DNA of 64,000 bases from Eubacteriales bacterium (GCA_045578385.1 JAZNKD010000038.1:3341-67340); one strand, 5' to 3'; counted from the stretch's first letter, positions 1 to 64,000 are shown. Notes: generated by a model from the sequence alone, not told the origin. Made by a program: numbers and translations.

Positions 1-235
1 TTTCGGAAACGGTTTCGCGGACTATTTTCTGAATATCGACAGTTGCAGTCGTGGTTATCTCGCCCATAACGTTTACAATACCCGTAGTTGCAAATGTTTC
101 GCACGCAACTCGGCTCATAGGGTCCTGACGAAGAATCTCGTCAAGTATGGCGTCGGATATCTTATCGCAAATTTTATCGGGATGTCCCTCAGTAACCGAT
201 TCCGACGTAAAAAGCACTCTTTTAATTTCTGACAT
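1..235 (-). CDS. metK: S-adenosylmethionine synthetase, N-terminal fragment (continues beyond window start)
   Basis: My own translation of the minus strand from the ATG at 235 gives [39 protein letters not shown]..., with the GHPDK motif typical of MetK. It is absent from the ORF track because it is truncated. Confidence 0.9.
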
Positions 236-265
236 TTTAAAATTCCTTTCTCAAAGCCCTTATCA

Positions 266-396
266 AAAGAAAAAACTCGGTAAGCAAAAGCCATTCCCGA
301 GATTTTAAATCACTCATCTAACAGGAATTGGCACCTTATTAAACACAGGTTGCCGGGCTTCATAGGGCCAGTCCCTCCGCCACTCTTGATAAGGAT
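266..396 (-). promoter_or_regulatory. SAM-I (S-box) riboswitch with intrinsic terminator, leader of metK
   Basis: The minus strand reads CTTATCAAGAGTGGCGGAGGGACTGGCCCTATGAAGCCCGGCAACC...AAGGTGCCAATTCCTGTTAGATGAG, matching the S-box core. It is followed by the hairpin CTCGG...CCGAG plus a T-run (266-301), immediately upstream of metK. Confidence 0.9.
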
Positions 397-504
397 ATTT
401 AATTGACGCTAATATTCTAACACATAATGCGACAAAAATCAAGTACTTTCAAAATATTTTTAGAAGCCTGCTCATCAAAATATTTTCGTAATTAACTGCA
501 TACA

Positions 505-551
505 CAAAAAAAGCCATCTTAAGCGTAACGTAAGCTAGCGCAAGATGGCTT
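505..551 (-). terminator. Intrinsic terminator after the phosphofructokinase gene
   Basis: A 9-bp stem AGCCATCTT/AAGATGGCT is followed by a T-run on the minus strand, directly after the stop at 561. Confidence 0.7.
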
Positions 552-560
552 TACCGTTTG

Positions 561-1793
561 TTATTTAATTACTACGTGCTTTGGAAGACCGTTTTCATAT
601 TTTACGTCGGTCTCGCCGATAATCAGCGGCTTGAGATATTCAATACATTCATCGGTTACACCGTTTCCTCGCTCGTTGATGAAGCACTCGGGAACGGTTT
701 TGATTTCATTTGCAATACTTCTTATGTCTGCTATGCCGTATGATACTGCATAATCAGCAGAATCTGCTCTATCTATCGTCGCCATAACGCCCGTATTTCC
801 AAGAAGCGCATAAGATACCGCATTTTTTCCTACTCCGACAGATTCATCTATATCCGTCCTTGAGGCAATATGAGCAGCGCAGCGCTGAGGAAGACTAAGC
901 TCTATTGAACGTACCTTACAGCCAACTCGCTCTTTAACGATATTTTCAAGCACCTTTCCCGTGCCGGAAAGATATTTATGGCCGAATGCATCAACCGCGC
1001 CCGACTGACCGCCGCTTCCTACGTATTCTCCGTCTGCAAATCTAATTCCCTCGGAAGCACATACAAGCACCGCAGGATTCTTTTCCATAGCCGCCTTTAC
1101 GTCCTCAATGAATTCATCTGTGTCAAACGTGCGCTCCGGCAGGTATATAAGATTAGGGCCCGCACCCGAAAGAGATGCGAGTGCCGAGGACGCTGTCAAC
1201 CATCCCGCGTCTCTGCCCATAATCTCAATGATAGTAACCGCTTTAACCGTGTATACGTTAACGTCGCGGAAGATTTCGGTTACAGAGGTTGCAACAAACT
1301 TTGCCGCAGAGCCAAATCCGGGGGTATGATCGGTAGCCATAAGGTCGTTGTCTATAGTCTTCGGTACACCTACGACGATAAGCTCATAATTATTGTTTTT
1401 AGCATAATCGGAAAGCTTAAGAACCGTGTCCATAGAGTCGTTTCCGCCTATGTAAAAGAAATACCGTATATCGTATTTTTTGAAAATACCGAGAAGCCTC
1501 TCGTAAGTTTCTGAATCGTCGGCATAGCTTTTAAGCTTTTTTCTGCAAGAGCCCAAAGCTGCCGCAGGTGTGGTCTCAAGTGTCGAAAGCCAGACTTCAT
1601 CCGTAAAATGCGAGCTAAGGTCAACAAGACGTTCTGCAAGCAAACCCTCGATGCCGTTTTTCATACCGTAAAGCGATTTGATAACTCCGTTCTTATTTGC
1701 CTCGGCGCATCCTCTGATAACGCCCGAAAGCGTTGCGTTGATAGCAGACGTCGGTCCGCCCGACTGGCCTACTACCGCGTTTCCCTTTAACAT
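561..1793 (-). CDS. pfp: 6-phosphofructokinase, probably pyrophosphate-dependent (PFP type)
   Basis: 410 aa. The N-terminus GQSGGPTSAINATLSGVI and the motifs YIGGNDSMDT and VPKTIDNDL are present. Lys rather than Gly in PKTIDND is the known signature of PPi dependence. Confidence 0.8.
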   Translation of the reverse strand: MLKGNAVVGQSGGPTSAINATLSGVIRGCAEANKNGVIKSLYGMKNGIEGLLAERLVDLSSHFTDEVWLSTLETTPAAALGSCRKKLKSYADDSETYERLLGIFKKYDIRYFFYIGGNDSMDTVLKLSDYAKNNNYELIVVGVPKTIDNDLMATDHTPGFGSAAKFVATSVTEIFRDVNVYTVKAVTIIEIMGRDAGWLTASSALASLSGAGPNLIYLPERTFDTDEFIEDVKAAMEKNPAVLVCASEGIRFADGEYVGSGGQSGAVDAFGHKYLSGTGKVLENIVKERVGCKVRSIELSLPQRCAAHIASRTDIDESVGVGKNAVSYALLGNTGVMATIDRADSADYAVSYGIADIRSIANEIKTVPECFINERGNGVTDECIEYLKPLIIGETDVKYENGLPKHVVIK

Positions 1794-1838
1794 AGAAAAC
1801 CTCCGTTTTTTAATTTTAAAATATATATTCAGGCAGAA

Positions 1839-2726
1839 TTAATCGAGCAAGTCTTTTTCTTTAAAGTCGTAATGTGAATTGCAGAAGTGGCATATAGCTG
1901 TCAATACTCTGTCTTTTCCCTCTTTTTCCTGCTCGTCAAACATCGTTTTTATTTCCGATTCACCAAGCCCTTTTATCTTTTTTCTCATGCGCTCTCGCGA
2001 ACAGTCGCACTTATATTCCACCTCTATCGTATCGAACAAATCAAACGGTATATCCTTCATTGCAATATCAATTATTTCCTCATTTGAAAGACCCGAGGCA
2101 AAGAGCTTTGATACGTTTGAAATATCTATAGCGTTTCGTTCAATTAGATCTACCGTTTTATCGTCCGGGAAAGGCAGAAGCTGAATAAGCACACCGCCTG
2201 CTGCACGGCAGGAAAAATCCGTATCAACGAGAACGCCGAGAGACAATACCGTAGGTATCTGCTCGCTCTTTGCAAAATAAGTCGCAATATCTTCGGCTAC
2301 CTCACCCGTAACTATTTCAATGGTTCCGCATTGAGGCTCTTTTCCTCCGATATCTCTTATCATATAGAAGGTCCCCGCGCCGATAGCTCCGCCGACGTCG
2401 AGCTTGCCGTTGGGCTTTCTTTTCGGGTCTGCCGACGGATTGTCAATATAGCTTTTTACGTTACCGTAATAATCTGCTACCGCGAGCATCTTTGAAATTT
2501 CTCCGTTTGAATTAAATCCAACCGTCAGCGTATCACCGTCTTCAGGAAGCATAGTTCCTATCATAGAAGCCGCCGTAATCAATCTTCCGAGAGCTGCCGT
2601 GGCAGTAGGAGCTGTTTTATGCACCTCTAACATTCCGTTAACCAGCGCTGTCGAATTTATAACAAGAACTCGCGCAGAGCCGTCCCTCGTCATTCCCCTT
2701 GTAATTAAAGCTTTATCGTTTCCCAT
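1839..2726 (-). CDS. hslO: Hsp33 redox-regulated chaperone
   Basis: 295 aa with the C-terminal zinc centre CDCS...CHFC, typical Hsp33 length and fold signature. Confidence 0.9.
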   Translation of the reverse strand: MGNDKALITRGMTRDGSARVLVINSTALVNGMLEVHKTAPTATAALGRLITAASMIGTMLPEDGDTLTVGFNSNGEISKMLAVADYYGNVKSYIDNPSADPKRKPNGKLDVGGAIGAGTFYMIRDIGGKEPQCGTIEIVTGEVAEDIATYFAKSEQIPTVLSLGVLVDTDFSCRAAGGVLIQLLPFPDDKTVDLIERNAIDISNVSKLFASGLSNEEIIDIAMKDIPFDLFDTIEVEYKCDCSRERMRKKIKGLGESEIKTMFDEQEKEGKDRVLTAICHFCNSHYDFKEKDLLD

Positions 2727-3517
2727 ATCGGATTCACCTCTTTCTTACATCTTGCTACTACATATATTCTCTCTGCATTATCATCAGCATCGGTGAAATC
2801 AAAATCGGAATATGCTCCGATAAATTCAAGAGAATTGCGTTTCAGCGCATTTCTTATTGAGCGCAGCGTATACATGCGCTCCCTTTGAACTTCATCGTAT
2901 CTTTCGTATTTTCCATCATTCCCCTCACAGAAAAGCGTAATATAGAAATCGCAAAGCTTAGTGTTCTTATTGTAATAATTCTGCCAAATGCACATAGCGC
3001 TCTCGTTTTCTATAACGTAGGTTTCGTCTGCGTATATATTTTCAAATTTGTATTTTCCGTTTACGTCAAAAATAAACAAGCCGTCGGGGATAAGATAATT
3101 ATGCACCAAATCAAGCGTTCTGTCAAGATCTTTCGCACCTGTCAGATGATTTATACCGTCAAGGCAGCATACTGCAACGTCAACGGTACCGTAAAGCTCA
3201 AATTCACGCATATCCTGCATAAGCCAAAGGATTTTTTCAGCGCAACCTTCATCTATAGCTCTGTTTCTTGCAATATCGAGCATTTCAAAGGAATAATCCA
3301 CGCCTGTCATATCATAGCCGCGTTTTGCAAGCTCCAAGGTCATACTTCCCGTTCCGCATCCAAGATCAAGAACAAGCTCGGGCTTTCCAGATTTATAATA
3401 TCTACTCATTATGGCTTCAACAAAGTCAGCCCAGGCAGAATAATTTATGTCGCCGTTAAACTTATCGTAAAATGGCGCAAGTAAATCGTAGATCATATTC
3501 TCGCGTGCAATCAGCAC
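2705..3517 (-). CDS. Class I SAM-dependent methyltransferase (substrate unknown)
   Basis: Contains the SAM-binding motif I VLDLGCGTGSMT. The start is uncertain: GTG at 3517 or ATG at 3496. It lies 5 nt after the helicase stop and overlaps the hslO start by 22 nt. Confidence 0.8.
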   Translation of the reverse strand: MLIARENMIYDLLAPFYDKFNGDINYSAWADFVEAIMSRYYKSGKPELVLDLGCGTGSMTLELAKRGYDMTGVDYSFEMLDIARNRAIDEGCAEKILWLMQDMREFELYGTVDVAVCCLDGINHLTGAKDLDRTLDLVHNYLIPDGLFIFDVNGKYKFENIYADETYVIENESAMCIWQNYYNKNTKLCDFYITLFCEGNDGKYERYDEVQRERMYTLRSIRNALKRNSLEFIGAYSDFDFTDADDNAERIYVVARCKKEVNPIWETIKL

Positions 3518-3522
3518 TCTCC

Positions 3523-5751
3523 TTATTCAAATCTTTCGAGTATTTCATCGGCTAACAAACGGTCCTTTGCGTACGCTATTCGCAAAAGCTCCGGCGGTAT
3601 ATACTCATCGTATTTATCAAAAATAGGACATTCTCCGTCTCGCACCAGAGTTTCGGTATCTATTCCCTCTCTGTCGAGTATCGCGCGAATACCGAAAAGC
3701 AAATTCTTGCCTGCGTCGCCTTTGGCTTTGAACTTAATATAATAGCATCCCTCGCTCTGTATATCCGAAATTCCGAGCTCACCTGCATATTTTTGCAGAA
3801 ATCTTCGCAACGTTCTGAATGAGCGGGTACCGAGCCAAGGAAACAAACAGTAGCTTTGTCCGCCGAGATAAACGACCATATTCTCGTTCATTCTAGCATT
3901 TTCCGCGACTCTGCGTGCGTTTTCAAGCCTTACCTTTGCATTTTCTCCGAGAAATCCGTAATTTTTACCATTAAAGAGCACGTCCCGCATCGCAAGGAGA
4001 AGCTTTGTATGAATTTCTCCGCTGTCTCCGGGCCAGGAAACTTCCATTTTCCCGTCAACACGTTTAACGAAAATCAGCTTTCTCTGTACGTCAACCTCTT
4101 TAACTTCCCATACTCTGCCGGCAAGGGCAAATCTGTCACCAACCGGGGGCGGTGTAGTTATCGTTCCGATTTCCTCGCTGTCGCATCTTACCGTGAAGTC
4201 CTCGCTGTCCTTAAATACTGCGTAGAATTTGAAGCTGTTTATAATTCTCTCGCCCTTAAGACCGATTATGATTTTCTTTTCCTCGGTAAACTCAAGGTAG
4301 TCATCGTTTATCATAGACACGAGAAGAATCCGGTAATCCTCTTTTTCGATAGCCGAAAGGGGCGGTAACGACAAAATTCTTCCTGCAAGCTCCTTTGCGG
4401 AAAGCTCTCCGCCTGACGCGAGAACACTCAAAGTCTGATGAAAAGCAAGGCTCAGCGGCATTTGCTTAAATCTCGGCGGCTCTATAAATCGTTCCGAGGA
4501 GTAAAGCTCAACGATGCCTATTCCGCGTAAAAGATCCCACGGAATTATTTCGGGAAGCGGAGCGTTAGGCAAAGGCGTCTCCTCTCTGTAAAGCATTATC
4601 ATTTCGGGCGGCGTTCCACGTCTTCCCGAGCGCCCGAGTCTCTGAAGAAATCCTGAAACCGTAGTGGGAGAGCCAACCTGGCAAACTCTTTCAAGTCTGC
4701 CGATGTCGATTCCGAGCTCCATCGTTACCGTAGCGCAGGTTACCGCTTTAGTAACACTCTCGTCCTTCATTTTCGCCTCAGCATCTTCTCTTAAAGCCGC
4801 AGAGAGATTTCCGTGATGTATAAGGAAAATATCCTCTTCCCCGCGCGCCTTTGCTATTTGACGTAACGTTGCGGTCACGTATTCCGTTTCTTCTCGCGAA
4901 TTTGAAAAAACAAGGGCCTTTTTATTTCTCGTTGCGTCGTAAAGAAACTCATAACCGGGATCAAGAACGGCTCTGCCGCCTCTTTCCTCCTGAGAAGCAG
5001 TTTCAAGCGCCAGTGACTGCGTTTCGTTAGGATTCTGGATATAGTAATGCTCTGCACCGAGTCGCCAACGCAGCTTCGTCTTAGGCGGCACGGGAGCGAC
5101 CGTTTTGCGACCGCTGCCTGCGCCGAGCCATTTTGCCGCAAGCTCAATATCACCTATTGTTGCACTTAAGCCAACTCGCCTCGGCGAACGTCCTATAAGC
5201 CTCGCAATTCTTGAAAGCTGACAAATTACCTGATTTCCTCTGTCCTCACCAAGCATAGCGTGTATCTCATCAATAACTACGTACTTAAGCGAGCCGAAAA
5301 GTCTGGGTATATCGTTAGCTCTGTTCATAAGCATCGATTCAAGGGATTCTGGAGTTATCTGCAAAATTCCTTCGGGATTCTTAAGAAGCTTTGACTTATG
5401 AGATTGACTAACGTCTCCGTGCCAATGCGTAACCGTAATACCCGACATATCGAGAAGCTCCTCAAGCCTGTAAAACTGGTCGTTAATAAGTGATTTGAGA
5501 GGAGCAATATAAAGCACCGATACTGAGCCTTTCGTATTCTCGGTGTTTACTATATCGGCAATTATCGGGAAGAATGCGGCTTCGGTTTTTCCAGACGCCG
5601 TGGAAGATGAAAGGAGCAGATTGTCCTCGCTTTCAAGTATGACGTGGGCTGCGGATATCTGTATCTCACGGAGTTCATTCCAACCGTGACCGTATATATA
5701 TTCTTTTATGAAATCGGGAAAAAGCGAGAAAATTCTATCGGCTTCAGTCAT
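3523..5751 (-). CDS. SF2 DEAD/DEAH-box helicase, third gene of the TerB-ATPase-helicase triad (Shango SngC-like)
   Basis: 742 aa. Motifs: I TASGKTEAA, II VVIDEIH, III LSATIG, VI QRLGRSGRRG. The C-terminal ~350 aa have no motif I recognise. Confidence 0.85.
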   Translation of the reverse strand: MTEADRIFSLFPDFIKEYIYGHGWNELREIQISAAHVILESEDNLLLSSSTASGKTEAAFFPIIADIVNTENTKGSVSVLYIAPLKSLINDQFYRLEELLDMSGITVTHWHGDVSQSHKSKLLKNPEGILQITPESLESMLMNRANDIPRLFGSLKYVVIDEIHAMLGEDRGNQVICQLSRIARLIGRSPRRVGLSATIGDIELAAKWLGAGSGRKTVAPVPPKTKLRWRLGAEHYYIQNPNETQSLALETASQEERGGRAVLDPGYEFLYDATRNKKALVFSNSREETEYVTATLRQIAKARGEEDIFLIHHGNLSAALREDAEAKMKDESVTKAVTCATVTMELGIDIGRLERVCQVGSPTTVSGFLQRLGRSGRRGTPPEMIMLYREETPLPNAPLPEIIPWDLLRGIGIVELYSSERFIEPPRFKQMPLSLAFHQTLSVLASGGELSAKELAGRILSLPPLSAIEKEDYRILLVSMINDDYLEFTEEKKIIIGLKGERIINSFKFYAVFKDSEDFTVRCDSEEIGTITTPPPVGDRFALAGRVWEVKEVDVQRKLIFVKRVDGKMEVSWPGDSGEIHTKLLLAMRDVLFNGKNYGFLGENAKVRLENARRVAENARMNENMVVYLGGQSYCLFPWLGTRSFRTLRRFLQKYAGELGISDIQSEGCYYIKFKAKGDAGKNLLFGIRAILDREGIDTETLVRDGECPIFDKYDEYIPPELLRIAYAKDRLLADEILERFE

Positions 5752-5785
5752 TTAAAATCCCTCTCATACTAAATTCTGCCTTGAA

Positions 5786-7141
5786 TTATATATCTATATC
5801 AAACAAATTTACACTTCCGTAGCTTGTTGGCGCATCGTCGTCCGAATCATCGTCTGACGACGTAAATCTTACGTTTTTCAAAAGCTCGGAGAACTTTGCG
5901 TTCTTGTTGTCGTGTAGCACGTTAAGGAACGAAAGATAGTCTCTTATTATTTCTCTCGGAGTAAGCATTTCATCAGCACCCGTGCGAGATCTTGCCATAT
6001 TCACAAACTCTTCTATTTCGGCATCGGTAACGAGAGGCTCGGTTCCGTCTCTCATAGCGTAAAGATTTGTGAGTCTTTTAACGAGCGCCAAAAGCTCCGC
6101 GCCTGAAAGCGTACGTAACCTTATTACTGGTGATGAAAGATTCTGATATCCGTGCGAAGCTGCGTATTTTGAATCCTGAAGTCTGCTTTTCAAGGCATCA
6201 TAGCTGAAAAGTCCTCTTCTAGTATCCTCTAAAAACTGCGGCGTTCCTCCGAAAATCACTCCAAGATTCTTTGCTTTTCCCTGAAGGGTATCATTAAAAA
6301 TAGCGAGCAGCTTTTCGTAATTTGCTTCTCTTGAAATTCTGTTGGGTATTTTGTAAAGGTTTACACACTCATCAATAAATACGATAAATCCAAGATATCC
6401 AAGCTTTACGGAAAGCGATGCGAACAGCTTTATAAAGCCGTACCAGTTATCGTCGTCTATAACACAGCCGACTCTGAATCCAAGAGCTGCATTCGCCTCC
6501 GTTTTATTTGAAAACTCTCCTCTGAGCCATCTGAGGCATGCGCTTTTTTTCTCGGCATTATCCTCAATCATCGCAGTATAATACTCTCCGAGTATTCTTG
6601 CAAAATCAAATCCACCGACGTCGCATTCAAGCTCGGAAAGCATAGCCATAACCTTTCGCTTCAACGCATTCTCAAACTCCGAAGAATCGGGAAGAACACC
6701 CTCCTCCGCGAGCTCATATTGAAGCTTTGCGTAATGGCGCGAAAGTATTGTCGGCAACGCGCCGCCGTCGGGAGACGCTTTGCTAGCTATATTTATCATA
6801 AGCTCTTTATAGGTCGCGAGCCCCGCGCCGTTACCGCCGGAAAGCCGACGCTCCGGAGAAAGATCCGCATCAGCGCATATAAATCCGCGCTCTAAAGCTC
6901 TTCCTCTTATAAGCTGAATAAGAAAGCTCTTACCGCTTCCGTATCTTCCTATCAAAAATCTGCACGCTGCGCCGCCGTCGGCAACGTCGTCAAGATTATC
7001 AAGAAGCGAGCCGAGCTCTTCCTCTCTGCCTATCGCAATATAAGGTGCTCCTATTCTCGGAACAACACCTGCGGAAAGCGACGTTATAAGCGTATTCAAA
7101 ATACGTCTTGGTATTTTTATTCCTGTATTTTCTGAAGCCAT
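5786..7141 (-). CDS. P-loop ATPase of the DUF2791/BrxD-like type (Shango SngB-like)
   Basis: 451 aa with Walker A GRYGSGKS and Walker B GFIVFIDEC. The N-terminus (RILNTLITSLSAGVVPRIGAPYIAIGREEEL) is typical of the family. The start overlaps the upstream gene by 25 nt. Confidence 0.75.
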   Translation of the reverse strand: MASENTGIKIPRRILNTLITSLSAGVVPRIGAPYIAIGREEELGSLLDNLDDVADGGAACRFLIGRYGSGKSFLIQLIRGRALERGFICADADLSPERRLSGGNGAGLATYKELMINIASKASPDGGALPTILSRHYAKLQYELAEEGVLPDSSEFENALKRKVMAMLSELECDVGGFDFARILGEYYTAMIEDNAEKKSACLRWLRGEFSNKTEANAALGFRVGCVIDDDNWYGFIKLFASLSVKLGYLGFIVFIDECVNLYKIPNRISREANYEKLLAIFNDTLQGKAKNLGVIFGGTPQFLEDTRRGLFSYDALKSRLQDSKYAASHGYQNLSSPVIRLRTLSGAELLALVKRLTNLYAMRDGTEPLVTDAEIEEFVNMARSRTGADEMLTPREIIRDYLSFLNVLHDNKNAKFSELLKNVRFTSSDDDSDDDAPTSYGSVNLFDIDI

Positions 7142-8769
7142 TCAATAATCTCCTCGGTGTAATCGTCTATCACCTTAAATCCGCCATCATCCGACTCCTC
7201 GAGAATTACGTCTCCGAAATTATCGGCGAAGGCCTCGTTTATTTTTTCCGCAATTTCTTCGGGCAATCTTTTCTGAACCTTTGCAATAGACAGTACTTTT
7301 ATTTTATCTTTCGCCAGAGCGGCATTAAGAAACTCAATCTCAGCGTCGTTTAGTCCGTAGGTATCAAAGCTTCTATCTTCGCCCAAGGATTCAGATACGA
7401 CCGATTCGTTTTGCTTCTCCCTCTCGGCTTTATCAGCAGCTTCTTCAGCCAAAGCTTCCTCTAAATCCTCCGTTCCCTCAACCAGCCTTGCTGTCATACG
7501 CCAGGAAGCTTTCTCTATTTCTATCGCATCGGAAAAGCTGATTTTTGTATCCTCCGCCTCATAAAGCTTTTCATATTCCGGCATATTCGCGCGCTCGCGC
7601 TCTTTCTTCAGCTTTTCAAATTCGTGCTCGAAGTAACGGTCTATAATTTTTCTCAGCGTATCTGAAAGCTCCTTTATTGCAAGTCTGCTCTTTACGCCTA
7701 ATATAGCGCGTAATTTATTCTCCGTATACTTCAGTGCCGCAGTTATATTCCGTCTTAGCTCGGGAGAGCTTGAAACGGAAGAATAATCAATTTCCAAGAT
7801 ACACTTTACAGTATGAGTACACAAAGAGCCCGGAAATGCCGTTCTCGTAATTCTGCTCACTTCGCTTTTTTCGATAATTTCATCTCTGAAAAGATTTGCA
7901 AATACGAGTTGCATCGCGCCCTCTACGTGTGTTCTGTACATCACCGCATTATCACCGCTTGCATATTTACCTCTGCGCCAGTCGTAATCCGAAAGATATG
8001 CAAGCATAGCAGAGGCCTCGTTTCCGCCCTTTTGTACGTCAGAAAGGTAAAATTCTTTGAATGAAGATACGTTTATTACGTCAAACAGGAAGTCTTTTAT
8101 TTCTTCAAACGGGCAGTCCAATTCATAAACAAGGCAATAATCCTGAACCCATGCCGAAAAATTTATATCGAGTCTTGGCAGCTCGTCTCTATAAGCTCGC
8201 CAAACCTCAACAAGAAGCGTAAGCCCCTCCTCTTTGCCTATCTTTTCAGGCAGGTTGAGTATTTCGTAGGCGTAAAGATAAACGTATGAATAGTCAGTTT
8301 TTAAAAATCTTTTGCGTCTCAGCTCATCCCGCCAGTAAAAATAGTACCTTTTTTGCTCGGCAGTCATCTGAGAATACTGAGGTTTGTATGAATAAAAGGG
8401 GGTAAATTCGCATTTCGGGCATTTATAATCGAAGTATATGAGAGCCGCTTTTCTGAAAGTATCGTAGAAATCAAATCTATCGTGAGACGGCTTTATTGTA
8501 ACCTTACGTATAAGCTTTGCTTTATGAGGAATATAGCTATATTCTGCTTTTGCGTGCTTTTCTGAATCTATATCGGTTTTGTATATAGAAAAGTCAAGCT
8601 TTCTGTCAGCAGAAGATGCCGTGATATCCAGATTATCCGTATCGCCCGCATCAATTATTACGTCACTTACCGGAGTATGAGTTGAAAAGCTTTTAACGTT
8701 CGGCTTCTTTTTCGGGATGAGCTTTGATATATCCCAAAAATCATCTATACCGCCCTTAATATCTGCCAT
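7117..8769 (-). CDS. TerB-N / TerB-C domain protein (Shango SngA-like)
   Basis: I trimmed the ORF to the ATG at 8769, which is preceded by AAAGGAGG. The TerB-N-like core is FYSYKPQYSQMTAEQKRYYFYWRDELRRKRFLKTDYSYVYLYAYEILNL. The TerB-C-like tail is EIEFLNAALAKDKIKVLSIAKVQKRLPEEIAEKINEAFADNFGDVILEE. Confidence 0.75.
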   Translation of the reverse strand: MADIKGGIDDFWDISKLIPKKKPNVKSFSTHTPVSDVIIDAGDTDNLDITASSADRKLDFSIYKTDIDSEKHAKAEYSYIPHKAKLIRKVTIKPSHDRFDFYDTFRKAALIYFDYKCPKCEFTPFYSYKPQYSQMTAEQKRYYFYWRDELRRKRFLKTDYSYVYLYAYEILNLPEKIGKEEGLTLLVEVWRAYRDELPRLDINFSAWVQDYCLVYELDCPFEEIKDFLFDVINVSSFKEFYLSDVQKGGNEASAMLAYLSDYDWRRGKYASGDNAVMYRTHVEGAMQLVFANLFRDEIIEKSEVSRITRTAFPGSLCTHTVKCILEIDYSSVSSSPELRRNITAALKYTENKLRAILGVKSRLAIKELSDTLRKIIDRYFEHEFEKLKKERERANMPEYEKLYEAEDTKISFSDAIEIEKASWRMTARLVEGTEDLEEALAEEAADKAEREKQNESVVSESLGEDRSFDTYGLNDAEIEFLNAALAKDKIKVLSIAKVQKRLPEEIAEKINEAFADNFGDVILEESDDGGFKVIDDYTEEIIEWLQKIQE

Positions 8770-8849
8770 TTTGTTTACCTCCTTTCGAACTTTTAAGTTA
8801 AAAAACGATTTTTTCAGTGTCAAAATTATCAAAAACCCTGTAATGATAA

Positions 8850-8878
8850 ATTATATCACATTTTTCGTTGATTGTCAA
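8850..8878 (-). promoter_or_regulatory. Consensus sigma-A promoter of the TerB-ATPase-helicase operon
   Basis: The minus strand reads TTGACA-N17-TATAAT (TTGACAatcaacgaaaaatgtgaTATAAT), about 80 nt upstream of the ATG at 8769. Confidence 0.7.
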
Positions 8879-8993
8879 TCAATTTAACAATTTTTAAAAT
8901 GATAGCCGAATTTAATCCGGAGTATATAAAAAGCGACCGTCAAGCTTATTTCAGCTTTTACAGTCGCTCTGTTATTTTGCTAAAAACGACGTA

Positions 8994-9875
8994 TCAAATC
9001 GACTCGGCGCACCAAGCGGAAAAGCCTTCTTCGGTGAGCTTTGTTTTTGCAAATTCCATAGCTTTCTTATTTTCGAAAATCGCAAATAAAGACGGGCCGC
9101 TTCCGCTCATCATAACTCCGTCTGCACCGAGGGAAAGCAATTTCCCTTTGAGTAATGCCGAACGCGTGCATTTTTCAAGAATAGGTGCTTCGAAAACGTT
9201 ATAAAGCGCGTTTTTATCAAAAATTCCCGAGGATAACATATTGATAAGCGTTGAAAACGTATTTTCACCGCCTCTAGCAATTCCGCCGTCAAAATTAGAA
9301 TACGCTTTATCAAGCGCGCGGTACGCCTCGGGCGTTGAAACGTGTTCTCCCGAATTCGCAATAAGAATATTCAATTTGAGATTGCAGTCAAGCTTGGTCA
9401 TTTTTTCTCCTCTGCCTTCGCATAACGCGGTCTTGCCAACAACACAATACGGCACGTCGGAGCCAAGCGCAGAAGCCATATCTAAAATCACTTTTGCCGA
9501 AAACGGACGCTTATAGAGTTTGTTCAGGGCTCGTAAAGTTGCCGCCGCATCAGAAGAACCGCCTGCGAGACCTGCCGCTACGGGTATTCTTTTCACAAGT
9601 CTTATTTTTACGTCTGCATCCAAACCGAGTTTTTCAAAAAACATTTCCGCTGCGCGATAAACAAGGTTTTTTGAATCGGTGGGCAAAAAGCGATTTCCAT
9701 CAATAGAGAGTTTAATTGATAACAGCTTTGACGGCGCAACCGAAACTATTACGTCATCGGCAAGAGATACCGAGTGCATAACTGTTTTTATTTCGTGAAA
9801 TCCGTCCTCTCTGATACCGAGAACATCGAGATACAGATTAATTTTTGCATATGCTTTTTCTTTTACTACGGTCAT
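8994..9875 (-). CDS. ispE: 4-diphosphocytidyl-2-C-methyl-D-erythritol kinase
   Basis: MTVVKEKAYAKINLYLDV... with the GHMP kinase motif PVAAGLAGGSSDAAA. I trimmed the start to the ATG at 9875. Confidence 0.9.
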   Translation of the reverse strand: MTVVKEKAYAKINLYLDVLGIREDGFHEIKTVMHSVSLADDVIVSVAPSKLLSIKLSIDGNRFLPTDSKNLVYRAAEMFFEKLGLDADVKIRLVKRIPVAAGLAGGSSDAAATLRALNKLYKRPFSAKVILDMASALGSDVPYCVVGKTALCEGRGEKMTKLDCNLKLNILIANSGEHVSTPEAYRALDKAYSNFDGGIARGGENTFSTLINMLSSGIFDKNALYNVFEAPILEKCTRSALLKGKLLSLGADGVMMSGSGPSLFAIFENKKAMEFAKTKLTEEGFSAWCAESI

Positions 9876-10166
9876 ATTTTCCCCTATTTTTTGATTACAG
9901 ACATAATATGCTTGTAAGCTTTCGTTTAATTTTATTAGACAAACTCGGCAGGCTATAATAATTATTGTCGGCAGCAATGATATTTATGACTTGATATAAC
10001 CGATAATAACATTAAGCTATGGAATGATTTTAGCACGACTGATAATAAATGTCAACTATTCCGATTATTTTTCAAAGCATAGCTAAAAAGCATTTTGGTT
10101 TATACTAAGTCGTTTAATTCTCACATTACCTTTAAAAAATATTTATCACAATATTTAAAAAAACAC

Positions 10167-10195
10167 TTGACAAACTATGTCATTTATGGTAAAAT
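10167..10195 (+). promoter_or_regulatory. Sigma-A promoter of rpsF-ssb-rpsR
   Basis: TTGACA-N17-TAAAAT. Confidence 0.65.
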
Positions 10196-10282
10196 ACTTC
10201 ACTGGTGCGAATCAACTGAGATTCGACTCCTTGCAATTCGGATTTTGAATTGCCTAATGACCATAAGGAGGTAAAAATTCAA

Positions 10283-10654
10283 ATGGAAAAGAAGATTTGT
10301 TCTTACGAGACCCTCTTTGTTCTTTCCGGCAACCTTGCAGAAGATACTTACGTTGCACTTAAGGACAAGTTCGTTACTCTCATCGGTGAAAACGCTTCCG
10401 ATGTTACCGTTAACGAGTGGGGCAAGCGCAGACTTGCATATCCTATCAATTACATCACTGAAGGATATTACGTTCTCGTTAATTTCAAGAGCGAACCTGA
10501 CTTCCCCCGCGAGCTTACTCGTGTATTCGGTATCACCGAAGGTGTTATCCGTTACATGACTACCGCTAAGGAAGTTAAGGCTGAATCGGCAGCTGTTGCC
10601 GAGGAAGTTTCCGTTGAAGAGGTTGCAGAAGTAACCGAAGCAACTGAGGCTTAA
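10283..10654 (+). CDS. rpsF: 30S ribosomal protein S6
   Basis: The ATG at 10283 follows AAGGAGG. YETLFVLS...WGKRRLAYPI is the S6 signature, with an acidic C-terminal tail. The rpsF-ssb-rpsR synteny is conserved. Confidence 0.93.
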   Translation: MEKKICSYETLFVLSGNLAEDTYVALKDKFVTLIGENASDVTVNEWGKRRLAYPINYITEGYYVLVNFKSEPDFPRELTRVFGITEGVIRYMTTAKEVKAESAAVAEEVSVEEVAEVTEATEA

Positions 10655-10684
10655 TTATTTTAAATCTAAATGGAGGCAAAACAT

Positions 10685-11140
10685 ATGGCAAGTTTCAATA
10701 AGGTTATCCTTATCGGTAACATGACTGCAGATCCCGAGCTTAAGCAGACTGCAGCTGGTATTTCCGTATGCAGCTTCTCTATCGCGGTTAACCGCCGTTT
10801 TGCAAAACCCGAGCAGGGTCAGCAGAACGTTGACTTCATTAACATTGTTACATGGCGTCAGAGCGCTGAATTTGTCAGCCGTTTCTTCAAGAAAGGTAAT
10901 CCCATTCTTGTTTGCGGCCAGCTTCAGACAAGAACCTGGACGGACAATCAGGGTCAGAAGAGATATGCAACAGAAGTAGTTGCAGACGAGGTTTCATTCG
11001 TTACTTCTGCAGCTCAGGGTACTCAGGCTCCCGCAGCAGGCGCTCAGGGTTATACTCCCGATGCATACGGCGCTCCCACTTACAGCACCGGTGGTGCTAA
11101 TTTCGAAGAACTTCCCAGCGACGGAGATCTCCCCTTCTAA
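10685..11140 (+). CDS. ssb: Single-stranded DNA-binding protein
   Basis: MASFNKVILIGNMTADPELK... followed by an OB fold, with the acidic C-terminal tip DGDLPF. Confidence 0.95.
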   Translation: MASFNKVILIGNMTADPELKQTAAGISVCSFSIAVNRRFAKPEQGQQNVDFINIVTWRQSAEFVSRFFKKGNPILVCGQLQTRTWTDNQGQKRYATEVVADEVSFVTSAAQGTQAPAAGAQGYTPDAYGAPTYSTGGANFEELPSDGDLPF

Positions 11141-11228
11141 AAGATCATTTCCGTCCTCTCGCTCGCAAGACTCACTGCGATGCGGGCAATATTGAAATCG
11201 TGAGTCGGAAAGGTTATGGACTATTCTA

Positions 11229-11480
11229 ATGGATAGAAACGATACACAGCGTCCCTCGTTCCGCCCTATGCACAGAAGAAAGAAAGTTTGCATCTTCTGC
11301 CAGGACAAAGTAAACGAGATCGATTATAAGGATATCGCAAAGCTCAGAAAATTCATTTCCGAGCGTGCTAAGATCCTCCCCAGACGTGTTTCCGGCACTT
11401 GCGCTCTTCATCAGAGACAGCTTACTACAGCTATCAAGAGAGCTCGCCAGATGGCACTTCTTCCCTACGTATCCAACTAA
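11229..11480 (+). CDS. rpsR: 30S ribosomal protein S18
   Basis: RRKKVCIFC...IDYKD...[27 protein letters not shown] is the canonical S18 sequence. Confidence 0.95.
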
Positions 11481-11620
11481 TTCGAGATACTTGTTATAAG
11501 ACAATATCAATTTAAACGAAAACAACAAAAGCTTTCGACCTAATATATATTGTCTTTAGCAACAAAAAAACAATTTAAAAACATTAAAGCACTCTGCGAA
11601 AAACACAGAGTGCTTTTTCT
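11481..11620 (+). repeat. Copy 1 of a ~130-nt structured direct repeat ending in an intrinsic terminator
   Basis: TACTTGTTATAAGACAATATCAATTTAAACGAAAACAACAAAAGCTTTCGA...CAATTTAAAAACATTAAAGCACTCTGCGAAAAACACAGAGTGCTTTTT. See copy 2. Confidence 0.8.
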
Positions 11621-11794
11621 TTTCCTCTTCACCTTGTCTCGAACATAATATAATCTCGCTCCTAATATATGCAAATATTTGAAGCCTAAGGACTATTTTA
11701 TAAAAAATAGTTTTCCTTTTCAAAAAAACAGTTGACGAAAGAAGAAAAGCAATGTATAATGTCAGTGATATTTAGAAAGCGAGGTTCTTATATA

Positions 11795-12433
11795 ATGATG
11801 GATTTTGGAAATGTACTGATTTTAGGTGACAGCTATTCCACTTTCAAAGGATTTAATCCCGACGGATATGCCTATTGGTATCCTCAGGGCGGATCGGACA
11901 ATTCCCACACAGATGTCAAGGAGGTTAGCGAAACATGGTGGCATCAGCTTATCAATGAAACGAAGTCAAAGCTCATTCTGAACGACAGCTACTCCGGCTC
12001 GACAATATGCTCAACAGAACGGGAATCAATGCCCGGGACACACTTTAATCTCAGAACCGACAGAATGATAAGCAACGGCTTCTTCAACGAGAACAGAATA
12101 GATACGATTTTTATTTTCGGTGGTACTAACGACTCCTGGATAAACTCACCTGTCGGCAATATAAAATACGGTCAAATTACCGAGGATGATATAAGAATGA
12201 TCCTGCCGGCTTTTTCAGCTCTTATATCAAAGCTCAAAAGCGCCTCTCCTCATTCAAGAATAATTCCGCTTATTAATTGTGATATCAAGCCTGAGGTTGC
12301 GGACGGATTTGAGGAAATCTGCCGCCACTACGAATTGACTTATATAAAATTTGAAGTCCTGGACAAGCTTTCGGGACATCCAAGCCGTAAGGGTATGGAG
12401 CAGATCAAGAGTGCTATTAAAAATTTGCTGTAA
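11795..12433 (+). CDS. SGNH/GDSL-family hydrolase
   Basis: The N-terminal block VLILGDSYS (GDS catalytic Ser) and the later FGGTNDS block are present. I set the start to the ATG at 11795, downstream of a GAGG. Confidence 0.7.
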   Translation: MMDFGNVLILGDSYSTFKGFNPDGYAYWYPQGGSDNSHTDVKEVSETWWHQLINETKSKLILNDSYSGSTICSTERESMPGTHFNLRTDRMISNGFFNENRIDTIFIFGGTNDSWINSPVGNIKYGQITEDDIRMILPAFSALISKLKSASPHSRIIPLINCDIKPEVADGFEEICRHYELTYIKFEVLDKLSGHPSRKGMEQIKSAIKNLL

Positions 12434-12478
12434 GCATTATGCCAATGCCCTCACCGCAGAGGTAGAAAAAATTTGCAC

Positions 12479-12640
12479 TTTCGAGAACGAACGGGCTTGT
12501 TCGACGACAATACTTGTTATAAAACAATATCATTTTAAACGAAAACAACAAAAGCTTTCGAATTTATATGGTGTCTTATACTAGGGTAAAACAATTTAAA
12601 AGCATTAAAGCACTCTGCGAAAGCACAGAGTGCTTTTTTT
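12479..12640 (+). repeat. Copy 2 of the ~130-nt structured direct repeat
   Basis: TACTTGTTATAAAACAATATCATTTTAAACGAAAACAACAAAAGCTTTCGA...CAATTTAAAAGCATTAAAGCACTCTGCGAAAGCACAGAGTGCTTTTTTT. It is near-identical to copy 1 at both ends and divergent in the middle. Confidence 0.8.
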
Positions 12641-12721
12641 CTGCATTCTAAAAGTAATAACTTGACAAAATCCATTTACTTTGATAAAATTAATTGAAAT
12701 TTTTATTTTAGGAGATTAAAA

Positions 12722-14044
12722 ATGCGTTTAGGAAAGAAGAATACAGTTTTAATCAGCCTTATGCTCTTCTCCCTTTTCTTCGGAGCCGGGAATTTGATAT
12801 TTCCGCCGCTTCTTGGGCAGCAAGCAGGCTCTAATACAGCTCTTGCTTTTATAGGATTTCTAATTACTGCGGTATTTTTGCCTGTTTTGGGCGTTATCGT
12901 CGTTGGCAAATTCGGCGGATTAACCGTTCTTTCAAGGAAAGTAGGCAATGTATTTGCTTTGCTATTTACACTCTTAATATACTTGTCAATAGGTCCCGGT
13001 CTTGGAATACCAAGAGCCGGCTCGGTTCCTTTTGAAATGGCAATAATGCCCTATCTGCCGGAGAGCGCAAACGTTACTCTTTGTATGGCGCTTTATACTT
13101 TAGTCTTCTTTGCAATAGTTTTATGGCTTTGCTTGAATCCAGGAAAGCTGGTAAAGCGAATCGGCAATTTTCTTACTCCCGCGCTTTTGATTCTTATAGT
13201 GATAATGTTTGTCGCATTTTTATTTAAAATCGACAAGTCGGTAGCTGCACCCGGTGATTTATACGTTAATGCCCCGTTTTTGCAAGGATTTGTTGACGGA
13301 TATCAGACGATGGACACTATTGCCGCGCTGAATTTCGGTTTAGTTATTGCCTTAACCCTTACTTCTTTTGGCGTAAAAGAAGAAAAGGACGTTGTAAACC
13401 ATACGATTCGTGCAGGTATTTTTGCAGGTGCTGTTTTAACTACCGTATATTTAATGCTGACGATTATGGGCGCTGCTACATCAGGTGCTTATCCCGAAGA
13501 TTCAAACGGCGCAATAATTTTAAGAAGAATTATGTATGATTTGTTCGGCGACTTTGGCGCAATACTTCTCGCTGTGATTTTCACGTTGGCCTGCTTAACC
13601 ACCTGCGTTGGCTTAACAAATTCCATTTCCTCGTTCTTTGAAAAGCAATTTAAAACGCTTTCATATACAAAATGGGTAATAATAATCACGACAGTATCGT
13701 TTTTAATTTGCAACCTCGGGCTGAATATGATTTTATCCGTTTCCATTCCCGTATTAAACGCTATATATCCCGTATCCATAGTTCTAATTTTACTTGGACT
13801 GTTTGATAAATTCTTTAAGGGGCATAACCTCGTTTACAAACTATGTATCTATTCAACAGCGGTTATTAGCGTTATTTACGCTTTGGATCAGTTGGTTAAT
13901 TTTGGCATAGTATCTAAAGTACTATCCTTTATTCCTTTATACAGCCAGGGCTTTGGATGGGTAATAATTTGCGGACTTATGCTTCTCGTTAGTATCCTCA
14001 CGGTTTTTATTCAAAGCAAAACGCAGACTAAGAGAAAAAACTAA
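12722..14044 (+). CDS. brnQ: Branched-chain amino acid transport system II carrier (LIVCS family)
   Basis: 440 aa and polytopic. The N-terminus LFSLFFGAGNLIFPPLLG is typical of BrnQ. Confidence 0.88.
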   Translation: MRLGKKNTVLISLMLFSLFFGAGNLIFPPLLGQQAGSNTALAFIGFLITAVFLPVLGVIVVGKFGGLTVLSRKVGNVFALLFTLLIYLSIGPGLGIPRAGSVPFEMAIMPYLPESANVTLCMALYTLVFFAIVLWLCLNPGKLVKRIGNFLTPALLILIVIMFVAFLFKIDKSVAAPGDLYVNAPFLQGFVDGYQTMDTIAALNFGLVIALTLTSFGVKEEKDVVNHTIRAGIFAGAVLTTVYLMLTIMGAATSGAYPEDSNGAIILRRIMYDLFGDFGAILLAVIFTLACLTTCVGLTNSISSFFEKQFKTLSYTKWVIIITTVSFLICNLGLNMILSVSIPVLNAIYPVSIVLILLGLFDKFFKGHNLVYKLCIYSTAVISVIYALDQLVNFGIVSKVLSFIPLYSQGFGWVIICGLMLLVSILTVFIQSKTQTKRKN

Positions 14045-14253
14045 TAAATTACTTAGAGAGTATAATGCCGAATAATCGCGCCAGAGCGCACTCAAAATAC
14101 TACTATAAAAACGTAGACGAGATTCACCGTCGGCTGCGAATACGCTGAAAAAACGGATTTGCAGAACTTTTGATAAGTTTTACGGTAGCATTCACGCAAA
14201 TGCTGTCAGAACGTGCAAAAACAATACATATAACTAATTAAAGGTAAGAATTT

Positions 14254-14625
14254 ATGTTGAAAATCCGTGAAATACGTATAATAGATCTTATTACTTACTT
14301 TCTTTTGCCCGCAGTTATACTTGCGTCTGTCTGGATTACATACGGTCTGTGGTTAATCAATATACATATTTCAGTCAACGTAATTTCTTGTATAGTATTC
14401 TCTGCTTCGAGCTATTTTCTGCTTAAGCGCTTTGCTATCGGATGCGTTCTGCTTTATAAGGCTGTTGCGCCTGAGTCTATGCGCGATGCATGCAGATTTG
14501 AGCCGACTTGCTCAACGTATATGATAATAGCTATCAAGAAATACGGACTTTTCCGCGGACTTTTCCGCGGGCTTAAAAGGATATCCAGATGCAAGCCGCC
14601 AAACGGCGGAATCGATTATCCGTAA
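14254..14625 (+). CDS. yidD: Membrane protein insertion efficiency factor YidD with an N-terminal two-TM extension
   Basis: The C-terminal half CRFEPTCSTYMIIAIKKYG...LKRISRCKPPNGGIDYP matches the YidD signature. Confidence 0.8.
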   Translation: MLKIREIRIIDLITYFLLPAVILASVWITYGLWLINIHISVNVISCIVFSASSYFLLKRFAIGCVLLYKAVAPESMRDACRFEPTCSTYMIIAIKKYGLFRGLFRGLKRISRCKPPNGGIDYP

Positions 14626-14663
14626 AATTAAATAAACGGTTAAAAAGCAATATAATATAAATC

Positions 14664-14707
14664 AAAGCGGCTGTCCAAAACGTAAAAAATTTTGGACAGC
14701 CGTTTTT
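14664..14707 (+). terminator. Intrinsic terminator after yidD
   Basis: GCGGCTGTCCAAAA...TTTTGGACAGCCG stem followed by TTTTT. Confidence 0.75.
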
Positions 14708-14749
14708 CATTTTATCAAATACTTAACAAATCGTTCTTAACGACTTGCA

Positions 14750-14787
14750 GAAAATCAAAAGACCTTTCCGGGTTAAGAAAGGTCTTA
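14750..14787 (-). terminator. Intrinsic terminator after rpsT
   Basis: AAGACCTTT/AAAGGTCTT stem with a T-run on the minus strand. Confidence 0.7.
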
Positions 14788-14800
14788 AAATCGGCAAAAT

Positions 14801-15064
14801 TTATGCCATTTTATTAAGCTTAAGTGTGAGCTCTGACTTCTTGTGAGCAGCGTTGTTCTTATGAAGAATACCGCGAACTACAGCCTGGTCAACCTTTTTG
14901 ATAACTACAGGATAAAGCTCGGTAGCAGCGCTCTTATCGCCGGCAGCAACAGCAGCGTTGAACTTCTTGATGAAGGTCTTAAGCTGGCTCTTTGCCATCT
15001 GATTACGAAGAGCTTTTGCACGGTTAACAAGAATACGCTTCTTAGCGGACTTGATATTAGCCAT
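14801..15064 (-). CDS. rpsT: 30S ribosomal protein S20
   Basis: MANIKSAKKRILVNRAKALRN... I trimmed the start to the ATG at 15064, which is preceded by AAGGAG. Confidence 0.95.
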   Translation of the reverse strand: MANIKSAKKRILVNRAKALRNQMAKSQLKTFIKKFNAAVAAGDKSAATELYPVVIKKVDQAVVRGILHKNNAAHKKSELTLKLNKMA

Positions 15065-15238
15065 TTTAGTCTCCTTTAAATTTTCATGCCGACTGCTGCA
15101 ACTCATCTACAACGGCTGAGAGGGTCCGTTTTTTGACTCATTGCAACCTAGCCACATTTTTCTACCCAATAATTGTAACATAAAGATAGTTAAAAATCAA
15201 GTCTTTTTTTAAAAAAATTAAATATTTTTTCAAAGCTA

Positions 15239-15267
15239 TTGACAAACTATATTTCATATGATATACT
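15239..15267 (+). promoter_or_regulatory. Sigma-A promoter of ylxM-ffh-rpsP
   Basis: TTGACA-N17-TATACT. Confidence 0.65.
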
Positions 15268-15311
15268 TGTAAAGCGAATTGCTTTACAGTTTCGCTTGGA
15301 GGAAGCTCATT

Positions 15312-15662
15312 ATGTTTGAAAAAAATATGCGCTACGCTTTTTTGCTTGACGCATACGGCGCTGTTCTCGACGAGCATGCAAGAACAATAATGACAGCATA
15401 CTACGAGGATGATTTTTCGCTAGCTGAAATAGCCGAGGGCGAAGGCATCTCCAGACAGGGTGTACGTCATATCATTAAAAAAAGCGAAGAACAGCTTGAT
15501 TTTATGGAATCCAAGCTTAAGCTTTCCGAACATTATTCGGCGCTTGACGAGTTTTATAAAGAGCTTTCGGTTATTGCAGATAATATGGCTTTATCCGTCG
15601 ATAGCAAAGCTAAAACCTATGCCGATAAGATATACGCTCTCCTAAAAAATATCAAGCAATAA
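15312..15662 (+). CDS. ylxM: UPF0122 / YlxM putative helix-turn-helix protein
   Basis: YYEDDFSLAEIAEGEGISRQGVRHIIKKSE, located immediately upstream of ffh as in Bacillus. Confidence 0.88.
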   Translation: MFEKNMRYAFLLDAYGAVLDEHARTIMTAYYEDDFSLAEIAEGEGISRQGVRHIIKKSEEQLDFMESKLKLSEHYSALDEFYKELSVIADNMALSVDSKAKTYADKIYALLKNIKQ

Positions 15663-15689
15663 GCAAGAAAATAAGCTACGGAGGTCAAT

Positions 15690-17021
15690 ATGTTCCAAGG
15701 TCTTACGGAAAAATTGGCTAACGCCTTTAAAAAATTCAGAAGCAAAGGTAAACTTACCGCCGCCGACGTTAAGGAAGGTATGCGTGAAGTAAAGCTTGCG
15801 CTTCTTGAGGCCGACGTTAATTTCAAGGTAGTTAAGGAATTTGTTAATTCTGTTACGGAGCGCGCGGTAGGAACTGAAGTTCTTGAAAGTCTTTTGCCCG
15901 CGCAGCAGATAGTTAAAATAGTAAACGAAGAGCTCGTAAGTCTTATGGGCGGCGAGACTCCGAAAATAAATATCAGTCCCAAGCCCCCTACCGTTATTAT
16001 GATGGTAGGTCTGCAGGGTGCAGGTAAAACAACTCACGCAGGTAAGATTGCAAATATGTACAAGGGCAAGGGCAAAAATCCCCTTCTCGTTGCCTGCGAC
16101 GTGTACAGACCTGCAGCCATCGATCAGTTGAAAATAGTCGGCGAATCGGTCGGTGTACCCGTTTTCTCAATGGGAGCAAAAATCTCCCCCGTTGATATAG
16201 CAAAGGCGGGAGTTGAGCATGCAAAAAAGAATGGGCACGATATGGTGCTCGTTGATACCGCAGGTAGACTTCATATTGATGAAGAACTTATGGCGGAGCT
16301 TGTTAAAATCAAGGAAAACGTTGAGCCTGCAGAAATACTCCTAGTAGTTGACGCTATGACTGGTCAGGATGCGGTAAACGTTGCAAAGGCGTTCAACGAT
16401 CTTCTTGATATAACGGGTGTTGTTCTTACAAAAATTGACGGAGATACAAGAGGCGGTGCCGCACTTTCCGTTAAATATATTACAGGTAAGCCCATCAAGT
16501 TCATCGGAACAGGTGAAAAGATGGACGCACTTGAGCTGTTCCACCCCGATAGAATGGCTTCAAGAATTCTCGGCATGGGCGATATTCTTTCTCTTATAGA
16601 AAAGGCTGAGGCTGCATTTGACGAGAAGAATGCAAAAGAGCTTGAAAAGAAGATGCGCGAGCAAACCTTTACACTTGACGACTTCCTTGAGCAGATGAGA
16701 AGTCTTAAGAAAATGGGTAACCTCGAGCAGATTCTCGGTATGATGCCCGGTGTTAAGCAAAGTCAGATAAAGGATGCCAAGATAGATGAAAATCAGATGA
16801 CTCACATTGAGGCTATTATCCTTTCTATGACAAAGAATGAGCGCAACAAGCCCGAAACCATCAACGGCTCCCGCAGAAAGCGTATTGCTGACGGCTCGGG
16901 AACGACTGTCGAAGAGGTTAATAAGCTTCTCAAGCAATTCGAGCAGATGAAAAAGATGATGAAGCAATTTTCGGGTGGTATGGGTAAGCGTCGCTTCGGC
17001 GGACTTAAGCTTCCCTTTTAA
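15690..17021 (+). CDS. ffh: Signal recognition particle protein
   Basis: 443 aa with GLQGAGKTT, DTAGRL and TKIDGD GTPase motifs and a Met-rich M domain. Confidence 0.97.
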   Translation: MFQGLTEKLANAFKKFRSKGKLTAADVKEGMREVKLALLEADVNFKVVKEFVNSVTERAVGTEVLESLLPAQQIVKIVNEELVSLMGGETPKINISPKPPTVIMMVGLQGAGKTTHAGKIANMYKGKGKNPLLVACDVYRPAAIDQLKIVGESVGVPVFSMGAKISPVDIAKAGVEHAKKNGHDMVLVDTAGRLHIDEELMAELVKIKENVEPAEILLVVDAMTGQDAVNVAKAFNDLLDITGVVLTKIDGDTRGGAALSVKYITGKPIKFIGTGEKMDALELFHPDRMASRILGMGDILSLIEKAEAAFDEKNAKELEKKMREQTFTLDDFLEQMRSLKKMGNLEQILGMMPGVKQSQIKDAKIDENQMTHIEAIILSMTKNERNKPETINGSRRKRIADGSGTTVEEVNKLLKQFEQMKKMMKQFSGGMGKRRFGGLKLPF

Positions 17022-17078
17022 TTAGGTTATTTTTTAATAAAATAAAATACAAACATTCATTTTTTGGAGGAAAAAACA

Positions 17079-17324
17079 ATGGCAGTAAAAATCAGACTTA
17101 AAAGACTTGGAGCTAAGAAGTCTCCCTTCTACCGTGTTGTAGTTGCAGACGAGAGATCTCCCCGTGACGGTAAGTTCATCGAAGAAATAGGTTACTATAA
17201 CCCCCTTACCGATCCCGCTGACATTAAGATTGACGCAGAAAAGGCTACTAAGTGGCTTAATAACGGTGCTCAGCCTACAGATACCGTTAGAGCTCTTCTT
17301 AAGAAGTCCGAAATCATTAAGTAA
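17079..17324 (+). CDS. rpsP: 30S ribosomal protein S16
   Basis: [24 protein letters not shown]... is canonical S16. Confidence 0.95.
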
Positions 17325-17371
17325 TTCAACTAAATCGGAAGGAACGTTTCTTTTAGAAACAAGGATAAAGC

Positions 17372-17605
17372 ATGGAGCTTAAGCAGGTACTTACAGATAT
17401 TGCGCGTGCTATCGTGGACACTCCCGACGCTGTTAACGTTATCGAAAACGTTGACGGTGATAACGTTGTGCTTACTCTTGTTGTTGCGGAAGATGATACC
17501 GGTATGGTAATCGGACGTCACGGTAAGATAGCTAAGGCAATCCGCCAGGTTATGAAAGCCGCTGCAAATACGTGCGGAAAACACGTAACTGTAGAAATCA
17601 AATAA
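17372..17605 (+). CDS. ylqC: KH-domain RNA-binding protein (YlqC family)
   Basis: 77 aa with the GMVIGRHGKIAKAIR GXXG KH motif, located downstream of rpsP. Confidence 0.88.
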   Translation: MELKQVLTDIARAIVDTPDAVNVIENVDGDNVVLTLVVAEDDTGMVIGRHGKIAKAIRQVMKAAANTCGKHVTVEIK

Positions 17606-17610
17606 GACAT

Positions 17611-17646
17611 AAGTCAGGCATATCTATGCCTGACTTTGTTTTTTTA
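17611..17646 (+). terminator. Intrinsic terminator after the KH-domain gene
   Basis: AAGTCAGGCATA/TATGCCTGACTT stem plus a T-run. Confidence 0.8.
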
Positions 17647-17735
17647 TTAAATAATAACAAAATATCACATAGATTTTTAAACAATTACAACAATCTTTTC
17701 TCAAAAAAATGACCGTTTTTGCAGAGGTTAAAATT

Positions 17736-19226
17736 ATGAAAAAATATATTATGTCTCTTGACCAAGGTACTACAAGCTCAAGATGTATACTTTTCACTAA
17801 AGACGGCAACATAGTCAGTATGGTTCAAAGAGAATTTCCGCAGATATTTCCGAAAGAGGGCTGGGTTGAGCACGATCCGTTAACTATCTGGTCAACGCAG
17901 ATAAGCGTCGCAACCGAGGCTCTCTATAAAATCGGCGCATCCTGGGACGAGATATACGGAATAGGTATAACGAATCAGCGAGAAACAACTATCGTATGGG
18001 ACAAAATCACAGGTGAGCCCATATATAACGCTATCGTTTGGCAGTGCAGAAGAACTGCCGACTATTGCAAAACACTTGAGGAAAGCGGATACAGCGAGCT
18101 TGTAAAAGAAAAAACAGGGCTTCTTATAGACCCCTATTTTTCTGCTACAAAAATAAAATGGATACTTGATAACGTTGACGGCGCCAGAGAAAGAGCAAAC
18201 CGAGGAGAGCTTGCTTTCGGAACTGTCGATACCTGGCTCATCTGGAAGCTTACGGGCGGCGCGGTTCACGCTACCGATTACAGCAATGCGTCAAGAACGA
18301 TGTTATACAATATTAAAGATTTAGAATGGGATAACGAGCTTCTTGAAATAATGGGTATTCCCTCCTCTATGCTCCCCAACGTTAAACCGTCATCTTCCAT
18401 TTTCGGATATACCGATAAAAGCCTTATCGGTGCGTCTGTAGCTATCGGCGGAGTAGCGGGAGACCAGCAAGCAGCGCTCTTCGGTCAATGCTGCTTTGAT
18501 ACAGGTGAGCTTAAAAACACATACGGAACGGGTGCGTTTCTCCTTATGAACACCGGCAATACTCCTCATATCACGAATAACGGACTTTTAACAACTATAG
18601 CTTGGGGACTTGATGGCAAGGTTTACTATGCTCTTGAGGGATCGGTATTCACATGCGGAGCGGCAATACAGTGGCTAAGAGACGGTATGAAGCTTATAGA
18701 ATCCGCGCAAGACAGCGAATATTACGCTTCCAAGGTCAAGGATTCGGGCGGAGTTATGGTAGTTCCCGCATTTTCCGGACTTGGCGCACCCTGGTGGGAT
18801 CCTTATGCGAGAGGAATTATAATAGGTATAACGAGAGCCACTAATAAATATCATATAATACGCGCTACGCTTGAATCAATGGCTTATCAGACGTCCGACG
18901 TTATTGACCTTATGGAAAGAACCGTAGGCAGAAAAATCAGTAAGCTTAAAGTTGACGGCGGCGCGTCGTCGAATAATCTTCTTATGTCATTCCAATCGGA
19001 TATACTGGGAGTTGACATTGAGCGTCCCTCCTGCATTGAAACTACTGCTCTCGGAGCTGCATACCTTGCCGGTCTTTCTCTCGGAGTATACTCATCGATT
19101 GATGATATAAAGAAAAATATGAAGGCTGAAAAGATTTTTTCACCCGTAAAAGATGACGAATGGAGAAAAGAGAAAAACAAGATATGGAGACGCGCTGTTG
19201 AGCGCTCTCTGCTCTGGCAGGACTAA
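17736..19226 (+). CDS. glpK: Glycerol kinase
   Basis: [20 protein letters not shown]...[10 protein letters not shown]... is the FGGY kinase signature. The start is set to the ATG at 17736. Confidence 0.95.
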
Positions 19227-19235
19227 CAAAAACAA

Positions 19236-19278
19236 AGGCTGAGTCACCAAAAAGCTTAAGACTCAGCCTCTATTTTTT
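19236..19278 (+). terminator. Intrinsic terminator after glpK
   Basis: AGGCTGAGTC/GACTCAGCCT stem followed by a T-run. Confidence 0.75.
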
Positions 19279-19283
19279 AAAAG

Positions 19284-19580
19284 TTAAACTCCTGCTCCGG
19301 GATTAATGCTATTGATAATACCCGCGAAGTCCACAAGTCCTGCGAGCACAAGAACTGCAACAACTGCGCCAAGCACTAAAGCTATCAAGAATTCTACGAA
19401 ATACATTCTTGCAAAGCCGCGACGGCAGATATTCTTATCGCTTACAGCTCCCCAGATAAGACAAATCCATCCAATTACGGGAATTGCGTAAAGGATCGTA
19501 TGCCAGAAGTAACCCCACGCTCCCATAGGACGATATTTTTTGGGTAATCTGCGAATTTCAGCCTTTTCAAACTGTGTCAT
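19284..19580 (-). CDS. Small hypothetical membrane protein (2-3 TM)
   Basis: 98 aa with hydrophobic segments (ILYAIPVIGWICLIWGA, FLIALVLGAVVAVLVLAGLV). I recognise no family. Confidence 0.5.
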   Translation of the reverse strand: MTQFEKAEIRRLPKKYRPMGAWGYFWHTILYAIPVIGWICLIWGAVSDKNICRRGFARMYFVEFLIALVLGAVVAVLVLAGLVDFAGIINSINPGAGV

Positions 19581-19598
19581 AATAATTCCTCCCTGAAA

Positions 19599-20480
19599 TT
19601 ATATTTTATATTTTATATTTAAATTTTTGTTTTCAAATAAGTAATCCGAAAGCTTAACAAAGTATTCAGTGCTAAGTCTTTCACCGCGCACGTCGGAAGG
19701 GTATCCAAGCGAAGTTAAAGCCCGCGCTATAATCTCCTTATCAAATCCAAGCTTTGCAGAAAGAGCGTTTTGCAAAGTTTTCCTTCTCATTTCAAATGCT
19801 GCCTTGATAGTATTTCTGAAAAGCTTTTCGTCAAGCGGTTTAAAAATCGGCTCTTTATATAAGTCGATACGAACTACCGCACTGTCTACCTTCGGAGCAG
19901 GTAAAAAGCATCCCGCAGAAACCTTAAATAACTTTTTGGCAGTACCGTAAAACCCGAGAATTGCGGTTATTGCACCGTAATCCGAGCTTCCTGCTTTTGC
20001 CACAAGTCTCGATGCGACCTCATTTTGCACCATAACGGTAATTGAAGAAAATTTCACTCCCGATTCAAGCAAATACATCAATATCGGAGTTGTTATATAA
20101 TACGGAAGATTTGCACATACCGAAACCGGCATTCCGTCACCGTATTCGGAAACGAGATTGTGAATATCAATTTTCATTACATCCTCGTTTATAACGGTTA
20201 CGTTGTCAAACTCCGAAAGCGTCTTATCAAGAATAGGTATCAATCCCCTATCAATTTCTATTGCGACAACCTTGCGGTATCTTGAAGCCAATTCAGCGGT
20301 AAGACAGCCTATTCCCGGGCCGATTTCAATTATAAGACTTTCCTTTTCATCGGTGCACATATCTGCAATATCTTCGGGAATTATTCTGTTAATGAGAAAA
20401 TTCTGACCGTATTCTTTTCTGAACGTAATTCCCGCATCTGCCATCAGAGATTTGATAACAGAAATATTGCATAAATCCAT
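19599..20480 (-). CDS. rsmA: 16S rRNA (adenine1518/1519-N6)-dimethyltransferase
   Basis: KEYGQNFL near the N-terminus, IEIGPGIGCLT SAM motif and NLPYYITTPI. Confidence 0.95.
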   Translation of the reverse strand: MDLCNISVIKSLMADAGITFRKEYGQNFLINRIIPEDIADMCTDEKESLIIEIGPGIGCLTAELASRYRKVVAIEIDRGLIPILDKTLSEFDNVTVINEDVMKIDIHNLVSEYGDGMPVSVCANLPYYITTPILMYLLESGVKFSSITVMVQNEVASRLVAKAGSSDYGAITAILGFYGTAKKLFKVSAGCFLPAPKVDSAVVRIDLYKEPIFKPLDEKLFRNTIKAAFEMRRKTLQNALSAKLGFDKEIIARALTSLGYPSDVRGERLSTEYFVKLSDYLFENKNLNIKYKI

Positions 20481-20509
20481 AAATACTCCAAAAAAAATTC
20501 AATTTACTA

Positions 20510-20538
20510 TTGACAAACTTAGAAGAAAATGATAAAAT
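20510..20538 (+). promoter_or_regulatory. Sigma-A promoter of tRNA-Thr
   Basis: TTGACA-N17-TAAAAT, about 10 nt upstream of the tRNA. Confidence 0.65.
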
Positions 20539-20547
20539 AAATGACGT

Positions 20548-20623
20548 GCTGGTGTGGCTCAGTTGGTAGAGCAGTTGATTCGTAATCAACAGGTCACCGG
20601 TTCAAGTCCGGTCACCAGCTCCA
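20548..20623 (+). tRNA. tRNA-Thr (anticodon CGT), CCA encoded
   Basis: Manual cloverleaf: acceptor GCTGGTG/CACCAGC, D arm GCTC..GAGC, anticodon stem GTTGA/TCAAC with loop TTCGTAA, T arm ACCGG TTCAAGT CCGGT. It is followed by a terminator hairpin. Confidence 0.9.
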
Positions 20624-20973
20624 TTAAAAGAGAGGAAGTAATTTCTCTCTTTTTTTATTTGCTTCAGTCTATGTATAATTCCGAATCAAGCAGTAATATA
20701 TCTGCGGTTTTACGTCTTAAAGCAAATAGAATTTATCGTAAATTAAATTTTACAAAAAATACTTCGTATAAATTATACAATATATATTTACAAAAATCAA
20801 GTAAGATATTAACAATTTTGAAAAATAATTACTTAAAATTTAAAGGGCAAAAATATCAGAACGAAAAACTGATACTTCTGCCCTTTAAATTTCATTTGTT
20901 TTTATGGGTAATCAATACGTATTGTTTATTTTATTTTGGTTTATATTTATTTTCTCCGTTTATATTTGCTTGA

Positions 20974-23550
20974 TTATTTAAGTTTTTTTATTACACGTCT
21001 GAATACGTCAAACGGTATAACCGTCGATGCGAGAAGTATAACGTTAAGAAGTTCTCTGAACGTTAAAGGTACACTTCTGAATACGTCCCCGCCGAAATAT
21101 ATCATCACTATTTGCATTACCACTATTGCAGACATTATCAGCAAAAACGGCTTGTTTTTTGAGATATTCGAAAACAGTGACATTCTCTCGGAACGGGCAT
21201 TAAAGCAATTAAAAATACCTGCAAACACAAATAGCGCATAAAATCCCGTCATAAAGCACAAATCATTTTCAGCAGTTCTGAAAAGCGACTCAAAAAAGCC
21301 TACTTTCAGGAATAAAAAGCAAAGCAACAGCGTGTACCCGCCCGTTACTATAATTTGCTGAAGCATATCACGGGAGAGAATTTTTTCATTTCTCGGGTTT
21401 GGATTTTCCAGCATATAATAATCAAGCGGAGCTTCTCCGGCAAACGCAAGACCGCCGAGCGTATCCATTATAATGTTTATCCACAGCATTTGTATTATCG
21501 TAATAGGATTCTCAATGCCGATAAACTGACCGATAAGAGAGATTCCGCAAGCGGCAAGATTCATCATTAGTTGAAATACTATAAACTTTCTTATCGATTT
21601 AAATATTGTTCTGCCGTAAAGAACCGTTTTCGTTATTGCAGTGAAGCTGTTGTCAAGTATTATAATATCCCCTGCGCCCTTTGCTATATCGGTTCCGCTT
21701 CCCATCGCAAATCCAACGTCTGCAAGCTTTAACGAGGGTGCATCGTTAATACCGTCACCCGTCATTCCAACTACTGCGCCAAGCTCCTGTGCCAGTCTGA
21801 CAAGTCTGCTTTTATCTCTCGGCAATGCCCTCGCAACTACAGAAAGGTGCGGTATTATTTTCATAAGCTCCTCATCTGAGAGCAAATCCATTTCATCGTG
21901 AGTTATAACGCTTTCTTTTAACTCGATACGCAAAATACCGCACTCTTTTGCTATTGCAACCGCAGTTTCCTTGCCGTCGCCCGTTATCATAACCACTCGC
22001 ACACCGGCATTCTGAATTTTCAACACAGATTCTTTTACTCCGCTTCGAATTTTATCTTTGAGTATAGCAAATGCAATAAATATTTTTTCATTACCGCGCT
22101 TAGCAACGACCGCTATAACTCTTTCTCCCGAAGATGCAGTTTCTCTGTATTTTCTGTATATCGACGTACTGTCAAAATGAATTTGACTTCCGTTTTCACA
22201 GAGTGATTTAACGCAACCGGAAAGAACCACCTCAGGAGCGCCCCTTATTATCTCAACACCGCTTGCCATCGTTACCGAGGAATACTTCCTGTCGCTTGAA
22301 AATGGAGTTTTTGACGTTACAGCTCCGCAAGTGATGCTTTCTGAACCGAAATACTCGATAAAAGCTCTATCGGTACTGTTTCCGCCTGCCGAGCTGTAAA
22401 TACCTGAGCTTCCTTCTATAGCACTTATATAAAGACTTGTATAAACCTCTTTGTTCTTTTTTAGTTGATTTATGCTTTTGTATATTCCGTCGCAAGTTAT
22501 TACCCTTTCAAGTGTTGTTTTACCTGTAGTTAAAGTTCCTGTTTTATCGGTAAAAAGCATATTCATAGAGCCTGCGGTTTCTATACCTACAAGTTTTTTC
22601 ACCATAACCTTATCGTCTATCATACGCTTCATATTTGCCGACAGAACAACGGTTATCATCATTGGAAGCCCCTCGGGAACCGCAACGACTATTACCGTTA
22701 TCATAAGTGTCAGAGCATGCGTTAAGGTAGTTACACTGTATTTTATATCCTTAAACGATGCTACGATATTTTCGATATTATAGCCGTTTTCTACGACAAA
22801 TGCAAAGAAAAGGTAGGTTAATCCTACCAAAGCCGCCATAAAATAACCAAGACGGCTTATTTGAGTAGCCAGGTGCGAAAGCTTATGCTTCAAGGGGCTT
22901 TCGCGCGTCTCTATCTGCACGTCCTTTGCAACCATTCCGTAGTAGGTATCTTTGCCTACGTGGGTGACCTTTATTATTCCCTCACCGTCTGTTACAACCG
23001 AGCCTCGAAATACCTCTGTTTCCGAAGAAAAATCTCCTTTTTTACTCTTTCCTCCCTTGAATTTCAAAGCTTCTCTGCTCTCGCCGTTAAGTGCCGATTG
23101 ATCTACGTGTAATTTTCCGTATATAATTTCACCGTCTGCAGGAACAACCTCACCGCTTGATATATACACGATATCTCCGACAACTATTTCCGATATATGT
23201 ATTTCACGACGCTCTGTCCCTCGCAAAACTCTTACGGTTATATTACTGTTTTCAGCTTCCATTTTTGCAAAAGCCTTCTCGCTTCCGTATTCGGATACGG
23301 TAGAAACTGTTGTAGCAATCATAACCGCAGCAATTATTCCGCCAATCTCCCACCAATTACAAGAACCAAACGTAAATATTACTTCTATAACTACTGCAAT
23401 AAGCAGAACTTTGATTATTGGATCGGACAAGTTTTCGAAAAATTTACCTATAAACCCCTTCGTTTTTTCTTTAGTAAGCGAATTATCACCGCTTTTTTCA
23501 CGCGATAACAGTACTTCACTATCCGTCAACCCTCTGATTTCTTTCAGCAT
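20974..23550 (-). CDS. Calcium-translocating P-type ATPase (PMCA/SERCA-like)
   Basis: DKTGTLT phosphorylation site, MITGDGKETA and GDGINDAPSLKLADVGFAMG. The start is set to the ATG at 23550, after GGAGG. Confidence 0.9.
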   Translation of the reverse strand: MLKEIRGLTDSEVLLSREKSGDNSLTKEKTKGFIGKFFENLSDPIIKVLLIAVVIEVIFTFGSCNWWEIGGIIAAVMIATTVSTVSEYGSEKAFAKMEAENSNITVRVLRGTERREIHISEIVVGDIVYISSGEVVPADGEIIYGKLHVDQSALNGESREALKFKGGKSKKGDFSSETEVFRGSVVTDGEGIIKVTHVGKDTYYGMVAKDVQIETRESPLKHKLSHLATQISRLGYFMAALVGLTYLFFAFVVENGYNIENIVASFKDIKYSVTTLTHALTLMITVIVVAVPEGLPMMITVVLSANMKRMIDDKVMVKKLVGIETAGSMNMLFTDKTGTLTTGKTTLERVITCDGIYKSINQLKKNKEVYTSLYISAIEGSSGIYSSAGGNSTDRAFIEYFGSESITCGAVTSKTPFSSDRKYSSVTMASGVEIIRGAPEVVLSGCVKSLCENGSQIHFDSTSIYRKYRETASSGERVIAVVAKRGNEKIFIAFAILKDKIRSGVKESVLKIQNAGVRVVMITGDGKETAVAIAKECGILRIELKESVITHDEMDLLSDEELMKIIPHLSVVARALPRDKSRLVRLAQELGAVVGMTGDGINDAPSLKLADVGFAMGSGTDIAKGAGDIIILDNSFTAITKTVLYGRTIFKSIRKFIVFQLMMNLAACGISLIGQFIGIENPITIIQMLWINIIMDTLGGLAFAGEAPLDYYMLENPNPRNEKILSRDMLQQIIVTGGYTLLLCFLFLKVGFFESLFRTAENDLCFMTGFYALFVFAGIFNCFNARSERMSLFSNISKNKPFLLIMSAIVVMQIVMIYFGGDVFRSVPLTFRELLNVILLASTVIPFDVFRRVIKKLK

Positions 23551-23714
23551 TATTTCCTCCAAAAGCGTTTTTTAAATTATATGCTGAAATAATATTTAAA
23601 ATGAGATAATTTATACGACTTTTGCATTTAGGTATAATAAAGCAAAAAACGAGGTAGATTACAATTACTATCTCGTTTTTATTTAATTTTATTGAATTTT
23701 TGATGCAGGAGCGT

Positions 23715-24530
23715 CTATTCGGAAATTTCAAGCTTTTCTCTTTCAGAGTCAAGCACTTTAATCAGTTCTTTATCCTCTACTAAGGTTAACTTTTGGAAAT
23801 TTTTATCGGTATGTAAGACGTAATAATTAAATTTGCATACCCTGATGTCAACTAAGAACTCAATTTCTATAAACACTTCTCCGTTATGCGTTATCTGAGC
23901 TAATTGTTCGCATAGAAAATCTTCATCGCTATCGTTAGTTAATATAAGTCTTTGTTCCTTTAAGCTGTCCTTTTTGCTTATCACTATTTCGGAAGCTTTT
24001 GAAACTAACGTTTTTATCTTAAAAAGGTCTCTCATTTTCAGAACGTCTTCTCTGAAGAAATCTATTCCGAGCGCTTTTTCAAACTCTAAAATCTCGCGCT
24101 TTGCTTCGTATATAAAACGCTGCCCTGCATCAAGTCCAAGCTTTGCTATTATTTCTTTTTCAAGCTCTGAGTATTCGGCGATTGCAATAACCGAATCAAT
24201 ATGGTTCATAAGTCCGTCCTGCCAGCCGAATTCGATAAAGCTTTGTTTTCTCAGCCAAAGCTCTCTGAATTCTTTAATGAGTCTTAAAAGCATTGTATCA
24301 GAACCAACTATTATTTCCGCATTTGACTTTAGCTTACCCGTATTTTTATCTATAAGACGCTCTACGTCTGAGCAAAGAGAATCCCTCTTTTTCAGTTCCT
24401 CGTTTACACGCTTCCGCAACTCCTCGTAATCCTTGGAAACGGCTTCGTATTTATCACTCATTTCCACCGTCATCAAGCATTTTTTTAAAGCGTCCGAATA
24501 TTTTTTTCTAAAGCTTTCACATAAAGACAT
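23715..24530 (-). CDS. Hypothetical protein, Glu/Lys-rich and probably helical
   Basis: The ORF is trimmed to the ATG at 24530, 5 nt after GGAGG. The annotated TTG at 24554 lies inside a terminator stem. I recognise no family. Confidence 0.55.
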   Translation of the reverse strand: MSLCESFRKKYSDALKKCLMTVEMSDKYEAVSKDYEELRKRVNEELKKRDSLCSDVERLIDKNTGKLKSNAEIIVGSDTMLLRLIKEFRELWLRKQSFIEFGWQDGLMNHIDSVIAIAEYSELEKEIIAKLGLDAGQRFIYEAKREILEFEKALGIDFFREDVLKMRDLFKIKTLVSKASEIVISKKDSLKEQRLILTNDSDEDFLCEQLAQITHNGEVFIEIEFLVDIRVCKFNYYVLHTDKNFQKLTLVEDKELIKVLDSEREKLEISE

Positions 24531-24540
24531 CAGAACCTCC

Positions 24541-24588
24541 AAAAAACGCAACAAACGGCATTCAAGTCAACTAACCTGCCTTTGTTGC
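24541..24588 (-). terminator. Intrinsic terminator abutting the RBS of the downstream gene
   Basis: On the minus strand, GCAACAAAGGCA...TGCCGTTTGTTGC forms a ~12-bp stem followed by GTTTTTT and then GGAGG. Confidence 0.75.
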
Positions 24589-24620
24589 GCTTTCTATTTG
24601 TTTTGAAAAATCTAAGTAAA

Positions 24621-24821
24621 CCCGCATAGGCCGTGTACGGCAAAAGTTTAACCCTGTTCGTACAGGTGGGTGCCCTCTCGGTTACTTTGCGCTTCCAACG
24701 TCCGTTAAAAAGAGGTTATAAAAACAGTCTTTTTACGGGAGGCCTGCATCCCGATAACCGAAGCCCGGGCTCCCCGGCAATGTGTGTAGGTCCAAATATG
24801 CCATATCACGCACCCCGCAGG
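24621..24821 (-). ncRNA. ssrS: Candidate 6S RNA (ssrS), about 200 nt
   Basis: This is a 280-nt GC-rich non-coding gap. On the minus strand the ends pair with G-U pairs: CCUGCG..GG..AUGGCA with UGCCGU..CC..CGCGGG-like. The internal hairpin CACCUGUACGAACAGGGUU resembles the E. coli 6S element CACCUUGAACCAAGGGUU in the 3' side of the central bubble. Confidence 0.5.
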
Positions 24822-24834
24822 AAATTATTTGAAA

Positions 24835-25134
24835 TTATTCTTCGTCGTAATCAACTTCGCTGAATAAAAGATCGTTGAAATAATCCTCTACCTTATCAAA
24901 CACGTCATCATCCTCTATAGTTTCAAGAATTACGTTCTCGCCGTCCTCACGGTATTCAAGAATAACGTATTCATCGCTCTCCTCGTTAGCGGGAACAAGC
25001 GCAAAATAGTTCTTACCGTCAACCGAGCCCTGAGCTATTACCTCAAAATCTTTTTCCTCATTAGTTTCCTCATCGGTAAGAGTTATGATCCAAGGTTCAT
25101 TTTCATCTACGTTTAAGTTTTTATTTTCTTCCAT
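24835..25134 (-). CDS. DUF1292 family small acidic protein
   Basis: 99 aa with the pattern EEKDFEVIAQGSVDGKNYFALVP...EYVILEY. Confidence 0.75.
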   Translation of the reverse strand: MEENKNLNVDENEPWIITLTDEETNEEKDFEVIAQGSVDGKNYFALVPANEESDEYVILEYREDGENVILETIEDDDVFDKVEDYFNDLLFSEVDYDEE

Positions 25135-25203
25135 CGTTTGTCTCCATTCTATGTAGTTCTGAATTTATTATAATCAAGCCCCCGTTTTTTGTCAAGAGGA
25201 AAT

Positions 25204-26325
25204 TCAAAGCAGTTCAGCCAAAATTGTATTGCTTATATAAAATCCCTTTCCCGTAAAGGAAAGTCTTCCGTCAGAAATTTTCATAAATCCTGCGGAAATA
25301 TAAGTTTGCAGCAATTTCTCTTTACCTTTGGCAAATTTTTCACCAAATAAAACTCCGTATTCCCGAAGTGATATTCCCTCGGAAAGTCTTAAACCAAGCA
25401 TTGCATACTCGAATTTATCAATACCTACGGTCTCGTTTTCTTCTTTACGGTATTTTGCGCCAAAGCCGTCAAAGTATTCATCAAAGTTATCTGTATTAAA
25501 GTACCGTTTTCCGTTAAAATATGAATGCGCCGCAAGTCCTACTCCGATATACTCCTCATCGCGCCAATATTTCAAATTATGCTTTGACTTAGAGTCTACT
25601 TTGGCATAATTCGAAATTTCGTAATGCTCATAGCCTGAATCCGTGAGCATTTTTTCAATCATAAGATACATACCGTACTCAGCATCTTCATCAGGCAAAA
25701 GAAGCAGATTTTTGTTTTTGTAAAAAGGCGTACCTTCTTCAATTATAAGCCCGTATGCAGATATATGGCTTGGTGAAAGCGAAATTATTTTTTCGAGAGT
25801 TTGTTTTAAACTTTCTTCCGTCTGCTCTGGTATTCCATACATCAAATCGATGTTAATATTATCAATTCCTGCGCTGCGTACCATACTGTAAGTGTTCTCG
25901 AAATCTTCGTACGTATGAATTCTGCCCAGAATTTTCATTTCATTTTCGTGAATTGATTGCAATCCGATGCTTATGCGGTTTACTCCTGATTTGACAAATA
26001 CATCAAGTTTTTCATAAGTTACCGTAGCAGGATTTACCTCTACTGAAAATTCTGATTTTTCTGCTATATCAAAGCTTTCGTGTATGGCATCTGATATTTT
26101 CTTAAAAAGCTCCGCGCTTAACACCGACGGAGTGCCGCCGCCAAAAAAGACGGTATCTATTTTAGTTCTCGGTGTTTTTTTGTAGCTTTGTATTTCGGAA
26201 ATCAAACTATCGGCATATTTAAGAATCTTTTTTTCGTCGTAAGATACCGAACAGAAATCGCAATAATTGCACTTTCTTAAACAAAAAGGAATATGAACGT
26301 AAAGTCCTATAGGCTTAGTTTCCAT
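25204..26325 (-). CDS. hemW: Radical SAM heme chaperone HemW (coproporphyrinogen III oxidase-like)
   Basis: Contains the [11 protein letters not shown] radical-SAM cluster motif. It lies downstream of and overlaps lepA, the classic lepA-hemW pairing. Confidence 0.88.
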
Positions 26326-28129
26326 CGTCCAGCTTAAGAACTGCCATAAATGCTTCGGGCGTAACTTCTACGCTGCCGAGCTTACGCATTTTCTTTTTAC
26401 CCTCTTTCTGTTTTTCAAGAAGCTTTTTCTTTCTGGTAATATCACCGCCGTAACACTTTGCAAGAACGTCCTTACGCATTGCTTTAACGGTTTCTCTTGC
26501 GATAATCTTTGAGCCTATTGCCGCTTGAATCGGAATTTCAAAGAGCTGACGCGGAATATTTTCCTTAAGCTTCTCCGCTATTTTTCTTGCTCTTGAATAC
26601 GCCCTATCCTCGAACACGATAAACGAAAGAGCGTCTACAATCTCGCCGTTAAGCATAAAATCAAGCTTCACGAGCTTAGAGGGCTGATATGCTTTAAGCT
26701 CATAATCGAGAGACGCATATCCTTTTGATCTGCTCTTAAGAGCATCAAAGAAATCATAAATTATCTCGTTGAGGGGCATATCGTAATGAATCTCAACTCG
26801 CTCGGTGTCAATATATTTCATATCTATGAAATTGCCGCGTCTGTCCTGACAGAGATCCATAATACCGCCGATATATTCAGAGGGAGAAATTATAGATGCC
26901 TTCATAATCGGCTCGTACGCCGTATCTATCTCGTCGGGTGACGGGAATTTCGAGGGGTTATCTATAAGAATTTCCTCTCCGTTCTTAAGAAGAACTTTAT
27001 AAATTACAGACGGAGCGGTAGTTATTAAGTCGAGATTAAACTCACGTTCGAGTCTCTCCTCTATTATTTCCATATGCAGAAGCCCTAAGAATCCGCATCT
27101 GAATCCAAATCCGAGAGCTACGGAAGTTTCGGGTTCAAATATAAGCGCCGCGTCGTTAAGCTGGAGCTTTTCAAGTGCTTCTCTTAAATCACCGTATCTT
27201 GCTCCGTCGGCAGGATAAATACCCGAATATACCATAGGATGAACCTCGCGGAAGCCGTCAAGCGGCTCATTTGCGGGATTTTGAACGCTAGTAACCGTAT
27301 CTCCCACCTTAGTATCGCTGATAGTTTTTATAGCCGCAGTAAAATATCCAACGTCTCCTGCAGAAAGCGAATCGCACTTCTTAAGGCCGAAAGGCTGCAT
27401 AGTTCCAACCTCGCAAACGTCAAACTCAACGTTTGCAGACATAAGCTTAACCTTATCTCCGGCTTTGACAGTACCATCAAACAGGCGCATATATACTACA
27501 ACGCCAAGATATGGATCGTAGTGCGAATCGAAAATAAGTGCCTTGAGGGGAGCATTCGGATCTCCTTCGGGTGCGGGGATATCGGTAATTATCTTTTCGA
27601 GAACGTCCTCTATATTTATTCCGTTTTTAGCGGAAATTGCAGGACAGTCCTCCGCGGGAATGCCTATAATATCCTCTATCTCGCGTCTTGAGCCTTCGAT
27701 ATCCGCGCTTGCGAGGTCGATTTTATTTATTACCGGCAGAATTTCAAGATTATTATCTATAGCAAGATATGCATTTGCAAGAGTCTGAGCTTCAACTCCC
27801 TGAGTAGCGTCAACGACGAGTAAAGCGCCCTCGCACGCCTTCAGAGAACGTGAGACCTCATATCCAAAGTCTACGTGGCCGGGGGTATCTATTAAGTTAA
27901 ACTCATAACTGTCACCGGCTTTTGACGTGTAATTCAGCTTTACAGCGCGTGCCTTGATAGTAATTCCTCTTTCTCTTTCAAGGTCCATATTATCAAGAAG
28001 CTGCTCCTCCATATCACGCACTGCTACAGTACGCGTTTTTTCAAGGATTCTGTCTGCTAAAGTAGATTTACCGTGGGCGATATGAGCGATAATAGAAAAG
28101 TTTCTGATGTGATTTTGTTTTTCGGTCAC
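26315..28129 (-). CDS. lepA: Translation elongation factor 4
   Basis: 604 aa with [28 protein letters not shown] and a conserved LepA C-terminal domain. Confidence 0.97.
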
Positions 28130-28155
28130 TTTTTCATACCATTCCGTATATATAT

Positions 28156-29883
28156 TTAAACTTCCGATATCTTTCCTGCGTCAAGCGCATATTCTTCAAG
28201 CTTATGTTTAAGCGAATCTTCATCATTTGCGTGTGCAAGAAGATATATTTTGATTTTAGGCTCTGTTCCGGAAGGACGAACTACTATTTTATCCTCATTA
28301 TCAAGAACGTAGTATAAAACATCAGTAGGCTCAAGTTCCATTTTCTTTGACGTATTATCCGAAAGATTTTTGATTACGCCCGATTCATAATCGCGCGCTT
28401 CAACAACCTTTGCGCCACCAAATCTTTCGGGAATATTATCACGAAGCGACTTCATAACCCTTTTGCGCTTCTCTATTCCGTCAAGTCCTTCCATATAAAT
28501 ATCTATAGTACGCTCTCTAAAGTATCCGTATGTTTTATAAAGTACATCGAGAGCATCAATTAAGGTAAGATTTTTAAGCTTGTAATAAGCTGTCATCTCA
28601 AGAATCATCATAGATGCTCCAACAGCATCCTTATCTCTTGCATATGAACCCAAAAGATAACCGTAGCTTTCTTCAAAGCCAAGAAGGAAGGACTTATCCT
28701 TTCCTTTTGCTTCATATGCTTTAACAACCTCGCCTATGAATTTAAAGCCTGTGTAAACGTCGTAAAGCTTAACTCCGTTAGTTTCGGCGATTTTATATGC
28801 CATATCGGTAGATACTATACTCTTTACGGCAAAAGCATCGGCATCAAGCACACCAAGCGCTCTCTTTTGCGATATAACGTAATCGAGCAAAAGCGCGCCC
28901 ATTTGGTTACCGCTTATCGTTCTGAAAGCACCGTCTTTTCCTCTTGCCATAACTCCTACGCGGTCAGAATCAGGATCGGTTGCTATAACCAAATCCGAGC
29001 CTACCTCGTCAGCTATTTTAATACCATCTGCGAAAACGTCGGGATATTCGGGATTCGGTTTCTTTACCGTGGGGAAGTTTCCGTCGGGCGTCATCTGAGA
29101 ATCAACCGTATAAAGATGCTTAAGTCCCATTTCCTTGAAGACTGCCGGGACAAGCTTATATCCTGCTCCGTGAAGAGGAGAATACACTACCCGAAGCTCA
29201 TCGGAAACTTTCTTTACAAGCTCCGAATTTATCGAAGTTGCAAGAACTGCATCGATATAATGCTTATCAAAGCTTTCATTAAGCACAGTTATAACGCCGG
29301 ACTTTACGCCATCCTCAAAATAATCTGTACCGGACATATCAAGAACGTCGAAGCGCGCAAGCTCTGATGAAACTATACCTGCCTGCTCCGGATTTATCTG
29401 AGCGCCGTCCTCCCAATAAGCCTTATATCCATTATATTCTTTGGGATTATGAGAAGCCGTAATATTGATTCCCGCCATTGCTCCGAAATATCTTACTGCG
29501 AAAGAAAGCTCCGGCGTAGGACGCAAAGAATCGAAAATATAAACCTTTATCCCCTCAGATGCGAGAACAGATGCGCTGACACGCGCAAATACGTCCGAAT
29601 AGTTTCTTGAATCAAAGGCTATTGCAACGCCTCTTTTCTCGCCGCCTGCTTTTTTAATGAGCGCAGCGATTCCCCTGGTTACCTGAGCTACGGTAAAGCG
29701 GTTCATACAACCGATTCCCATATACATCGTAGAACGCAAGCCTGCGGTTCCGAATGACATAGGCTCGGAAAAACGAAGCGCTTTAACGTCTTCAAGGTCT
29801 TTTATTGCGATAAGCTCCTGCCTTTCGTCGTTTGTTAAGATTTTAGAGTTAAGCCATCTTTCATACTCTTTGTTGTAGTTCAT
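28156..29883 (-). CDS. Phosphoglucomutase / phosphomannomutase family protein
   Basis: Contains the active-site motif [14 protein letters not shown] trimmed the start to the ATG at 29883 ([10 protein letters not shown]). Confidence 0.88.
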
Positions 29884-29929
29884 AAAAATTACTTTCCATC
29901 CTTTCGGTAAAATTAGTACTGAAAATAAA

Positions 29930-30190
29930 TTATTCGGCCGAAGCGATTGCAGCTTCGATAGCTTTTGCAAGCTGATCGGGACAAGAAGTAGGCTTGAATC
30001 CGCACTTTATTCCCTTGAGTCTTTCAACTACGTCTTCGGTCTTCATTCCGATAACCAATGAAGCAACTCCAAGCGTATTTCCCGCGCACCCTCCAACGAA
30101 TTTACAATCTGTTACCACGTCGTCTTCAATATCAAGAATTACCATTTTTGAACAAGTTCCGCTCGTTTTGTATTCTATGTGCTTTTTCAT
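29930..30190 (-). CDS. TSCPD-domain small protein (TIGR03905-like)
   Basis: 86 aa with TSGTCSK...FVGGCAGN...TSCPDQLAKA. The start is at 30190, after AAGGAGGG. Confidence 0.7.
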   Translation of the reverse strand: MKKHIEYKTSGTCSKMVILDIEDDVVTDCKFVGGCAGNTLGVASLVIGMKTEDVVERLKGIKCGFKPTSCPDQLAKAIEAAIASAE

Positions 30191-30206
30191 AAAAATACCC
30201 TCCTTG

Positions 30207-31157
30207 TTATTCAATATTTTTATATATACCAACGGGAATATAGGATCCCGCAAATATATTCAAATATGTAAGAAAATCCGCAAAGGATTTGCTTCCGTCT
30301 TTTAAAATCAAAGTATAGTTTATTTCTCCGTCTGCTGAAAAATCAACGGTTGTATCAACGCTAAACACAGATATCGAGAGATACTCTGCTGCAGAGATAA
30401 GCTCACCTAGTGTTATCGGGGCAGCTTTACTGATACTTATTTCAAGATACCTATCCGTTGCGTTATCTCTTGGCGGAATAACAAATCCGCGCCCCACGAG
30501 CACGTACTTCATATCGGCGTTGCCCTCGAAACCAAATACAGGAGTTATCGCAACAATCTTGAGATCGAGTGACGAGATAAGCGAGGAAATAGTGTTAATA
30601 CGCGCGCCCTTTTCTTCGAAAGGCAGAATACAGTAACCGACCTTTCCTTCGGAAACTCTGAGGCAGGCTTCCTTGAAGCTATCGGAATAAACGATTCTGG
30701 GATCGGAAAATTCCTGCGAAAAAACATCAAACGCCTCATCGGAAAGCGAGTTTTTTACATAAGTAAAGGTTTCTGCGATTTTCATAACGGGAAGGTAATC
30801 TCTTTCGCTTACGTGAATACCCATCTCTCCAAGCTTTTCATTCAGAAGCGAAGCAAAAATTGCTTTATTAAGATTTGAAACACCCGAAATAAAGTTTTTT
30901 GAATTTAACGTTGACAGCTCTCCGTTTTCATCGTCCGAAAGCGTTCTTGTTAGATACATTTCCTCAGCAAGAAGCGACGTCGCCTCATTAACCGTAACGC
31001 CGTCCTTATTAATCGCAGCTATATCAGAAGCCACCTGCGATGCCGCAAAACTTAATTCACAAGCGGAAAGCTCGTGCAAATTTCCCATATCGCGAAGTAT
31101 ACCGTCAATATTTGAAAGGGTCGTACTATTCAATTCAAAGATTGTTTCACCTTGCAT
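30207..31157 (-). CDS. Hypothetical protein whose C-terminal half resembles a prephenate-dehydratase/ACT fold
   Basis: 316 aa. VGYCILPFEEKGARINTISSLI and a later ACT-like segment (RYLEISISK...LGELISAAEYLSISVFSVDT) are suggestive only. Confidence 0.4.
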   Translation of the reverse strand: MQGETIFELNSTTLSNIDGILRDMGNLHELSACELSFAASQVASDIAAINKDGVTVNEATSLLAEEMYLTRTLSDDENGELSTLNSKNFISGVSNLNKAIFASLLNEKLGEMGIHVSERDYLPVMKIAETFTYVKNSLSDEAFDVFSQEFSDPRIVYSDSFKEACLRVSEGKVGYCILPFEEKGARINTISSLISSLDLKIVAITPVFGFEGNADMKYVLVGRGFVIPPRDNATDRYLEISISKAAPITLGELISAAEYLSISVFSVDTTVDFSADGEINYTLILKDGSKSFADFLTYLNIFAGSYIPVGIYKNIE

Positions 31158-31354
31158 TTCCTATACCCCGATCTCCCCGAGTAATTTGAGCCTTATACTT
31201 TCAATCTAAAACTAATAAGCACTATATCACTATAAATTATACAATAAATCTTTTTAAAAAACAATAGCGTTTTTATAATTTATCCATTTTTTTAAAAAAA
31301 GATATTGATTTTTCTGACAGCCTATGATATAATATACAGCGTTGCAGAGTATAT

Positions 31355-31441
31355 GCCGGTGTGGTGGAATTGGCAGACGCCCGGGACTCAAAATCCCGTG
31401 TTCGCAAGGACGTGCGGGTTCGACCCCCGCCACCGGCACCA
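31355..31441 (+). tRNA. tRNA-Leu (anticodon CAA), long variable arm, CCA encoded
   Basis: Acceptor GCCGGTG/CACCGGC, anticodon loop CTCAAAA, variable arm CGTGTTCGCAAGGACG and T arm GCGGGTTCGACCCCCGC. A TTGATT-N17-TATAAT promoter lies upstream. Confidence 0.9.
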
Positions 31442-31512
31442 AAAAAGTCGTATCGATATGGTGTGTACGCAATGGACAGTGTTAGATTATAACATTATCT
31501 ACCTACAGGGAA

Positions 31513-31549
31513 ATGACAGAGAACGTAAACCGTTCTCTGTCATTTTTTC
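31513..31549 (+). terminator. Intrinsic terminator after tRNA-Leu
   Basis: ATGACAGAGAACG/CGTTCTCTGTCAT stem plus TTTTTT. Confidence 0.8.
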
Positions 31550-31859
31550 TTGCCCCAGCACTGCATTTATGTACACAAATACGAAATGGTGAATTGAAGC
31601 CGTATGGCTTCATAATTTAAAATCTGCCAATTCCATAAGATGAATTGCCATATTATTCAATGCCACAGACAATTCATGCGCAACAGGCGCAGCTCGCGGC
31701 GTAATCCAATACACGCCCATAAGGGCAATTCATTGCTTTGTGCCATTAAGTACACAAAGCAATGGATACGGCTTTTTTATTGTAAAACTGTCTATTTTGC
31801 GAATATCTCCTGAAGCTCCCTATCCTTAATCGTTCCGTAGAGCATAATTGAAATCCCCC

Positions 31860-32339
31860 TTACGAGCTTTGCTTTGATGAGCCGTTAATTCTTTTAACTG
31901 CCCTCGCTACGTATCTTTCAATAAATTCCTGTTTTTTGAACTCGTCTTTATACATAAAAATGTCGAATATTATAAGACATATCGGAACTACGTTAAAGCC
32001 CTGATTAATTATGCACATAGCAACGAAAAAAGCGAACATAAGAAATAATAACGTGTGAAATATCGGAGCTGTCATAATAACTCCTTTAAACTCCGTATAT
32101 CCGTTCTTTTCCACTATTTTTCCGTGAAGCTTAGTTCCATCGATAAAGGCATTATCCTTTGTTGTTCCGCCGATAAATTCGCAGCTTATTTTAATCTTTT
32201 CTCCGTTTGACGAAACGTGCATATGCGGAGCTCCTTTTTTATGAGAGCAATTACAGAATTTATTTACTTTCTCATTATCTGACAGTAAATCTATAAGCTC
32301 CTCACGCGGAGCGTTTACTCTATATTTAAAAGCTTTCAT
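31860..32339 (-). CDS. Hypothetical membrane protein
   Basis: 159 aa with a soluble N-terminal half and two TM segments (APIFHTLLFLMFAFFVAMCII, VVPICLIIFDIF). I recognise no family. Confidence 0.5.
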   Translation of the reverse strand: MKAFKYRVNAPREELIDLLSDNEKVNKFCNCSHKKGAPHMHVSSNGEKIKISCEFIGGTTKDNAFIDGTKLHGKIVEKNGYTEFKGVIMTAPIFHTLLFLMFAFFVAMCIINQGFNVVPICLIIFDIFMYKDEFKKQEFIERYVARAVKRINGSSKQSS

Positions 32340-32440
32340 TTTCTCGTCAATCCATACAAATATAAATGATAATCCGAAGTCTCGGAATTACGGCGCCTTA
32401 AATTCCCTCTATATGCCCTGCGTGAAATACGTATATACGT

Positions 32441-34843
32441 TTAGTGCTTAAGCTCTATAACGGTAACGCCTGCATCACCGTCTCCGTATTCTGCATGCTT
32501 ATAGGACTTAATGCGTTTATCCTGCTTAAAATATTTCCAAAGTGCAGCCCGCAAAGCGCCCGTTCCCTTACCGTGAATAATTCTTACGGACGGAACGTTT
32601 GCAAGAATTGCGTCATCAAGATATTTATCAACGACAAACCAAGCGTCGTCGCCAATCATTCCCCTAACGTCAACCTCTATTCTAAATTCGGAAACTATGG
32701 ATTTTTTCACCTTTCCCTCGCCGGCTGCAAGCGGCTTTTTCTTTTCCTTGAATTTAGTATTGCCGTCGATAAGTCTGAGCTTATCCTCGGTTACCTTTGT
32801 CTTGAGTATACCTGCAGTAACCGATATCAAGCCTTTTTTATCGGCAAGTGCCGTTACAGTACCCTCGGTACCGACGGTTGTAACGTAGACCTTATCTCCC
32901 ACCTTCAAGGGACGCGGCAGATTATAATCTTCATCTAAAGATATAACCTTAACGTCGATTCCCGAGTACATATCCTCGCACTCGCGCAGACTTTCGCGCA
33001 CCTTTTCTCTGGCTTCAAGCATAAGCCTATCTCTTATTTCTTTATCCTCAGCTTTCTTAACTTCTTCAAGCTGCCTGAATATAAACTCACTTGAAGCTCT
33101 AGCACTGTCCAAAATCTGCCTAGCTTTAAGTAGTGTTTTTTGAGTTTCGTCCTCGCTCTTGGCAATTCTTCTTTTCAACTCCTCCTCGGAAGTCTGTTTG
33201 AAGGCTTCATAGTCGGAGCGCATTTTTTCAGCTTCTTCACGAGCCTCTTCCATTTTCATTCTGTCGGTATCAAGTCTCTCGATAACGTCCTCGAAGCGTT
33301 TATTTTCACGAGCTATAAGCTCGCCTGCGCGCTCTATTACGTCTTTTGACAAGCCGAGCTTCTCTGATATTGCAAATGCGTTGGATTTTCCGGGTGTACC
33401 GATAACAAGCTTATACGTAGGTCTTAAGGTATCTATATTAAATTCGCAGGAAGCATTCTGCACACGGGGTGTATCCAACGCGTATGCTTTAAGCTCTGCG
33501 TAATGCGTTGTTGCCAGCGTCATAGCGCCAAGCTTCTGAGTCCTTTCAAGTATAGCTATAGCAAGTGCCGCGCCCTCGATAGGGTCGGTACCCGAGCCAA
33601 GCTCGTCAAAAAGAACCATAGTATGCGGCCCGAGATTTTCAAGAATATTTACTACGTTCACCATATGAGATGAGAATGTAGAAAGCGAAGCTTCTATGCT
33701 CTGCTCGTCCCCGATGTCAACGAGAATTCCCTCAAATACGCCTATTTCGGAAGTTTCTAGCGCGGGCACCTGAAGTCCCGATTGAGCCATAAGGGTAAGC
33801 AGACCGACGGTTTTTAAGCTTACGGTTTTACCACCCGTATTAGGTCCCGTTATTACAAGAGTATCATAACCGGAGCCAACAGAAACGTCTATCGGCACGA
33901 CCTTGTCCTTATCAAGCAGTGGGTGACGCGCACGCTTTAAGTTAACACTTCTCTCGCGCGTTATTCTCGGCATCTCTGCTTTCATAGATATAGCCAATGA
34001 AGCGCAGGCAAAAATAAAGGCAATTTCGGTTATATTATGGTAATTAAGTGTAATAAGAGATGATGCATCGGCGCAATCCGCAGAAAGTGAAGCGAGTATT
34101 CTCTCTATTTCATATTTTTCCTTTGCGGCAAGGCTCTTTAGCTCGTTATTCGCATCAACTACAGCCATCGGCTCTACGAAAAGCGTAGCTCCCGTAGACG
34201 ACGTATCGTGTACAAGACCCTTTATCTCGTTTCTGAATTCTGCTTTTACGGGCACAACGTATCTTCCGTTACGCATAGTAACAAGGTTTTCCTGAAGATA
34301 CCTGAGCTTATTTCCGCCGATATAGCCTTGCAAAGTTTCTTTTATTTTATTATTTGCAATACGTATCTTGCGTCTGATATCGGCAAGCTCAGGGCTTGCC
34401 TCATCTGCTATCATATCCTCCGAAATGATAGATTTCTTTATTCTGTCCTCAAGGCTTCTTGAAACGAGTATTCTGTCAAAGAGTTCGTCGAGAGCAGTAT
34501 CGAAAAGTTTATCTGTTTTTATATAATCCTGGAGCATTCTTGCGCTGTAAAGCAACGATGCTATATCAAGAAGCTCCTTAGGAGACAATACGGCTCCTTT
34601 ATAAGCACGCTCAGCAGCAGGAGAAACGCTCTCCGGCGCACTGAACGGCGGATATCCCTTTGCATTTATAAGCCTTTTGGCATCATCCGTTCTTCTCTGA
34701 CGTAAAAGAACAGTATCAAAATCATCTGTTGGCATCAGGGCAAGCGCCTTTGCCTTCGCTCCGTCCGTTGCTGCCATTTCGGAAAGAAGCGCCGTTATTT
34801 TATCATACTCCAAGGTTGAAAGTGTTTTTGCTGTAAAATACAT
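32441..34843 (-). CDS. mutS2: Endonuclease MutS2
   Basis: 800 aa with the Walker A motif ITGPNTGGKT, a long coiled-coil linker and a C-terminal Smr domain (VDVRGM...IHGKGTGALR). Confidence 0.95.
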   Translation of the reverse strand: MYFTAKTLSTLEYDKITALLSEMAATDGAKAKALALMPTDDFDTVLLRQRRTDDAKRLINAKGYPPFSAPESVSPAAERAYKGAVLSPKELLDIASLLYSARMLQDYIKTDKLFDTALDELFDRILVSRSLEDRIKKSIISEDMIADEASPELADIRRKIRIANNKIKETLQGYIGGNKLRYLQENLVTMRNGRYVVPVKAEFRNEIKGLVHDTSSTGATLFVEPMAVVDANNELKSLAAKEKYEIERILASLSADCADASSLITLNYHNITEIAFIFACASLAISMKAEMPRITRERSVNLKRARHPLLDKDKVVPIDVSVGSGYDTLVITGPNTGGKTVSLKTVGLLTLMAQSGLQVPALETSEIGVFEGILVDIGDEQSIEASLSTFSSHMVNVVNILENLGPHTMVLFDELGSGTDPIEGAALAIAILERTQKLGAMTLATTHYAELKAYALDTPRVQNASCEFNIDTLRPTYKLVIGTPGKSNAFAISEKLGLSKDVIERAGELIARENKRFEDVIERLDTDRMKMEEAREEAEKMRSDYEAFKQTSEEELKRRIAKSEDETQKTLLKARQILDSARASSEFIFRQLEEVKKAEDKEIRDRLMLEAREKVRESLRECEDMYSGIDVKVISLDEDYNLPRPLKVGDKVYVTTVGTEGTVTALADKKGLISVTAGILKTKVTEDKLRLIDGNTKFKEKKKPLAAGEGKVKKSIVSEFRIEVDVRGMIGDDAWFVVDKYLDDAILANVPSVRIIHGKGTGALRAALWKYFKQDKRIKSYKHAEYGDGDAGVTVIELKH

Positions 34844-35619
34844 CAGCGTTTAACCTCTTTATAAAATTCAAGTGATTTAAATGTTCTCTCAAGCTGATTC
34901 AGTAAATACTCCTCGGTCGCTTTAACGAGCAATTCCATATCCTCGTCCGATATATTGAATGCGAAAATTCTTTCAAGCGGACTGTGAATAAGATATCCGA
35001 GCGCGGTTTTTGCACCCTCGGACAGTATTTTTACTACGCGCCTTTCACCGTCGTCAAAATTTCCGCCGGTTTCTTTCATTATTCTGTCATGACAGGCGTA
35101 GCACTCTATATTCCCGTCCATTATATCAAAGAAGAAGTCTCCCCCGTGTTCTCCGCACTCTCGGCAGGCTAACACCTCGGGCATAAAGCCTATAATGGAT
35201 ACAGCTCTGATTTCAAATGCCGCCTTTATCTTTTCGAGTGAATATTTCTTTTCGGAAATCGCATAAAGCGAATTGAGCGCAAGTCTTAAAAGATCGCCCT
35301 CCGATTCTGCAGTCGTAACGTCCGAAAGAACCTCGACTATGTATCCCGCAAGACTTAATCCCTCTATCGAATCGCGCAATCCGAAAAAGCTCTCGATAAG
35401 GTTCGATTCGCGCACCCAATACTTGTCCCCTTTTTTGTAAAGCACCATCGACGAGTAGCAAAATTGCTGGGTAGCAGACATATTGCGGTTTTTCAGAGAG
35501 CGCGCGCCCTTAACAAGCGCGCTGACTGTTCCGAGCTCTTTAGTAAACACCGTTATAAGCCTATCCGCTTCGCCAAGGTTTACGCTTTTCAAAACAAGAC
35601 CGGTAATTTCGGTAAGCAT
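34843..35619 (-). CDS. recO: DNA repair protein RecO
   Basis: Contains GLVLKSVNLGEADRLITVFT (OB fold) and a C4 zinc motif CRECG...CYAC. The start is at the ATG 35619, after AAGAGGA. Its stop overlaps the mutS2 ATG (ATGA). Confidence 0.9.
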   Translation of the reverse strand: MLTEITGLVLKSVNLGEADRLITVFTKELGTVSALVKGARSLKNRNMSATQQFCYSSMVLYKKGDKYWVRESNLIESFFGLRDSIEGLSLAGYIVEVLSDVTTAESEGDLLRLALNSLYAISEKKYSLEKIKAAFEIRAVSIIGFMPEVLACRECGEHGGDFFFDIMDGNIECYACHDRIMKETGGNFDDGERRVVKILSEGAKTALGYLIHSPLERIFAFNISDEDMELLVKATEEYLLNQLERTFKSLEFYKEVKR

Positions 35620-35620
35620 A

Positions 35621-36505
35621 TCAGTCCTCTTTAAATCCAAGATTTGCTATATTAAAATCGCTCTCGCGCCAATTTTCTTTAACTCTTACGTAAAGGTCGA
35701 GAAATACTTTAGTATCGAGAAGCTGCTCTATATCCTCTCTCGCATAGCTTCCGATTCTCTTTATCGACGCTCCGTTTTTACCTATTATAATTCCTTTATG
35801 AGTGGCTTTTTCGCAATAAATCTCGGCTCTGATAGAAACCCGACCTTTCTTTTCCTTCCACTCCTCGATAACAACCGCAGTTCCGTGGGGTATCTCCTCA
35901 TCAAGAGTGCGAAGAAGCTTCTCTCGTATAATCTCTGCAACCATCTGACGCTCAGGCTGGTCGGTAACTATCTCATCCGAGAAAAACCATACGCTCTCGT
36001 TAAGATAACGGCGGCACTCCTCTACAACTATATCAACACCCTTTCCGTTCTTTGCGGAAATCGGTATAACACTGTCAAAATCAAAAGCCGACGAATAAGC
36101 CTTTATTGTTTTTACGATATTTTCAGGCTGAACCGTGTCCACTTTATTTATAACGAGAACTGCTCCTACACCTTTTGCTTTGATGCCCTTTATGATATCA
36201 GCCTCAATATCGCCGACTTCTTCTCGCGCCTCAACTACCAATATTACTCCGTCAACGCCTCCTATGGTATCGTTCGTCGTCTTAACCATAAAATCGCCGA
36301 GCTTTGTTCTGGGCTTATGAAGTCCGGGAGTATCAAGGAAAACGAACTGCTCCTCACCAACCGTATGTATACCGGTGATTCTGTTTCTTGTGGTCTGAGG
36401 CTTCTTCGATACTATTGCTACCTTCTCTCCGATTATCGAGTTAAGAAGCGTCGATTTTCCTACGTTGGGACGTCCTACTATTGCTATAAATCCTGTTTTT
36501 GTCAT
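35621..36505 (-). CDS. era: GTPase Era
   Basis: GRPNVGKSTL, DTPG and NKVD motifs with a C-terminal KH domain. Confidence 0.96.
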   Translation of the reverse strand: MTKTGFIAIVGRPNVGKSTLLNSIIGEKVAIVSKKPQTTRNRITGIHTVGEEQFVFLDTPGLHKPRTKLGDFMVKTTNDTIGGVDGVILVVEAREEVGDIEADIIKGIKAKGVGAVLVINKVDTVQPENIVKTIKAYSSAFDFDSVIPISAKNGKGVDIVVEECRRYLNESVWFFSDEIVTDQPERQMVAEIIREKLLRTLDEEIPHGTAVVIEEWKEKKGRVSIRAEIYCEKATHKGIIIGKNGASIKRIGSYAREDIEQLLDTKVFLDLYVRVKENWRESDFNIANLGFKED

Positions 36506-36515
36506 TTATTTCTCC

Positions 36516-36989
36516 TTAAAAAATCGAGTCTATTATTTCCTTTTGAAACCTGCACTGAAGCTCGTCCTCTTCTTCGCTTCTCTCGTGGTCATACCCCAAA
36601 AGATGAAGCGTCGAATGAACTGAGAGGAAGCTTACCTCGCGTAAAAAGCTGTTTCCAAGCTCCTCCGCCTGCTCTTTAGCTCTCGGAACTGATATAACTA
36701 TATCTCCGAGCGCCGCGCCAAGCTGACATTCCTCCGGGTCGAACTCTCCGTCCTCGTAAAGCGGAAACGACAAAACGTCCGTAGGTCTGTCAACCCCCCT
36801 GAATTTTTTGTTTAAGTTATGAATATGTTCCCGAGAGCAAAAAGTCACGGAAACCTCAGCAGGATATTTAAAACCTTCTCTTGCGAGCGTTTCAAATATC
36901 GCCTCTCTGACCGCAAGCTTTAATTCGTAATCTATCTCCGGAAATTTTTCGGTTGCGGAGAAATTTATATATAAATCGCGATGCATCAT
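36516..36989 (-). CDS. ybeY: rRNA maturation endoribonuclease YbeY
   Basis: Contains the zinc motif HSTLHLLGYDH. Confidence 0.93.
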   Translation of the reverse strand: MMHRDLYINFSATEKFPEIDYELKLAVREAIFETLAREGFKYPAEVSVTFCSREHIHNLNKKFRGVDRPTDVLSFPLYEDGEFDPEECQLGAALGDIVISVPRAKEQAEELGNSFLREVSFLSVHSTLHLLGYDHERSEEEDELQCRFQKEIIDSIF

Positions 36990-38005
36990 ACTTCACCGTC
37001 CTTTTTTATATTTGCTCTGTACTTTTTTGCCGCCTGGTTCTTTTCGTACTTTTCGTATGCTCCTATTATTTTTCTTACAAGGTGATGACGGACTACGTCG
37101 CGCTCGGTAAACTTAAATATTGAAATCCCCTCTATGCCTTCAAGCACGGCAGTTGCAATCGAAAGTCCGCTCTTTTTTCCGAAAGGAAGGTCGGTCTGCG
37201 AGAGGTCACCGGTTACTACCGCTTTTGAATTAAAGCCAAGACGGGTAAGAAACATTTTCATCTGCTCGGGCGTGGTATTCTGAGCCTCATCGAGAATGAT
37301 GAACGAGTCGTCAAGCGTTCTTCCGCGCATATACGCAAGAGGGGCAATTTCTATCGTGCCTCTTTCGATGTATTTCTGATAATTTTCCGCGCCCAGCATT
37401 TCAAAAAGCGAATCATAAAGCGGCCTCAGATAAGGATCTATCTTGCTTTGAAGATCTCCCGGTAAAAATCCGAGGCGCTCGCCCGCTTCGACGGCAGGTC
37501 TTGTAAGAATTATTCTGTTAACCGATTTATCTCTCAGCGCTTCAACCGCCATTGCTACGGCAAGGAAGGTCTTTCCCGTTCCTGCAGGACCTATACCCAG
37601 AACTACGGTATTCTTCTTTATTGCATCTATATACTTTTTCTGACCTATCGTCTTTGCTTTGATGGGCTTTCCTCTGTTCGTAACGCATATAACGTTACCC
37701 GTATGCCCCTCTGCCTCTCCGTCAAGCCCGTCGCGGACAAGGCTGATAACGTATTCTATGCTTTCCTGACTGATGCTCTCGCCATCTCCTATCATACGTT
37801 TAAGATATTCAAGGGTCCGCACGGCGAAATCCACGTTATCGTTCTCCCCCGTGACGACGACGGCATCGCCCGAATCTGAATCAGAGTTTCTGTTTGAGAG
37901 CTTGACGTCAAATGACTTTTCTATAAGCCTTGCATTAATATCAAAAGCACCGAAAAGTGCGGAGGTTGCTTCGCTTGATTGTGTCATTACTATTTTTTCA
38001 GCCAT
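36986..38005 (-). CDS. phoH: PhoH-family ATPase
   Basis: GPAGTGKTFLAVA Walker A and IILDEAQN Walker B, upstream of ybeY as in Bacillus. Confidence 0.92.
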   Translation of the reverse strand: MAEKIVMTQSSEATSALFGAFDINARLIEKSFDVKLSNRNSDSDSGDAVVVTGENDNVDFAVRTLEYLKRMIGDGESISQESIEYVISLVRDGLDGEAEGHTGNVICVTNRGKPIKAKTIGQKKYIDAIKKNTVVLGIGPAGTGKTFLAVAMAVEALRDKSVNRIILTRPAVEAGERLGFLPGDLQSKIDPYLRPLYDSLFEMLGAENYQKYIERGTIEIAPLAYMRGRTLDDSFIILDEAQNTTPEQMKMFLTRLGFNSKAVVTGDLSQTDLPFGKKSGLSIATAVLEGIEGISIFKFTERDVVRHHLVRKIIGAYEKYEKNQAAKKYRANIKKDGEV

Positions 38006-38025
38006 TTTATATCCTTTCGAACATC

Positions 38026-39180
38026 TTACTCATCTGTAAAAGAGCGCGTTTCTCCTATATTTTCAAGAACTGTAACGTACGAGGTCATTCTGTATCCGCG
38101 TTCTGTAAATTCTCCGTCGGTTCTGATTTTCATCAGCTCCGCTTCAGCAAGCCTGATAAATCTTAATTCGGCAAGCCTCAGCGATGCTATTGACATAAGC
38201 TCCGCATCGGTATAATTTTTTTGAACTTCCGTCTTTTCGGTTACGTATAACCTTTCCAAAACTATTGGTATACGGTACTTTCCGAAAAGCGTACATTCCT
38301 TTACATCTTCTATTATAGCACAACTGTTATCCAATTTTCCATATTTTTTAAAAATATTTATCGGCAATTTAAAAATTTTTATGCTTGCCTTATAAAGTTT
38401 CTCCTCTCCGTAAGCCATAACGGTCTCATTTCTCTCAATTTCTACAGTTATATCTTTAGCTACTCTGCCAAATACGTCTCCGTCTGCTCCCACGAATCCG
38501 CCGCCAAGCTCGTTTGGAATAATGCCAGATATAAGCAGCTCTCCCGCCTTTACGGTGTCCCCAACTTTAACGCAAGCCACTCCCGATCTTACCGTTATTT
38601 CTTCAATAACGGCATCGCAGGATGCTACGACGTTTGAAAATGCCGCTTTTTCCTCGCTCGGCTTGTATATTGCCTTTTCCTTGACCGTAACGTAAGCAAC
38701 GTTGCCGCGTCTGTTTATATTTATCCACCCGATATTCTCCGAGACTTCAAGCAATCTCCCTTCCACTTCACCTAGCGAAAGTGAACGCCAAGTGTTTCCT
38801 GTTTCAAAGCCTACATCGGAAAGCTCATCCAAAATAATGGTATCGGATATTTTTTCATTACCCGTAATCCTTATATCCCATACGAAAAACGAGGTCAATA
38901 CGTAAATAGCTGCAAGTAATATAAGCCCCGATATAATTCCGTATCTACGCTTGTTATTCAACAGTATTACGGGCAATCCTCCAGAGCGAACCGTAGTGTG
39001 TGAAATGTTTTTTAACGCATTTTCATATCGCTTTCTTTTGAAAAACGGAACGCGTAAAATTCCGTTTTCGGAAATCTTACCCGTCAGGCCGCGTCTTAGT
39101 AAAGCCGTGACAGCTTCCGCCCTTTCTTCGCCGCTTATCAAAACGTTTAAGTAACCGAAAATAAAATAGTACAGTTTCAT
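38026..39180 (-). CDS. yqfD: Sporulation protein YqfD
   Basis: 384 aa. The N-terminus KLYYFIFGYLNVLISGEERAEAVTALLRRGL and a central TM segment match the family, and the yqfC-yqfD-phoH synteny is conserved. Confidence 0.85.
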   Translation of the reverse strand: MKLYYFIFGYLNVLISGEERAEAVTALLRRGLTGKISENGILRVPFFKRKRYENALKNISHTTVRSGGLPVILLNNKRRYGIISGLILLAAIYVLTSFFVWDIRITGNEKISDTIILDELSDVGFETGNTWRSLSLGEVEGRLLEVSENIGWININRRGNVAYVTVKEKAIYKPSEEKAAFSNVVASCDAVIEEITVRSGVACVKVGDTVKAGELLISGIIPNELGGGFVGADGDVFGRVAKDITVEIERNETVMAYGEEKLYKASIKIFKLPINIFKKYGKLDNSCAIIEDVKECTLFGKYRIPIVLERLYVTEKTEVQKNYTDAELMSIASLRLAELRFIRLAEAELMKIRTDGEFTERGYRMTSYVTVLENIGETRSFTDE

Positions 39181-39470
39181 CGGTTTCTCCTTGTCTCTTT
39201 GGCAGAAGAAAATTTTATTTCTTCAATTTCACCTTGAATTTGAACAGTTTTGTTCTCAAATACGCTGATTTCCAGCTTTTTCCCGCAAACAATCAGCAAT
39301 TCCCGCTTTGTCAATAAATTTATTTCCGTATTTGAAAATTCTTTGATCGAAGCAATACCGATAAAGGTAACTGATAAGAAATTGCCCCTTCCGTCCGCCT
39401 CAATTCTGAAGCCGGGCAATACGCCTTTATGGGATATTGGTGTTTTTTCTTTTTTCTTTTTTTGTGTCAT
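39177..39470 (-). CDS. yqfC: YabP/YqfC-family sporulation protein
   Basis: 97 aa. It overlaps the yqfD start by 4 nt, and its size and position are typical. Confidence 0.8.
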   Translation of the reverse strand: MTQKKKKEKTPISHKGVLPGFRIEADGRGNFLSVTFIGIASIKEFSNTEINLLTKRELLIVCGKKLEISVFENKTVQIQGEIEEIKFSSAKETRRNR

Positions 39471-39527
39471 TCTTTTTACCTTCGTATCATATTTTCTACT
39501 ACAAATATATGACTCGGGAGTGAAAAA

Positions 39528-40499
39528 ATGACGAATAACACTTCAGAACTGCAATCAAAAAGCAGGGCCTTGATTTCAAAATCTTCAATAACCACTCTAT
39601 TTACGTTACTTACTCTTGCGCTTACGTTTTCCCTTACGCTGTTTTTATCCGATAAAATTGCACATTCGGTGAAAAGCGGACTTTCACTCTGCGCTAACGT
39701 TATAATACCGTCGGTATTTCCTTTTATCGTTTTATCGGATTTTTTGTATTGTTTTATTAACTTTAGTTCGATAAATTGTTTAGGCGTATTTTTTGAGAAA
39801 CTGTTTAAAGTAAACCGTTGCGGATTATATCCGTTTGTTCTTGGAATAATATGCGGATTCCCGCTCGGTGTCAAATGTGCATCGGAATTGTACATTGATG
39901 GAAAACTAACTAAAGACGAATGCGAAAGACTTATAGGCTTCTGCAATAATACCGGCCCTGCTTTTCTTGTTTGCGGGATAGGACTTGCCTTAAGGAAAAA
40001 TATTTACGAGGGTTTTCTGCTCTACTTTGTTATGGTGCTGTCCGCAATTATTACGGGTATACTCTTTTCGATAAATAAAAAGCCCGGAAGAATCAATTTT
40101 AATATATCCGACAAAAAATCATTTTCAATCACGGAATCAATAAAAAATGCCGGTTACAATACTCTTAATATTTGCTCCTATCTTACATTTTTTGCCTGTA
40201 TCGTTGGATTGTTTCGCAGTATGCTCGGCGAAACGCATCTGTATCTTTCGCTCATAACTTTTTTAGAGGTTGGCAGTGCAACGAGCATTTTATCAAAAAC
40301 TACCCTTCTGACCAAAATGCAAAGTCTGGCGCTTTCAGCCTTTGCAATAAGCTTTTCGGGCTTTTCGGTTCATCTTCAAGCGTTATCATTTATTTCAAAA
40401 ACCGATATACGAGTCGGTCGGTATTTTATTATGAAAGCTTCTCAAGGAATTATATCGTTAATACTGACCTTAATTCTCTATCCTATACTGTTCCGTTAA
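39528..40499 (+). CDS. ylbJ: Sporulation integral membrane protein YlbJ (nucleoside-recognition-domain family)
   Basis: 323 aa and polytopic, with SVKSGLSLCANVIIPSVFPFIVLSDFL typical of YlbJ. Confidence 0.75.
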   Translation: MTNNTSELQSKSRALISKSSITTLFTLLTLALTFSLTLFLSDKIAHSVKSGLSLCANVIIPSVFPFIVLSDFLYCFINFSSINCLGVFFEKLFKVNRCGLYPFVLGIICGFPLGVKCASELYIDGKLTKDECERLIGFCNNTGPAFLVCGIGLALRKNIYEGFLLYFVMVLSAIITGILFSINKKPGRINFNISDKKSFSITESIKNAGYNTLNICSYLTFFACIVGLFRSMLGETHLYLSLITFLEVGSATSILSKTTLLTKMQSLALSAFAISFSGFSVHLQALSFISKTDIRVGRYFIMKASQGIISLILTLILYPILFR

Positions 40500-40510
40500 T
40501 AAAATCAATA

Positions 40511-40551
40511 AAAAAAGAACTGCACTTTAACTAAAAATGCAGTTCTTTTTT
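40511..40551. terminator. Bidirectional intrinsic terminator between ylbJ and the lipoprotein gene
   Basis: AAGAACTGCA/TGCAGTTCTT stem flanked by an A-run and a T-run. Confidence 0.8.
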
Positions 40552-40580
40552 ATTATTTTGGCGTTATTTCTACGACCGAA

Positions 40581-40778
40581 TTAATCTTCCCATTCATCGG
40601 GAACGTCAACAATCGGGAGTTCTACGCCATCACCGGTGTCATTATTACCGGTATCATCGCCGCTGTCACCATTTTCGTTATCGTTTTTATCATCGTTAGT
40701 GTCTCCGCTGAAAAGCGTACAGGAAACAATCGAAAAGGCAAGTACAAAAACGAGAAGGAGAGCTAAAAGCTTCTTCAT
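40581..40778 (-). CDS. Small acidic lipoprotein
   Basis: MKKLLALLLVFVLAFSIVSC contains a lipobox, followed by an Asp/Asn/Gly-rich tail. The start is at the ATG 40778. Confidence 0.65.
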   Translation of the reverse strand: MKKLLALLLVFVLAFSIVSCTLFSGDTNDDKNDNENGDSGDDTGNNDTGDGVELPIVDVPDEWED

Positions 40779-41250
40779 AAATAGTTCCTTTCTTTTTCTT
40801 GTTTTCATCTAATTAAAAACATTTTATGTGCTTATTCAACGAATTTCTATCCGTCGCAAAACATTTCTGGAAGTTTTTGCAAAACCAAGCGTAAATATAT
40901 TGACTAAATATATTAATAACACCATAAGTAACGCAAAATTATCCAATTCAAATGTATTATAACATAAGTAATTGCGTTTTGCAATAAAAAACTGAAAATA
41001 AATTATCCTTTTAAAATGAATAAGCGTTAATTATTTATTCTGTGTAAATTTTTTCGACACCCGATTTAAATAACATTTTAATTCTTTATTCTATATTCTA
41101 CCTTTTTTATCAAATTAACTGCCTCGCAGTACGAGGATTAAGGGAAAATGCTAGATTTTATTATGTCAGAATTTGTCTTTTTTTTAGCAATTTGGTAAAT
41201 TTTACCAATTTTATAGCTAAATCTTCATCTAAAAACCGATGATTTTTATC

Positions 41251-41279
41251 TTGCATTAGCTGGAAATTTGTGGTAAAAT
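41251..41279 (+). promoter_or_regulatory. Sigma-A-type promoter upstream of spo0A
   Basis: TTGCAT-N17-TAAAAT, about 55 nt upstream of the spo0A ATG. Confidence 0.55.
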
Positions 41280-41333
41280 GTATATGTTCCCAAAATTTAC
41301 CAAATAAAAATCAAAACAAGGAGAAAACAACGA

Positions 41334-42098
41334 ATGGAAAAATCACTTAAAATTCTGATTTGTGACGAAAACGCAGAAGAAAGGAAGAAAATTGCCGACG
41401 TTATATTCAAATCGGGCGGCAGACGTCCCGATGAAGCCTCAAACGGTGAGGATGCGCTGAATCAAGCAAAAAGAACGATTTATGATATTGTAATTTGCGA
41501 TCTCTGGATTCCCGGAATAGACGGCATAGGAATTATACGCGCACTCAAAGCTAAGAACGAGGAAACCTCTTTTATACTTCTCTCACCCATCAACAAGCAC
41601 GGTGTTCTTATGGAAGCGACAGACGCGGGCGCTGATATATGCCTTTTGAAGCCTTTTTCAGAAAGCTCCCTGCTTTCACACATTGAAGCTCTCACGAGAA
41701 TACGAGAAAAAGAAAAAGACGAGCTTTCGTCAGCCCGCCCCGATATAGAATCTCAGGTTACTAAAATTATTCACCAGATAGGTGTTCCAGCACATATTAA
41801 GGGATATCAATATCTCCGTTCTGCCATACTTATGACGATTGACGACAACGAAATCATAAATTCCGTTACAAAGGTGCTGTATCCTACGGTAGCAAAGAAA
41901 TACAAAACCACAACGTCCCGAGTGGAAAGAGCCATTCGCCACGCAATAGAGGTAGCTTGGGACAGAGGAGACGTAGATACGCTCAATTCATATTTCGGAT
42001 ACACAATTCAAAACACACGCGGAAAGCCAACCAATTCCGAATTTATAGCTATGATAGCAGATAATCTGCGTTTGAAATATAAATACGTAATGGTATAA
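41334..42098 (+). CDS. spo0A: Sporulation master response regulator Spo0A
   Basis: A receiver domain is followed by the Spo0A-specific C-terminal domain [22 protein letters not shown]...[15 protein letters not shown]...NSEFIA. Confidence 0.95.
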
Positions 42099-42155
42099 AA
42101 AAGAGGTTAGCCGAGAGCTTTTAAACTCTTTGCTAACCTTTAATCTTATAAAGCA

Positions 42156-42764
42156 TCAGTTCCCGAAATATTTTCTGCCTTCCATTGCTCTGTGCAAGGT
42201 TACTTCATCGGCATATTCGATATCTCCGCCTACGGGAATACCGTACGCAAGCCTTGAAACCTCAATTCCGTAAGGTTCAAGAATTTTTGCCAAATATGCC
42301 GCAGTAGCGTCTCCTGACGGTGTTGGATTAGTCGCAACTATTACCTCTCTTATTCCGCCTGCTTCAGCACGGACAACAAGTTCTTTTACGTTGAGGTCTT
42401 CTGCAGAAATATTATCAATAGGAGAAAGCACTCCGCCGAGAACGTGATATGTTCCGCGATAGCTTCTTACTCTCTCCATTACCATAATATCCTTCGGGCT
42501 TTCAACGACACAGATAAGAGCTTTATCTCTGTATTCATCAGAACAGATTTCACATTTACCTACGGTTGCCGTAAGCCCGCAGCAAACGGGACAGATATGA
42601 ACGTCACGTCTCGCGCCGATTATCGCATCCGCAAACTGCTCTAGCGCATTTTCTTCAAGAGCAAGAGTTGCAAAAGCATAACGTACCGCAGTTTTTTCTC
42701 CGACTCCGGGGAGCTTTCTGAATTCTTCGATCAGACGCTTGATCGGTGCTATATACTCTGCCAT
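42156..42764 (-). CDS. recR: Recombination protein RecR
   Basis: LPGVGEKTAVRYAF HhH motif, C4 zinc finger CPVC...CEIC and a Toprim domain. Confidence 0.95.
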   Translation of the reverse strand: MAEYIAPIKRLIEEFRKLPGVGEKTAVRYAFATLALEENALEQFADAIIGARRDVHICPVCCGLTATVGKCEICSDEYRDKALICVVESPKDIMVMERVRSYRGTYHVLGGVLSPIDNISAEDLNVKELVVRAEAGGIREVIVATNPTPSGDATAAYLAKILEPYGIEVSRLAYGIPVGGDIEYADEVTLHRAMEGRKYFGN

Positions 42765-42770
42765 TTCCGA

Positions 42771-43136
42771 TTAGAATATGCCCGGAATGCCCGGAACTCC
42801 GCCGAGTCCAACAGAGCCGGTAATTTCTTTCATTTCTTCGGCAGCCGTGCTTTCTACTTTCTTGATAGCCTCGTTAACCGCTGCAACTATAAGATCCTCC
42901 AGAGTTTCAATATCGTCAGGATCAACAATTTCCTCGGCAAGCTTAACCGAAAGAATTTCTTTTTTACCGTTTATTTTTACGTTTACAACTCCGCCGCCTG
43001 CGCTTATATCGTATTCGCGCGCATCAAGCTCCTCCTGCTTTGCAGCCATATCCTCCTGCATTTTCTGAGCCTGCTTAATAACGGCTTGCATATTTGACGG
43101 GCCGCCGCCCATACCCTGAGGTAATCTAACTTTCAT
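42771..43136 (-). CDS. ebfC: Nucleoid-associated protein YbaB/EbfC
   Basis: 121 aa with MQAVIKQAQKMQEDMAAKQEEL..., lying between dnaX and recR. Confidence 0.92.
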   Translation of the reverse strand: MKVRLPQGMGGGPSNMQAVIKQAQKMQEDMAAKQEELDAREYDISAGGGVVNVKINGKKEILSVKLAEEIVDPDDIETLEDLIVAAVNEAIKKVESTAAEEMKEITGSVGLGGVPGIPGIF

Positions 43137-43168
43137 ATCTCTTTTCCTCTTTCAATTTTTATCTCAAT

Positions 43169-44776
43169 TTATTTTAAAGCATTTTCGATTTCTTCAGCAA
43201 CGGTGCTGACGTCGCCCGAATCCTTCTCGACTATGTTCACTGCAATTTCTGACGGATTTCTGTTCTCATATTCAGCAATCAATCCTCTTATCATAGCCAT
43301 TGTTTCTTGATTTTCAAGTATGCGTCTTAAGAAGAACTTATCCACTTTTATAAGGAAGCTTCCATCGGGCATAACAAACGCGGCAGCTCTGGTAAGAGGA
43401 AAGCTCATAGAGGATTTTGAAGCTACGAGCTCTGCAGCAATACGTCCCCATTTGGAATAAGGCTTAGTCTCTGCGGGCAAATTTTCCGACTGCGTCAAAA
43501 CAACTGCATTTTTCGCTTCCGCCTTAGCCTCGGTTGAGGTTTCCTTAGCCGCATCTTTTTGGACCTGCTCCTTAGGTAATTCGGTTTTCTGAGGCTCGGA
43601 CTGAATCGGTCCTGCAAATTTAAGTCTCGAAACTGCCTTTTCAAGCTCCTCGATTCTTAAAAGCAACGCTTCATCTCCCGAACCAAGCCTGGAATCGCAC
43701 ATACGAGTAAGCGCAATTTCGGCGACGCTTCTCTTTGACTCTCTTGCGCGCTGCAAATCAGCTAGCGTGCTTTCAAGCACCGAAGTATGATAAAGAAGCT
43801 TTGCCATAGTAAGATTTCCCGCAAGCGCTTCAAGCTGGCTATACTCCGCATCCGTCAGATCAAGATAATTCTTCGGATCGGACGCGCTCTTGACTATCAT
43901 TATATCTCTGTACGCATCAAGCAGCTCCTGCCAGAATACCGAAAGATCGCTGCCCAGCATAACCACGTTAGCTATCGCTGAGTAAACCGACGAATAATCG
44001 GATTTTGCGATTGCGTCGATAAGAGAATATATTGATGAGCGGTTGCCTCTGCCTACCGTTGCAAAAACGAGTTCGGCATCAATCGTCTTTCTCGCGCCTG
44101 CACAAAGCTCAAGAAGACTTACGGCATCTCTCATACCGCCCTCGGCGGCTCTGGCAATAACGCCTGCGCCTTCTTCGGTAAGATCTATTTCCTCTGCCGA
44201 TGAAATTTTCATAAGGCGCTCGACTATAACGTCGGTCGTCATACGGCGGAAATCAAATCTTTGACATCGTGAAACTATAGTAGTGGGCAGCTTATTAAAC
44301 TCCGTCGTTGCAAGTATGAAAACAACGTATGACGGCGGCTCTTCAAGCGTCTTAAGCAACGCGTTAAACGCAGAGCCGGACATCATATGAACCTCGTCTA
44401 TTATATAAACCCTGTACTTAAGCTCCGCCGGGGTGAAGGCTATTTCATCCTTCATATCTCTCACGTTGCCGACGCCGTTGTTACTTGCAGCGTCCATTTC
44501 TATAACGTCGGTGGCAACGCCTGCATCTATGCTGCGGCAGGCTTCGCAAGCATTACACGGATTACCGTTTCTGGAGTTTAAACAGTTGACTGCTTTTGCA
44601 AGGATCTTTGCGCAGCTCGTCTTACCCGTTCCTCTCGAACCGCAGAAAAGATATGCGTGTGATATCTTGTTATTGGCTACCTCGTATTTGAGTATGTCCG
44701 TTGTTGACTTCTGACCGGAAACGTCATCAAAATCAACGGGACGCCACTTTCTGTATAGAGCACGATAATCTGACAT
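43169..44776 (-). CDS. dnaX: DNA polymerase III subunit gamma/tau
   Basis: YRKWRP, GSRGTGKTS Walker A, a zinc module CNACEAC, IIDEVHM and SRCQRF. Confidence 0.96.
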   Translation of the reverse strand: MSDYRALYRKWRPVDFDDVSGQKSTTDILKYEVANNKISHAYLFCGSRGTGKTSCAKILAKAVNCLNSRNGNPCNACEACRSIDAGVATDVIEMDAASNNGVGNVRDMKDEIAFTPAELKYRVYIIDEVHMMSGSAFNALLKTLEEPPSYVVFILATTEFNKLPTTIVSRCQRFDFRRMTTDVIVERLMKISSAEEIDLTEEGAGVIARAAEGGMRDAVSLLELCAGARKTIDAELVFATVGRGNRSSIYSLIDAIAKSDYSSVYSAIANVVMLGSDLSVFWQELLDAYRDIMIVKSASDPKNYLDLTDAEYSQLEALAGNLTMAKLLYHTSVLESTLADLQRARESKRSVAEIALTRMCDSRLGSGDEALLLRIEELEKAVSRLKFAGPIQSEPQKTELPKEQVQKDAAKETSTEAKAEAKNAVVLTQSENLPAETKPYSKWGRIAAELVASKSSMSFPLTRAAAFVMPDGSFLIKVDKFFLRRILENQETMAMIRGLIAEYENRNPSEIAVNIVEKDSGDVSTVAEEIENALK

Positions 44777-44849
44777 ACCTCGATCCTTTCACAAAATAAA
44801 AAGCGCGAGCGGTACACAAATGTTCTCCGCATACGCGCAAAATAAAAAA

Positions 44850-45160
44850 TTCCGAATGTCGGAAAGAGCCATACACCTCTCCTTCGAACAAGCCCTTACA
44901 TGCGTTAACCACCGCCCCTGCTCCAAACAGGCACCCTTGCGGCACACCCGATAAACCGCTTAATGCTGCTCCGTTCCCGACCTGACATGGTTCACAGCCT
45001 CGAATTGCGCAAGACCCATTCTTCAACGCAGCGACAAGTGGCGCAGTCCACACAAAGACTGACCTTGAAAGAGGAAATCACCCCTGCATATAGCGGATTT
45101 CAGGAATAAGGCACCGCTACCGCCCCGGCCAGTATGACTCCATCCGACACTCGGAAGATA
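44850..45160 (-). ncRNA. ffs: Signal recognition particle RNA, large Bacillus type with Alu domain
   Basis: The minus strand contains the domain IV core GUCAGGUCGGGAACGGAGCAGC. The 5' UUCCGAGUGUCGGAUGGAG pairs with the 3' CUCUUUCCGACAUUCGGAA, then a T-run follows. It sits directly upstream of dnaX as scr does in B. subtilis, with a TTGCTT-N17-TATACT promoter at 45174-45202. Confidence 0.85.
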
Positions 45161-45276
45161 ATTCACGCTATACAGTATATCAAATATTTTCTGAAAAAGC
45201 AATAGTTTTTATATAAAATTTTAAAAAATGTAAACTCCGTTTTCGACAAACAGTATATCAAATCTTTAGGAGCAAC

Positions 45277-45993
45277 TTAAATTACAAATCCACCGCTGAC
45301 GTTCAAAACGTCACCCGTGATAAATGCGGCTTCATCAGATGCTAAAAACAAGGCAGCGTTGGCAACCTCGACGGGCTCACCTATTCTGCAAAGAGGAGTT
45401 TCGTCTTCCAAAGATGAAATATCTTCCTGAGAAAATGCAGAGTTCATATCCGTATTTATGACACCCGGAGCTATTGCGTTAACAGTTATTCCCGAAGGAC
45501 CGACTTCTTTTGCAAGCGCCTTGGTAAATCCTATAAGCGCTGCTTTAGCAGTCGAATAATGAACCTCGCACGATGCTCCTACTAACCCCCAGACAGAACT
45601 TATGTTTATAATTCTGCCGCGTTTTTTCTTAATCATTTGAGATAAAACGGCCTTCGAATACAAAAATGCTGCTGTAACAGAGGTATTCATAACTCTATTC
45701 CATTCAGTTAAAGATATATCGTCAATAAGCCCAAACGAGGATACTGCTGCATTATTTATGAGAACGTCGATACCGCCAAGCTCTTGCGAAGCCTTTTCAA
45801 CGGCAAAGGAAATTTCGCCCTCGCGCTCTGAGTCTGCTTTTATCGCAAGAGCTCCCGTATTTTTTTCAATTTTTTTTGCTTCATCTTCAGAGCTTTTATA
45901 AGTAAACGCTACGGAATATCCGCGCGAGGAAAACAACTCTACCATTGCCTTTCCTATACCTCGCGACCCGCCTGTTATCAATACTGTTTTCAT
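45277..45993 (-). CDS. SDR-family oxidoreductase (3-oxoacyl-ACP reductase FabG-like)
   Basis: TGGSRGIGKA cofactor motif, NNAA and the YSTAK catalytic motif. Confidence 0.85.
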   Translation of the reverse strand: MKTVLITGGSRGIGKAMVELFSSRGYSVAFTYKSSEDEAKKIEKNTGALAIKADSEREGEISFAVEKASQELGGIDVLINNAAVSSFGLIDDISLTEWNRVMNTSVTAAFLYSKAVLSQMIKKKRGRIINISSVWGLVGASCEVHYSTAKAALIGFTKALAKEVGPSGITVNAIAPGVINTDMNSAFSQEDISSLEDETPLCRIGEPVEVANAALFLASDEAAFITGDVLNVSGGFVI

Positions 45994-46149
45994 TTTTCAC
46001 CTCTCGGCTCGTTAATTTCTTTAAGTATATATTATTTTTAAATTTATGTCAACCGATTTTTAATTTTTTAAGCTCGGAAAGGTTGATTTTTAACCGTAAA
46101 TATGTATAATTTATTATGTTGCTATTTCAATTTTTCAAGGAGTATTATT

Positions 46150-46845
46150 TTGATTCTTATAATTGACAAATCGCAAAAGGATGCGTTGCTCGTTTCCGAC
46201 ATACTGTATAATATGGGATTTTTATCGCTTGCAGTTACTCCCGAACGCGCAGCGTCAGAAATATCGAACAGATATCGCGCTGTAATTTTTATTTCACCGG
46301 AAAGAATAGGGTCTCTCGAGGAATACGTGCCTATGCTTCGCAAATTTTCTCTCGGCGCGCCCATTTTTGCAATATGCCCAAAGCCGAGCGCATACGAGGC
46401 TTTCGAAGAATGTGCCGATTTATTTGATAAAGTATTTTATCAATCCGAAATTTCTTACGGCCTTATAGGCGAAATACTCGACTGTCAGGCAGAAAAGGGA
46501 AAGAAATATATCGGAAGCTACAGGGTGCTCGGTATTGACGCATCCGTATTTATCGACGGTGCAACATTCTTTGATATTCCGCTGGGATTAACAAAAACCG
46601 AAACTATGATTGTCCGTTATCTTACCGTGACATATCCTAATCCCGCAAAGGCTGCCGATATTTTGAAATTTGCATTTAAAAACGCAAAATGCCCCGAAAT
46701 TGCAAATATTCGTACTCATATCTCCTCAATAAATAAAAAATTTGTCAAAGTTGCAAAGAAACCATTTATTCTATCGGAAAGCAGAGTTGGATATACTCTT
46801 GCAACTCCTCCCGAATTACCAGCAAAAAAGAGCCTTACGAAATAA
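46150..46845 (+). CDS. OmpR/PhoB-type winged-helix regulator with a degenerate (pseudo-)receiver domain
   Basis: The C-terminus is LTKTETMIVRYL...IRTHISSINKKF...RVGYTL. The N-terminus is receiver-like, but IDKS replaces the DD pair and IFISPE occupies the phospho-Asp position. The likely start is the TTG at 46150, 7 nt after AAGGAG. The ATG at 46102 lies inside a TATAAT box. Confidence 0.6.
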   Translation: MILIIDKSQKDALLVSDILYNMGFLSLAVTPERAASEISNRYRAVIFISPERIGSLEEYVPMLRKFSLGAPIFAICPKPSAYEAFEECADLFDKVFYQSEISYGLIGEILDCQAEKGKKYIGSYRVLGIDASVFIDGATFFDIPLGLTKTETMIVRYLTVTYPNPAKAADILKFAFKNAKCPEIANIRTHISSINKKFVKVAKKPFILSESRVGYTLATPPELPAKKSLTK

Positions 46846-46905
46846 AAAGCTGAAATAGATACAAGCTAACCTTGCATATGTTTTTATTATGGAGGTTAGC
46901 TTTTT

Positions 46906-47607
46906 ATGTTGAATTTTTCAAATCTTTTCTTAAAATTTATCTCTCTGATACTAGGTCTTTCAGACACTCAGTCGTTCCCTCCTCCTTTGAAAGCAGAGGA
47001 GGAACAAGAGCTTTTTATCAAGGCAAACAAAGGGGATATGAATGCGCGAGCAAAGCTTATTGAGCATAATATGAGACTTGTATCGCACATAATACGCAAA
47101 TACTACTCATCTTACGGATATCCTGACGATCTTCTATCCATAGGAAGCCTTGGTCTCATTAAAGCGGTAGATTCATTTCAATGCGAAAAAGGAACGAGAT
47201 TTGCCACGTACGGAGCAAGATGCATTCAAAATGAAATACTTATGTTTTTCAGAAGTCAAAAAAAGGCTAATATGGAAGTTTCGCTAAATGATACGATAGA
47301 CGTTGACCGAGACGGAAATCCTCTTACATATCTTGATATTATCAGCACTCCCGAAACTATTGCGGAGGATATCGATATGAGTATTCATATAGAAAAGCTC
47401 AGAGAGTTGGTTGACAGCGTGCTTGATGAAAGGGAGCGGGAAATTATAGTTCTTAGGTACGGTCTTCTCGGATATCAGCCAAAAACTCAGCGAGAGGTTG
47501 CGCATCATCTCGGAATTTCGCGTTCTTACGTTTCAAGAATAGAAAAAAGAGCGCTTTTACTTTTAAAGGACTCTTTCGGTAACGTCAGACCCGATTTTGA
47601 CGACTGA
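46906..47607 (+). CDS. sigK: Sporulation sigma factor, pro-sigma-K type
   Basis: A hydrophobic pro-sequence followed by SFPPPLKAEEEQELF...ARAKLIEHNMRLVSHIIRKY resembles B. subtilis pro-SigK (FPQPLS...LIEHNLRLVAHIVKKF). Regions 2-4 are intact and there is no intervening element. Confidence 0.75.
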   Translation: MLNFSNLFLKFISLILGLSDTQSFPPPLKAEEEQELFIKANKGDMNARAKLIEHNMRLVSHIIRKYYSSYGYPDDLLSIGSLGLIKAVDSFQCEKGTRFATYGARCIQNEILMFFRSQKKANMEVSLNDTIDVDRDGNPLTYLDIISTPETIAEDIDMSIHIEKLRELVDSVLDEREREIIVLRYGLLGYQPKTQREVAHHLGISRSYVSRIEKRALLLLKDSFGNVRPDFDD

Positions 47608-47743
47608 CAAAATTTTAAAAAAATTTTTGGTATTTTAAAAAAGCGTATATAAAAACCTCTTGTTTTAACTATGTATATTTGTTTATTAATTGTGAAAACT
47701 AACTATGGACCTTCGTCCAAAAACAAAAACTGAGGTTTCAGAT

Positions 47744-47989
47744 ATGCTTATAAACAAAATTGCGCTGATTATTTCTATAATCGGTTCGCTTAACTGGGGT
47801 CTTGTAGGTCTTTTCTCCTTCGATTTGGTAGCATGGATCTCGGGAGGTCCCGAAACACTTCTTGCAAGAATTATCTATGTAATAGTTGCTCTTGCAGGTA
47901 TCTGGTGCATTTCACTTCTCTTCCACGACGATGAAGAAGTTGCCGATCACAGAAGCACGAGAATGGGCCACGGCCACGGCCACGCATAA
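47744..47989 (+). CDS. DUF378 family small membrane protein with a His/Gly tail
   Basis: IGSLNWGLVGLFSFDLVAWI is the DUF378 signature. The C-terminal tail is GHGHGHA. Confidence 0.75.
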   Translation: MLINKIALIISIIGSLNWGLVGLFSFDLVAWISGGPETLLARIIYVIVALAGIWCISLLFHDDEEVADHRSTRMGHGHGHA

Positions 47990-48222
47990 AAAATCATTTT
48001 AAATAATCTCACAAAGGGCTAGCCTGTTTTTACTTAAAATTCGGGCTAGCTTTTTTCTTTAATATAACTTGTTTGATTTTCTCCCAAAATCCTTAAAATT
48101 TCATATTATGTTAATAACAAACACTTTTTTCAGCTTTATGTTTTAAATTATTGAAAGTATGGCAAAAATATAAGCAACAGATTAAATTTCAAAGGAGAAA
48201 GAAAAGGCTTCGGGAAATGGAA

Positions 48223-48576
48223 ATGAACATAAAACGAGGAGATATATATTACGCGGACTTAAGTCCCGTTATCGGTAGCGAGCAAGGCGGATTACGCCCC
48301 GTTCTCATTGTACAAAACGACGTAGGAAATAAATATAGTCCAACCGTCATTGCCGCTGCAATTACATCAAAAATGGGTAAAACCAAGCTGCCGACTCACA
48401 TAGACGTTATAGGCAATCAGGTCGGACTCGCAAAAGACAGCGTAATACTTCTTGAGCAAATAAGAACCATAGATAAAAAAAGGCTCAAAGAAAGAATGGG
48501 CCATCTCGACGACGATACGATGAGAAACGTTAATAACGCTATAGGTGTAAGCTTCGGTCTCATCCAAGAAACTTAG
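48223..48576 (+). CDS. mazF: MazF/EndoA (PemK family) endoribonuclease toxin
   Basis: [33 protein letters not shown]...[16 protein letters not shown] is very close to B. subtilis EndoA/NdoA. The start could instead be 48217. Confidence 0.88.
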
Positions 48577-48737
48577 CTTCCTAATTCAATATTAAATTTA
48601 AAACCGTTGTTTTTTAGAATTTAAAGATTTTGGAAACCTGCGGTTTTATTTTTTAAAACAATCATATAACCGTCTTTCGACTCATATGCTTGATTAAGCG
48701 GTAAAACGCAAAAAAGGAAAAGAAAGCGACGGCTAAA

Positions 48738-49679
48738 ATGAACAGATACAAACCAGAAGGATCAAGAATAGGAACAATTCAGAACAGAGAGTACATTTCA
48801 TCCCTCGGTGGACTTGAAAAGGCGCTCGACAAGCAATTAATACTTGAAGCACCCGCAATACTTTGCGACCATAACTTTAACCTGCATATTTCACTAGGCT
48901 GCGGAATCCCCGCAATTATTCCAAGAGAAGAATGTGAATTTAACAACGGAAGCGAACAAGTGAAAGACATTGCAATCCTGACTCGAGTGGGCAAACCGGT
49001 ATGCTTTAAGGTTACGGGCTTCAAAAAGGACGAAACGGGCGAAACCGTAGCTATATTATCAAGAAAAGCTGCGCAACGAGAATGCGTTTTAAACTACGTA
49101 TCTTCACTGATTCCCGGTGATATTATTCCGGTAAGAGTTACGCACCTTGAAAATTTCGGCGCATTCGTTGATATAGGGTGCGGTATAATTTCTCTGCTCT
49201 CCATAGACTGCATATCGGTTTCAAGAATATCACATCCGTCTGTCAGGCTGGGTGTCGGTGACTCTATGTTCGCCGTCGTTAAAAATATCGACGAGCACGG
49301 CAGAGTTTACGTTACAGAGCGCGAGTTGCTCGGCAGCTGGGAAGAAAACGTTTCGAAATTCTCAGAGGGCCAGACAGTCCGAGGAATCGTGCGAAGCGTT
49401 GAAAACTACGGAATATTCGTTGAGCTTACTCCAAATCTTGCAGGACTCGCGGAATACAAGGAGAACGTATATCCCGAACAAACAGCCGCCGTTTACATAA
49501 AAAGCATAATTCCCGACAAAATGAAAGTTAAGCTCATAATAATAGATACCACCGACGAGCCTATTTACCGTCAACCGCTTGAGTATTTTATAAACCCCGA
49601 CGAAACTCAGCATATAGACCTTTGGACGTATTCCCCCTCGGGTTCAAAGAAAATTATTGAAAGCTGTTTTTCTTCTTAA
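48738..49679 (+). CDS. S1 RNA-binding domain protein (multiple S1 repeats)
   Basis: Two clear S1 motifs are present: GDIIPVRVTHLENFGAFVDIG and GQTVRGIVRSVENYGIFVEL. Confidence 0.75.
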   Translation: MNRYKPEGSRIGTIQNREYISSLGGLEKALDKQLILEAPAILCDHNFNLHISLGCGIPAIIPREECEFNNGSEQVKDIAILTRVGKPVCFKVTGFKKDETGETVAILSRKAAQRECVLNYVSSLIPGDIIPVRVTHLENFGAFVDIGCGIISLLSIDCISVSRISHPSVRLGVGDSMFAVVKNIDEHGRVYVTERELLGSWEENVSKFSEGQTVRGIVRSVENYGIFVELTPNLAGLAEYKENVYPEQTAAVYIKSIIPDKMKVKLIIIDTTDEPIYRQPLEYFINPDETQHIDLWTYSPSGSKKIIESCFSS

Positions 49680-49836
49680 GCTTTGCTGTTTTAAACTTAA
49701 TACAAGTGCCGCATACCATAGCTTGCGGCACTTTTTGCTTTTGCTTACTTTTTTATTTGATTTATTGACATATCCCGTATATTATTGTATACTAGTTACA
49801 AAAAGATATCAATTATAATCCGAATTGGAGAAAAAG

Positions 49837-50508
49837 ATGATTTCCTTTGCCAACGATTGGGACGAAATCTTAAAGGACGAGTTTAAAAAAGATTATTATC
49901 TTTCGCTAAGAGAGTTCCTCAAAACCGAATACAACACGCAGAAAATATATCCCTCTATGAACGATATTTATAACGCGTTGCGTTATACTTCATATAGCGA
50001 CACTAAAGTGGTTATTTTAGGTCAAGACCCTTATCACGGAGAGGGACAAGCCCACGGACTTTGTTTCTCTGTAAAGCCTGGAGTTAAGTTTCCTCCATCG
50101 CTCCAAAATATTTTTAAAGAATTAAACAGCGAATACGGAACGCCTATGCCAAAAACCGGTGAGCTTACAGGCTGGGCAAACCAAGGCGTGCTGCTTTTAA
50201 ATACCACGCTTACCGTGCGCGAAAGCAAGCCTCAAAGCCACAAAGGGCGCGGTTGGGAAATTTTGACAGATAGAATAATATCACTTATAAACGAAAAAGA
50301 TACCCCCGTTGTTTTTATTCTTTGGGGCGGAAATGCAAGAGCAAAAAAAACACTCATAACCAACAAAAATCACTTAATTCTCGAATGCGCGCATCCCAGT
50401 CCGCTTTCGGCTTACACAGGATTTTTCGGCTGCAATCACTTCAGACTTGCAAACGATTTTCTGAAGAAAAATGCGCTGACAGAGATAGACTGGTCTAGAA
50501 CTGCATAA
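49837..50508 (+). CDS. ung: Uracil-DNA glycosylase
   Basis: [18 protein letters not shown] and the HPSPLS motif. The start is the ATG at 49837, after GGAG. Confidence 0.95.
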
Positions 50509-50595
50509 TTTTTTCAAAAATTAAAATTACATATTGAAATATCAAAAAAATAGTTGTATACTATACTTGTAAAGCATTTTGGAAGGAGATCGCAA

Positions 50596-51168
50596 ATGAA
50601 GCTTTTAGAAGATAAAATTTTGACAGACGGAGTTGTGCTTTCAGGCACTGTTCTTAAGGTTGATAAATTCCTTAACCACCAGATAGACGTTAAGCTCATA
50701 TGCGAGCTTGCAAAGGAATGGAAGCGACTTTTTGAAGATGAAAATATAACTAAAATAGTTACGATTGAGGCTTCGGGTATAGGTATTGCCTGCATTACTG
50801 CACTCGAATTTGACGTTCCGGTTGTCTATGCAAAGAAAATGAAAAGCTCAAATATCGGCAACGATTTGCTTTCTTCCAAGGTCGTTTCTTATACACACGG
50901 AAATACTTACAACGTAATTGCTTCAAAGGATTATATCACCAAAGAGGACAGAGTTCTTATTATTGACGACTTCCTTGCCAACGGAAGCGCGCTGCGCGCG
51001 CTTATTAAGCTTTGCGAGGCAGGCGGAGCTACGGTAGTGGGCGCAGGAATAGCCATTGAAAAGGCTTACCAAAAGGGCGGAGATGCTATCAGAGAGAAAG
51101 GTTATAGGATAGAATCTCTTGCAAAAATCGCAAAAATGAACTCCGACGGAACTATTGAATTCTGCTAA
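50596..51168 (+). CDS. xpt: Xanthine phosphoribosyltransferase
   Basis: MKLLEDKILTDGVVLSGTVLKVDKFLNHQID... and the PRPP motif VLIIDDFLANGSA. Confidence 0.92.
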   Translation: MKLLEDKILTDGVVLSGTVLKVDKFLNHQIDVKLICELAKEWKRLFEDENITKIVTIEASGIGIACITALEFDVPVVYAKKMKSSNIGNDLLSSKVVSYTHGNTYNVIASKDYITKEDRVLIIDDFLANGSALRALIKLCEAGGATVVGAGIAIEKAYQKGGDAIREKGYRIESLAKIAKMNSDGTIEFC

Positions 51169-51301
51169 AATGTAAATAATAGATGTCAAAAAGCGCAAAA
51201 TTCTCTGTTTTTGAGAATTTTGCGCTTTCATATTTTGTTGATCAAAGAATATTGTATTGTAAGTATAGATACCGTATTTTGAATATAGCTAAAACAAAAG
51301 C

Positions 51302-52138
51302 TTAAAAAACAAGAAAGTATCCCATCACAAGCACACCGAGAGCAATTCTGTATACTCCGAATGCGGAGAAGCTGTGACGCTTGACAAAGTCCATAAGGAA
51401 CTTTATAACCGCAAGTGAAACAAGATATGCAACTCCTATGCCTATAAGTAAAAGTCCTACTTCGCCTGAAGTTACCGTTACTCCCTCAAGTATTAACTTT
51501 AAAATTTTAAGTCCTGATGCGCCAAGCATAATCGGTATTGCCATAAAAAATGAGAATTCAGCTGATGCCGTACGGCTGACACCTGTTATCATACCTCCAA
51601 GAATAGTAGAGCCGGATCTTGAAGTACCCGGAACCAATGACAGAACCTGGAATGCTCCTATTGTAAGAGCATCCTTATAAGTAAGGCTTGAAATATCGCT
51701 TACACGAGGAGATTTTTTATTTTTCTTATTGAGATACTCTATCACTATAAAAGCTACACCGTAAACGACCAAAGCTATTGCAACAACCCATGGCGTGTAT
51801 AAATTAGCATCCAAAAAATCGTCAAGCAGGAAGCCTAAAACAGCAGCAGGAACAGCACCTATTATAACCTTAAGCCAAAGGCTGACAGTTGATTTTCTCT
51901 GCTCCTTCGTTTTGTCTTTGGAGAACGGCCAAAGCCTATCCCAAAACAGTGTAGGTACTGCAAGAATTGCTCCAAGCTGTATTACAACAAAGAACATTTC
52001 TTTAAATTCCTCGGATACGTCCAGCTTTATAAATTCGTCAAAAAGAATCATATGCCCTGTAGAGCTTATCGGAAGCCATTCGGTAATTCCCTCTACCAAG
52101 CCTAGAAATATCGCTTTTAATATTTCGATAAATTTCAT
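51302..52138 (-). CDS. uppP: Undecaprenyl-diphosphate phosphatase
   Basis: GLVEGITEWLPISSTGH and PGTSRSGSTI are the BacA/UppP motifs. Confidence 0.95.
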   Translation of the reverse strand: MKFIEILKAIFLGLVEGITEWLPISSTGHMILFDEFIKLDVSEEFKEMFFVVIQLGAILAVPTLFWDRLWPFSKDKTKEQRKSTVSLWLKVIIGAVPAAVLGFLLDDFLDANLYTPWVVAIALVVYGVAFIVIEYLNKKNKKSPRVSDISSLTYKDALTIGAFQVLSLVPGTSRSGSTILGGMITGVSRTASAEFSFFMAIPIMLGASGLKILKLILEGVTVTSGEVGLLLIGIGVAYLVSLAVIKFLMDFVKRHSFSAFGVYRIALGVLVMGYFLVF

Positions 52139-52174
52139 AATTTATACCCTTCAGTCGCTATTTATTTTTTCAAC

Positions 52175-53407
52175 TTAATCGGCTATTCTTATAATATCTC
52201 CTTCAGAAACAGGCTCGGAGACCTTAGCATAGAAGCTCATATATGGGTGCGGTGTGGATTCAACGGGCTTTCGATTTTCATTGAAAAGCGCTGAAATTTC
52301 AAGATTTCTTCCAACACGCCCCGGGGTTAACACCTCAATTTTATCCCCAAACTTCATTTTATTTCTCTGCGACATAAGCGCTTCTTTCGTCTCACTATTA
52401 TATTCCAGAACTACAGCAAGATATGCTTTATCCTTAAAGTATCCGTTATCCTCGGTAGTATTCGCATCCATATGCGAATCCGAGAAATAATATCCCGTAG
52501 CATAGCTTCTATGCGTTACCGAAAGAAGCTCGCGGTACCATAACGGATTATATTGATAGTTACCCGAAAAATAAGAATCTACTGCCATTTTATACGTATT
52601 AGTAACTACGGCAGCGTAGTATGCCGATTTCATTCTTCCCTCTATTTTAAATGAATTTATACCCGCTTCTATAAGCTCGGGAATATGCTCTATCGTACAG
52701 GTATCGCGGCTTGCCATAATAAACGTCTCGCCTGCGTGCTCCTCTATAGGCATAGTGCAGTCCGGGCGTTTTTCTTCGGTTATTTCATATCCTCTTACAG
52801 TATAATTCCATCTGCATGGCTGAGCACACATACCCCTGTTTCCGTCTCTGCCTATAATATGCCCCGAAAGCAAACATCTGCCCGAGTAGGATATACACAT
52901 AGAGCCGTGAATAAAGCACTCGATTTCAAGGTCCTCGGGAATTGAAGCGCGTATGACCTTAATTTCTTCAAGTGTCAGCTCTCTTGCAAGAACTACTCTT
53001 TTAGCTCCAAGACGGTACCACGCAAGGCAATCCGCGGTACTTACTGCATTTGCCTGAGTTGAAACATGAATTTCCATATTCGGCAGCATTTCAGAAACAA
53101 GCGCCATAACCCCTATATCCCCGATTATCATAGCATCAAGGGATATATCCGAAATGCTTTTTATGTATTCTTTAAGCTCGGGATATTCATTTTCTCGCGG
53201 CATAGTGTTAAGAGTCAGGTATACCTTTACTCCGCGATTATGCGCATACTCAACGGCTTCACGCATTTCTTCCACTGTAAAGTTATCGGCTGCAGCTCGC
53301 ATACCGAACATTTTTCCCGAAAGATATACTGCATCTGCACCGTAGAGAATTGCCGATTTCATTTTTTCAAAATTACCTGCAGGTGAAAGTATTTCCGGTC
53401 TTCTCAT
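52175..53407 (-). CDS. U32-family peptidase-like protein
   Basis: 410 aa with PEILSPAGN at the N-terminus and the signature E..IHGSMCISYSGRCLLS. Confidence 0.85.
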   Translation of the reverse strand: MRRPEILSPAGNFEKMKSAILYGADAVYLSGKMFGMRAAADNFTVEEMREAVEYAHNRGVKVYLTLNTMPRENEYPELKEYIKSISDISLDAMIIGDIGVMALVSEMLPNMEIHVSTQANAVSTADCLAWYRLGAKRVVLARELTLEEIKVIRASIPEDLEIECFIHGSMCISYSGRCLLSGHIIGRDGNRGMCAQPCRWNYTVRGYEITEEKRPDCTMPIEEHAGETFIMASRDTCTIEHIPELIEAGINSFKIEGRMKSAYYAAVVTNTYKMAVDSYFSGNYQYNPLWYRELLSVTHRSYATGYYFSDSHMDANTTEDNGYFKDKAYLAVVLEYNSETKEALMSQRNKMKFGDKIEVLTPGRVGRNLEISALFNENRKPVESTPHPYMSFYAKVSEPVSEGDIIRIAD

Positions 53408-53455
53408 AAATAAATTCCTCTTTTAGCATTTTAATCAATTCTATCACAAAATACT

Positions 53456-54568
53456 TTAGATTTCAATATCATTTTTATTTATTGCAATAATCGCTATTTC
53501 CCATGCAGGAAAACATATAGTCCTTCTCATATACAGCGAATAGAAAGAATGACTTTTCTTTAAGTAATTTATAAGAGAGAATATATCCTCGCTCCTGTGA
53601 TAAGCGGAGACTAGCAGGTCGGGTTTATATTTTTCTATAGTCTTATAGCTACCGATAAGTGCTTCTCTTTCTGCTCCCTCAACGTCGTATTTTATATAAT
53701 CCACAGGGCAGTCTACTATACTGTCAATTTTCACAAAGCTTACTTCTTCTACCCTCGATTCGTACGAAACGGTTGATGAAATAGATGAGTTTCTGTTGCC
53801 GCTTCCCAAAAAATATCCCTCACTGTCACTTGAATAAACAGCAGCATTTATAGGTATGATTTCGTAAGCTCCAAAGCTTTTTTCGGCAAATTTGACAAGC
53901 TTTTTATAATTTCTCCTATCCGGCTCAATAGCGTATATTCTGTATATATCCGTTCTGAAATCAATAAGCTCTTTTACCGTATCACCGTTATACGCGCCTG
54001 CATCTACCGCACAGTGAATTTGCAGCTTAAGCATTGAATATATATCCGATTTTGTTGAGTCGTATCCGAAAAGATCCTGCAATTTGCCCGAAAGCTTATA
54101 TCTGATTACAGATGCGAAAACGTTTTTTGACTGCTCATCAGTTAAAGCATCGTACGCCTCGCATATTTCCGTATAATGAGCATTATAAAATTCCTTGTCG
54201 AAATAATCCTCCCCGGCAACCGGCATATCCGGAATAAATAACGTATCGGTGCGGTCTATTTCTTCTATTAACTCTATTACGTCTGCTCTATTTGAGGCAA
54301 ATGACAAAAGAATTATAAAATCATCGTATTTTTCTCTTACTTCGGAAAGGCTTATAACTTTATATCCGCGGAAGCTATGACCCCTTACAAATCCGTCGGA
54401 TGCAAAAACCTCATCGGGTACTCTCCCGTACTTTTCAAGTCTTGCGAAAAGCTTATCTGCGCCGTTCCCCATTCCGTATACTGCAATAGGACGCGGATCT
54501 GCTGCTATATTATCCCACATATCCGATAAAGCCGGATAATCGGGAAGCTTATTTTTGATATATTCCAT
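53456..54568 (-). CDS. FkbM-family methyltransferase with an N-terminal extra domain
   Basis: The C-terminal half has VDAGAYNGDTV...IYAIEPDRRNYKKL...KYDVEGAE, the FkbM pattern. Confidence 0.7.
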   Translation of the reverse strand: MEYIKNKLPDYPALSDMWDNIAADPRPIAVYGMGNGADKLFARLEKYGRVPDEVFASDGFVRGHSFRGYKVISLSEVREKYDDFIILLSFASNRADVIELIEEIDRTDTLFIPDMPVAGEDYFDKEFYNAHYTEICEAYDALTDEQSKNVFASVIRYKLSGKLQDLFGYDSTKSDIYSMLKLQIHCAVDAGAYNGDTVKELIDFRTDIYRIYAIEPDRRNYKKLVKFAEKSFGAYEIIPINAAVYSSDSEGYFLGSGNRNSSISSTVSYESRVEEVSFVKIDSIVDCPVDYIKYDVEGAEREALIGSYKTIEKYKPDLLVSAYHRSEDIFSLINYLKKSHSFYSLYMRRTICFPAWEIAIIAINKNDIEI

Positions 54569-54650
54569 TTAAATTCTTTTCCTTATTGAATTTTTCACTT
54601 TTTTATGATAAAATCATTGTATCAAATAAATCAAAATAGGTAGGTATAAT

Positions 54651-54989
54651 ATGAATTGCTTATTCTGCTCAATCATCAACGGGGATATTCCCTCAAACAA
54701 GGTATACGAGGACGAATGGTGCTTTGCATTTCTCGATATCGCCCCTCAAGCTCCCGTACATTGCCTTGTAGTGCCTAAAAATCACATAGCTTCGGTTGAC
54801 GAGGTGAATTCCGAAAATTCTCACATCGTCGCTAAAATTTTTGAAGCTATACACGAAATTGCGAAAAAGCTTAATTTGGATAACGGATACCGCGTTATTT
54901 CAAATATAGGTGATAACGGATGCCAGTCGGTAAAGCATCTTCACTTTCACATTCTTGGGGGTAAGAAGCTCTCCGAAACCATGGCTTGA
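54651..54989 (+). CDS. HIT-family (histidine triad) nucleotide-binding protein
   Basis: CLFCSII at the N-terminus and the histidine triad HLHFHILGG. Confidence 0.92.
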   Translation: MNCLFCSIINGDIPSNKVYEDEWCFAFLDIAPQAPVHCLVVPKNHIASVDEVNSENSHIVAKIFEAIHEIAKKLNLDNGYRVISNIGDNGCQSVKHLHFHILGGKKLSETMA

Positions 54990-55103
54990 TGAGGCTTCCT
55001 TTCCGGCATAACCATAAACGAGAAGGTGGTTTTACAATAAGCAAACGATAAAAAAACAACCGCTTGATGAAAGCGGTTGTTTTTTATTGCGACGGGGTGA
55101 GAA

Positions 55104-55445
55104 TTATACTCTCTCCTTAACCTTAGCCGCTTTACCAACTCTGGAACGAAGATAATAGAGCTTAGCGCGACGAACCTTAGCACGACGGAACACTTCGATC
55201 TTCTCTACGTTGGGAGAGTGAATGGGGAAAGTCTTTTCAACACCTACGCCGTAAGAAACGCGTCTTACAGTAAAGGTCTCAGAGATTCCACCGCCGTGTC
55301 TTGCGATAACGGTACCCTCGAAGAGCTGAGTTCTTGTTTTTTCACCTTCGGTGATACGAATGTAAACCTTTACACCGTCACCAATGCCAAACTGAGGAAT
55401 TTCAGTTTTAAGCTGCTCACTTACAAAAGCCTGGATCTTTTCCAT
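55104..55445 (-). CDS. rplS: 50S ribosomal protein L19
   Basis: [38 protein letters not shown]... is canonical L19. Confidence 0.96.
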
Positions 55446-55576
55446 TTTAGGCCCTCCTTAATACTACGAACATTCGTGCGGAGCTACGCAGAGGACTGTT
55501 CTGAAATGCTGATACTAGAGCTTAGATGCTCTGACACAGTTGTAGCCATTATAACACAATCAAAGCAAAAAATCAA
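55446..55576 (-). promoter_or_regulatory. rplS promoter (TTGATT-N17-TATAAT) plus a ~95-nt structured leader, possibly an L19 autoregulatory leader
   Basis: On the minus strand the -10 is at 55548-55553 and the -35 at 55571-55576. The leader has hairpins AGAGC..GCUCU, UGCG..CGCA and ACGAA..UUCGU, and a CCUCU segment able to pair with the AAGGAGGG SD. Confidence 0.4.
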
Positions 55577-55773
55577 TATGTTTTTGAAAGTTTTTTCGTT
55601 TTTTTCGAAAAATTGACAATTTGTCGTTTTTTATCAGCTCATAAGTCGTTTTTTTATAAAATATTTTCTAACTTTATTAATTTTAAATATTGTTTTTCGC
55701 TTATAATTATGATAAAATAAAATGAATAATTATTTTTGGGCAGCATTTTATGCTATCATAATGAGGATAACTG

Positions 55774-57237
55774 ATGAAACACGAAGATTTCGATAACGAA
55801 ATTGGCGCGCTCTTTGAAGAAGACAGCGTGCTTGCGAAAGCAGTTATAAATCTGCAAAAAAGGCGAGAGCGAATCTCGGATGAAGATAAAAAAATCGAAA
55901 ACGAAAATCTCACGGAAAAATCCGAAGATAAAGATAATAAGTCTGACCTCGAGGAAAAATCAAACTATTCGGACGCAAGCGATGCTACTCTCTCTGCGAG
56001 CGACTCGTATGATTTTTCTGCAACTGTAGAAGCAGAAGAAGTTGATAATGCAGATCTTTCACTTCTTGAAACCGAAGCGTTAGCTGTTAATCCCGCAGAC
56101 GTTATTCCATATTCGGACGAAAGCGCTATTTCGGAAGTCGAGCCGAAGCAAAAGAAAAAAAAGCTTTTCGGAAAGAGTGAAAAGAAAAGCGCCGAGGTTA
56201 TTAAGCTTCTTGATTTCGTAACGAACGACAACACAGTTAATACCGCTAAAAGCACCGAACATCCCGCTCAAGATGATGAAAAGAATTTCGATGAGAACAA
56301 TACTCTTGATGCAATAACCGTATCGGATGATAGTGAAGCTGTTTCTTTGGCAGAATCTATTGACGAAGAAGCAGTTGCTATTCTCCCCGAGCCAGACGAA
56401 GAAACCGTATTGCCTGATTCGGCAGAGCCTAACGACACTGACGTTATAGATGAAAATGACATTACTCACTTGAATACCGAAGATTCGGCAGACTCGATTC
56501 CTTTGGTATTTGACGAAAGCGAATCTCTGTTCTTAACGCATTTTGATAATTCCGCTCACCAAATTGAAAGCGAAGCGGATTCAGTAAGCGAAACAGAAAC
56601 TGCGGCTACAACCAAATCCGACGTTTCCGATATTTCCGCCGAAGAAAAAATCGAAAACATCTCAGATGACAGCAACGGCTTCTCTGAGCCCAAGGTCAAA
56701 ACGAGCGAAAAATCGCGTTTTATAGACGGTATTTTCGACTTTGTAGAGCTATTCATTTTCAGCCTTGCCGCCGTTTTGCTTATTACTACTTTCTTCTTCC
56801 GTCACTCAGTAGTTGAGGGAAGCTCTATGGAGCAAACCTTGTTTAATGGAGAGCATATAATAATTTCCAAGCTTTTCTACAAGCCCGAAAGAGGCGATAT
56901 TATAGTATGCGAGGATTATTCTACAAATCTTCGCAAGCCTATTGTAAAACGAATTATTGCTGTTCCGGGAGACACTGTAGTATTTTTAAATACGGGAACC
57001 GATACGACGGTATTCGTCAACGGAGAAGAACTCGACGAAGACTATATTTACCTTGACGGAGCCGATTTCACGCCAAGCGGTGTATGGACGGTCGGTGAAG
57101 ATGAGGTTTTCGTTATGGGTGACCATAGAAACAACTCTACCGACTCGCGAGCAATCGGTCCTGTTAAAATTGACAGTATAATAGGAAAAGCTCTGTTACG
57201 CTTCTATCCTTTTGATACGTTCGGAAGAATTGAATAA
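55774..57237 (+). CDS. lepB: Signal peptidase I with a ~314-aa acidic N-terminal extension
   Basis: The C-terminal 173 aa comprise a TM segment, the catalytic GSSMEQTL, KRIIAVPGDTV and GDHRNNSTDSR. The N-terminal 314 aa are Asp/Glu/Ser-rich with no internal Met. The RBS GAGGA precedes the ATG at 55774. Confidence 0.85.
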   Translation: MKHEDFDNEIGALFEEDSVLAKAVINLQKRRERISDEDKKIENENLTEKSEDKDNKSDLEEKSNYSDASDATLSASDSYDFSATVEAEEVDNADLSLLETEALAVNPADVIPYSDESAISEVEPKQKKKKLFGKSEKKSAEVIKLLDFVTNDNTVNTAKSTEHPAQDDEKNFDENNTLDAITVSDDSEAVSLAESIDEEAVAILPEPDEETVLPDSAEPNDTDVIDENDITHLNTEDSADSIPLVFDESESLFLTHFDNSAHQIESEADSVSETETAATTKSDVSDISAEEKIENISDDSNGFSEPKVKTSEKSRFIDGIFDFVELFIFSLAAVLLITTFFFRHSVVEGSSMEQTLFNGEHIIISKLFYKPERGDIIVCEDYSTNLRKPIVKRIIAVPGDTVVFLNTGTDTTVFVNGEELDEDYIYLDGADFTPSGVWTVGEDEVFVMGDHRNNSTDSRAIGPVKIDSIIGKALLRFYPFDTFGRIE

Positions 57238-57295
57238 TTTTCTTTTATTTATTGTAAACACAGCGTCATATAACAAAACAGAAAGTGAAAAATAA

Positions 57296-58168
57296 ATGGC
57301 TATAAATCCTATACAGTGGTTTCCCGGTCATATGGCGAAAACACGAAGGCTTATATCAGACTGTCTCGGCAGCGTAGATATTATTCTTGAGCTTCTCGAT
57401 GCCAGAATTCCCTACAGCTCGAAAAACCCCGAAATCGAAAAGCTCGTCGCAGGGAAACCGAAGCTTACCGTATTAACGAAAGCTTCTCTTGCAGACCCCG
57501 ATACAAACAAAAAATGGATAGATTATTTCGTGGCAAAGGGTGAAAATTGCGTGCTTATAGACTCTACCGACTCTTTAGGCATAAAATCCCTCTCCGATGC
57601 TATAAAAAGCACACTTACTGAAAAACTGCAGCGCTACTCTGAAAAGGGTATGGTGGGCAGAAAGCTCAAGGCTATGATAGTAGGTATTCCCAACGTTGGA
57701 AAATCCTCTCTCATCAACAAACTTTCCGGAGCAAAGCGCGCAAAGGTCGAGGACCGCCCCGGAGTTACCGTAAATAAGCAGTGGGTAACGACAGAGATAG
57801 GTATAGACCTTCTTGATATGCCCGGAGTCCTCTGGCCTAAATTTGAGGACGCGAGGGTTGGTGAAAATCTCGCTCTTACGGGTGCTATAAGAGATAAAAT
57901 TCTTGACACCGAAGAAATGGCTATGATACTCTGCTCACGCTTAATGGAGGTTGCGCCCGATAAATTTATGGCAAGGTATAAGCTCACCGAGAATGAAACC
58001 TGCGGACTCGACGGATACGATTTATTTGAGCTTGTTGCAAGAAAAAGAGGTATGCTTATGTCTGGCGGCTCAATAAACTCATCACGCTGCGCGGAAATGC
58101 TCCTTGACGAGTTCAGAGGCGCGGTTATCGGAAAAATTTCACTTGAAACACCTAACGACGTTATTTAA
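57296..58168 (+). CDS. rbgA: Ribosome biogenesis GTPase A (YlqF)
   Basis: IQWFPGHMAK and circularly permuted GTPase motifs (LTKASL, GIPNVGKSSLIN, DMPG). Confidence 0.95.
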   Translation: MAINPIQWFPGHMAKTRRLISDCLGSVDIILELLDARIPYSSKNPEIEKLVAGKPKLTVLTKASLADPDTNKKWIDYFVAKGENCVLIDSTDSLGIKSLSDAIKSTLTEKLQRYSEKGMVGRKLKAMIVGIPNVGKSSLINKLSGAKRAKVEDRPGVTVNKQWVTTEIGIDLLDMPGVLWPKFEDARVGENLALTGAIRDKILDTEEMAMILCSRLMEVAPDKFMARYKLTENETCGLDGYDLFELVARKRGMLMSGGSINSSRCAEMLLDEFRGAVIGKISLETPNDVI

Positions 58169-58177
58169 GGAAAGTAT

Positions 58178-58780
58178 ATGCCAAGCTTAGAATATGAAAA
58201 CTTAAAATACAGCGAGGGATATACCGCGGTATGCGGTACGGACGAAGCGGGACGCGGTCCGCTTTGCGGTCCCGTCGTTGCCGCGGCGGTAATACTTCCG
58301 CGCGATATTGAAATTGAAGGTCTTAACGATTCAAAAAAACTCACCGAGAAAAAGCGGGAAAAACTATTTGATATAATAAAAGAAAAGGCTCTGGCTTACG
58401 CTATTGCCGAAGCTTCCCCTGCTGAAATAGATGAGATAAATATTCTTAATGCGTCAATGCTGGCTATGAAAAGAGCTATTGAAGCTCTGCCCGTTAAAGC
58501 GGATTTTGCTCTCATTGACGGAAACTGCTCGCGCGGATTTGATATTCCTACCGAAACTATCGTAAAGGGAGACTCCATAAGCGCGTCAATAGCTGCCGCA
58601 TCCATACTTGCAAAGGTGACGCGTGATAGGCAGTGTCTTGAGCTTGATAAAATTTATCCTCAATATAATATTGCAAAACACAAAGGATATCCAACCAAAG
58701 AGCATATGGACGCCGTAAGAAAATACGGGCCCGCACCCATTTACAGAATGAGCTTTTTAAAGTTTCTTGACAAACAATGA
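58178..58780 (+). CDS. rnhB: Ribonuclease HII
   Basis: GTDEAGRGPLCGPVVAAAV, DSKKL and the HKGY motif. Confidence 0.95.
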   Translation: MPSLEYENLKYSEGYTAVCGTDEAGRGPLCGPVVAAAVILPRDIEIEGLNDSKKLTEKKREKLFDIIKEKALAYAIAEASPAEIDEINILNASMLAMKRAIEALPVKADFALIDGNCSRGFDIPTETIVKGDSISASIAAASILAKVTRDRQCLELDKIYPQYNIAKHKGYPTKEHMDAVRKYGPAPIYRMSFLKFLDKQ

Positions 58781-59205
58781 ACATACTAAAGGTACTCACC
58801 GACAAAAGAATCAAGGGCAATACCGGAGAATACGCTGTCGCAAAGCTCCTCAAAAAGAGAAAATACAGGATAATTGAAAGAAATTACGTAGCCTGCGGAC
58901 ATGAAATAGACATTATTGCCAAAAATAAAGAATATATATGCTTCGTTGAAGTTAAAACGCGCTCTTATGATGCAAAAAATACTTATGGAACAAGACCTGC
59001 CGATGCAGTCAATAAAGAAAAACGGCGCGCAATAATTTCTGCTGCAAAAATTTATGCTTCAATTCACGCAAATGACGGATATAAATTCCGATTTGACGTA
59101 GCTGAGGTATATCTTGATACCCATAAAAAAATACGAGAAATAAATTATCTTGAAAATGCTTTTACTGCGGATAGAGAACGCCGCATAAAATTCCAAAGCA
59201 CTTAA
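58777..59205 (+). CDS. yraN: YraN-family (UPF0102) endonuclease-like protein
   Basis: GEYAVAKLLKKRKYRIIERNY...EIDIIAK...FVEVKTR. It overlaps the rnhB stop by 4 nt. Confidence 0.88.
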   Translation: MNILKVLTDKRIKGNTGEYAVAKLLKKRKYRIIERNYVACGHEIDIIAKNKEYICFVEVKTRSYDAKNTYGTRPADAVNKEKRRAIISAAKIYASIHANDGYKFRFDVAEVYLDTHKKIREINYLENAFTADRERRIKFQST

Positions 59206-59221
59206 AAAAGGACGGTTATTT

Positions 59222-60709
59222 ATGAACTACATCAGCACACGAGGAAAATACGAGGGAAAGGTTACCTCAGCTTACGCAATAAAGTGCGGTCTTGCCGAGG
59301 ATGGCGGTCTTTTTATGCCGGAGAATATTCCGCATTTAACGGCTGACGAGCTGCGCTCACTTATATCTAAAAGTTATAATGAGAGAGCCGCTTTTGTTGT
59401 AGGAAAATTTCTCACCGATTATACATACGATGAGCTTCTTTTAGATGCAGAGGCGGCATATGCCGAAAAAAAGTTTGGCAGCTTCCCTGCTCCCGTACGC
59501 AAAGTAGACGAAAAACTATTCTCACTCGAGCTATGGCACGGTCCTACTTGCGCTTTTAAGGATATGGCTTTGCAAATAATGCCCAGACTCTTTGTTCGCG
59601 CTTTGAGAAAGACGGGAGAAAAAAGAGAGGCTCTTATCCTCGTTGCTACCTCGGGAGATACGGGAAAGGCGGCACTTGAGGGTTACCGCGACGTTGAAGG
59701 TACTAAAATACAAGTATTTTACCCAACCGACGGAGTGAGTGTTATGCAGAAATTGCAGATGCAGACGCAGGAGGGCGCAAACGTTTCCGTAAAGGCTATC
59801 AAGGGTAACTTCGACGACGCTCAAAGCGGAGTTAAGCGAATTTTTGCAGATGCAAAAACCGAGGCTGTCCTCAACCAAAAAAACACCTTTCTTTCAAGCG
59901 CTAACTCCATCAACTGGGGCAGACTGGTTCCGCAGATAGTTTATTACGTATCAGCTTATCTCGATATGGTAAGCTCGGGTGAAATTGCTTTTGGTGAAAA
60001 GATAGACGTATGCGTACCAACGGGCAACTTCGGAAATATTTTCGCCTGCTATATTGCAAAGCTTATGGGACTCCCGGTTGAAAAGCTCGTTTGCGCGTCA
60101 AACGTAAATAACGTGCTTACCGAATTTCTCGCTTGCGGAAGATATAACAAGCTTCGCGACTTTTACGCAACTATTTCTCCCTCTATGGATATTCTCATAT
60201 CCTCAAACCTTGAGAGACTTCTATATCTCGTCGCCGGTCAAAAGAAAACCGCAGAATATATGGAGCGTCTTGCGAAGGACGGAGAATACACGGTAGATTC
60301 GGATATATTCAAAAAGATTACCGAAAGCTTTGTGGGTATATACACCGATGAAGCGGAAACAAAAAACACCATCAAAAAGACGTTCGAAAATAAAAACTAC
60401 CTTATAGATACCCATACTGCCGTGGCAATGTCTGCCGCCGAGAGATATATGAGTACCTATAAGGCAGAGAGGAAAATCCTCGTCGTTTCAACCGCATCCC
60501 CATATAAGTTCGCAAAAGACGTGTTTATGTCGATTAACGTAAGTTCCTGCGACTTACCCGACACCGAAGCACCGGAAAAGCTTTCCGACCTTACGGGAAC
60601 GGAAATCCCCGCGCCTCTTTCATCTATTCTCACGAAGAAAATTCTTCACCCCGATATAATAGAGCGTGAAGATATGGATAATGCGGTTCTGGATTTTGTT
60701 ACCGATTAA
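59222..60709 (+). CDS. thrC: Threonine synthase (long form)
   Basis: YISTRG at the N-terminus, the PLP-lysine motif GPTCAFKDMALQ and the SGDTGKAA loop. Confidence 0.92.
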   Translation: MNYISTRGKYEGKVTSAYAIKCGLAEDGGLFMPENIPHLTADELRSLISKSYNERAAFVVGKFLTDYTYDELLLDAEAAYAEKKFGSFPAPVRKVDEKLFSLELWHGPTCAFKDMALQIMPRLFVRALRKTGEKREALILVATSGDTGKAALEGYRDVEGTKIQVFYPTDGVSVMQKLQMQTQEGANVSVKAIKGNFDDAQSGVKRIFADAKTEAVLNQKNTFLSSANSINWGRLVPQIVYYVSAYLDMVSSGEIAFGEKIDVCVPTGNFGNIFACYIAKLMGLPVEKLVCASNVNNVLTEFLACGRYNKLRDFYATISPSMDILISSNLERLLYLVAGQKKTAEYMERLAKDGEYTVDSDIFKKITESFVGIYTDEAETKNTIKKTFENKNYLIDTHTAVAMSAAERYMSTYKAERKILVVSTASPYKFAKDVFMSINVSSCDLPDTEAPEKLSDLTGTEIPAPLSSILTKKILHPDIIEREDMDNAVLDFVTD

Positions 60710-60903
60710 TATTCCTTTGGCTTGAAGGTGGCGCAGACCGTATCCGCCGAGCAATCGGCATCGTGAGGTCCTACGCATATTTCGCCTGCGTAGCACTCGT
60801 TTTTACCGTCGTGATAAACGCAGCTTACAACGTTACAGTTAATTCCCTTAACGTGCTTATGGCGCTCGCTGCCGCAAGCTGTTTCGTACTTTCTTTCTTC
60901 CAT
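60706..60903 (-). CDS. DUF1540 family Cys-rich small protein
   Basis: GINCNVVSCVYH...CYAGEICVGPHDADCSADTVCATF. The start is the ATG at 60903, after AAGAGGA. Confidence 0.75.
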   Translation of the reverse strand: MEERKYETACGSERHKHVKGINCNVVSCVYHDGKNECYAGEICVGPHDADCSADTVCATFKPKEY

Positions 60904-61029
60904 AGAAGCATATCCTCTTTTCTGCAAGAATAATATCCTGCGATATTAGTGTTTGCATTCCTATGAGCTTTATTCGCAGTTGAAACGAAAGTTTTTAAAG
61001 CAAATATAAAAATCGGAGAAAAGAAATCG

Positions 61030-61761
61030 ATGGCACTATATACTATAGCCGATCTGCATCTATCCACTCTTAGCTCAACCAATAAATCAATGGAGATTTT
61101 CGGAAGCAGATGGAATTCTTATACCGAAAGGTTAGAAAAAAACTGGAAAAGACTTGTTACCGATAACGATACCGTCGTTATTCCGGGTGACGTTTCGTGG
61201 GCTCTTTCGCTCGAAGAATCTACGAGCGATATGAAATTTCTCGATTCCCTGCCCGGCAAAAAGATACTTTGCAAGGGTAATCACGATTTCTGGTGGTGCA
61301 CTATGAAAAAGCACCGAGAGCATTTTGAAAAACACGGAATTAAGACTATATCCTTCCTTTTCAACAATGCTCACGAGGTTGATGATTTTATAATAGCCGG
61401 AACGAGAGGCTGGTTTTACGATGAAAAAGCATCAAACACGCTTCCGAATAAAACAGATTTTGCAAAGCTTACCGCAAGAGAGGAGCAAAGACTTGAAACC
61501 AGCCTTAAAGAAGCTCGGACCTTGCAGGATAAATCAGGTAAAGAAATAATCGTTTTTATGCACTTTCCGCCTGTATGGAACACGGAAGTTTGCACGGGAC
61601 TGATTGATATTCTTAAAAAATACGAAATTAAAAGAGTTTATTTCGGACATATTCACGGAAACTATACCGTCCCGCCAAAAACCGAATATGAAGGAATTGA
61701 GCTTAATATTATTTCCGCAGATTATCTTACATTTATACCGAAAATCATCACGAAGAGCTGA
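61030..61761 (+). CDS. Metallophosphoesterase (calcineurin-like)
   Basis: Motifs DLHL, GDVSWA, GNHDFWW, MHFPP and GHIHG. Confidence 0.85.
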   Translation: MALYTIADLHLSTLSSTNKSMEIFGSRWNSYTERLEKNWKRLVTDNDTVVIPGDVSWALSLEESTSDMKFLDSLPGKKILCKGNHDFWWCTMKKHREHFEKHGIKTISFLFNNAHEVDDFIIAGTRGWFYDEKASNTLPNKTDFAKLTAREEQRLETSLKEARTLQDKSGKEIIVFMHFPPVWNTEVCTGLIDILKKYEIKRVYFGHIHGNYTVPPKTEYEGIELNIISADYLTFIPKIITKS

Positions 61762-61831
61762 TTTTTTGCATTTTTCACGAAAATATACATTATCTTTCTC
61801 AATTCGGTCGATATTTTTGTTAATTAATATA

Positions 61832-61860
61832 TTGACAAATCTTTTACGATGTTGTAAAAT
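61832..61860 (+). promoter_or_regulatory. Sigma-A promoter of tig
   Basis: TTGACA-N17-TAAAAT. Confidence 0.65.
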
Positions 61861-61913
61861 ATAATAGTTTGATTTATAAAAATAATATTATCTTATCTAT
61901 GGAGGACGTAAAA

Positions 61914-63194
61914 ATGAGTCTTATTAAAAACGAGCTTACCGAAAAATCCGGCTTTAAGATGGAATTTTCCGTAAGCAGCGACGTATACGCAAAAGCAGAG
62001 CTTGCAGCATACAAGAAAATGGTAAAAAATATCAACGTTCCCGGCTTCAGAAAGGGTAAGGCTCCCAAGGCTATCATCGAGAAGATGTACGGCAAGGGCG
62101 TATTCTTTGAGGAAGCTATCAACGCTTGCATTCCCGAGGCTTTCGCTAACGCTGTTAAGGAAGCAGGCATCGAGGTTGTTGGCAATCCCACTTTCGACCT
62201 CGTTTCCAACGACGGTGACGTAGTTCTTTCCGCGGTTGGTTTCGTTAAGCCCGAGGTTACTATTGAGGGCTACAAGGGTATAGCTGCTCCCCGCAAGGTA
62301 GCAGAGGTTACCGAAGATGCGGTTAACGCTGAGATTGATTCCGCAAGACAAAGACTTGCAAGAGAGGTTGAGGTTACCGACAGAGCTGCGGCTATGGGCG
62401 ATATCGCAAACATCAACTTTGAGGGCTTTGTTGACGGTGTTGCTTTCGAGGGCGGCAAGGGTGAGAACCACGACCTTAAGCTCGGCTCCGGTGCTTTCAT
62501 TCCCGGCTTTGAGGAGCAGATTGTTGGCAAGGCTATCGGTGAGGAATTTGACGTTAACGTTACCTTCCCTGAGCAGTACGGCGCGAAGGAGCTTGCAGGA
62601 AAGGCTGCTACCTTTAAAACCAAGCTCAATTCTCTCAAGGTAGAGGAGCTTCCCGAGGCTGACGACGATTTTGCTAAGGACGTTTCCGAATTTGATACTC
62701 TTGATGAATATAAATCCGACGTTAAGGCAAAACTTGCAAAGAAAAATGAAGATGCGGCAGACAGAGAGTTTGAAAACGCTCTCGTTGACGCTTTACTTGA
62801 AAAGCTTGTTGCTGAGATTCCCGAGCCTATGTTCGCGGCAGAGACCGAAAACTTCCTTCGCGACTACGACAACAGACTCAGAATGCAGGGTCTCAGCCTT
62901 GATCAGTACACCAAGTACACCGGCATGACGCTTGATGTTCTTCGCGCCCAGTTCCGCCCCAATGCAGAGAAGCAGGTTAAGCTCAGACTCGCTCTTGAAA
63001 AGATTGCTGTTCTAGAGCAGCTTACCGTTTCCGACGAAGAAATTGAAGCTGAATATACCAGAATCTCCGAGGCATACAACGTGCCCGCAGAACAGGTTAA
63101 GGGTATGATAGCAGTTGAGGATATCAAGGCTGATATGCTCGTTGCTAACGCTATGAAGTTCGTTAAGGATAACGCTGTTGTAGCAAACGACTAA
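61914..63194 (+). CDS. tig: Trigger factor
   Basis: VPGFRKGKAPKAIIEKMYG (ribosome-binding signature GFRxGxxP) and a PPIase domain FEGFVDGVAFEGGKGENHDLKLGSGAFIPGFEEQ. The start is the ATG at 61914, after GGAGG. Confidence 0.96.
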   Translation: MSLIKNELTEKSGFKMEFSVSSDVYAKAELAAYKKMVKNINVPGFRKGKAPKAIIEKMYGKGVFFEEAINACIPEAFANAVKEAGIEVVGNPTFDLVSNDGDVVLSAVGFVKPEVTIEGYKGIAAPRKVAEVTEDAVNAEIDSARQRLAREVEVTDRAAAMGDIANINFEGFVDGVAFEGGKGENHDLKLGSGAFIPGFEEQIVGKAIGEEFDVNVTFPEQYGAKELAGKAATFKTKLNSLKVEELPEADDDFAKDVSEFDTLDEYKSDVKAKLAKKNEDAADREFENALVDALLEKLVAEIPEPMFAAETENFLRDYDNRLRMQGLSLDQYTKYTGMTLDVLRAQFRPNAEKQVKLRLALEKIAVLEQLTVSDEEIEAEYTRISEAYNVPAEQVKGMIAVEDIKADMLVANAMKFVKDNAVVAND

Positions 63195-63263
63195 AAAGTA
63201 AAGCAGCCTAAGGACTTCCGAAGGCTGCTTTAAGCATATATTTTTACAAAGGAGAAAAATAAT

Positions 63264-63851
63264 ATGGCACTTGTTCCAATGGTCGTTGAGCAAACCTCTC
63301 GCGGTGAACGCTCATACGATATTTATTCAAGACTTCTGAACGACAGAATTATTTTCCTTGCTGACGAGGTAAATGACGTTACCGCATCACTCGTTGTTGC
63401 GCAGCTTCTTTACCTTGAGGCTCAGGATCCTGACAAGGATGTTTATCTTTACATCAACAGCCCCGGCGGCTCTATCACTGCAGGTATGGCAATCTACGAT
63501 ACGATGAACTATATCAAATGCGACGTTTCGACAATTTGCGTGGGTATGGCCGCTTCTATGGGCGCATTCCTTCTTTCAAGCGGCGCAAAGGGTAAACGCT
63601 TTGCGCTTCCCAACGCCGAGGTTATGATTCATCAGCCTCTCGGCGGTATGCAGGGTCAGGCTACGGATATAAAAATCCACGCTGATAGAATACTTAAAAT
63701 AAAGGCAAAGCTTAATTCCCTGCTCTCAGAGCAAACCGGCAAGCCTCTCGACGTTATCGAACGCGATACCGAGCGCGATAACTTTATGACTGCCGAGGAA
63801 GCTCAGGCTTACGGACTTATAGACAAAGTAATTACCAAAAAGGAAATCTAA
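63264..63851 (+). CDS. clpP: ATP-dependent Clp protease proteolytic subunit
   Basis: [11 protein letters not shown]..., catalytic GMAASMGAF, and His in MIHQPLGG. Confidence 0.97.
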
Positions 63852-63853
63852 TT

Positions 63854-64000
63854 ATGCCACAGACTCCCAATGACAGACTTCGCCGATGCGCTTTCTGCGG
63901 AAGAACTGAAAAGGAAGTATCTATTTTGATTCCGTCAAAGGACACCTCTACTTACATCTGCGATACCTGTACCGAGCTTTTTTCCGACTTTCTCTCCGAG
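63854..64000 (+). CDS. clpX: ATP-dependent Clp protease ATP-binding subunit ClpX, N-terminal fragment (runs off window end)
   Basis: My own translation from the ATG at 63854 gives MPQTPNDRLRRCAFCGRTEKEVSILIPSKDTSTYICDTCTELF, containing the C4 zinc-binding domain. It follows clpP. Confidence 0.9.
   Translation, partial: MPQTPNDRLRRCAFCGRTEKEVSILIPSKDTSTYICDTCTELFSDFLSE

Follow-up and report, generated by a model that had tools for sequence, protein, structure and literature searches.

The window examined here is a 64,000-nucleotide stretch of DNA from a Eubacteriales bacterium. Three tightly packed, co-directional genes lie on its minus strand according to the list of reading frames: sngA (7117..8769; 550 aa), sngB (5786..7141; 451 aa) and sngC (3523..5751; 742 aa), in the A-B-C order of the annotated plasmid triads. 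The longest frame of sngA begins at TTG 8832; the start was assigned to ATG 8769 rather than to this TTG, because a Shine-Dalgarno sequence, AAGGAGG (8778..8784, minus strand), is located 8 nt before the ATG. The sngA and sngB genes overlap by 25 nt, with GAGGAG positioned 9 nt ahead of the sngB ATG, and are translationally coupled. The interval between sngB and sngC is 34 nt.

Two signals were found upstream of sngA on the minus strand. One is an intrinsic terminator of ispE (8930..8970), in which a hairpin of −23 kcal/mol (z = −3.9 relative to shuffled sequences) is followed by a U-run; it insulates the operon from ispE transcription. Another is a promoter (8850..8878) composed of TTGACA (8878-8873), a 17-nt spacer and TATAAT (8855-8850) with an extended −10 TG, which was the sole 12/12 match in a scan of 8.8 kb. 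This promoter is retained in 12/12 related lineages with a score of 11–12 of 12, the 17-nt spacing and the TG, even in lineages that have a different upstream neighbour. The triad is thus predicted to be transcribed from its own near-consensus sigma-70 promoter, located after the ispE terminator, and one promoter serves all three genes, which are adjacent and co-directional as in the Shango definitions of PADLOC and DefenseFinder. In all of these respects, namely the coordinates and protein lengths, the start of sngA, the overlap and the gap, and the perfect promoter, the description in the earlier note was borne out.

That note had also called the triad an autonomous unit, and this holds for the 5′ end, where the ispE terminator and the own promoter make the operon autonomous, but not for the 3′ end. 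A gene for a class I SAM-dependent methyltransferase (MTase; 2705..3496, minus strand; Pfam Methyltransf_25, 1e-18), a neighbour outside Shango, starts 26 nt past the sngC stop codon; its true start was inferred from our entries L029 and L017 to be ATG 3496 (MIYDLL), not GTG 3517. No terminator was found at the sngC/MTase junction, which is unstructured (z = +0.95), and in the entry L109 the stop codon of sngC and the start codon of the MTase gene overlap. Because of the 26-nt gap and the lack of a terminator between the two genes, the MTase gene is probably co-transcribed with sngABC. The MTase gene overlaps by 22 nt with hslO (1839..2726, minus strand), which encodes the Hsp33 chaperone (PF01430 HSP33 in the orthologous loci), and the sngABC transcript is probably read through into MTase-hslO. 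The hslO gene anchors a conserved block, sngABC-MTase-hslO-pfp-metK, and the flanks consist of core genes, as had been proposed: ispE, the MTase gene, hslO, pfp, rpsF-ssb-rpsR and the SAM riboswitch for metK. The scan of the window reading frames revealed neither a defence island nor a mobility gene near the triad, and no PADLOC match unrelated to Shango other than a generic SAM-fold match of the MTase to mad2.

The earlier note had predicted TerB_N, TerB_C, DUF2791, DEAD and Helicase_C domains in the three proteins and had named the triad as Shango. All five Pfam profiles gave significant matches, and the PADLOC models of SngA, SngB and SngC were matched nearly from end to end, so that each protein counts as the corresponding Shango component. 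As judged from sequence, the locus is a genuine copy of this already known system.

In SngA, TerB_N (9.2e-17; residues 121-224) and TerB_C (3.1e-7; residues 434-541), both above the gathering scores, flank a helical middle region, and the PADLOC match (3.3e-48) extends over residues 85-545 against model positions 69-527 of 528. The N-terminal motif DDFWDIxKLxPKKK is conserved and clade-specific, while a disordered linker at about residues 25-75 is variable. In the AF2 model (pLDDT 80), a low-confidence helical linker occupies about residues 405-470, of which residues 412-450 form one long helix, and the last 80 residues, the end of TerB_C, adopt a winged-helix-like fold. The structure search gave no significant PDB neighbour, only weak matches to the winged helices of MarR and CggR. 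No transmembrane segment was detected in SngA, SngB or SngC (maximum KD19 0.85, in SngA), and SngA is accordingly predicted to be a soluble TerB-N/TerB-C protein, in line with its first description.

SngB is a P-loop ATPase of the BrxD family (Pfam PF10923, BrxC_BrxD, formerly DUF2791; 9.2e-146), with Walker A GRYGSGKS at residues 65-72 and Walker B FIVFIDEC at residues 252-259. Its PADLOC match (1.7e-162) covers residues 8-435 against model positions 4-429 of 439, and the motif core (GxYGSGK and DE) is kept in 13/13 sequences compared, including those of two plasmid Shangos. No relative of solved structure was found in the PDB search.

SngC carries ASGKTEAA at residue 52, VIDEIH at 159, SAT at 196 and QRLGRSGRRG at 370; these motifs, like the Walker motifs of SngB, are all present as first quoted. 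Its matches are DEAD (1e-30), Helicase_C (1e-15) and the PADLOC SngC model (1.1e-232; residues 7-736 against model positions 5-712 of 720). The helicase motifs are invariant in the clade, and motifs I, II, III and VI are also kept in the plasmid homologues. The C-terminal portion of about 350 aa had been regarded as uncharacterised, and this view has to be revised. In the AF2 model (pLDDT 72, a moderate confidence with low-confidence loops), RecA1 and RecA2 occupy about residues 1-400 with motifs I, II (DEIH), III (SAT) and VI. Behind them come a winged helix (about 433-496), then a beta-barrel (about 519-564) and finally an alpha/beta region resembling the Lhr CTD (about 580-742). The same succession of an SF2 core, wHTH, beta-barrel and Lhr-CTD is described for BrxHI (PMC12839542). 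Foldseek placed Lhr of M. smegmatis first (5V9X; E 1.6e-23, TM 0.67 across the whole protein), with MrfA and Hel308 next. SngC scores 212 bits against the Lhr equivalog TIGR04121, whose cut-off is 850, and over residues 15-382 only, which places it outside Lhr proper; despite this score, the modelled fold is Lhr-like over the whole length. The C-terminal half is thus predicted to be an Lhr/BrxHI-type module and no hidden effector. Nuclease, protease, pore-forming and NADase domains were not detectable in any of the three proteins; the initial reading had likewise seen none of the first three.

The distribution of the triad was examined among related loci. In every Shango-bearing genome or contig sampled, the triad is directly upstream of MTase-hslO, and SngA is co-inherited with SngB in every Shango-positive locus. 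In a set of 80 HslO-anchored loci that reaches down to 38% HslO identity, the MTase gene almost always stands immediately ahead of hslO, without Shango; the triad is absent from the outgroup loci. The identities of the Sng proteins track those of hslO and pfp (r = 0.94–0.97). The dN/dS values of SngC (0.024) and SngB (0.030) are at or below those of hslO (0.035), pfp (0.057) and ispE, while SngA (0.085), whose linker is hypervariable, evolves faster than the other two. One lineage without Shango is nested inside the clade (100/100 bootstraps) and retains the rest of the locus; it was the only lineage-level loss found, and the locus is otherwise syntenic among the Shango-bearing relatives. The Shango-negative lineage is large and successful. 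Given this loss, the genes are not an invariant part of the locus, and they also occur together elsewhere: SngB homologues were found on 693 plasmid records, 542 of them conjugative, and 2/2 records inspected carry full triads. No SngB homologue was found among 50,697 phage genomes. These observations indicate that the triad was gained once, just ahead of the older MTase-hslO pair, in an ancestor of an Oscillospiraceae-like clade from the gut, that strong purifying selection has accompanied its vertical inheritance ever since, and that it was cleanly lost in one nested lineage. The original idea of a small inserted module has to be corrected, as the acquisition is ancient and not recent: inheritance is vertical clade-wide, with conservation of housekeeping grade. 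The patchy distribution and the defence-island or mobile-element setting that are typical of defence systems, though not defining for them, are not seen here.

Shango is an experimentally validated anti-phage system without an established mechanism, as the earlier note had stated; the phenotype was published for E. coli (Millman et al. 2022) and for P. aeruginosa PA14/PAO1 (Johnson et al. 2023). By analogy with these distant homologues, the triad may confer resistance to phages. We consider it probable that the operon is a working Shango (SngABC) defence system and acts through interference of SngB and SngC with invader DNA. According to PMC12839542, BrxD belongs to the ORC/Cdc6 AAA+ ATPases, is tightly linked to BrxHI as a dyad and has been proposed to load this helicase; for this pair, loading is a hypothesis from the literature rather than a demonstrated activity. 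Most likely, the BrxD-like ATPase would load the Lhr-like helicase on foreign DNA, with SngA as the sensing component. SngB, by the BrxD analogy an ORC/Cdc6-like AAA+ ATPase, would spend ATP on loading SngC onto foreign or replicating phage DNA, or on activating it there. By the Lhr analogy, SngC would be a 3′-5′ translocase on single-stranded DNA and, once loaded, would disrupt replication or recombination intermediates. SngA may license this ATPase-helicase pair, as a sensor or as a scaffold. Its rapid evolution and hypervariable linker would suit a sensor whose targets keep changing, and it also bears the C-terminal winged-helix-like module; since SngA has no structural neighbour, the sensor role is a guess. 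Protection would then result from direct interference with the DNA metabolism of the invader, not from a dedicated toxic effector.

The clade-wide synteny, the co-divergence with core genes (r about 0.95) and the dN/dS of 0.02–0.03, equal to or below that of hslO, pfp and ispE, would also fit a domestication of Shango after a single ancient capture just ahead of the MTase-hslO stress operon. In this reading, Shango would be a slowly evolving resident with constitutive expression, unlike a transient, mobile defence gene, and its SngB-SngC motor would serve host DNA maintenance or act as a permanent core immunity on the Hsp33 transcript. We regard this as having some, though limited, probability. 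In its stricter form, SngABC in this clade is no longer, or never was, mainly anti-phage and works as a constitutive DNA-repair, replication-rescue or stress machine co-expressed with the Hsp33 operon, which we consider unlikely. The conserved consensus promoter, the terminator-free junction with MTase-hslO together with the start-stop overlap in L109, the lack of adjoining defence or mobility genes, and the fact that SngC has its nearest relatives of known structure in the DNA-repair helicases Lhr, MrfA and Hel308 are all consistent with it. However, a large nested lineage cleanly lost the triad while keeping the rest of the locus, and the triad is therefore dispensable; the anti-phage activity of the family is validated, and its members occur frequently on conjugative plasmids; SngC falls far below the Lhr equivalog cut-off; and SngA evolves in the manner of a sensor. 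If domestication were true, the locus would be a natural case in which a defence system is becoming a housekeeping machine for DNA processing or has arisen from one, and would offer a tractable route to the mechanism of Shango.

The target may also be plasmids or conjugative elements rather than phages, with the system acting on incoming single-stranded DNA, the natural substrate of a 3′-5′ ssDNA translocase. SngC is structurally Lhr-like, and Lhr is reported to track on ssDNA (Ejaz et al. 2018). The modest size of the published anti-phage effects of Shango (10–100-fold) and the phage-genome search, negative for SngB, are in keeping with exclusion of this kind. Nevertheless, we find it quite improbable, since Shango triads ride hundreds of conjugative plasmids, a poor fit with a general anti-conjugation role, and the sole published phenotypes are anti-phage. 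The last alternative, that sngB-sngC is a BrxD-BrxHI accessory module left over from a decayed BREX of type 2 or type 6, beside an unrelated TerB protein, would account for the matches of SngB to BrxD (6.5e-41) and of SngC to BrxHI (3.8e-122), which form a linked dyad in BREX, but it is effectively refuted: the PADLOC Sng models score far higher (539 versus 139 bits for SngB; 773 versus 407 bits for SngC), SngB reaches 140 against the cut-off of 350 of NCBIfam BREX_BrxD, the BREX core (BrxC/PglY, PglX, PglZ, PglW) was not found among the neighbours, which are ispE, rps genes, a small-molecule-type MTase and hslO, and SngA is both coupled to SngB and co-inherited with it.

The functional Shango operon that we favour can be compared with four groups of known systems. 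TerB-family domains with a proposed surveillance role occur in BnzA of Bunzi and DinB of Dionysus. However, SngA carries TerB_N and TerB_C instead of a classical TerB domain, and it is soluble with nucleic-acid motors as partners, whereas the partners in Bunzi and Dionysus are transmembrane or pore-forming. The DNA-repair helicases Lhr-core and MrfA (YprA) provide the best full-length structural matches of SngC (5V9X and 6ZNQ) as well as its best PDB sequence matches. SngC is nevertheless not their ortholog: the sequence similarity is confined to residues 15-394 of the RecA core, a DUF1998 or Zn module is lacking, and SngC invariably occurs together with SngA and SngB. In BREX of types 2 and 6, the comparable unit is the BrxD-BrxHI dyad. 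SngB and SngC are homologous to its two members, the helicase layout is the same, and the ATPase and the helicase are tightly linked in both; SngC, BrxHI, DruE and DpdJ constitute one defence-specific helicase clade. The BREX core is replaced here by the TerB-N/TerB-C protein.

With Shango itself, the locus shares the three components, their domain content and order, the intact ATPase and helicase motifs, and the lack of a recognisable effector domain. Three differences were found. One is the divergence from proteobacterial plasmid Shango (identities to the Klebsiella plasmid homologues of 38% for SngB and 31% for SngC). Another is the short SngA, which has 550 aa against 770 aa in Klebsiella and bears the clade-specific motif. 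The last is the setting: canonical Shango resides in variable defence hotspots (PA14 cDHS1) or on plasmids, whereas here, in an uncultured, Oscillospiraceae-like lineage of gut Clostridia, it occupies a fixed chromosomal site among core genes. What is unusual is the vertical inheritance of Shango through an entire group of gut Clostridia, in the same chromosomal position and constrained as strictly as housekeeping genes.

The three minus-strand open reading frames (ORFs) were found where the earlier note had placed them: sngA at 7117–8769 (550 aa from its ATG), sngB at 5786–7141 (451 aa) and sngC at 3523–5751 (742 aa). The Walker and helicase motifs quoted in that note are all intact in SngB and SngC, and the Pfam matches were those predicted: TerB_N (E = 9e-17) and TerB_C (3e-7) in SngA, BrxC_BrxD, the former DUF2791 (9e-146), in SngB, and DEAD (1e-30) and Helicase_C (1e-15) in SngC. 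The PADLOC Shango models were matched as well, each over almost its whole length (SngA, 3e-48; SngB, 1.7e-162; SngC, 1.1e-232), and the runner-up families scored far lower (BrxD, 139 bits for SngB; BrxHI, 407 bits for SngC). In the literature, Shango is a three-gene system in which a TerB protein is encoded together with an ATPase and a helicase; its original prediction is that of Anantharaman 2012 according to the citation in Millman et al. It confers approximately 10–100-fold protection in E. coli (Millman et al. 2022) and P. aeruginosa (Johnson et al. 2023) by a mechanism that is not established, and no paper on its mechanism or structure turned up in our literature searches. These matches and this literature place the locus in an already known system; it is well delimited and correctly identified, and we regard its identity as Shango as almost certain.

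The longest form of the sngA ORF begins at a TTG at 8832. Nevertheless, the ATG at 8769, claimed earlier as the start, is favored because a strong AAGGAGG lies 8 nt ahead of it. The 25-nt overlap between sngA and sngB was borne out, with GAGGAG located 9 nt before the sngB ATG, and the gap between sngB and sngC is 34 nt, as described. Over 8.8 kb of scanned sequence, the proposed promoter, TTGACA-N17-TATAAT (8878–8850), is the sole 12/12 match; it also includes an extended −10 TG. Between the ispE stop codon and this promoter, a hairpin of −23 kcal/mol (z = −3.9) with a U-run forms an intrinsic terminator; thus, the operon is insulated on its upstream side. No terminator was found between sngC and the downstream genes for a class I SAM-dependent methyltransferase (MTase; 2705–3496, minus strand) and Hsp33 (hslO; 1839–2726, minus strand). 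The view of the triad as an autonomous unit therefore holds at the 5′ end, where it has the ispE terminator and its own promoter, but not at the 3′ end. Within the operon, a single promoter serves the genes, and sngA and sngB are translationally coupled.

The promoter was found in all 12 lineages examined, with 11–12 of the 12 consensus positions, the 17-nt spacing and the TG. Its spacer (AACGaaaaaTRTG) is also kept across lineages (the related loci L001, L011, L017, L020 and L023), and so is, in the same loci, the motif ttATCATTACAGgg just past the −10 box (about 8830–8850, minus strand). In the window, an inverted repeat, TGATA-N5-TATCA, overlaps the −10 box. The spacer, the motif and the repeat could belong to a transcription-start region that is conserved, or to an operator.

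An ispE-anchored scan using one genome per GTDB species gave six relatives with ispE identities of 50–70%; the close relatives are labelled as Clostridia, Ruminococcaceae or Oscillospiraceae MAGs. The complete sngA-sngB-sngC-MTase-hslO-pfp block is located downstream of ispE in five of the six, and the retrieved sequence of the sixth, L011, stops within sngA. Eight more contexts with the same block were found via Sng homologues. The ispE–sngA junction is variable among the relatives: an EamA transporter occupies it in L003 (2294–3262), L018 (5926–6900) and L019 (gap 1275–4639), the last of which also carries a PadR-HAAS-DUF4097 set, and L011 has an 8.4-kb insertion (10883–19264) with a glycyl-radical enzyme, an activase, AraC regulators and several small ORFs.

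Across six genomes, the mean pairwise amino-acid identities were 80% for SngC, 76% for SngB and 51% for SngA, as compared with 73% for hslO, 71% for pfp, 55% for ispE and 74% for rpsF, and the Sng identities followed the hslO/pfp average closely (r = 0.94–0.97). Against the closest relative, L017 (dS 0.6–1.0), dN/dS was 0.024 for SngC, 0.030 for SngB and 0.085 for SngA; the values for hslO, pfp, ispE and the MTase were 0.035, 0.057, 0.107 and 0.112, respectively. More than 100 orthologue clusters were found, with identities of 78–100% for SngC and 47–100% for SngA. The three genes are co-inherited; the triad is transmitted vertically, and strong purifying selection acts on the proteins and on their expression. 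The reading of the triad as a recently inserted module was not upheld: no GC discontinuity and no mobility genes are present, and the synteny is clade-wide.

To trace the history of the triad, metagenome contigs were scanned without bias using HslO as the anchor, and 80 loci with HslO identities of 38–77% were obtained. In nearly all of them (L026–L105), the MTase gene lies directly upstream of hslO, often overlapping it, with or without Shango, and the pair (1839–3496, minus strand, in the window) persists in Clostridia loci whose HslO identity is as low as 38%. The pair is thus an ancient and conserved one that is independent of Shango, and the MTase belongs with hslO rather than with the defense module; a role of the MTase as a fourth Shango gene is thereby ruled out. 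Its PADLOC match to mad2 spans the generic SAM-binding fold only. The sngC gene occurs upstream of the MTase only where HslO identity is at least 64%, and it was not found in the more distant loci having 3–10 kb of upstream sequence.

Comparison of the ispE–hslO interval across relatives, suggested in the earlier note, revealed a presence/absence polymorphism, with one lineage lacking the triad. In L029, a contig of this lineage, ispE joins the MTase directly through a 4-nt ATGA start–stop overlap. A search with the MTase of this lineage provided further Shango-negative contigs, L106, L107 and L108 (77 and 152 kb records), in which the triad is absent from the arrangement rpsR-ssb-rpsF, ispE-MTase-hslO-sod-pfp-metK. 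In L109, the closest sampled relative of this lineage, the triad is present and overlaps the MTase start. A two-gene tree (HslO and MTase) nested L029 within the Shango clade in no more than 70 of 100 bootstraps, and therefore Pfp and the long contigs of the negative lineage were added. The resulting neighbor-joining tree of concatenated MTase, HslO and Pfp placed the lineage inside the Shango-positive clade as sister to L109 (100/100 bootstraps). Most parsimoniously, the triad was gained once in the distant past, was long retained and was then lost cleanly in a single lineage. The ispE of the negative lineage (L029 85–968; L106 2992–3870; L108 8165–9004) overlaps the MTase start by 4 nt and is unusually divergent, being 41–44% identical to that of the window, as against 50–57% in genomes that carry Shango and are about as distant; the loss may accordingly reflect recombinational replacement of the ispE-Shango segment. 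As a separate matter, the hslO–pfp gap contains an ORF of about 180 aa with Sod_Fe_C in most relatives (L018 13977–14495; L020 16975–17556; L106 5583–6128), but it spans only about 45–55 nt and lacks this ORF in the window (1793–1839), L001 and L002, which indicates that the ORF was lost in the sub-lineage of the window.

Enterobacterial plasmids very commonly carry complete Shango-like triads. A tblastn search found SngB homologues, all less than 60% identical to the SngB of the window, in 693 plasmid records (449 Klebsiella, 144 Salmonella; 542 predicted conjugative), mostly of the conjugative IncF type, and none in 50,697 phage records. Both plasmid records examined carry complete triads (a TerB-N protein, an ATP-binding protein and a DEAD helicase; for example, CP056521.1, 78270–84091) without the MTase or hslO, and one of the two triads adjoins IS26 and lies near a TIR-domain gene. 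The rest of the window is of a housekeeping nature (ffh, a glycerol-kinase-like FGGY kinase, ksgA, a P-type ATPase, lepA, pgm and mutS2), and no other PADLOC match was found among the window ORFs scanned. A SAM riboswitch (RF00162; 311–395, minus strand; 74 bits) at the left edge presumably lies upstream of metK, which fits the pfp-metK synteny of the relatives. Also found were 6S RNA (24615–24826, minus strand), the large bacterial SRP RNA (44869–45137, minus strand), tRNA-Thr(CGU) (20548–20623, plus strand) and tRNA-Leu(CAA) (31355–31441, plus strand); two ORFs, at 23715–24554 (279 aa) and 30207–31157 (316 aa), both on the minus strand, have no Pfam match at E ≤ 1e-5.

As stated in the earlier note, no nuclease, protease or pore domain was detected in SngA, SngB or SngC, and neither the SngA middle region nor the SngC C-terminus has a Pfam match that would indicate a hidden effector. 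SngA, whose family comprises about 2,200 representative clusters at E ≤ 1e-3, has no transmembrane segment. Its AlphaFold2 model (pLDDT 80) has no significant PDB neighbor by fold or by profile, and no effector was found in the middle region. Its winged-helix matches (MarR, CggR) are weak by both approaches; in the model, the last 80 residues (TerB-C) adopt a helix-helix-helix-hairpin-helix topology, which these matches fit. The N-terminus (residues 1–22; 8725–8769, minus strand) carries a clade-invariant DDFWDIxKLxPKKK, in which W12, L17 and P19 are invariant in the SngA alignment of the clade; the next 50 or so residues form a disordered, hypervariable linker. The Paenibacillus and Klebsiella plasmid SngA proteins lack the DDFWDIxKLxPKKK motif, which could serve in docking. 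SngB has no PDB relative by sequence or profile search.

SngC resembles solved helicases (MrfA/YprA, Lhr and Brr2) by sequence in residues 15–394 only. Its C-terminal half, earlier called uncharacterised, acquires an Lhr/BrxHI-like fold through structure prediction: the best match of the AlphaFold2 model (pLDDT 72) is 5V9X, the Lhr core of M. smegmatis, over the full length (E = 1.6e-23, TM 0.67), with MrfA and Hel308 next. The secondary structure of the model shows, after the RecA core, a winged helix (residues ~433–496), a beta-barrel (~519–564) and an alpha/beta domain (~580–742). No hidden effector was found in this part, the fold of the model being Lhr-like throughout.

We propose that SngB, a BrxD-like AAA+ ATPase, would load or activate SngC on invader DNA, and that SngC would act as an Lhr-like 3′–5′ ssDNA translocase; the chances of this loader–translocase step appear to us evenly balanced. 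SngA may be a sensor or a scaffold, as suggested by its fastest evolution and its variable linker. Immunity would then arise because the system interferes directly with the replication or recombination of phage DNA, with no toxin involved. That the triad is a functional Shango defense operon working broadly in this manner seems probable. The main rival is domestication, in which the triad has been turned to a host DNA-maintenance or stress role; its housekeeping-grade conservation and its linkage to hslO point in this direction, but a thriving lineage has lost the triad cleanly, and this loss, the existence of mobile homologues and the published anti-phage phenotype make domestication rather unlikely.

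Returning to the defense reading, the locus is unusual for such a system: it has occupied one site across genus-to-family-level divergence, under housekeeping-grade selection and with a conserved promoter, and yet was cleanly lost once. This pattern raises the testable question of whether some "defense" systems hold or have acquired core cellular roles, and mutagenesis can draw on the deep, vertically inherited orthologue set, which shows the residues that are invariant and, in SngA, the hypervariable linker. As to known systems, SngC, BrxHI, DruE and DpdJ are reported to form one defense-specific SF2 clade. A 2026 comparative study (PMC12839542) described the BrxHI layout as a wHTH, a HAS-type beta-barrel and an Lhr-CTD, and classed BrxD as an ORC/Cdc6-type AAA+ ATPase in a tight dyad with BrxHI, with a proposed role as helicase loader. 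The predicted domain layout of SngC after the RecA core is exactly like that of BrxHI. SngC is not an Lhr ortholog (TIGR04121, 212 bits versus a cut-off of 850). The assignment of the SngC C-terminus to Lhr/BrxHI and the link to the BREX dyad narrow the candidate mechanisms to an ssDNA translocase that is loaded by an ATPase, without a dedicated toxin. The locus brings no new architecture; what it adds is this Lhr/BrxHI assignment, the explicit correspondence of SngB/SngC to BrxD/BrxHI, and an evolutionary stability that is atypical.
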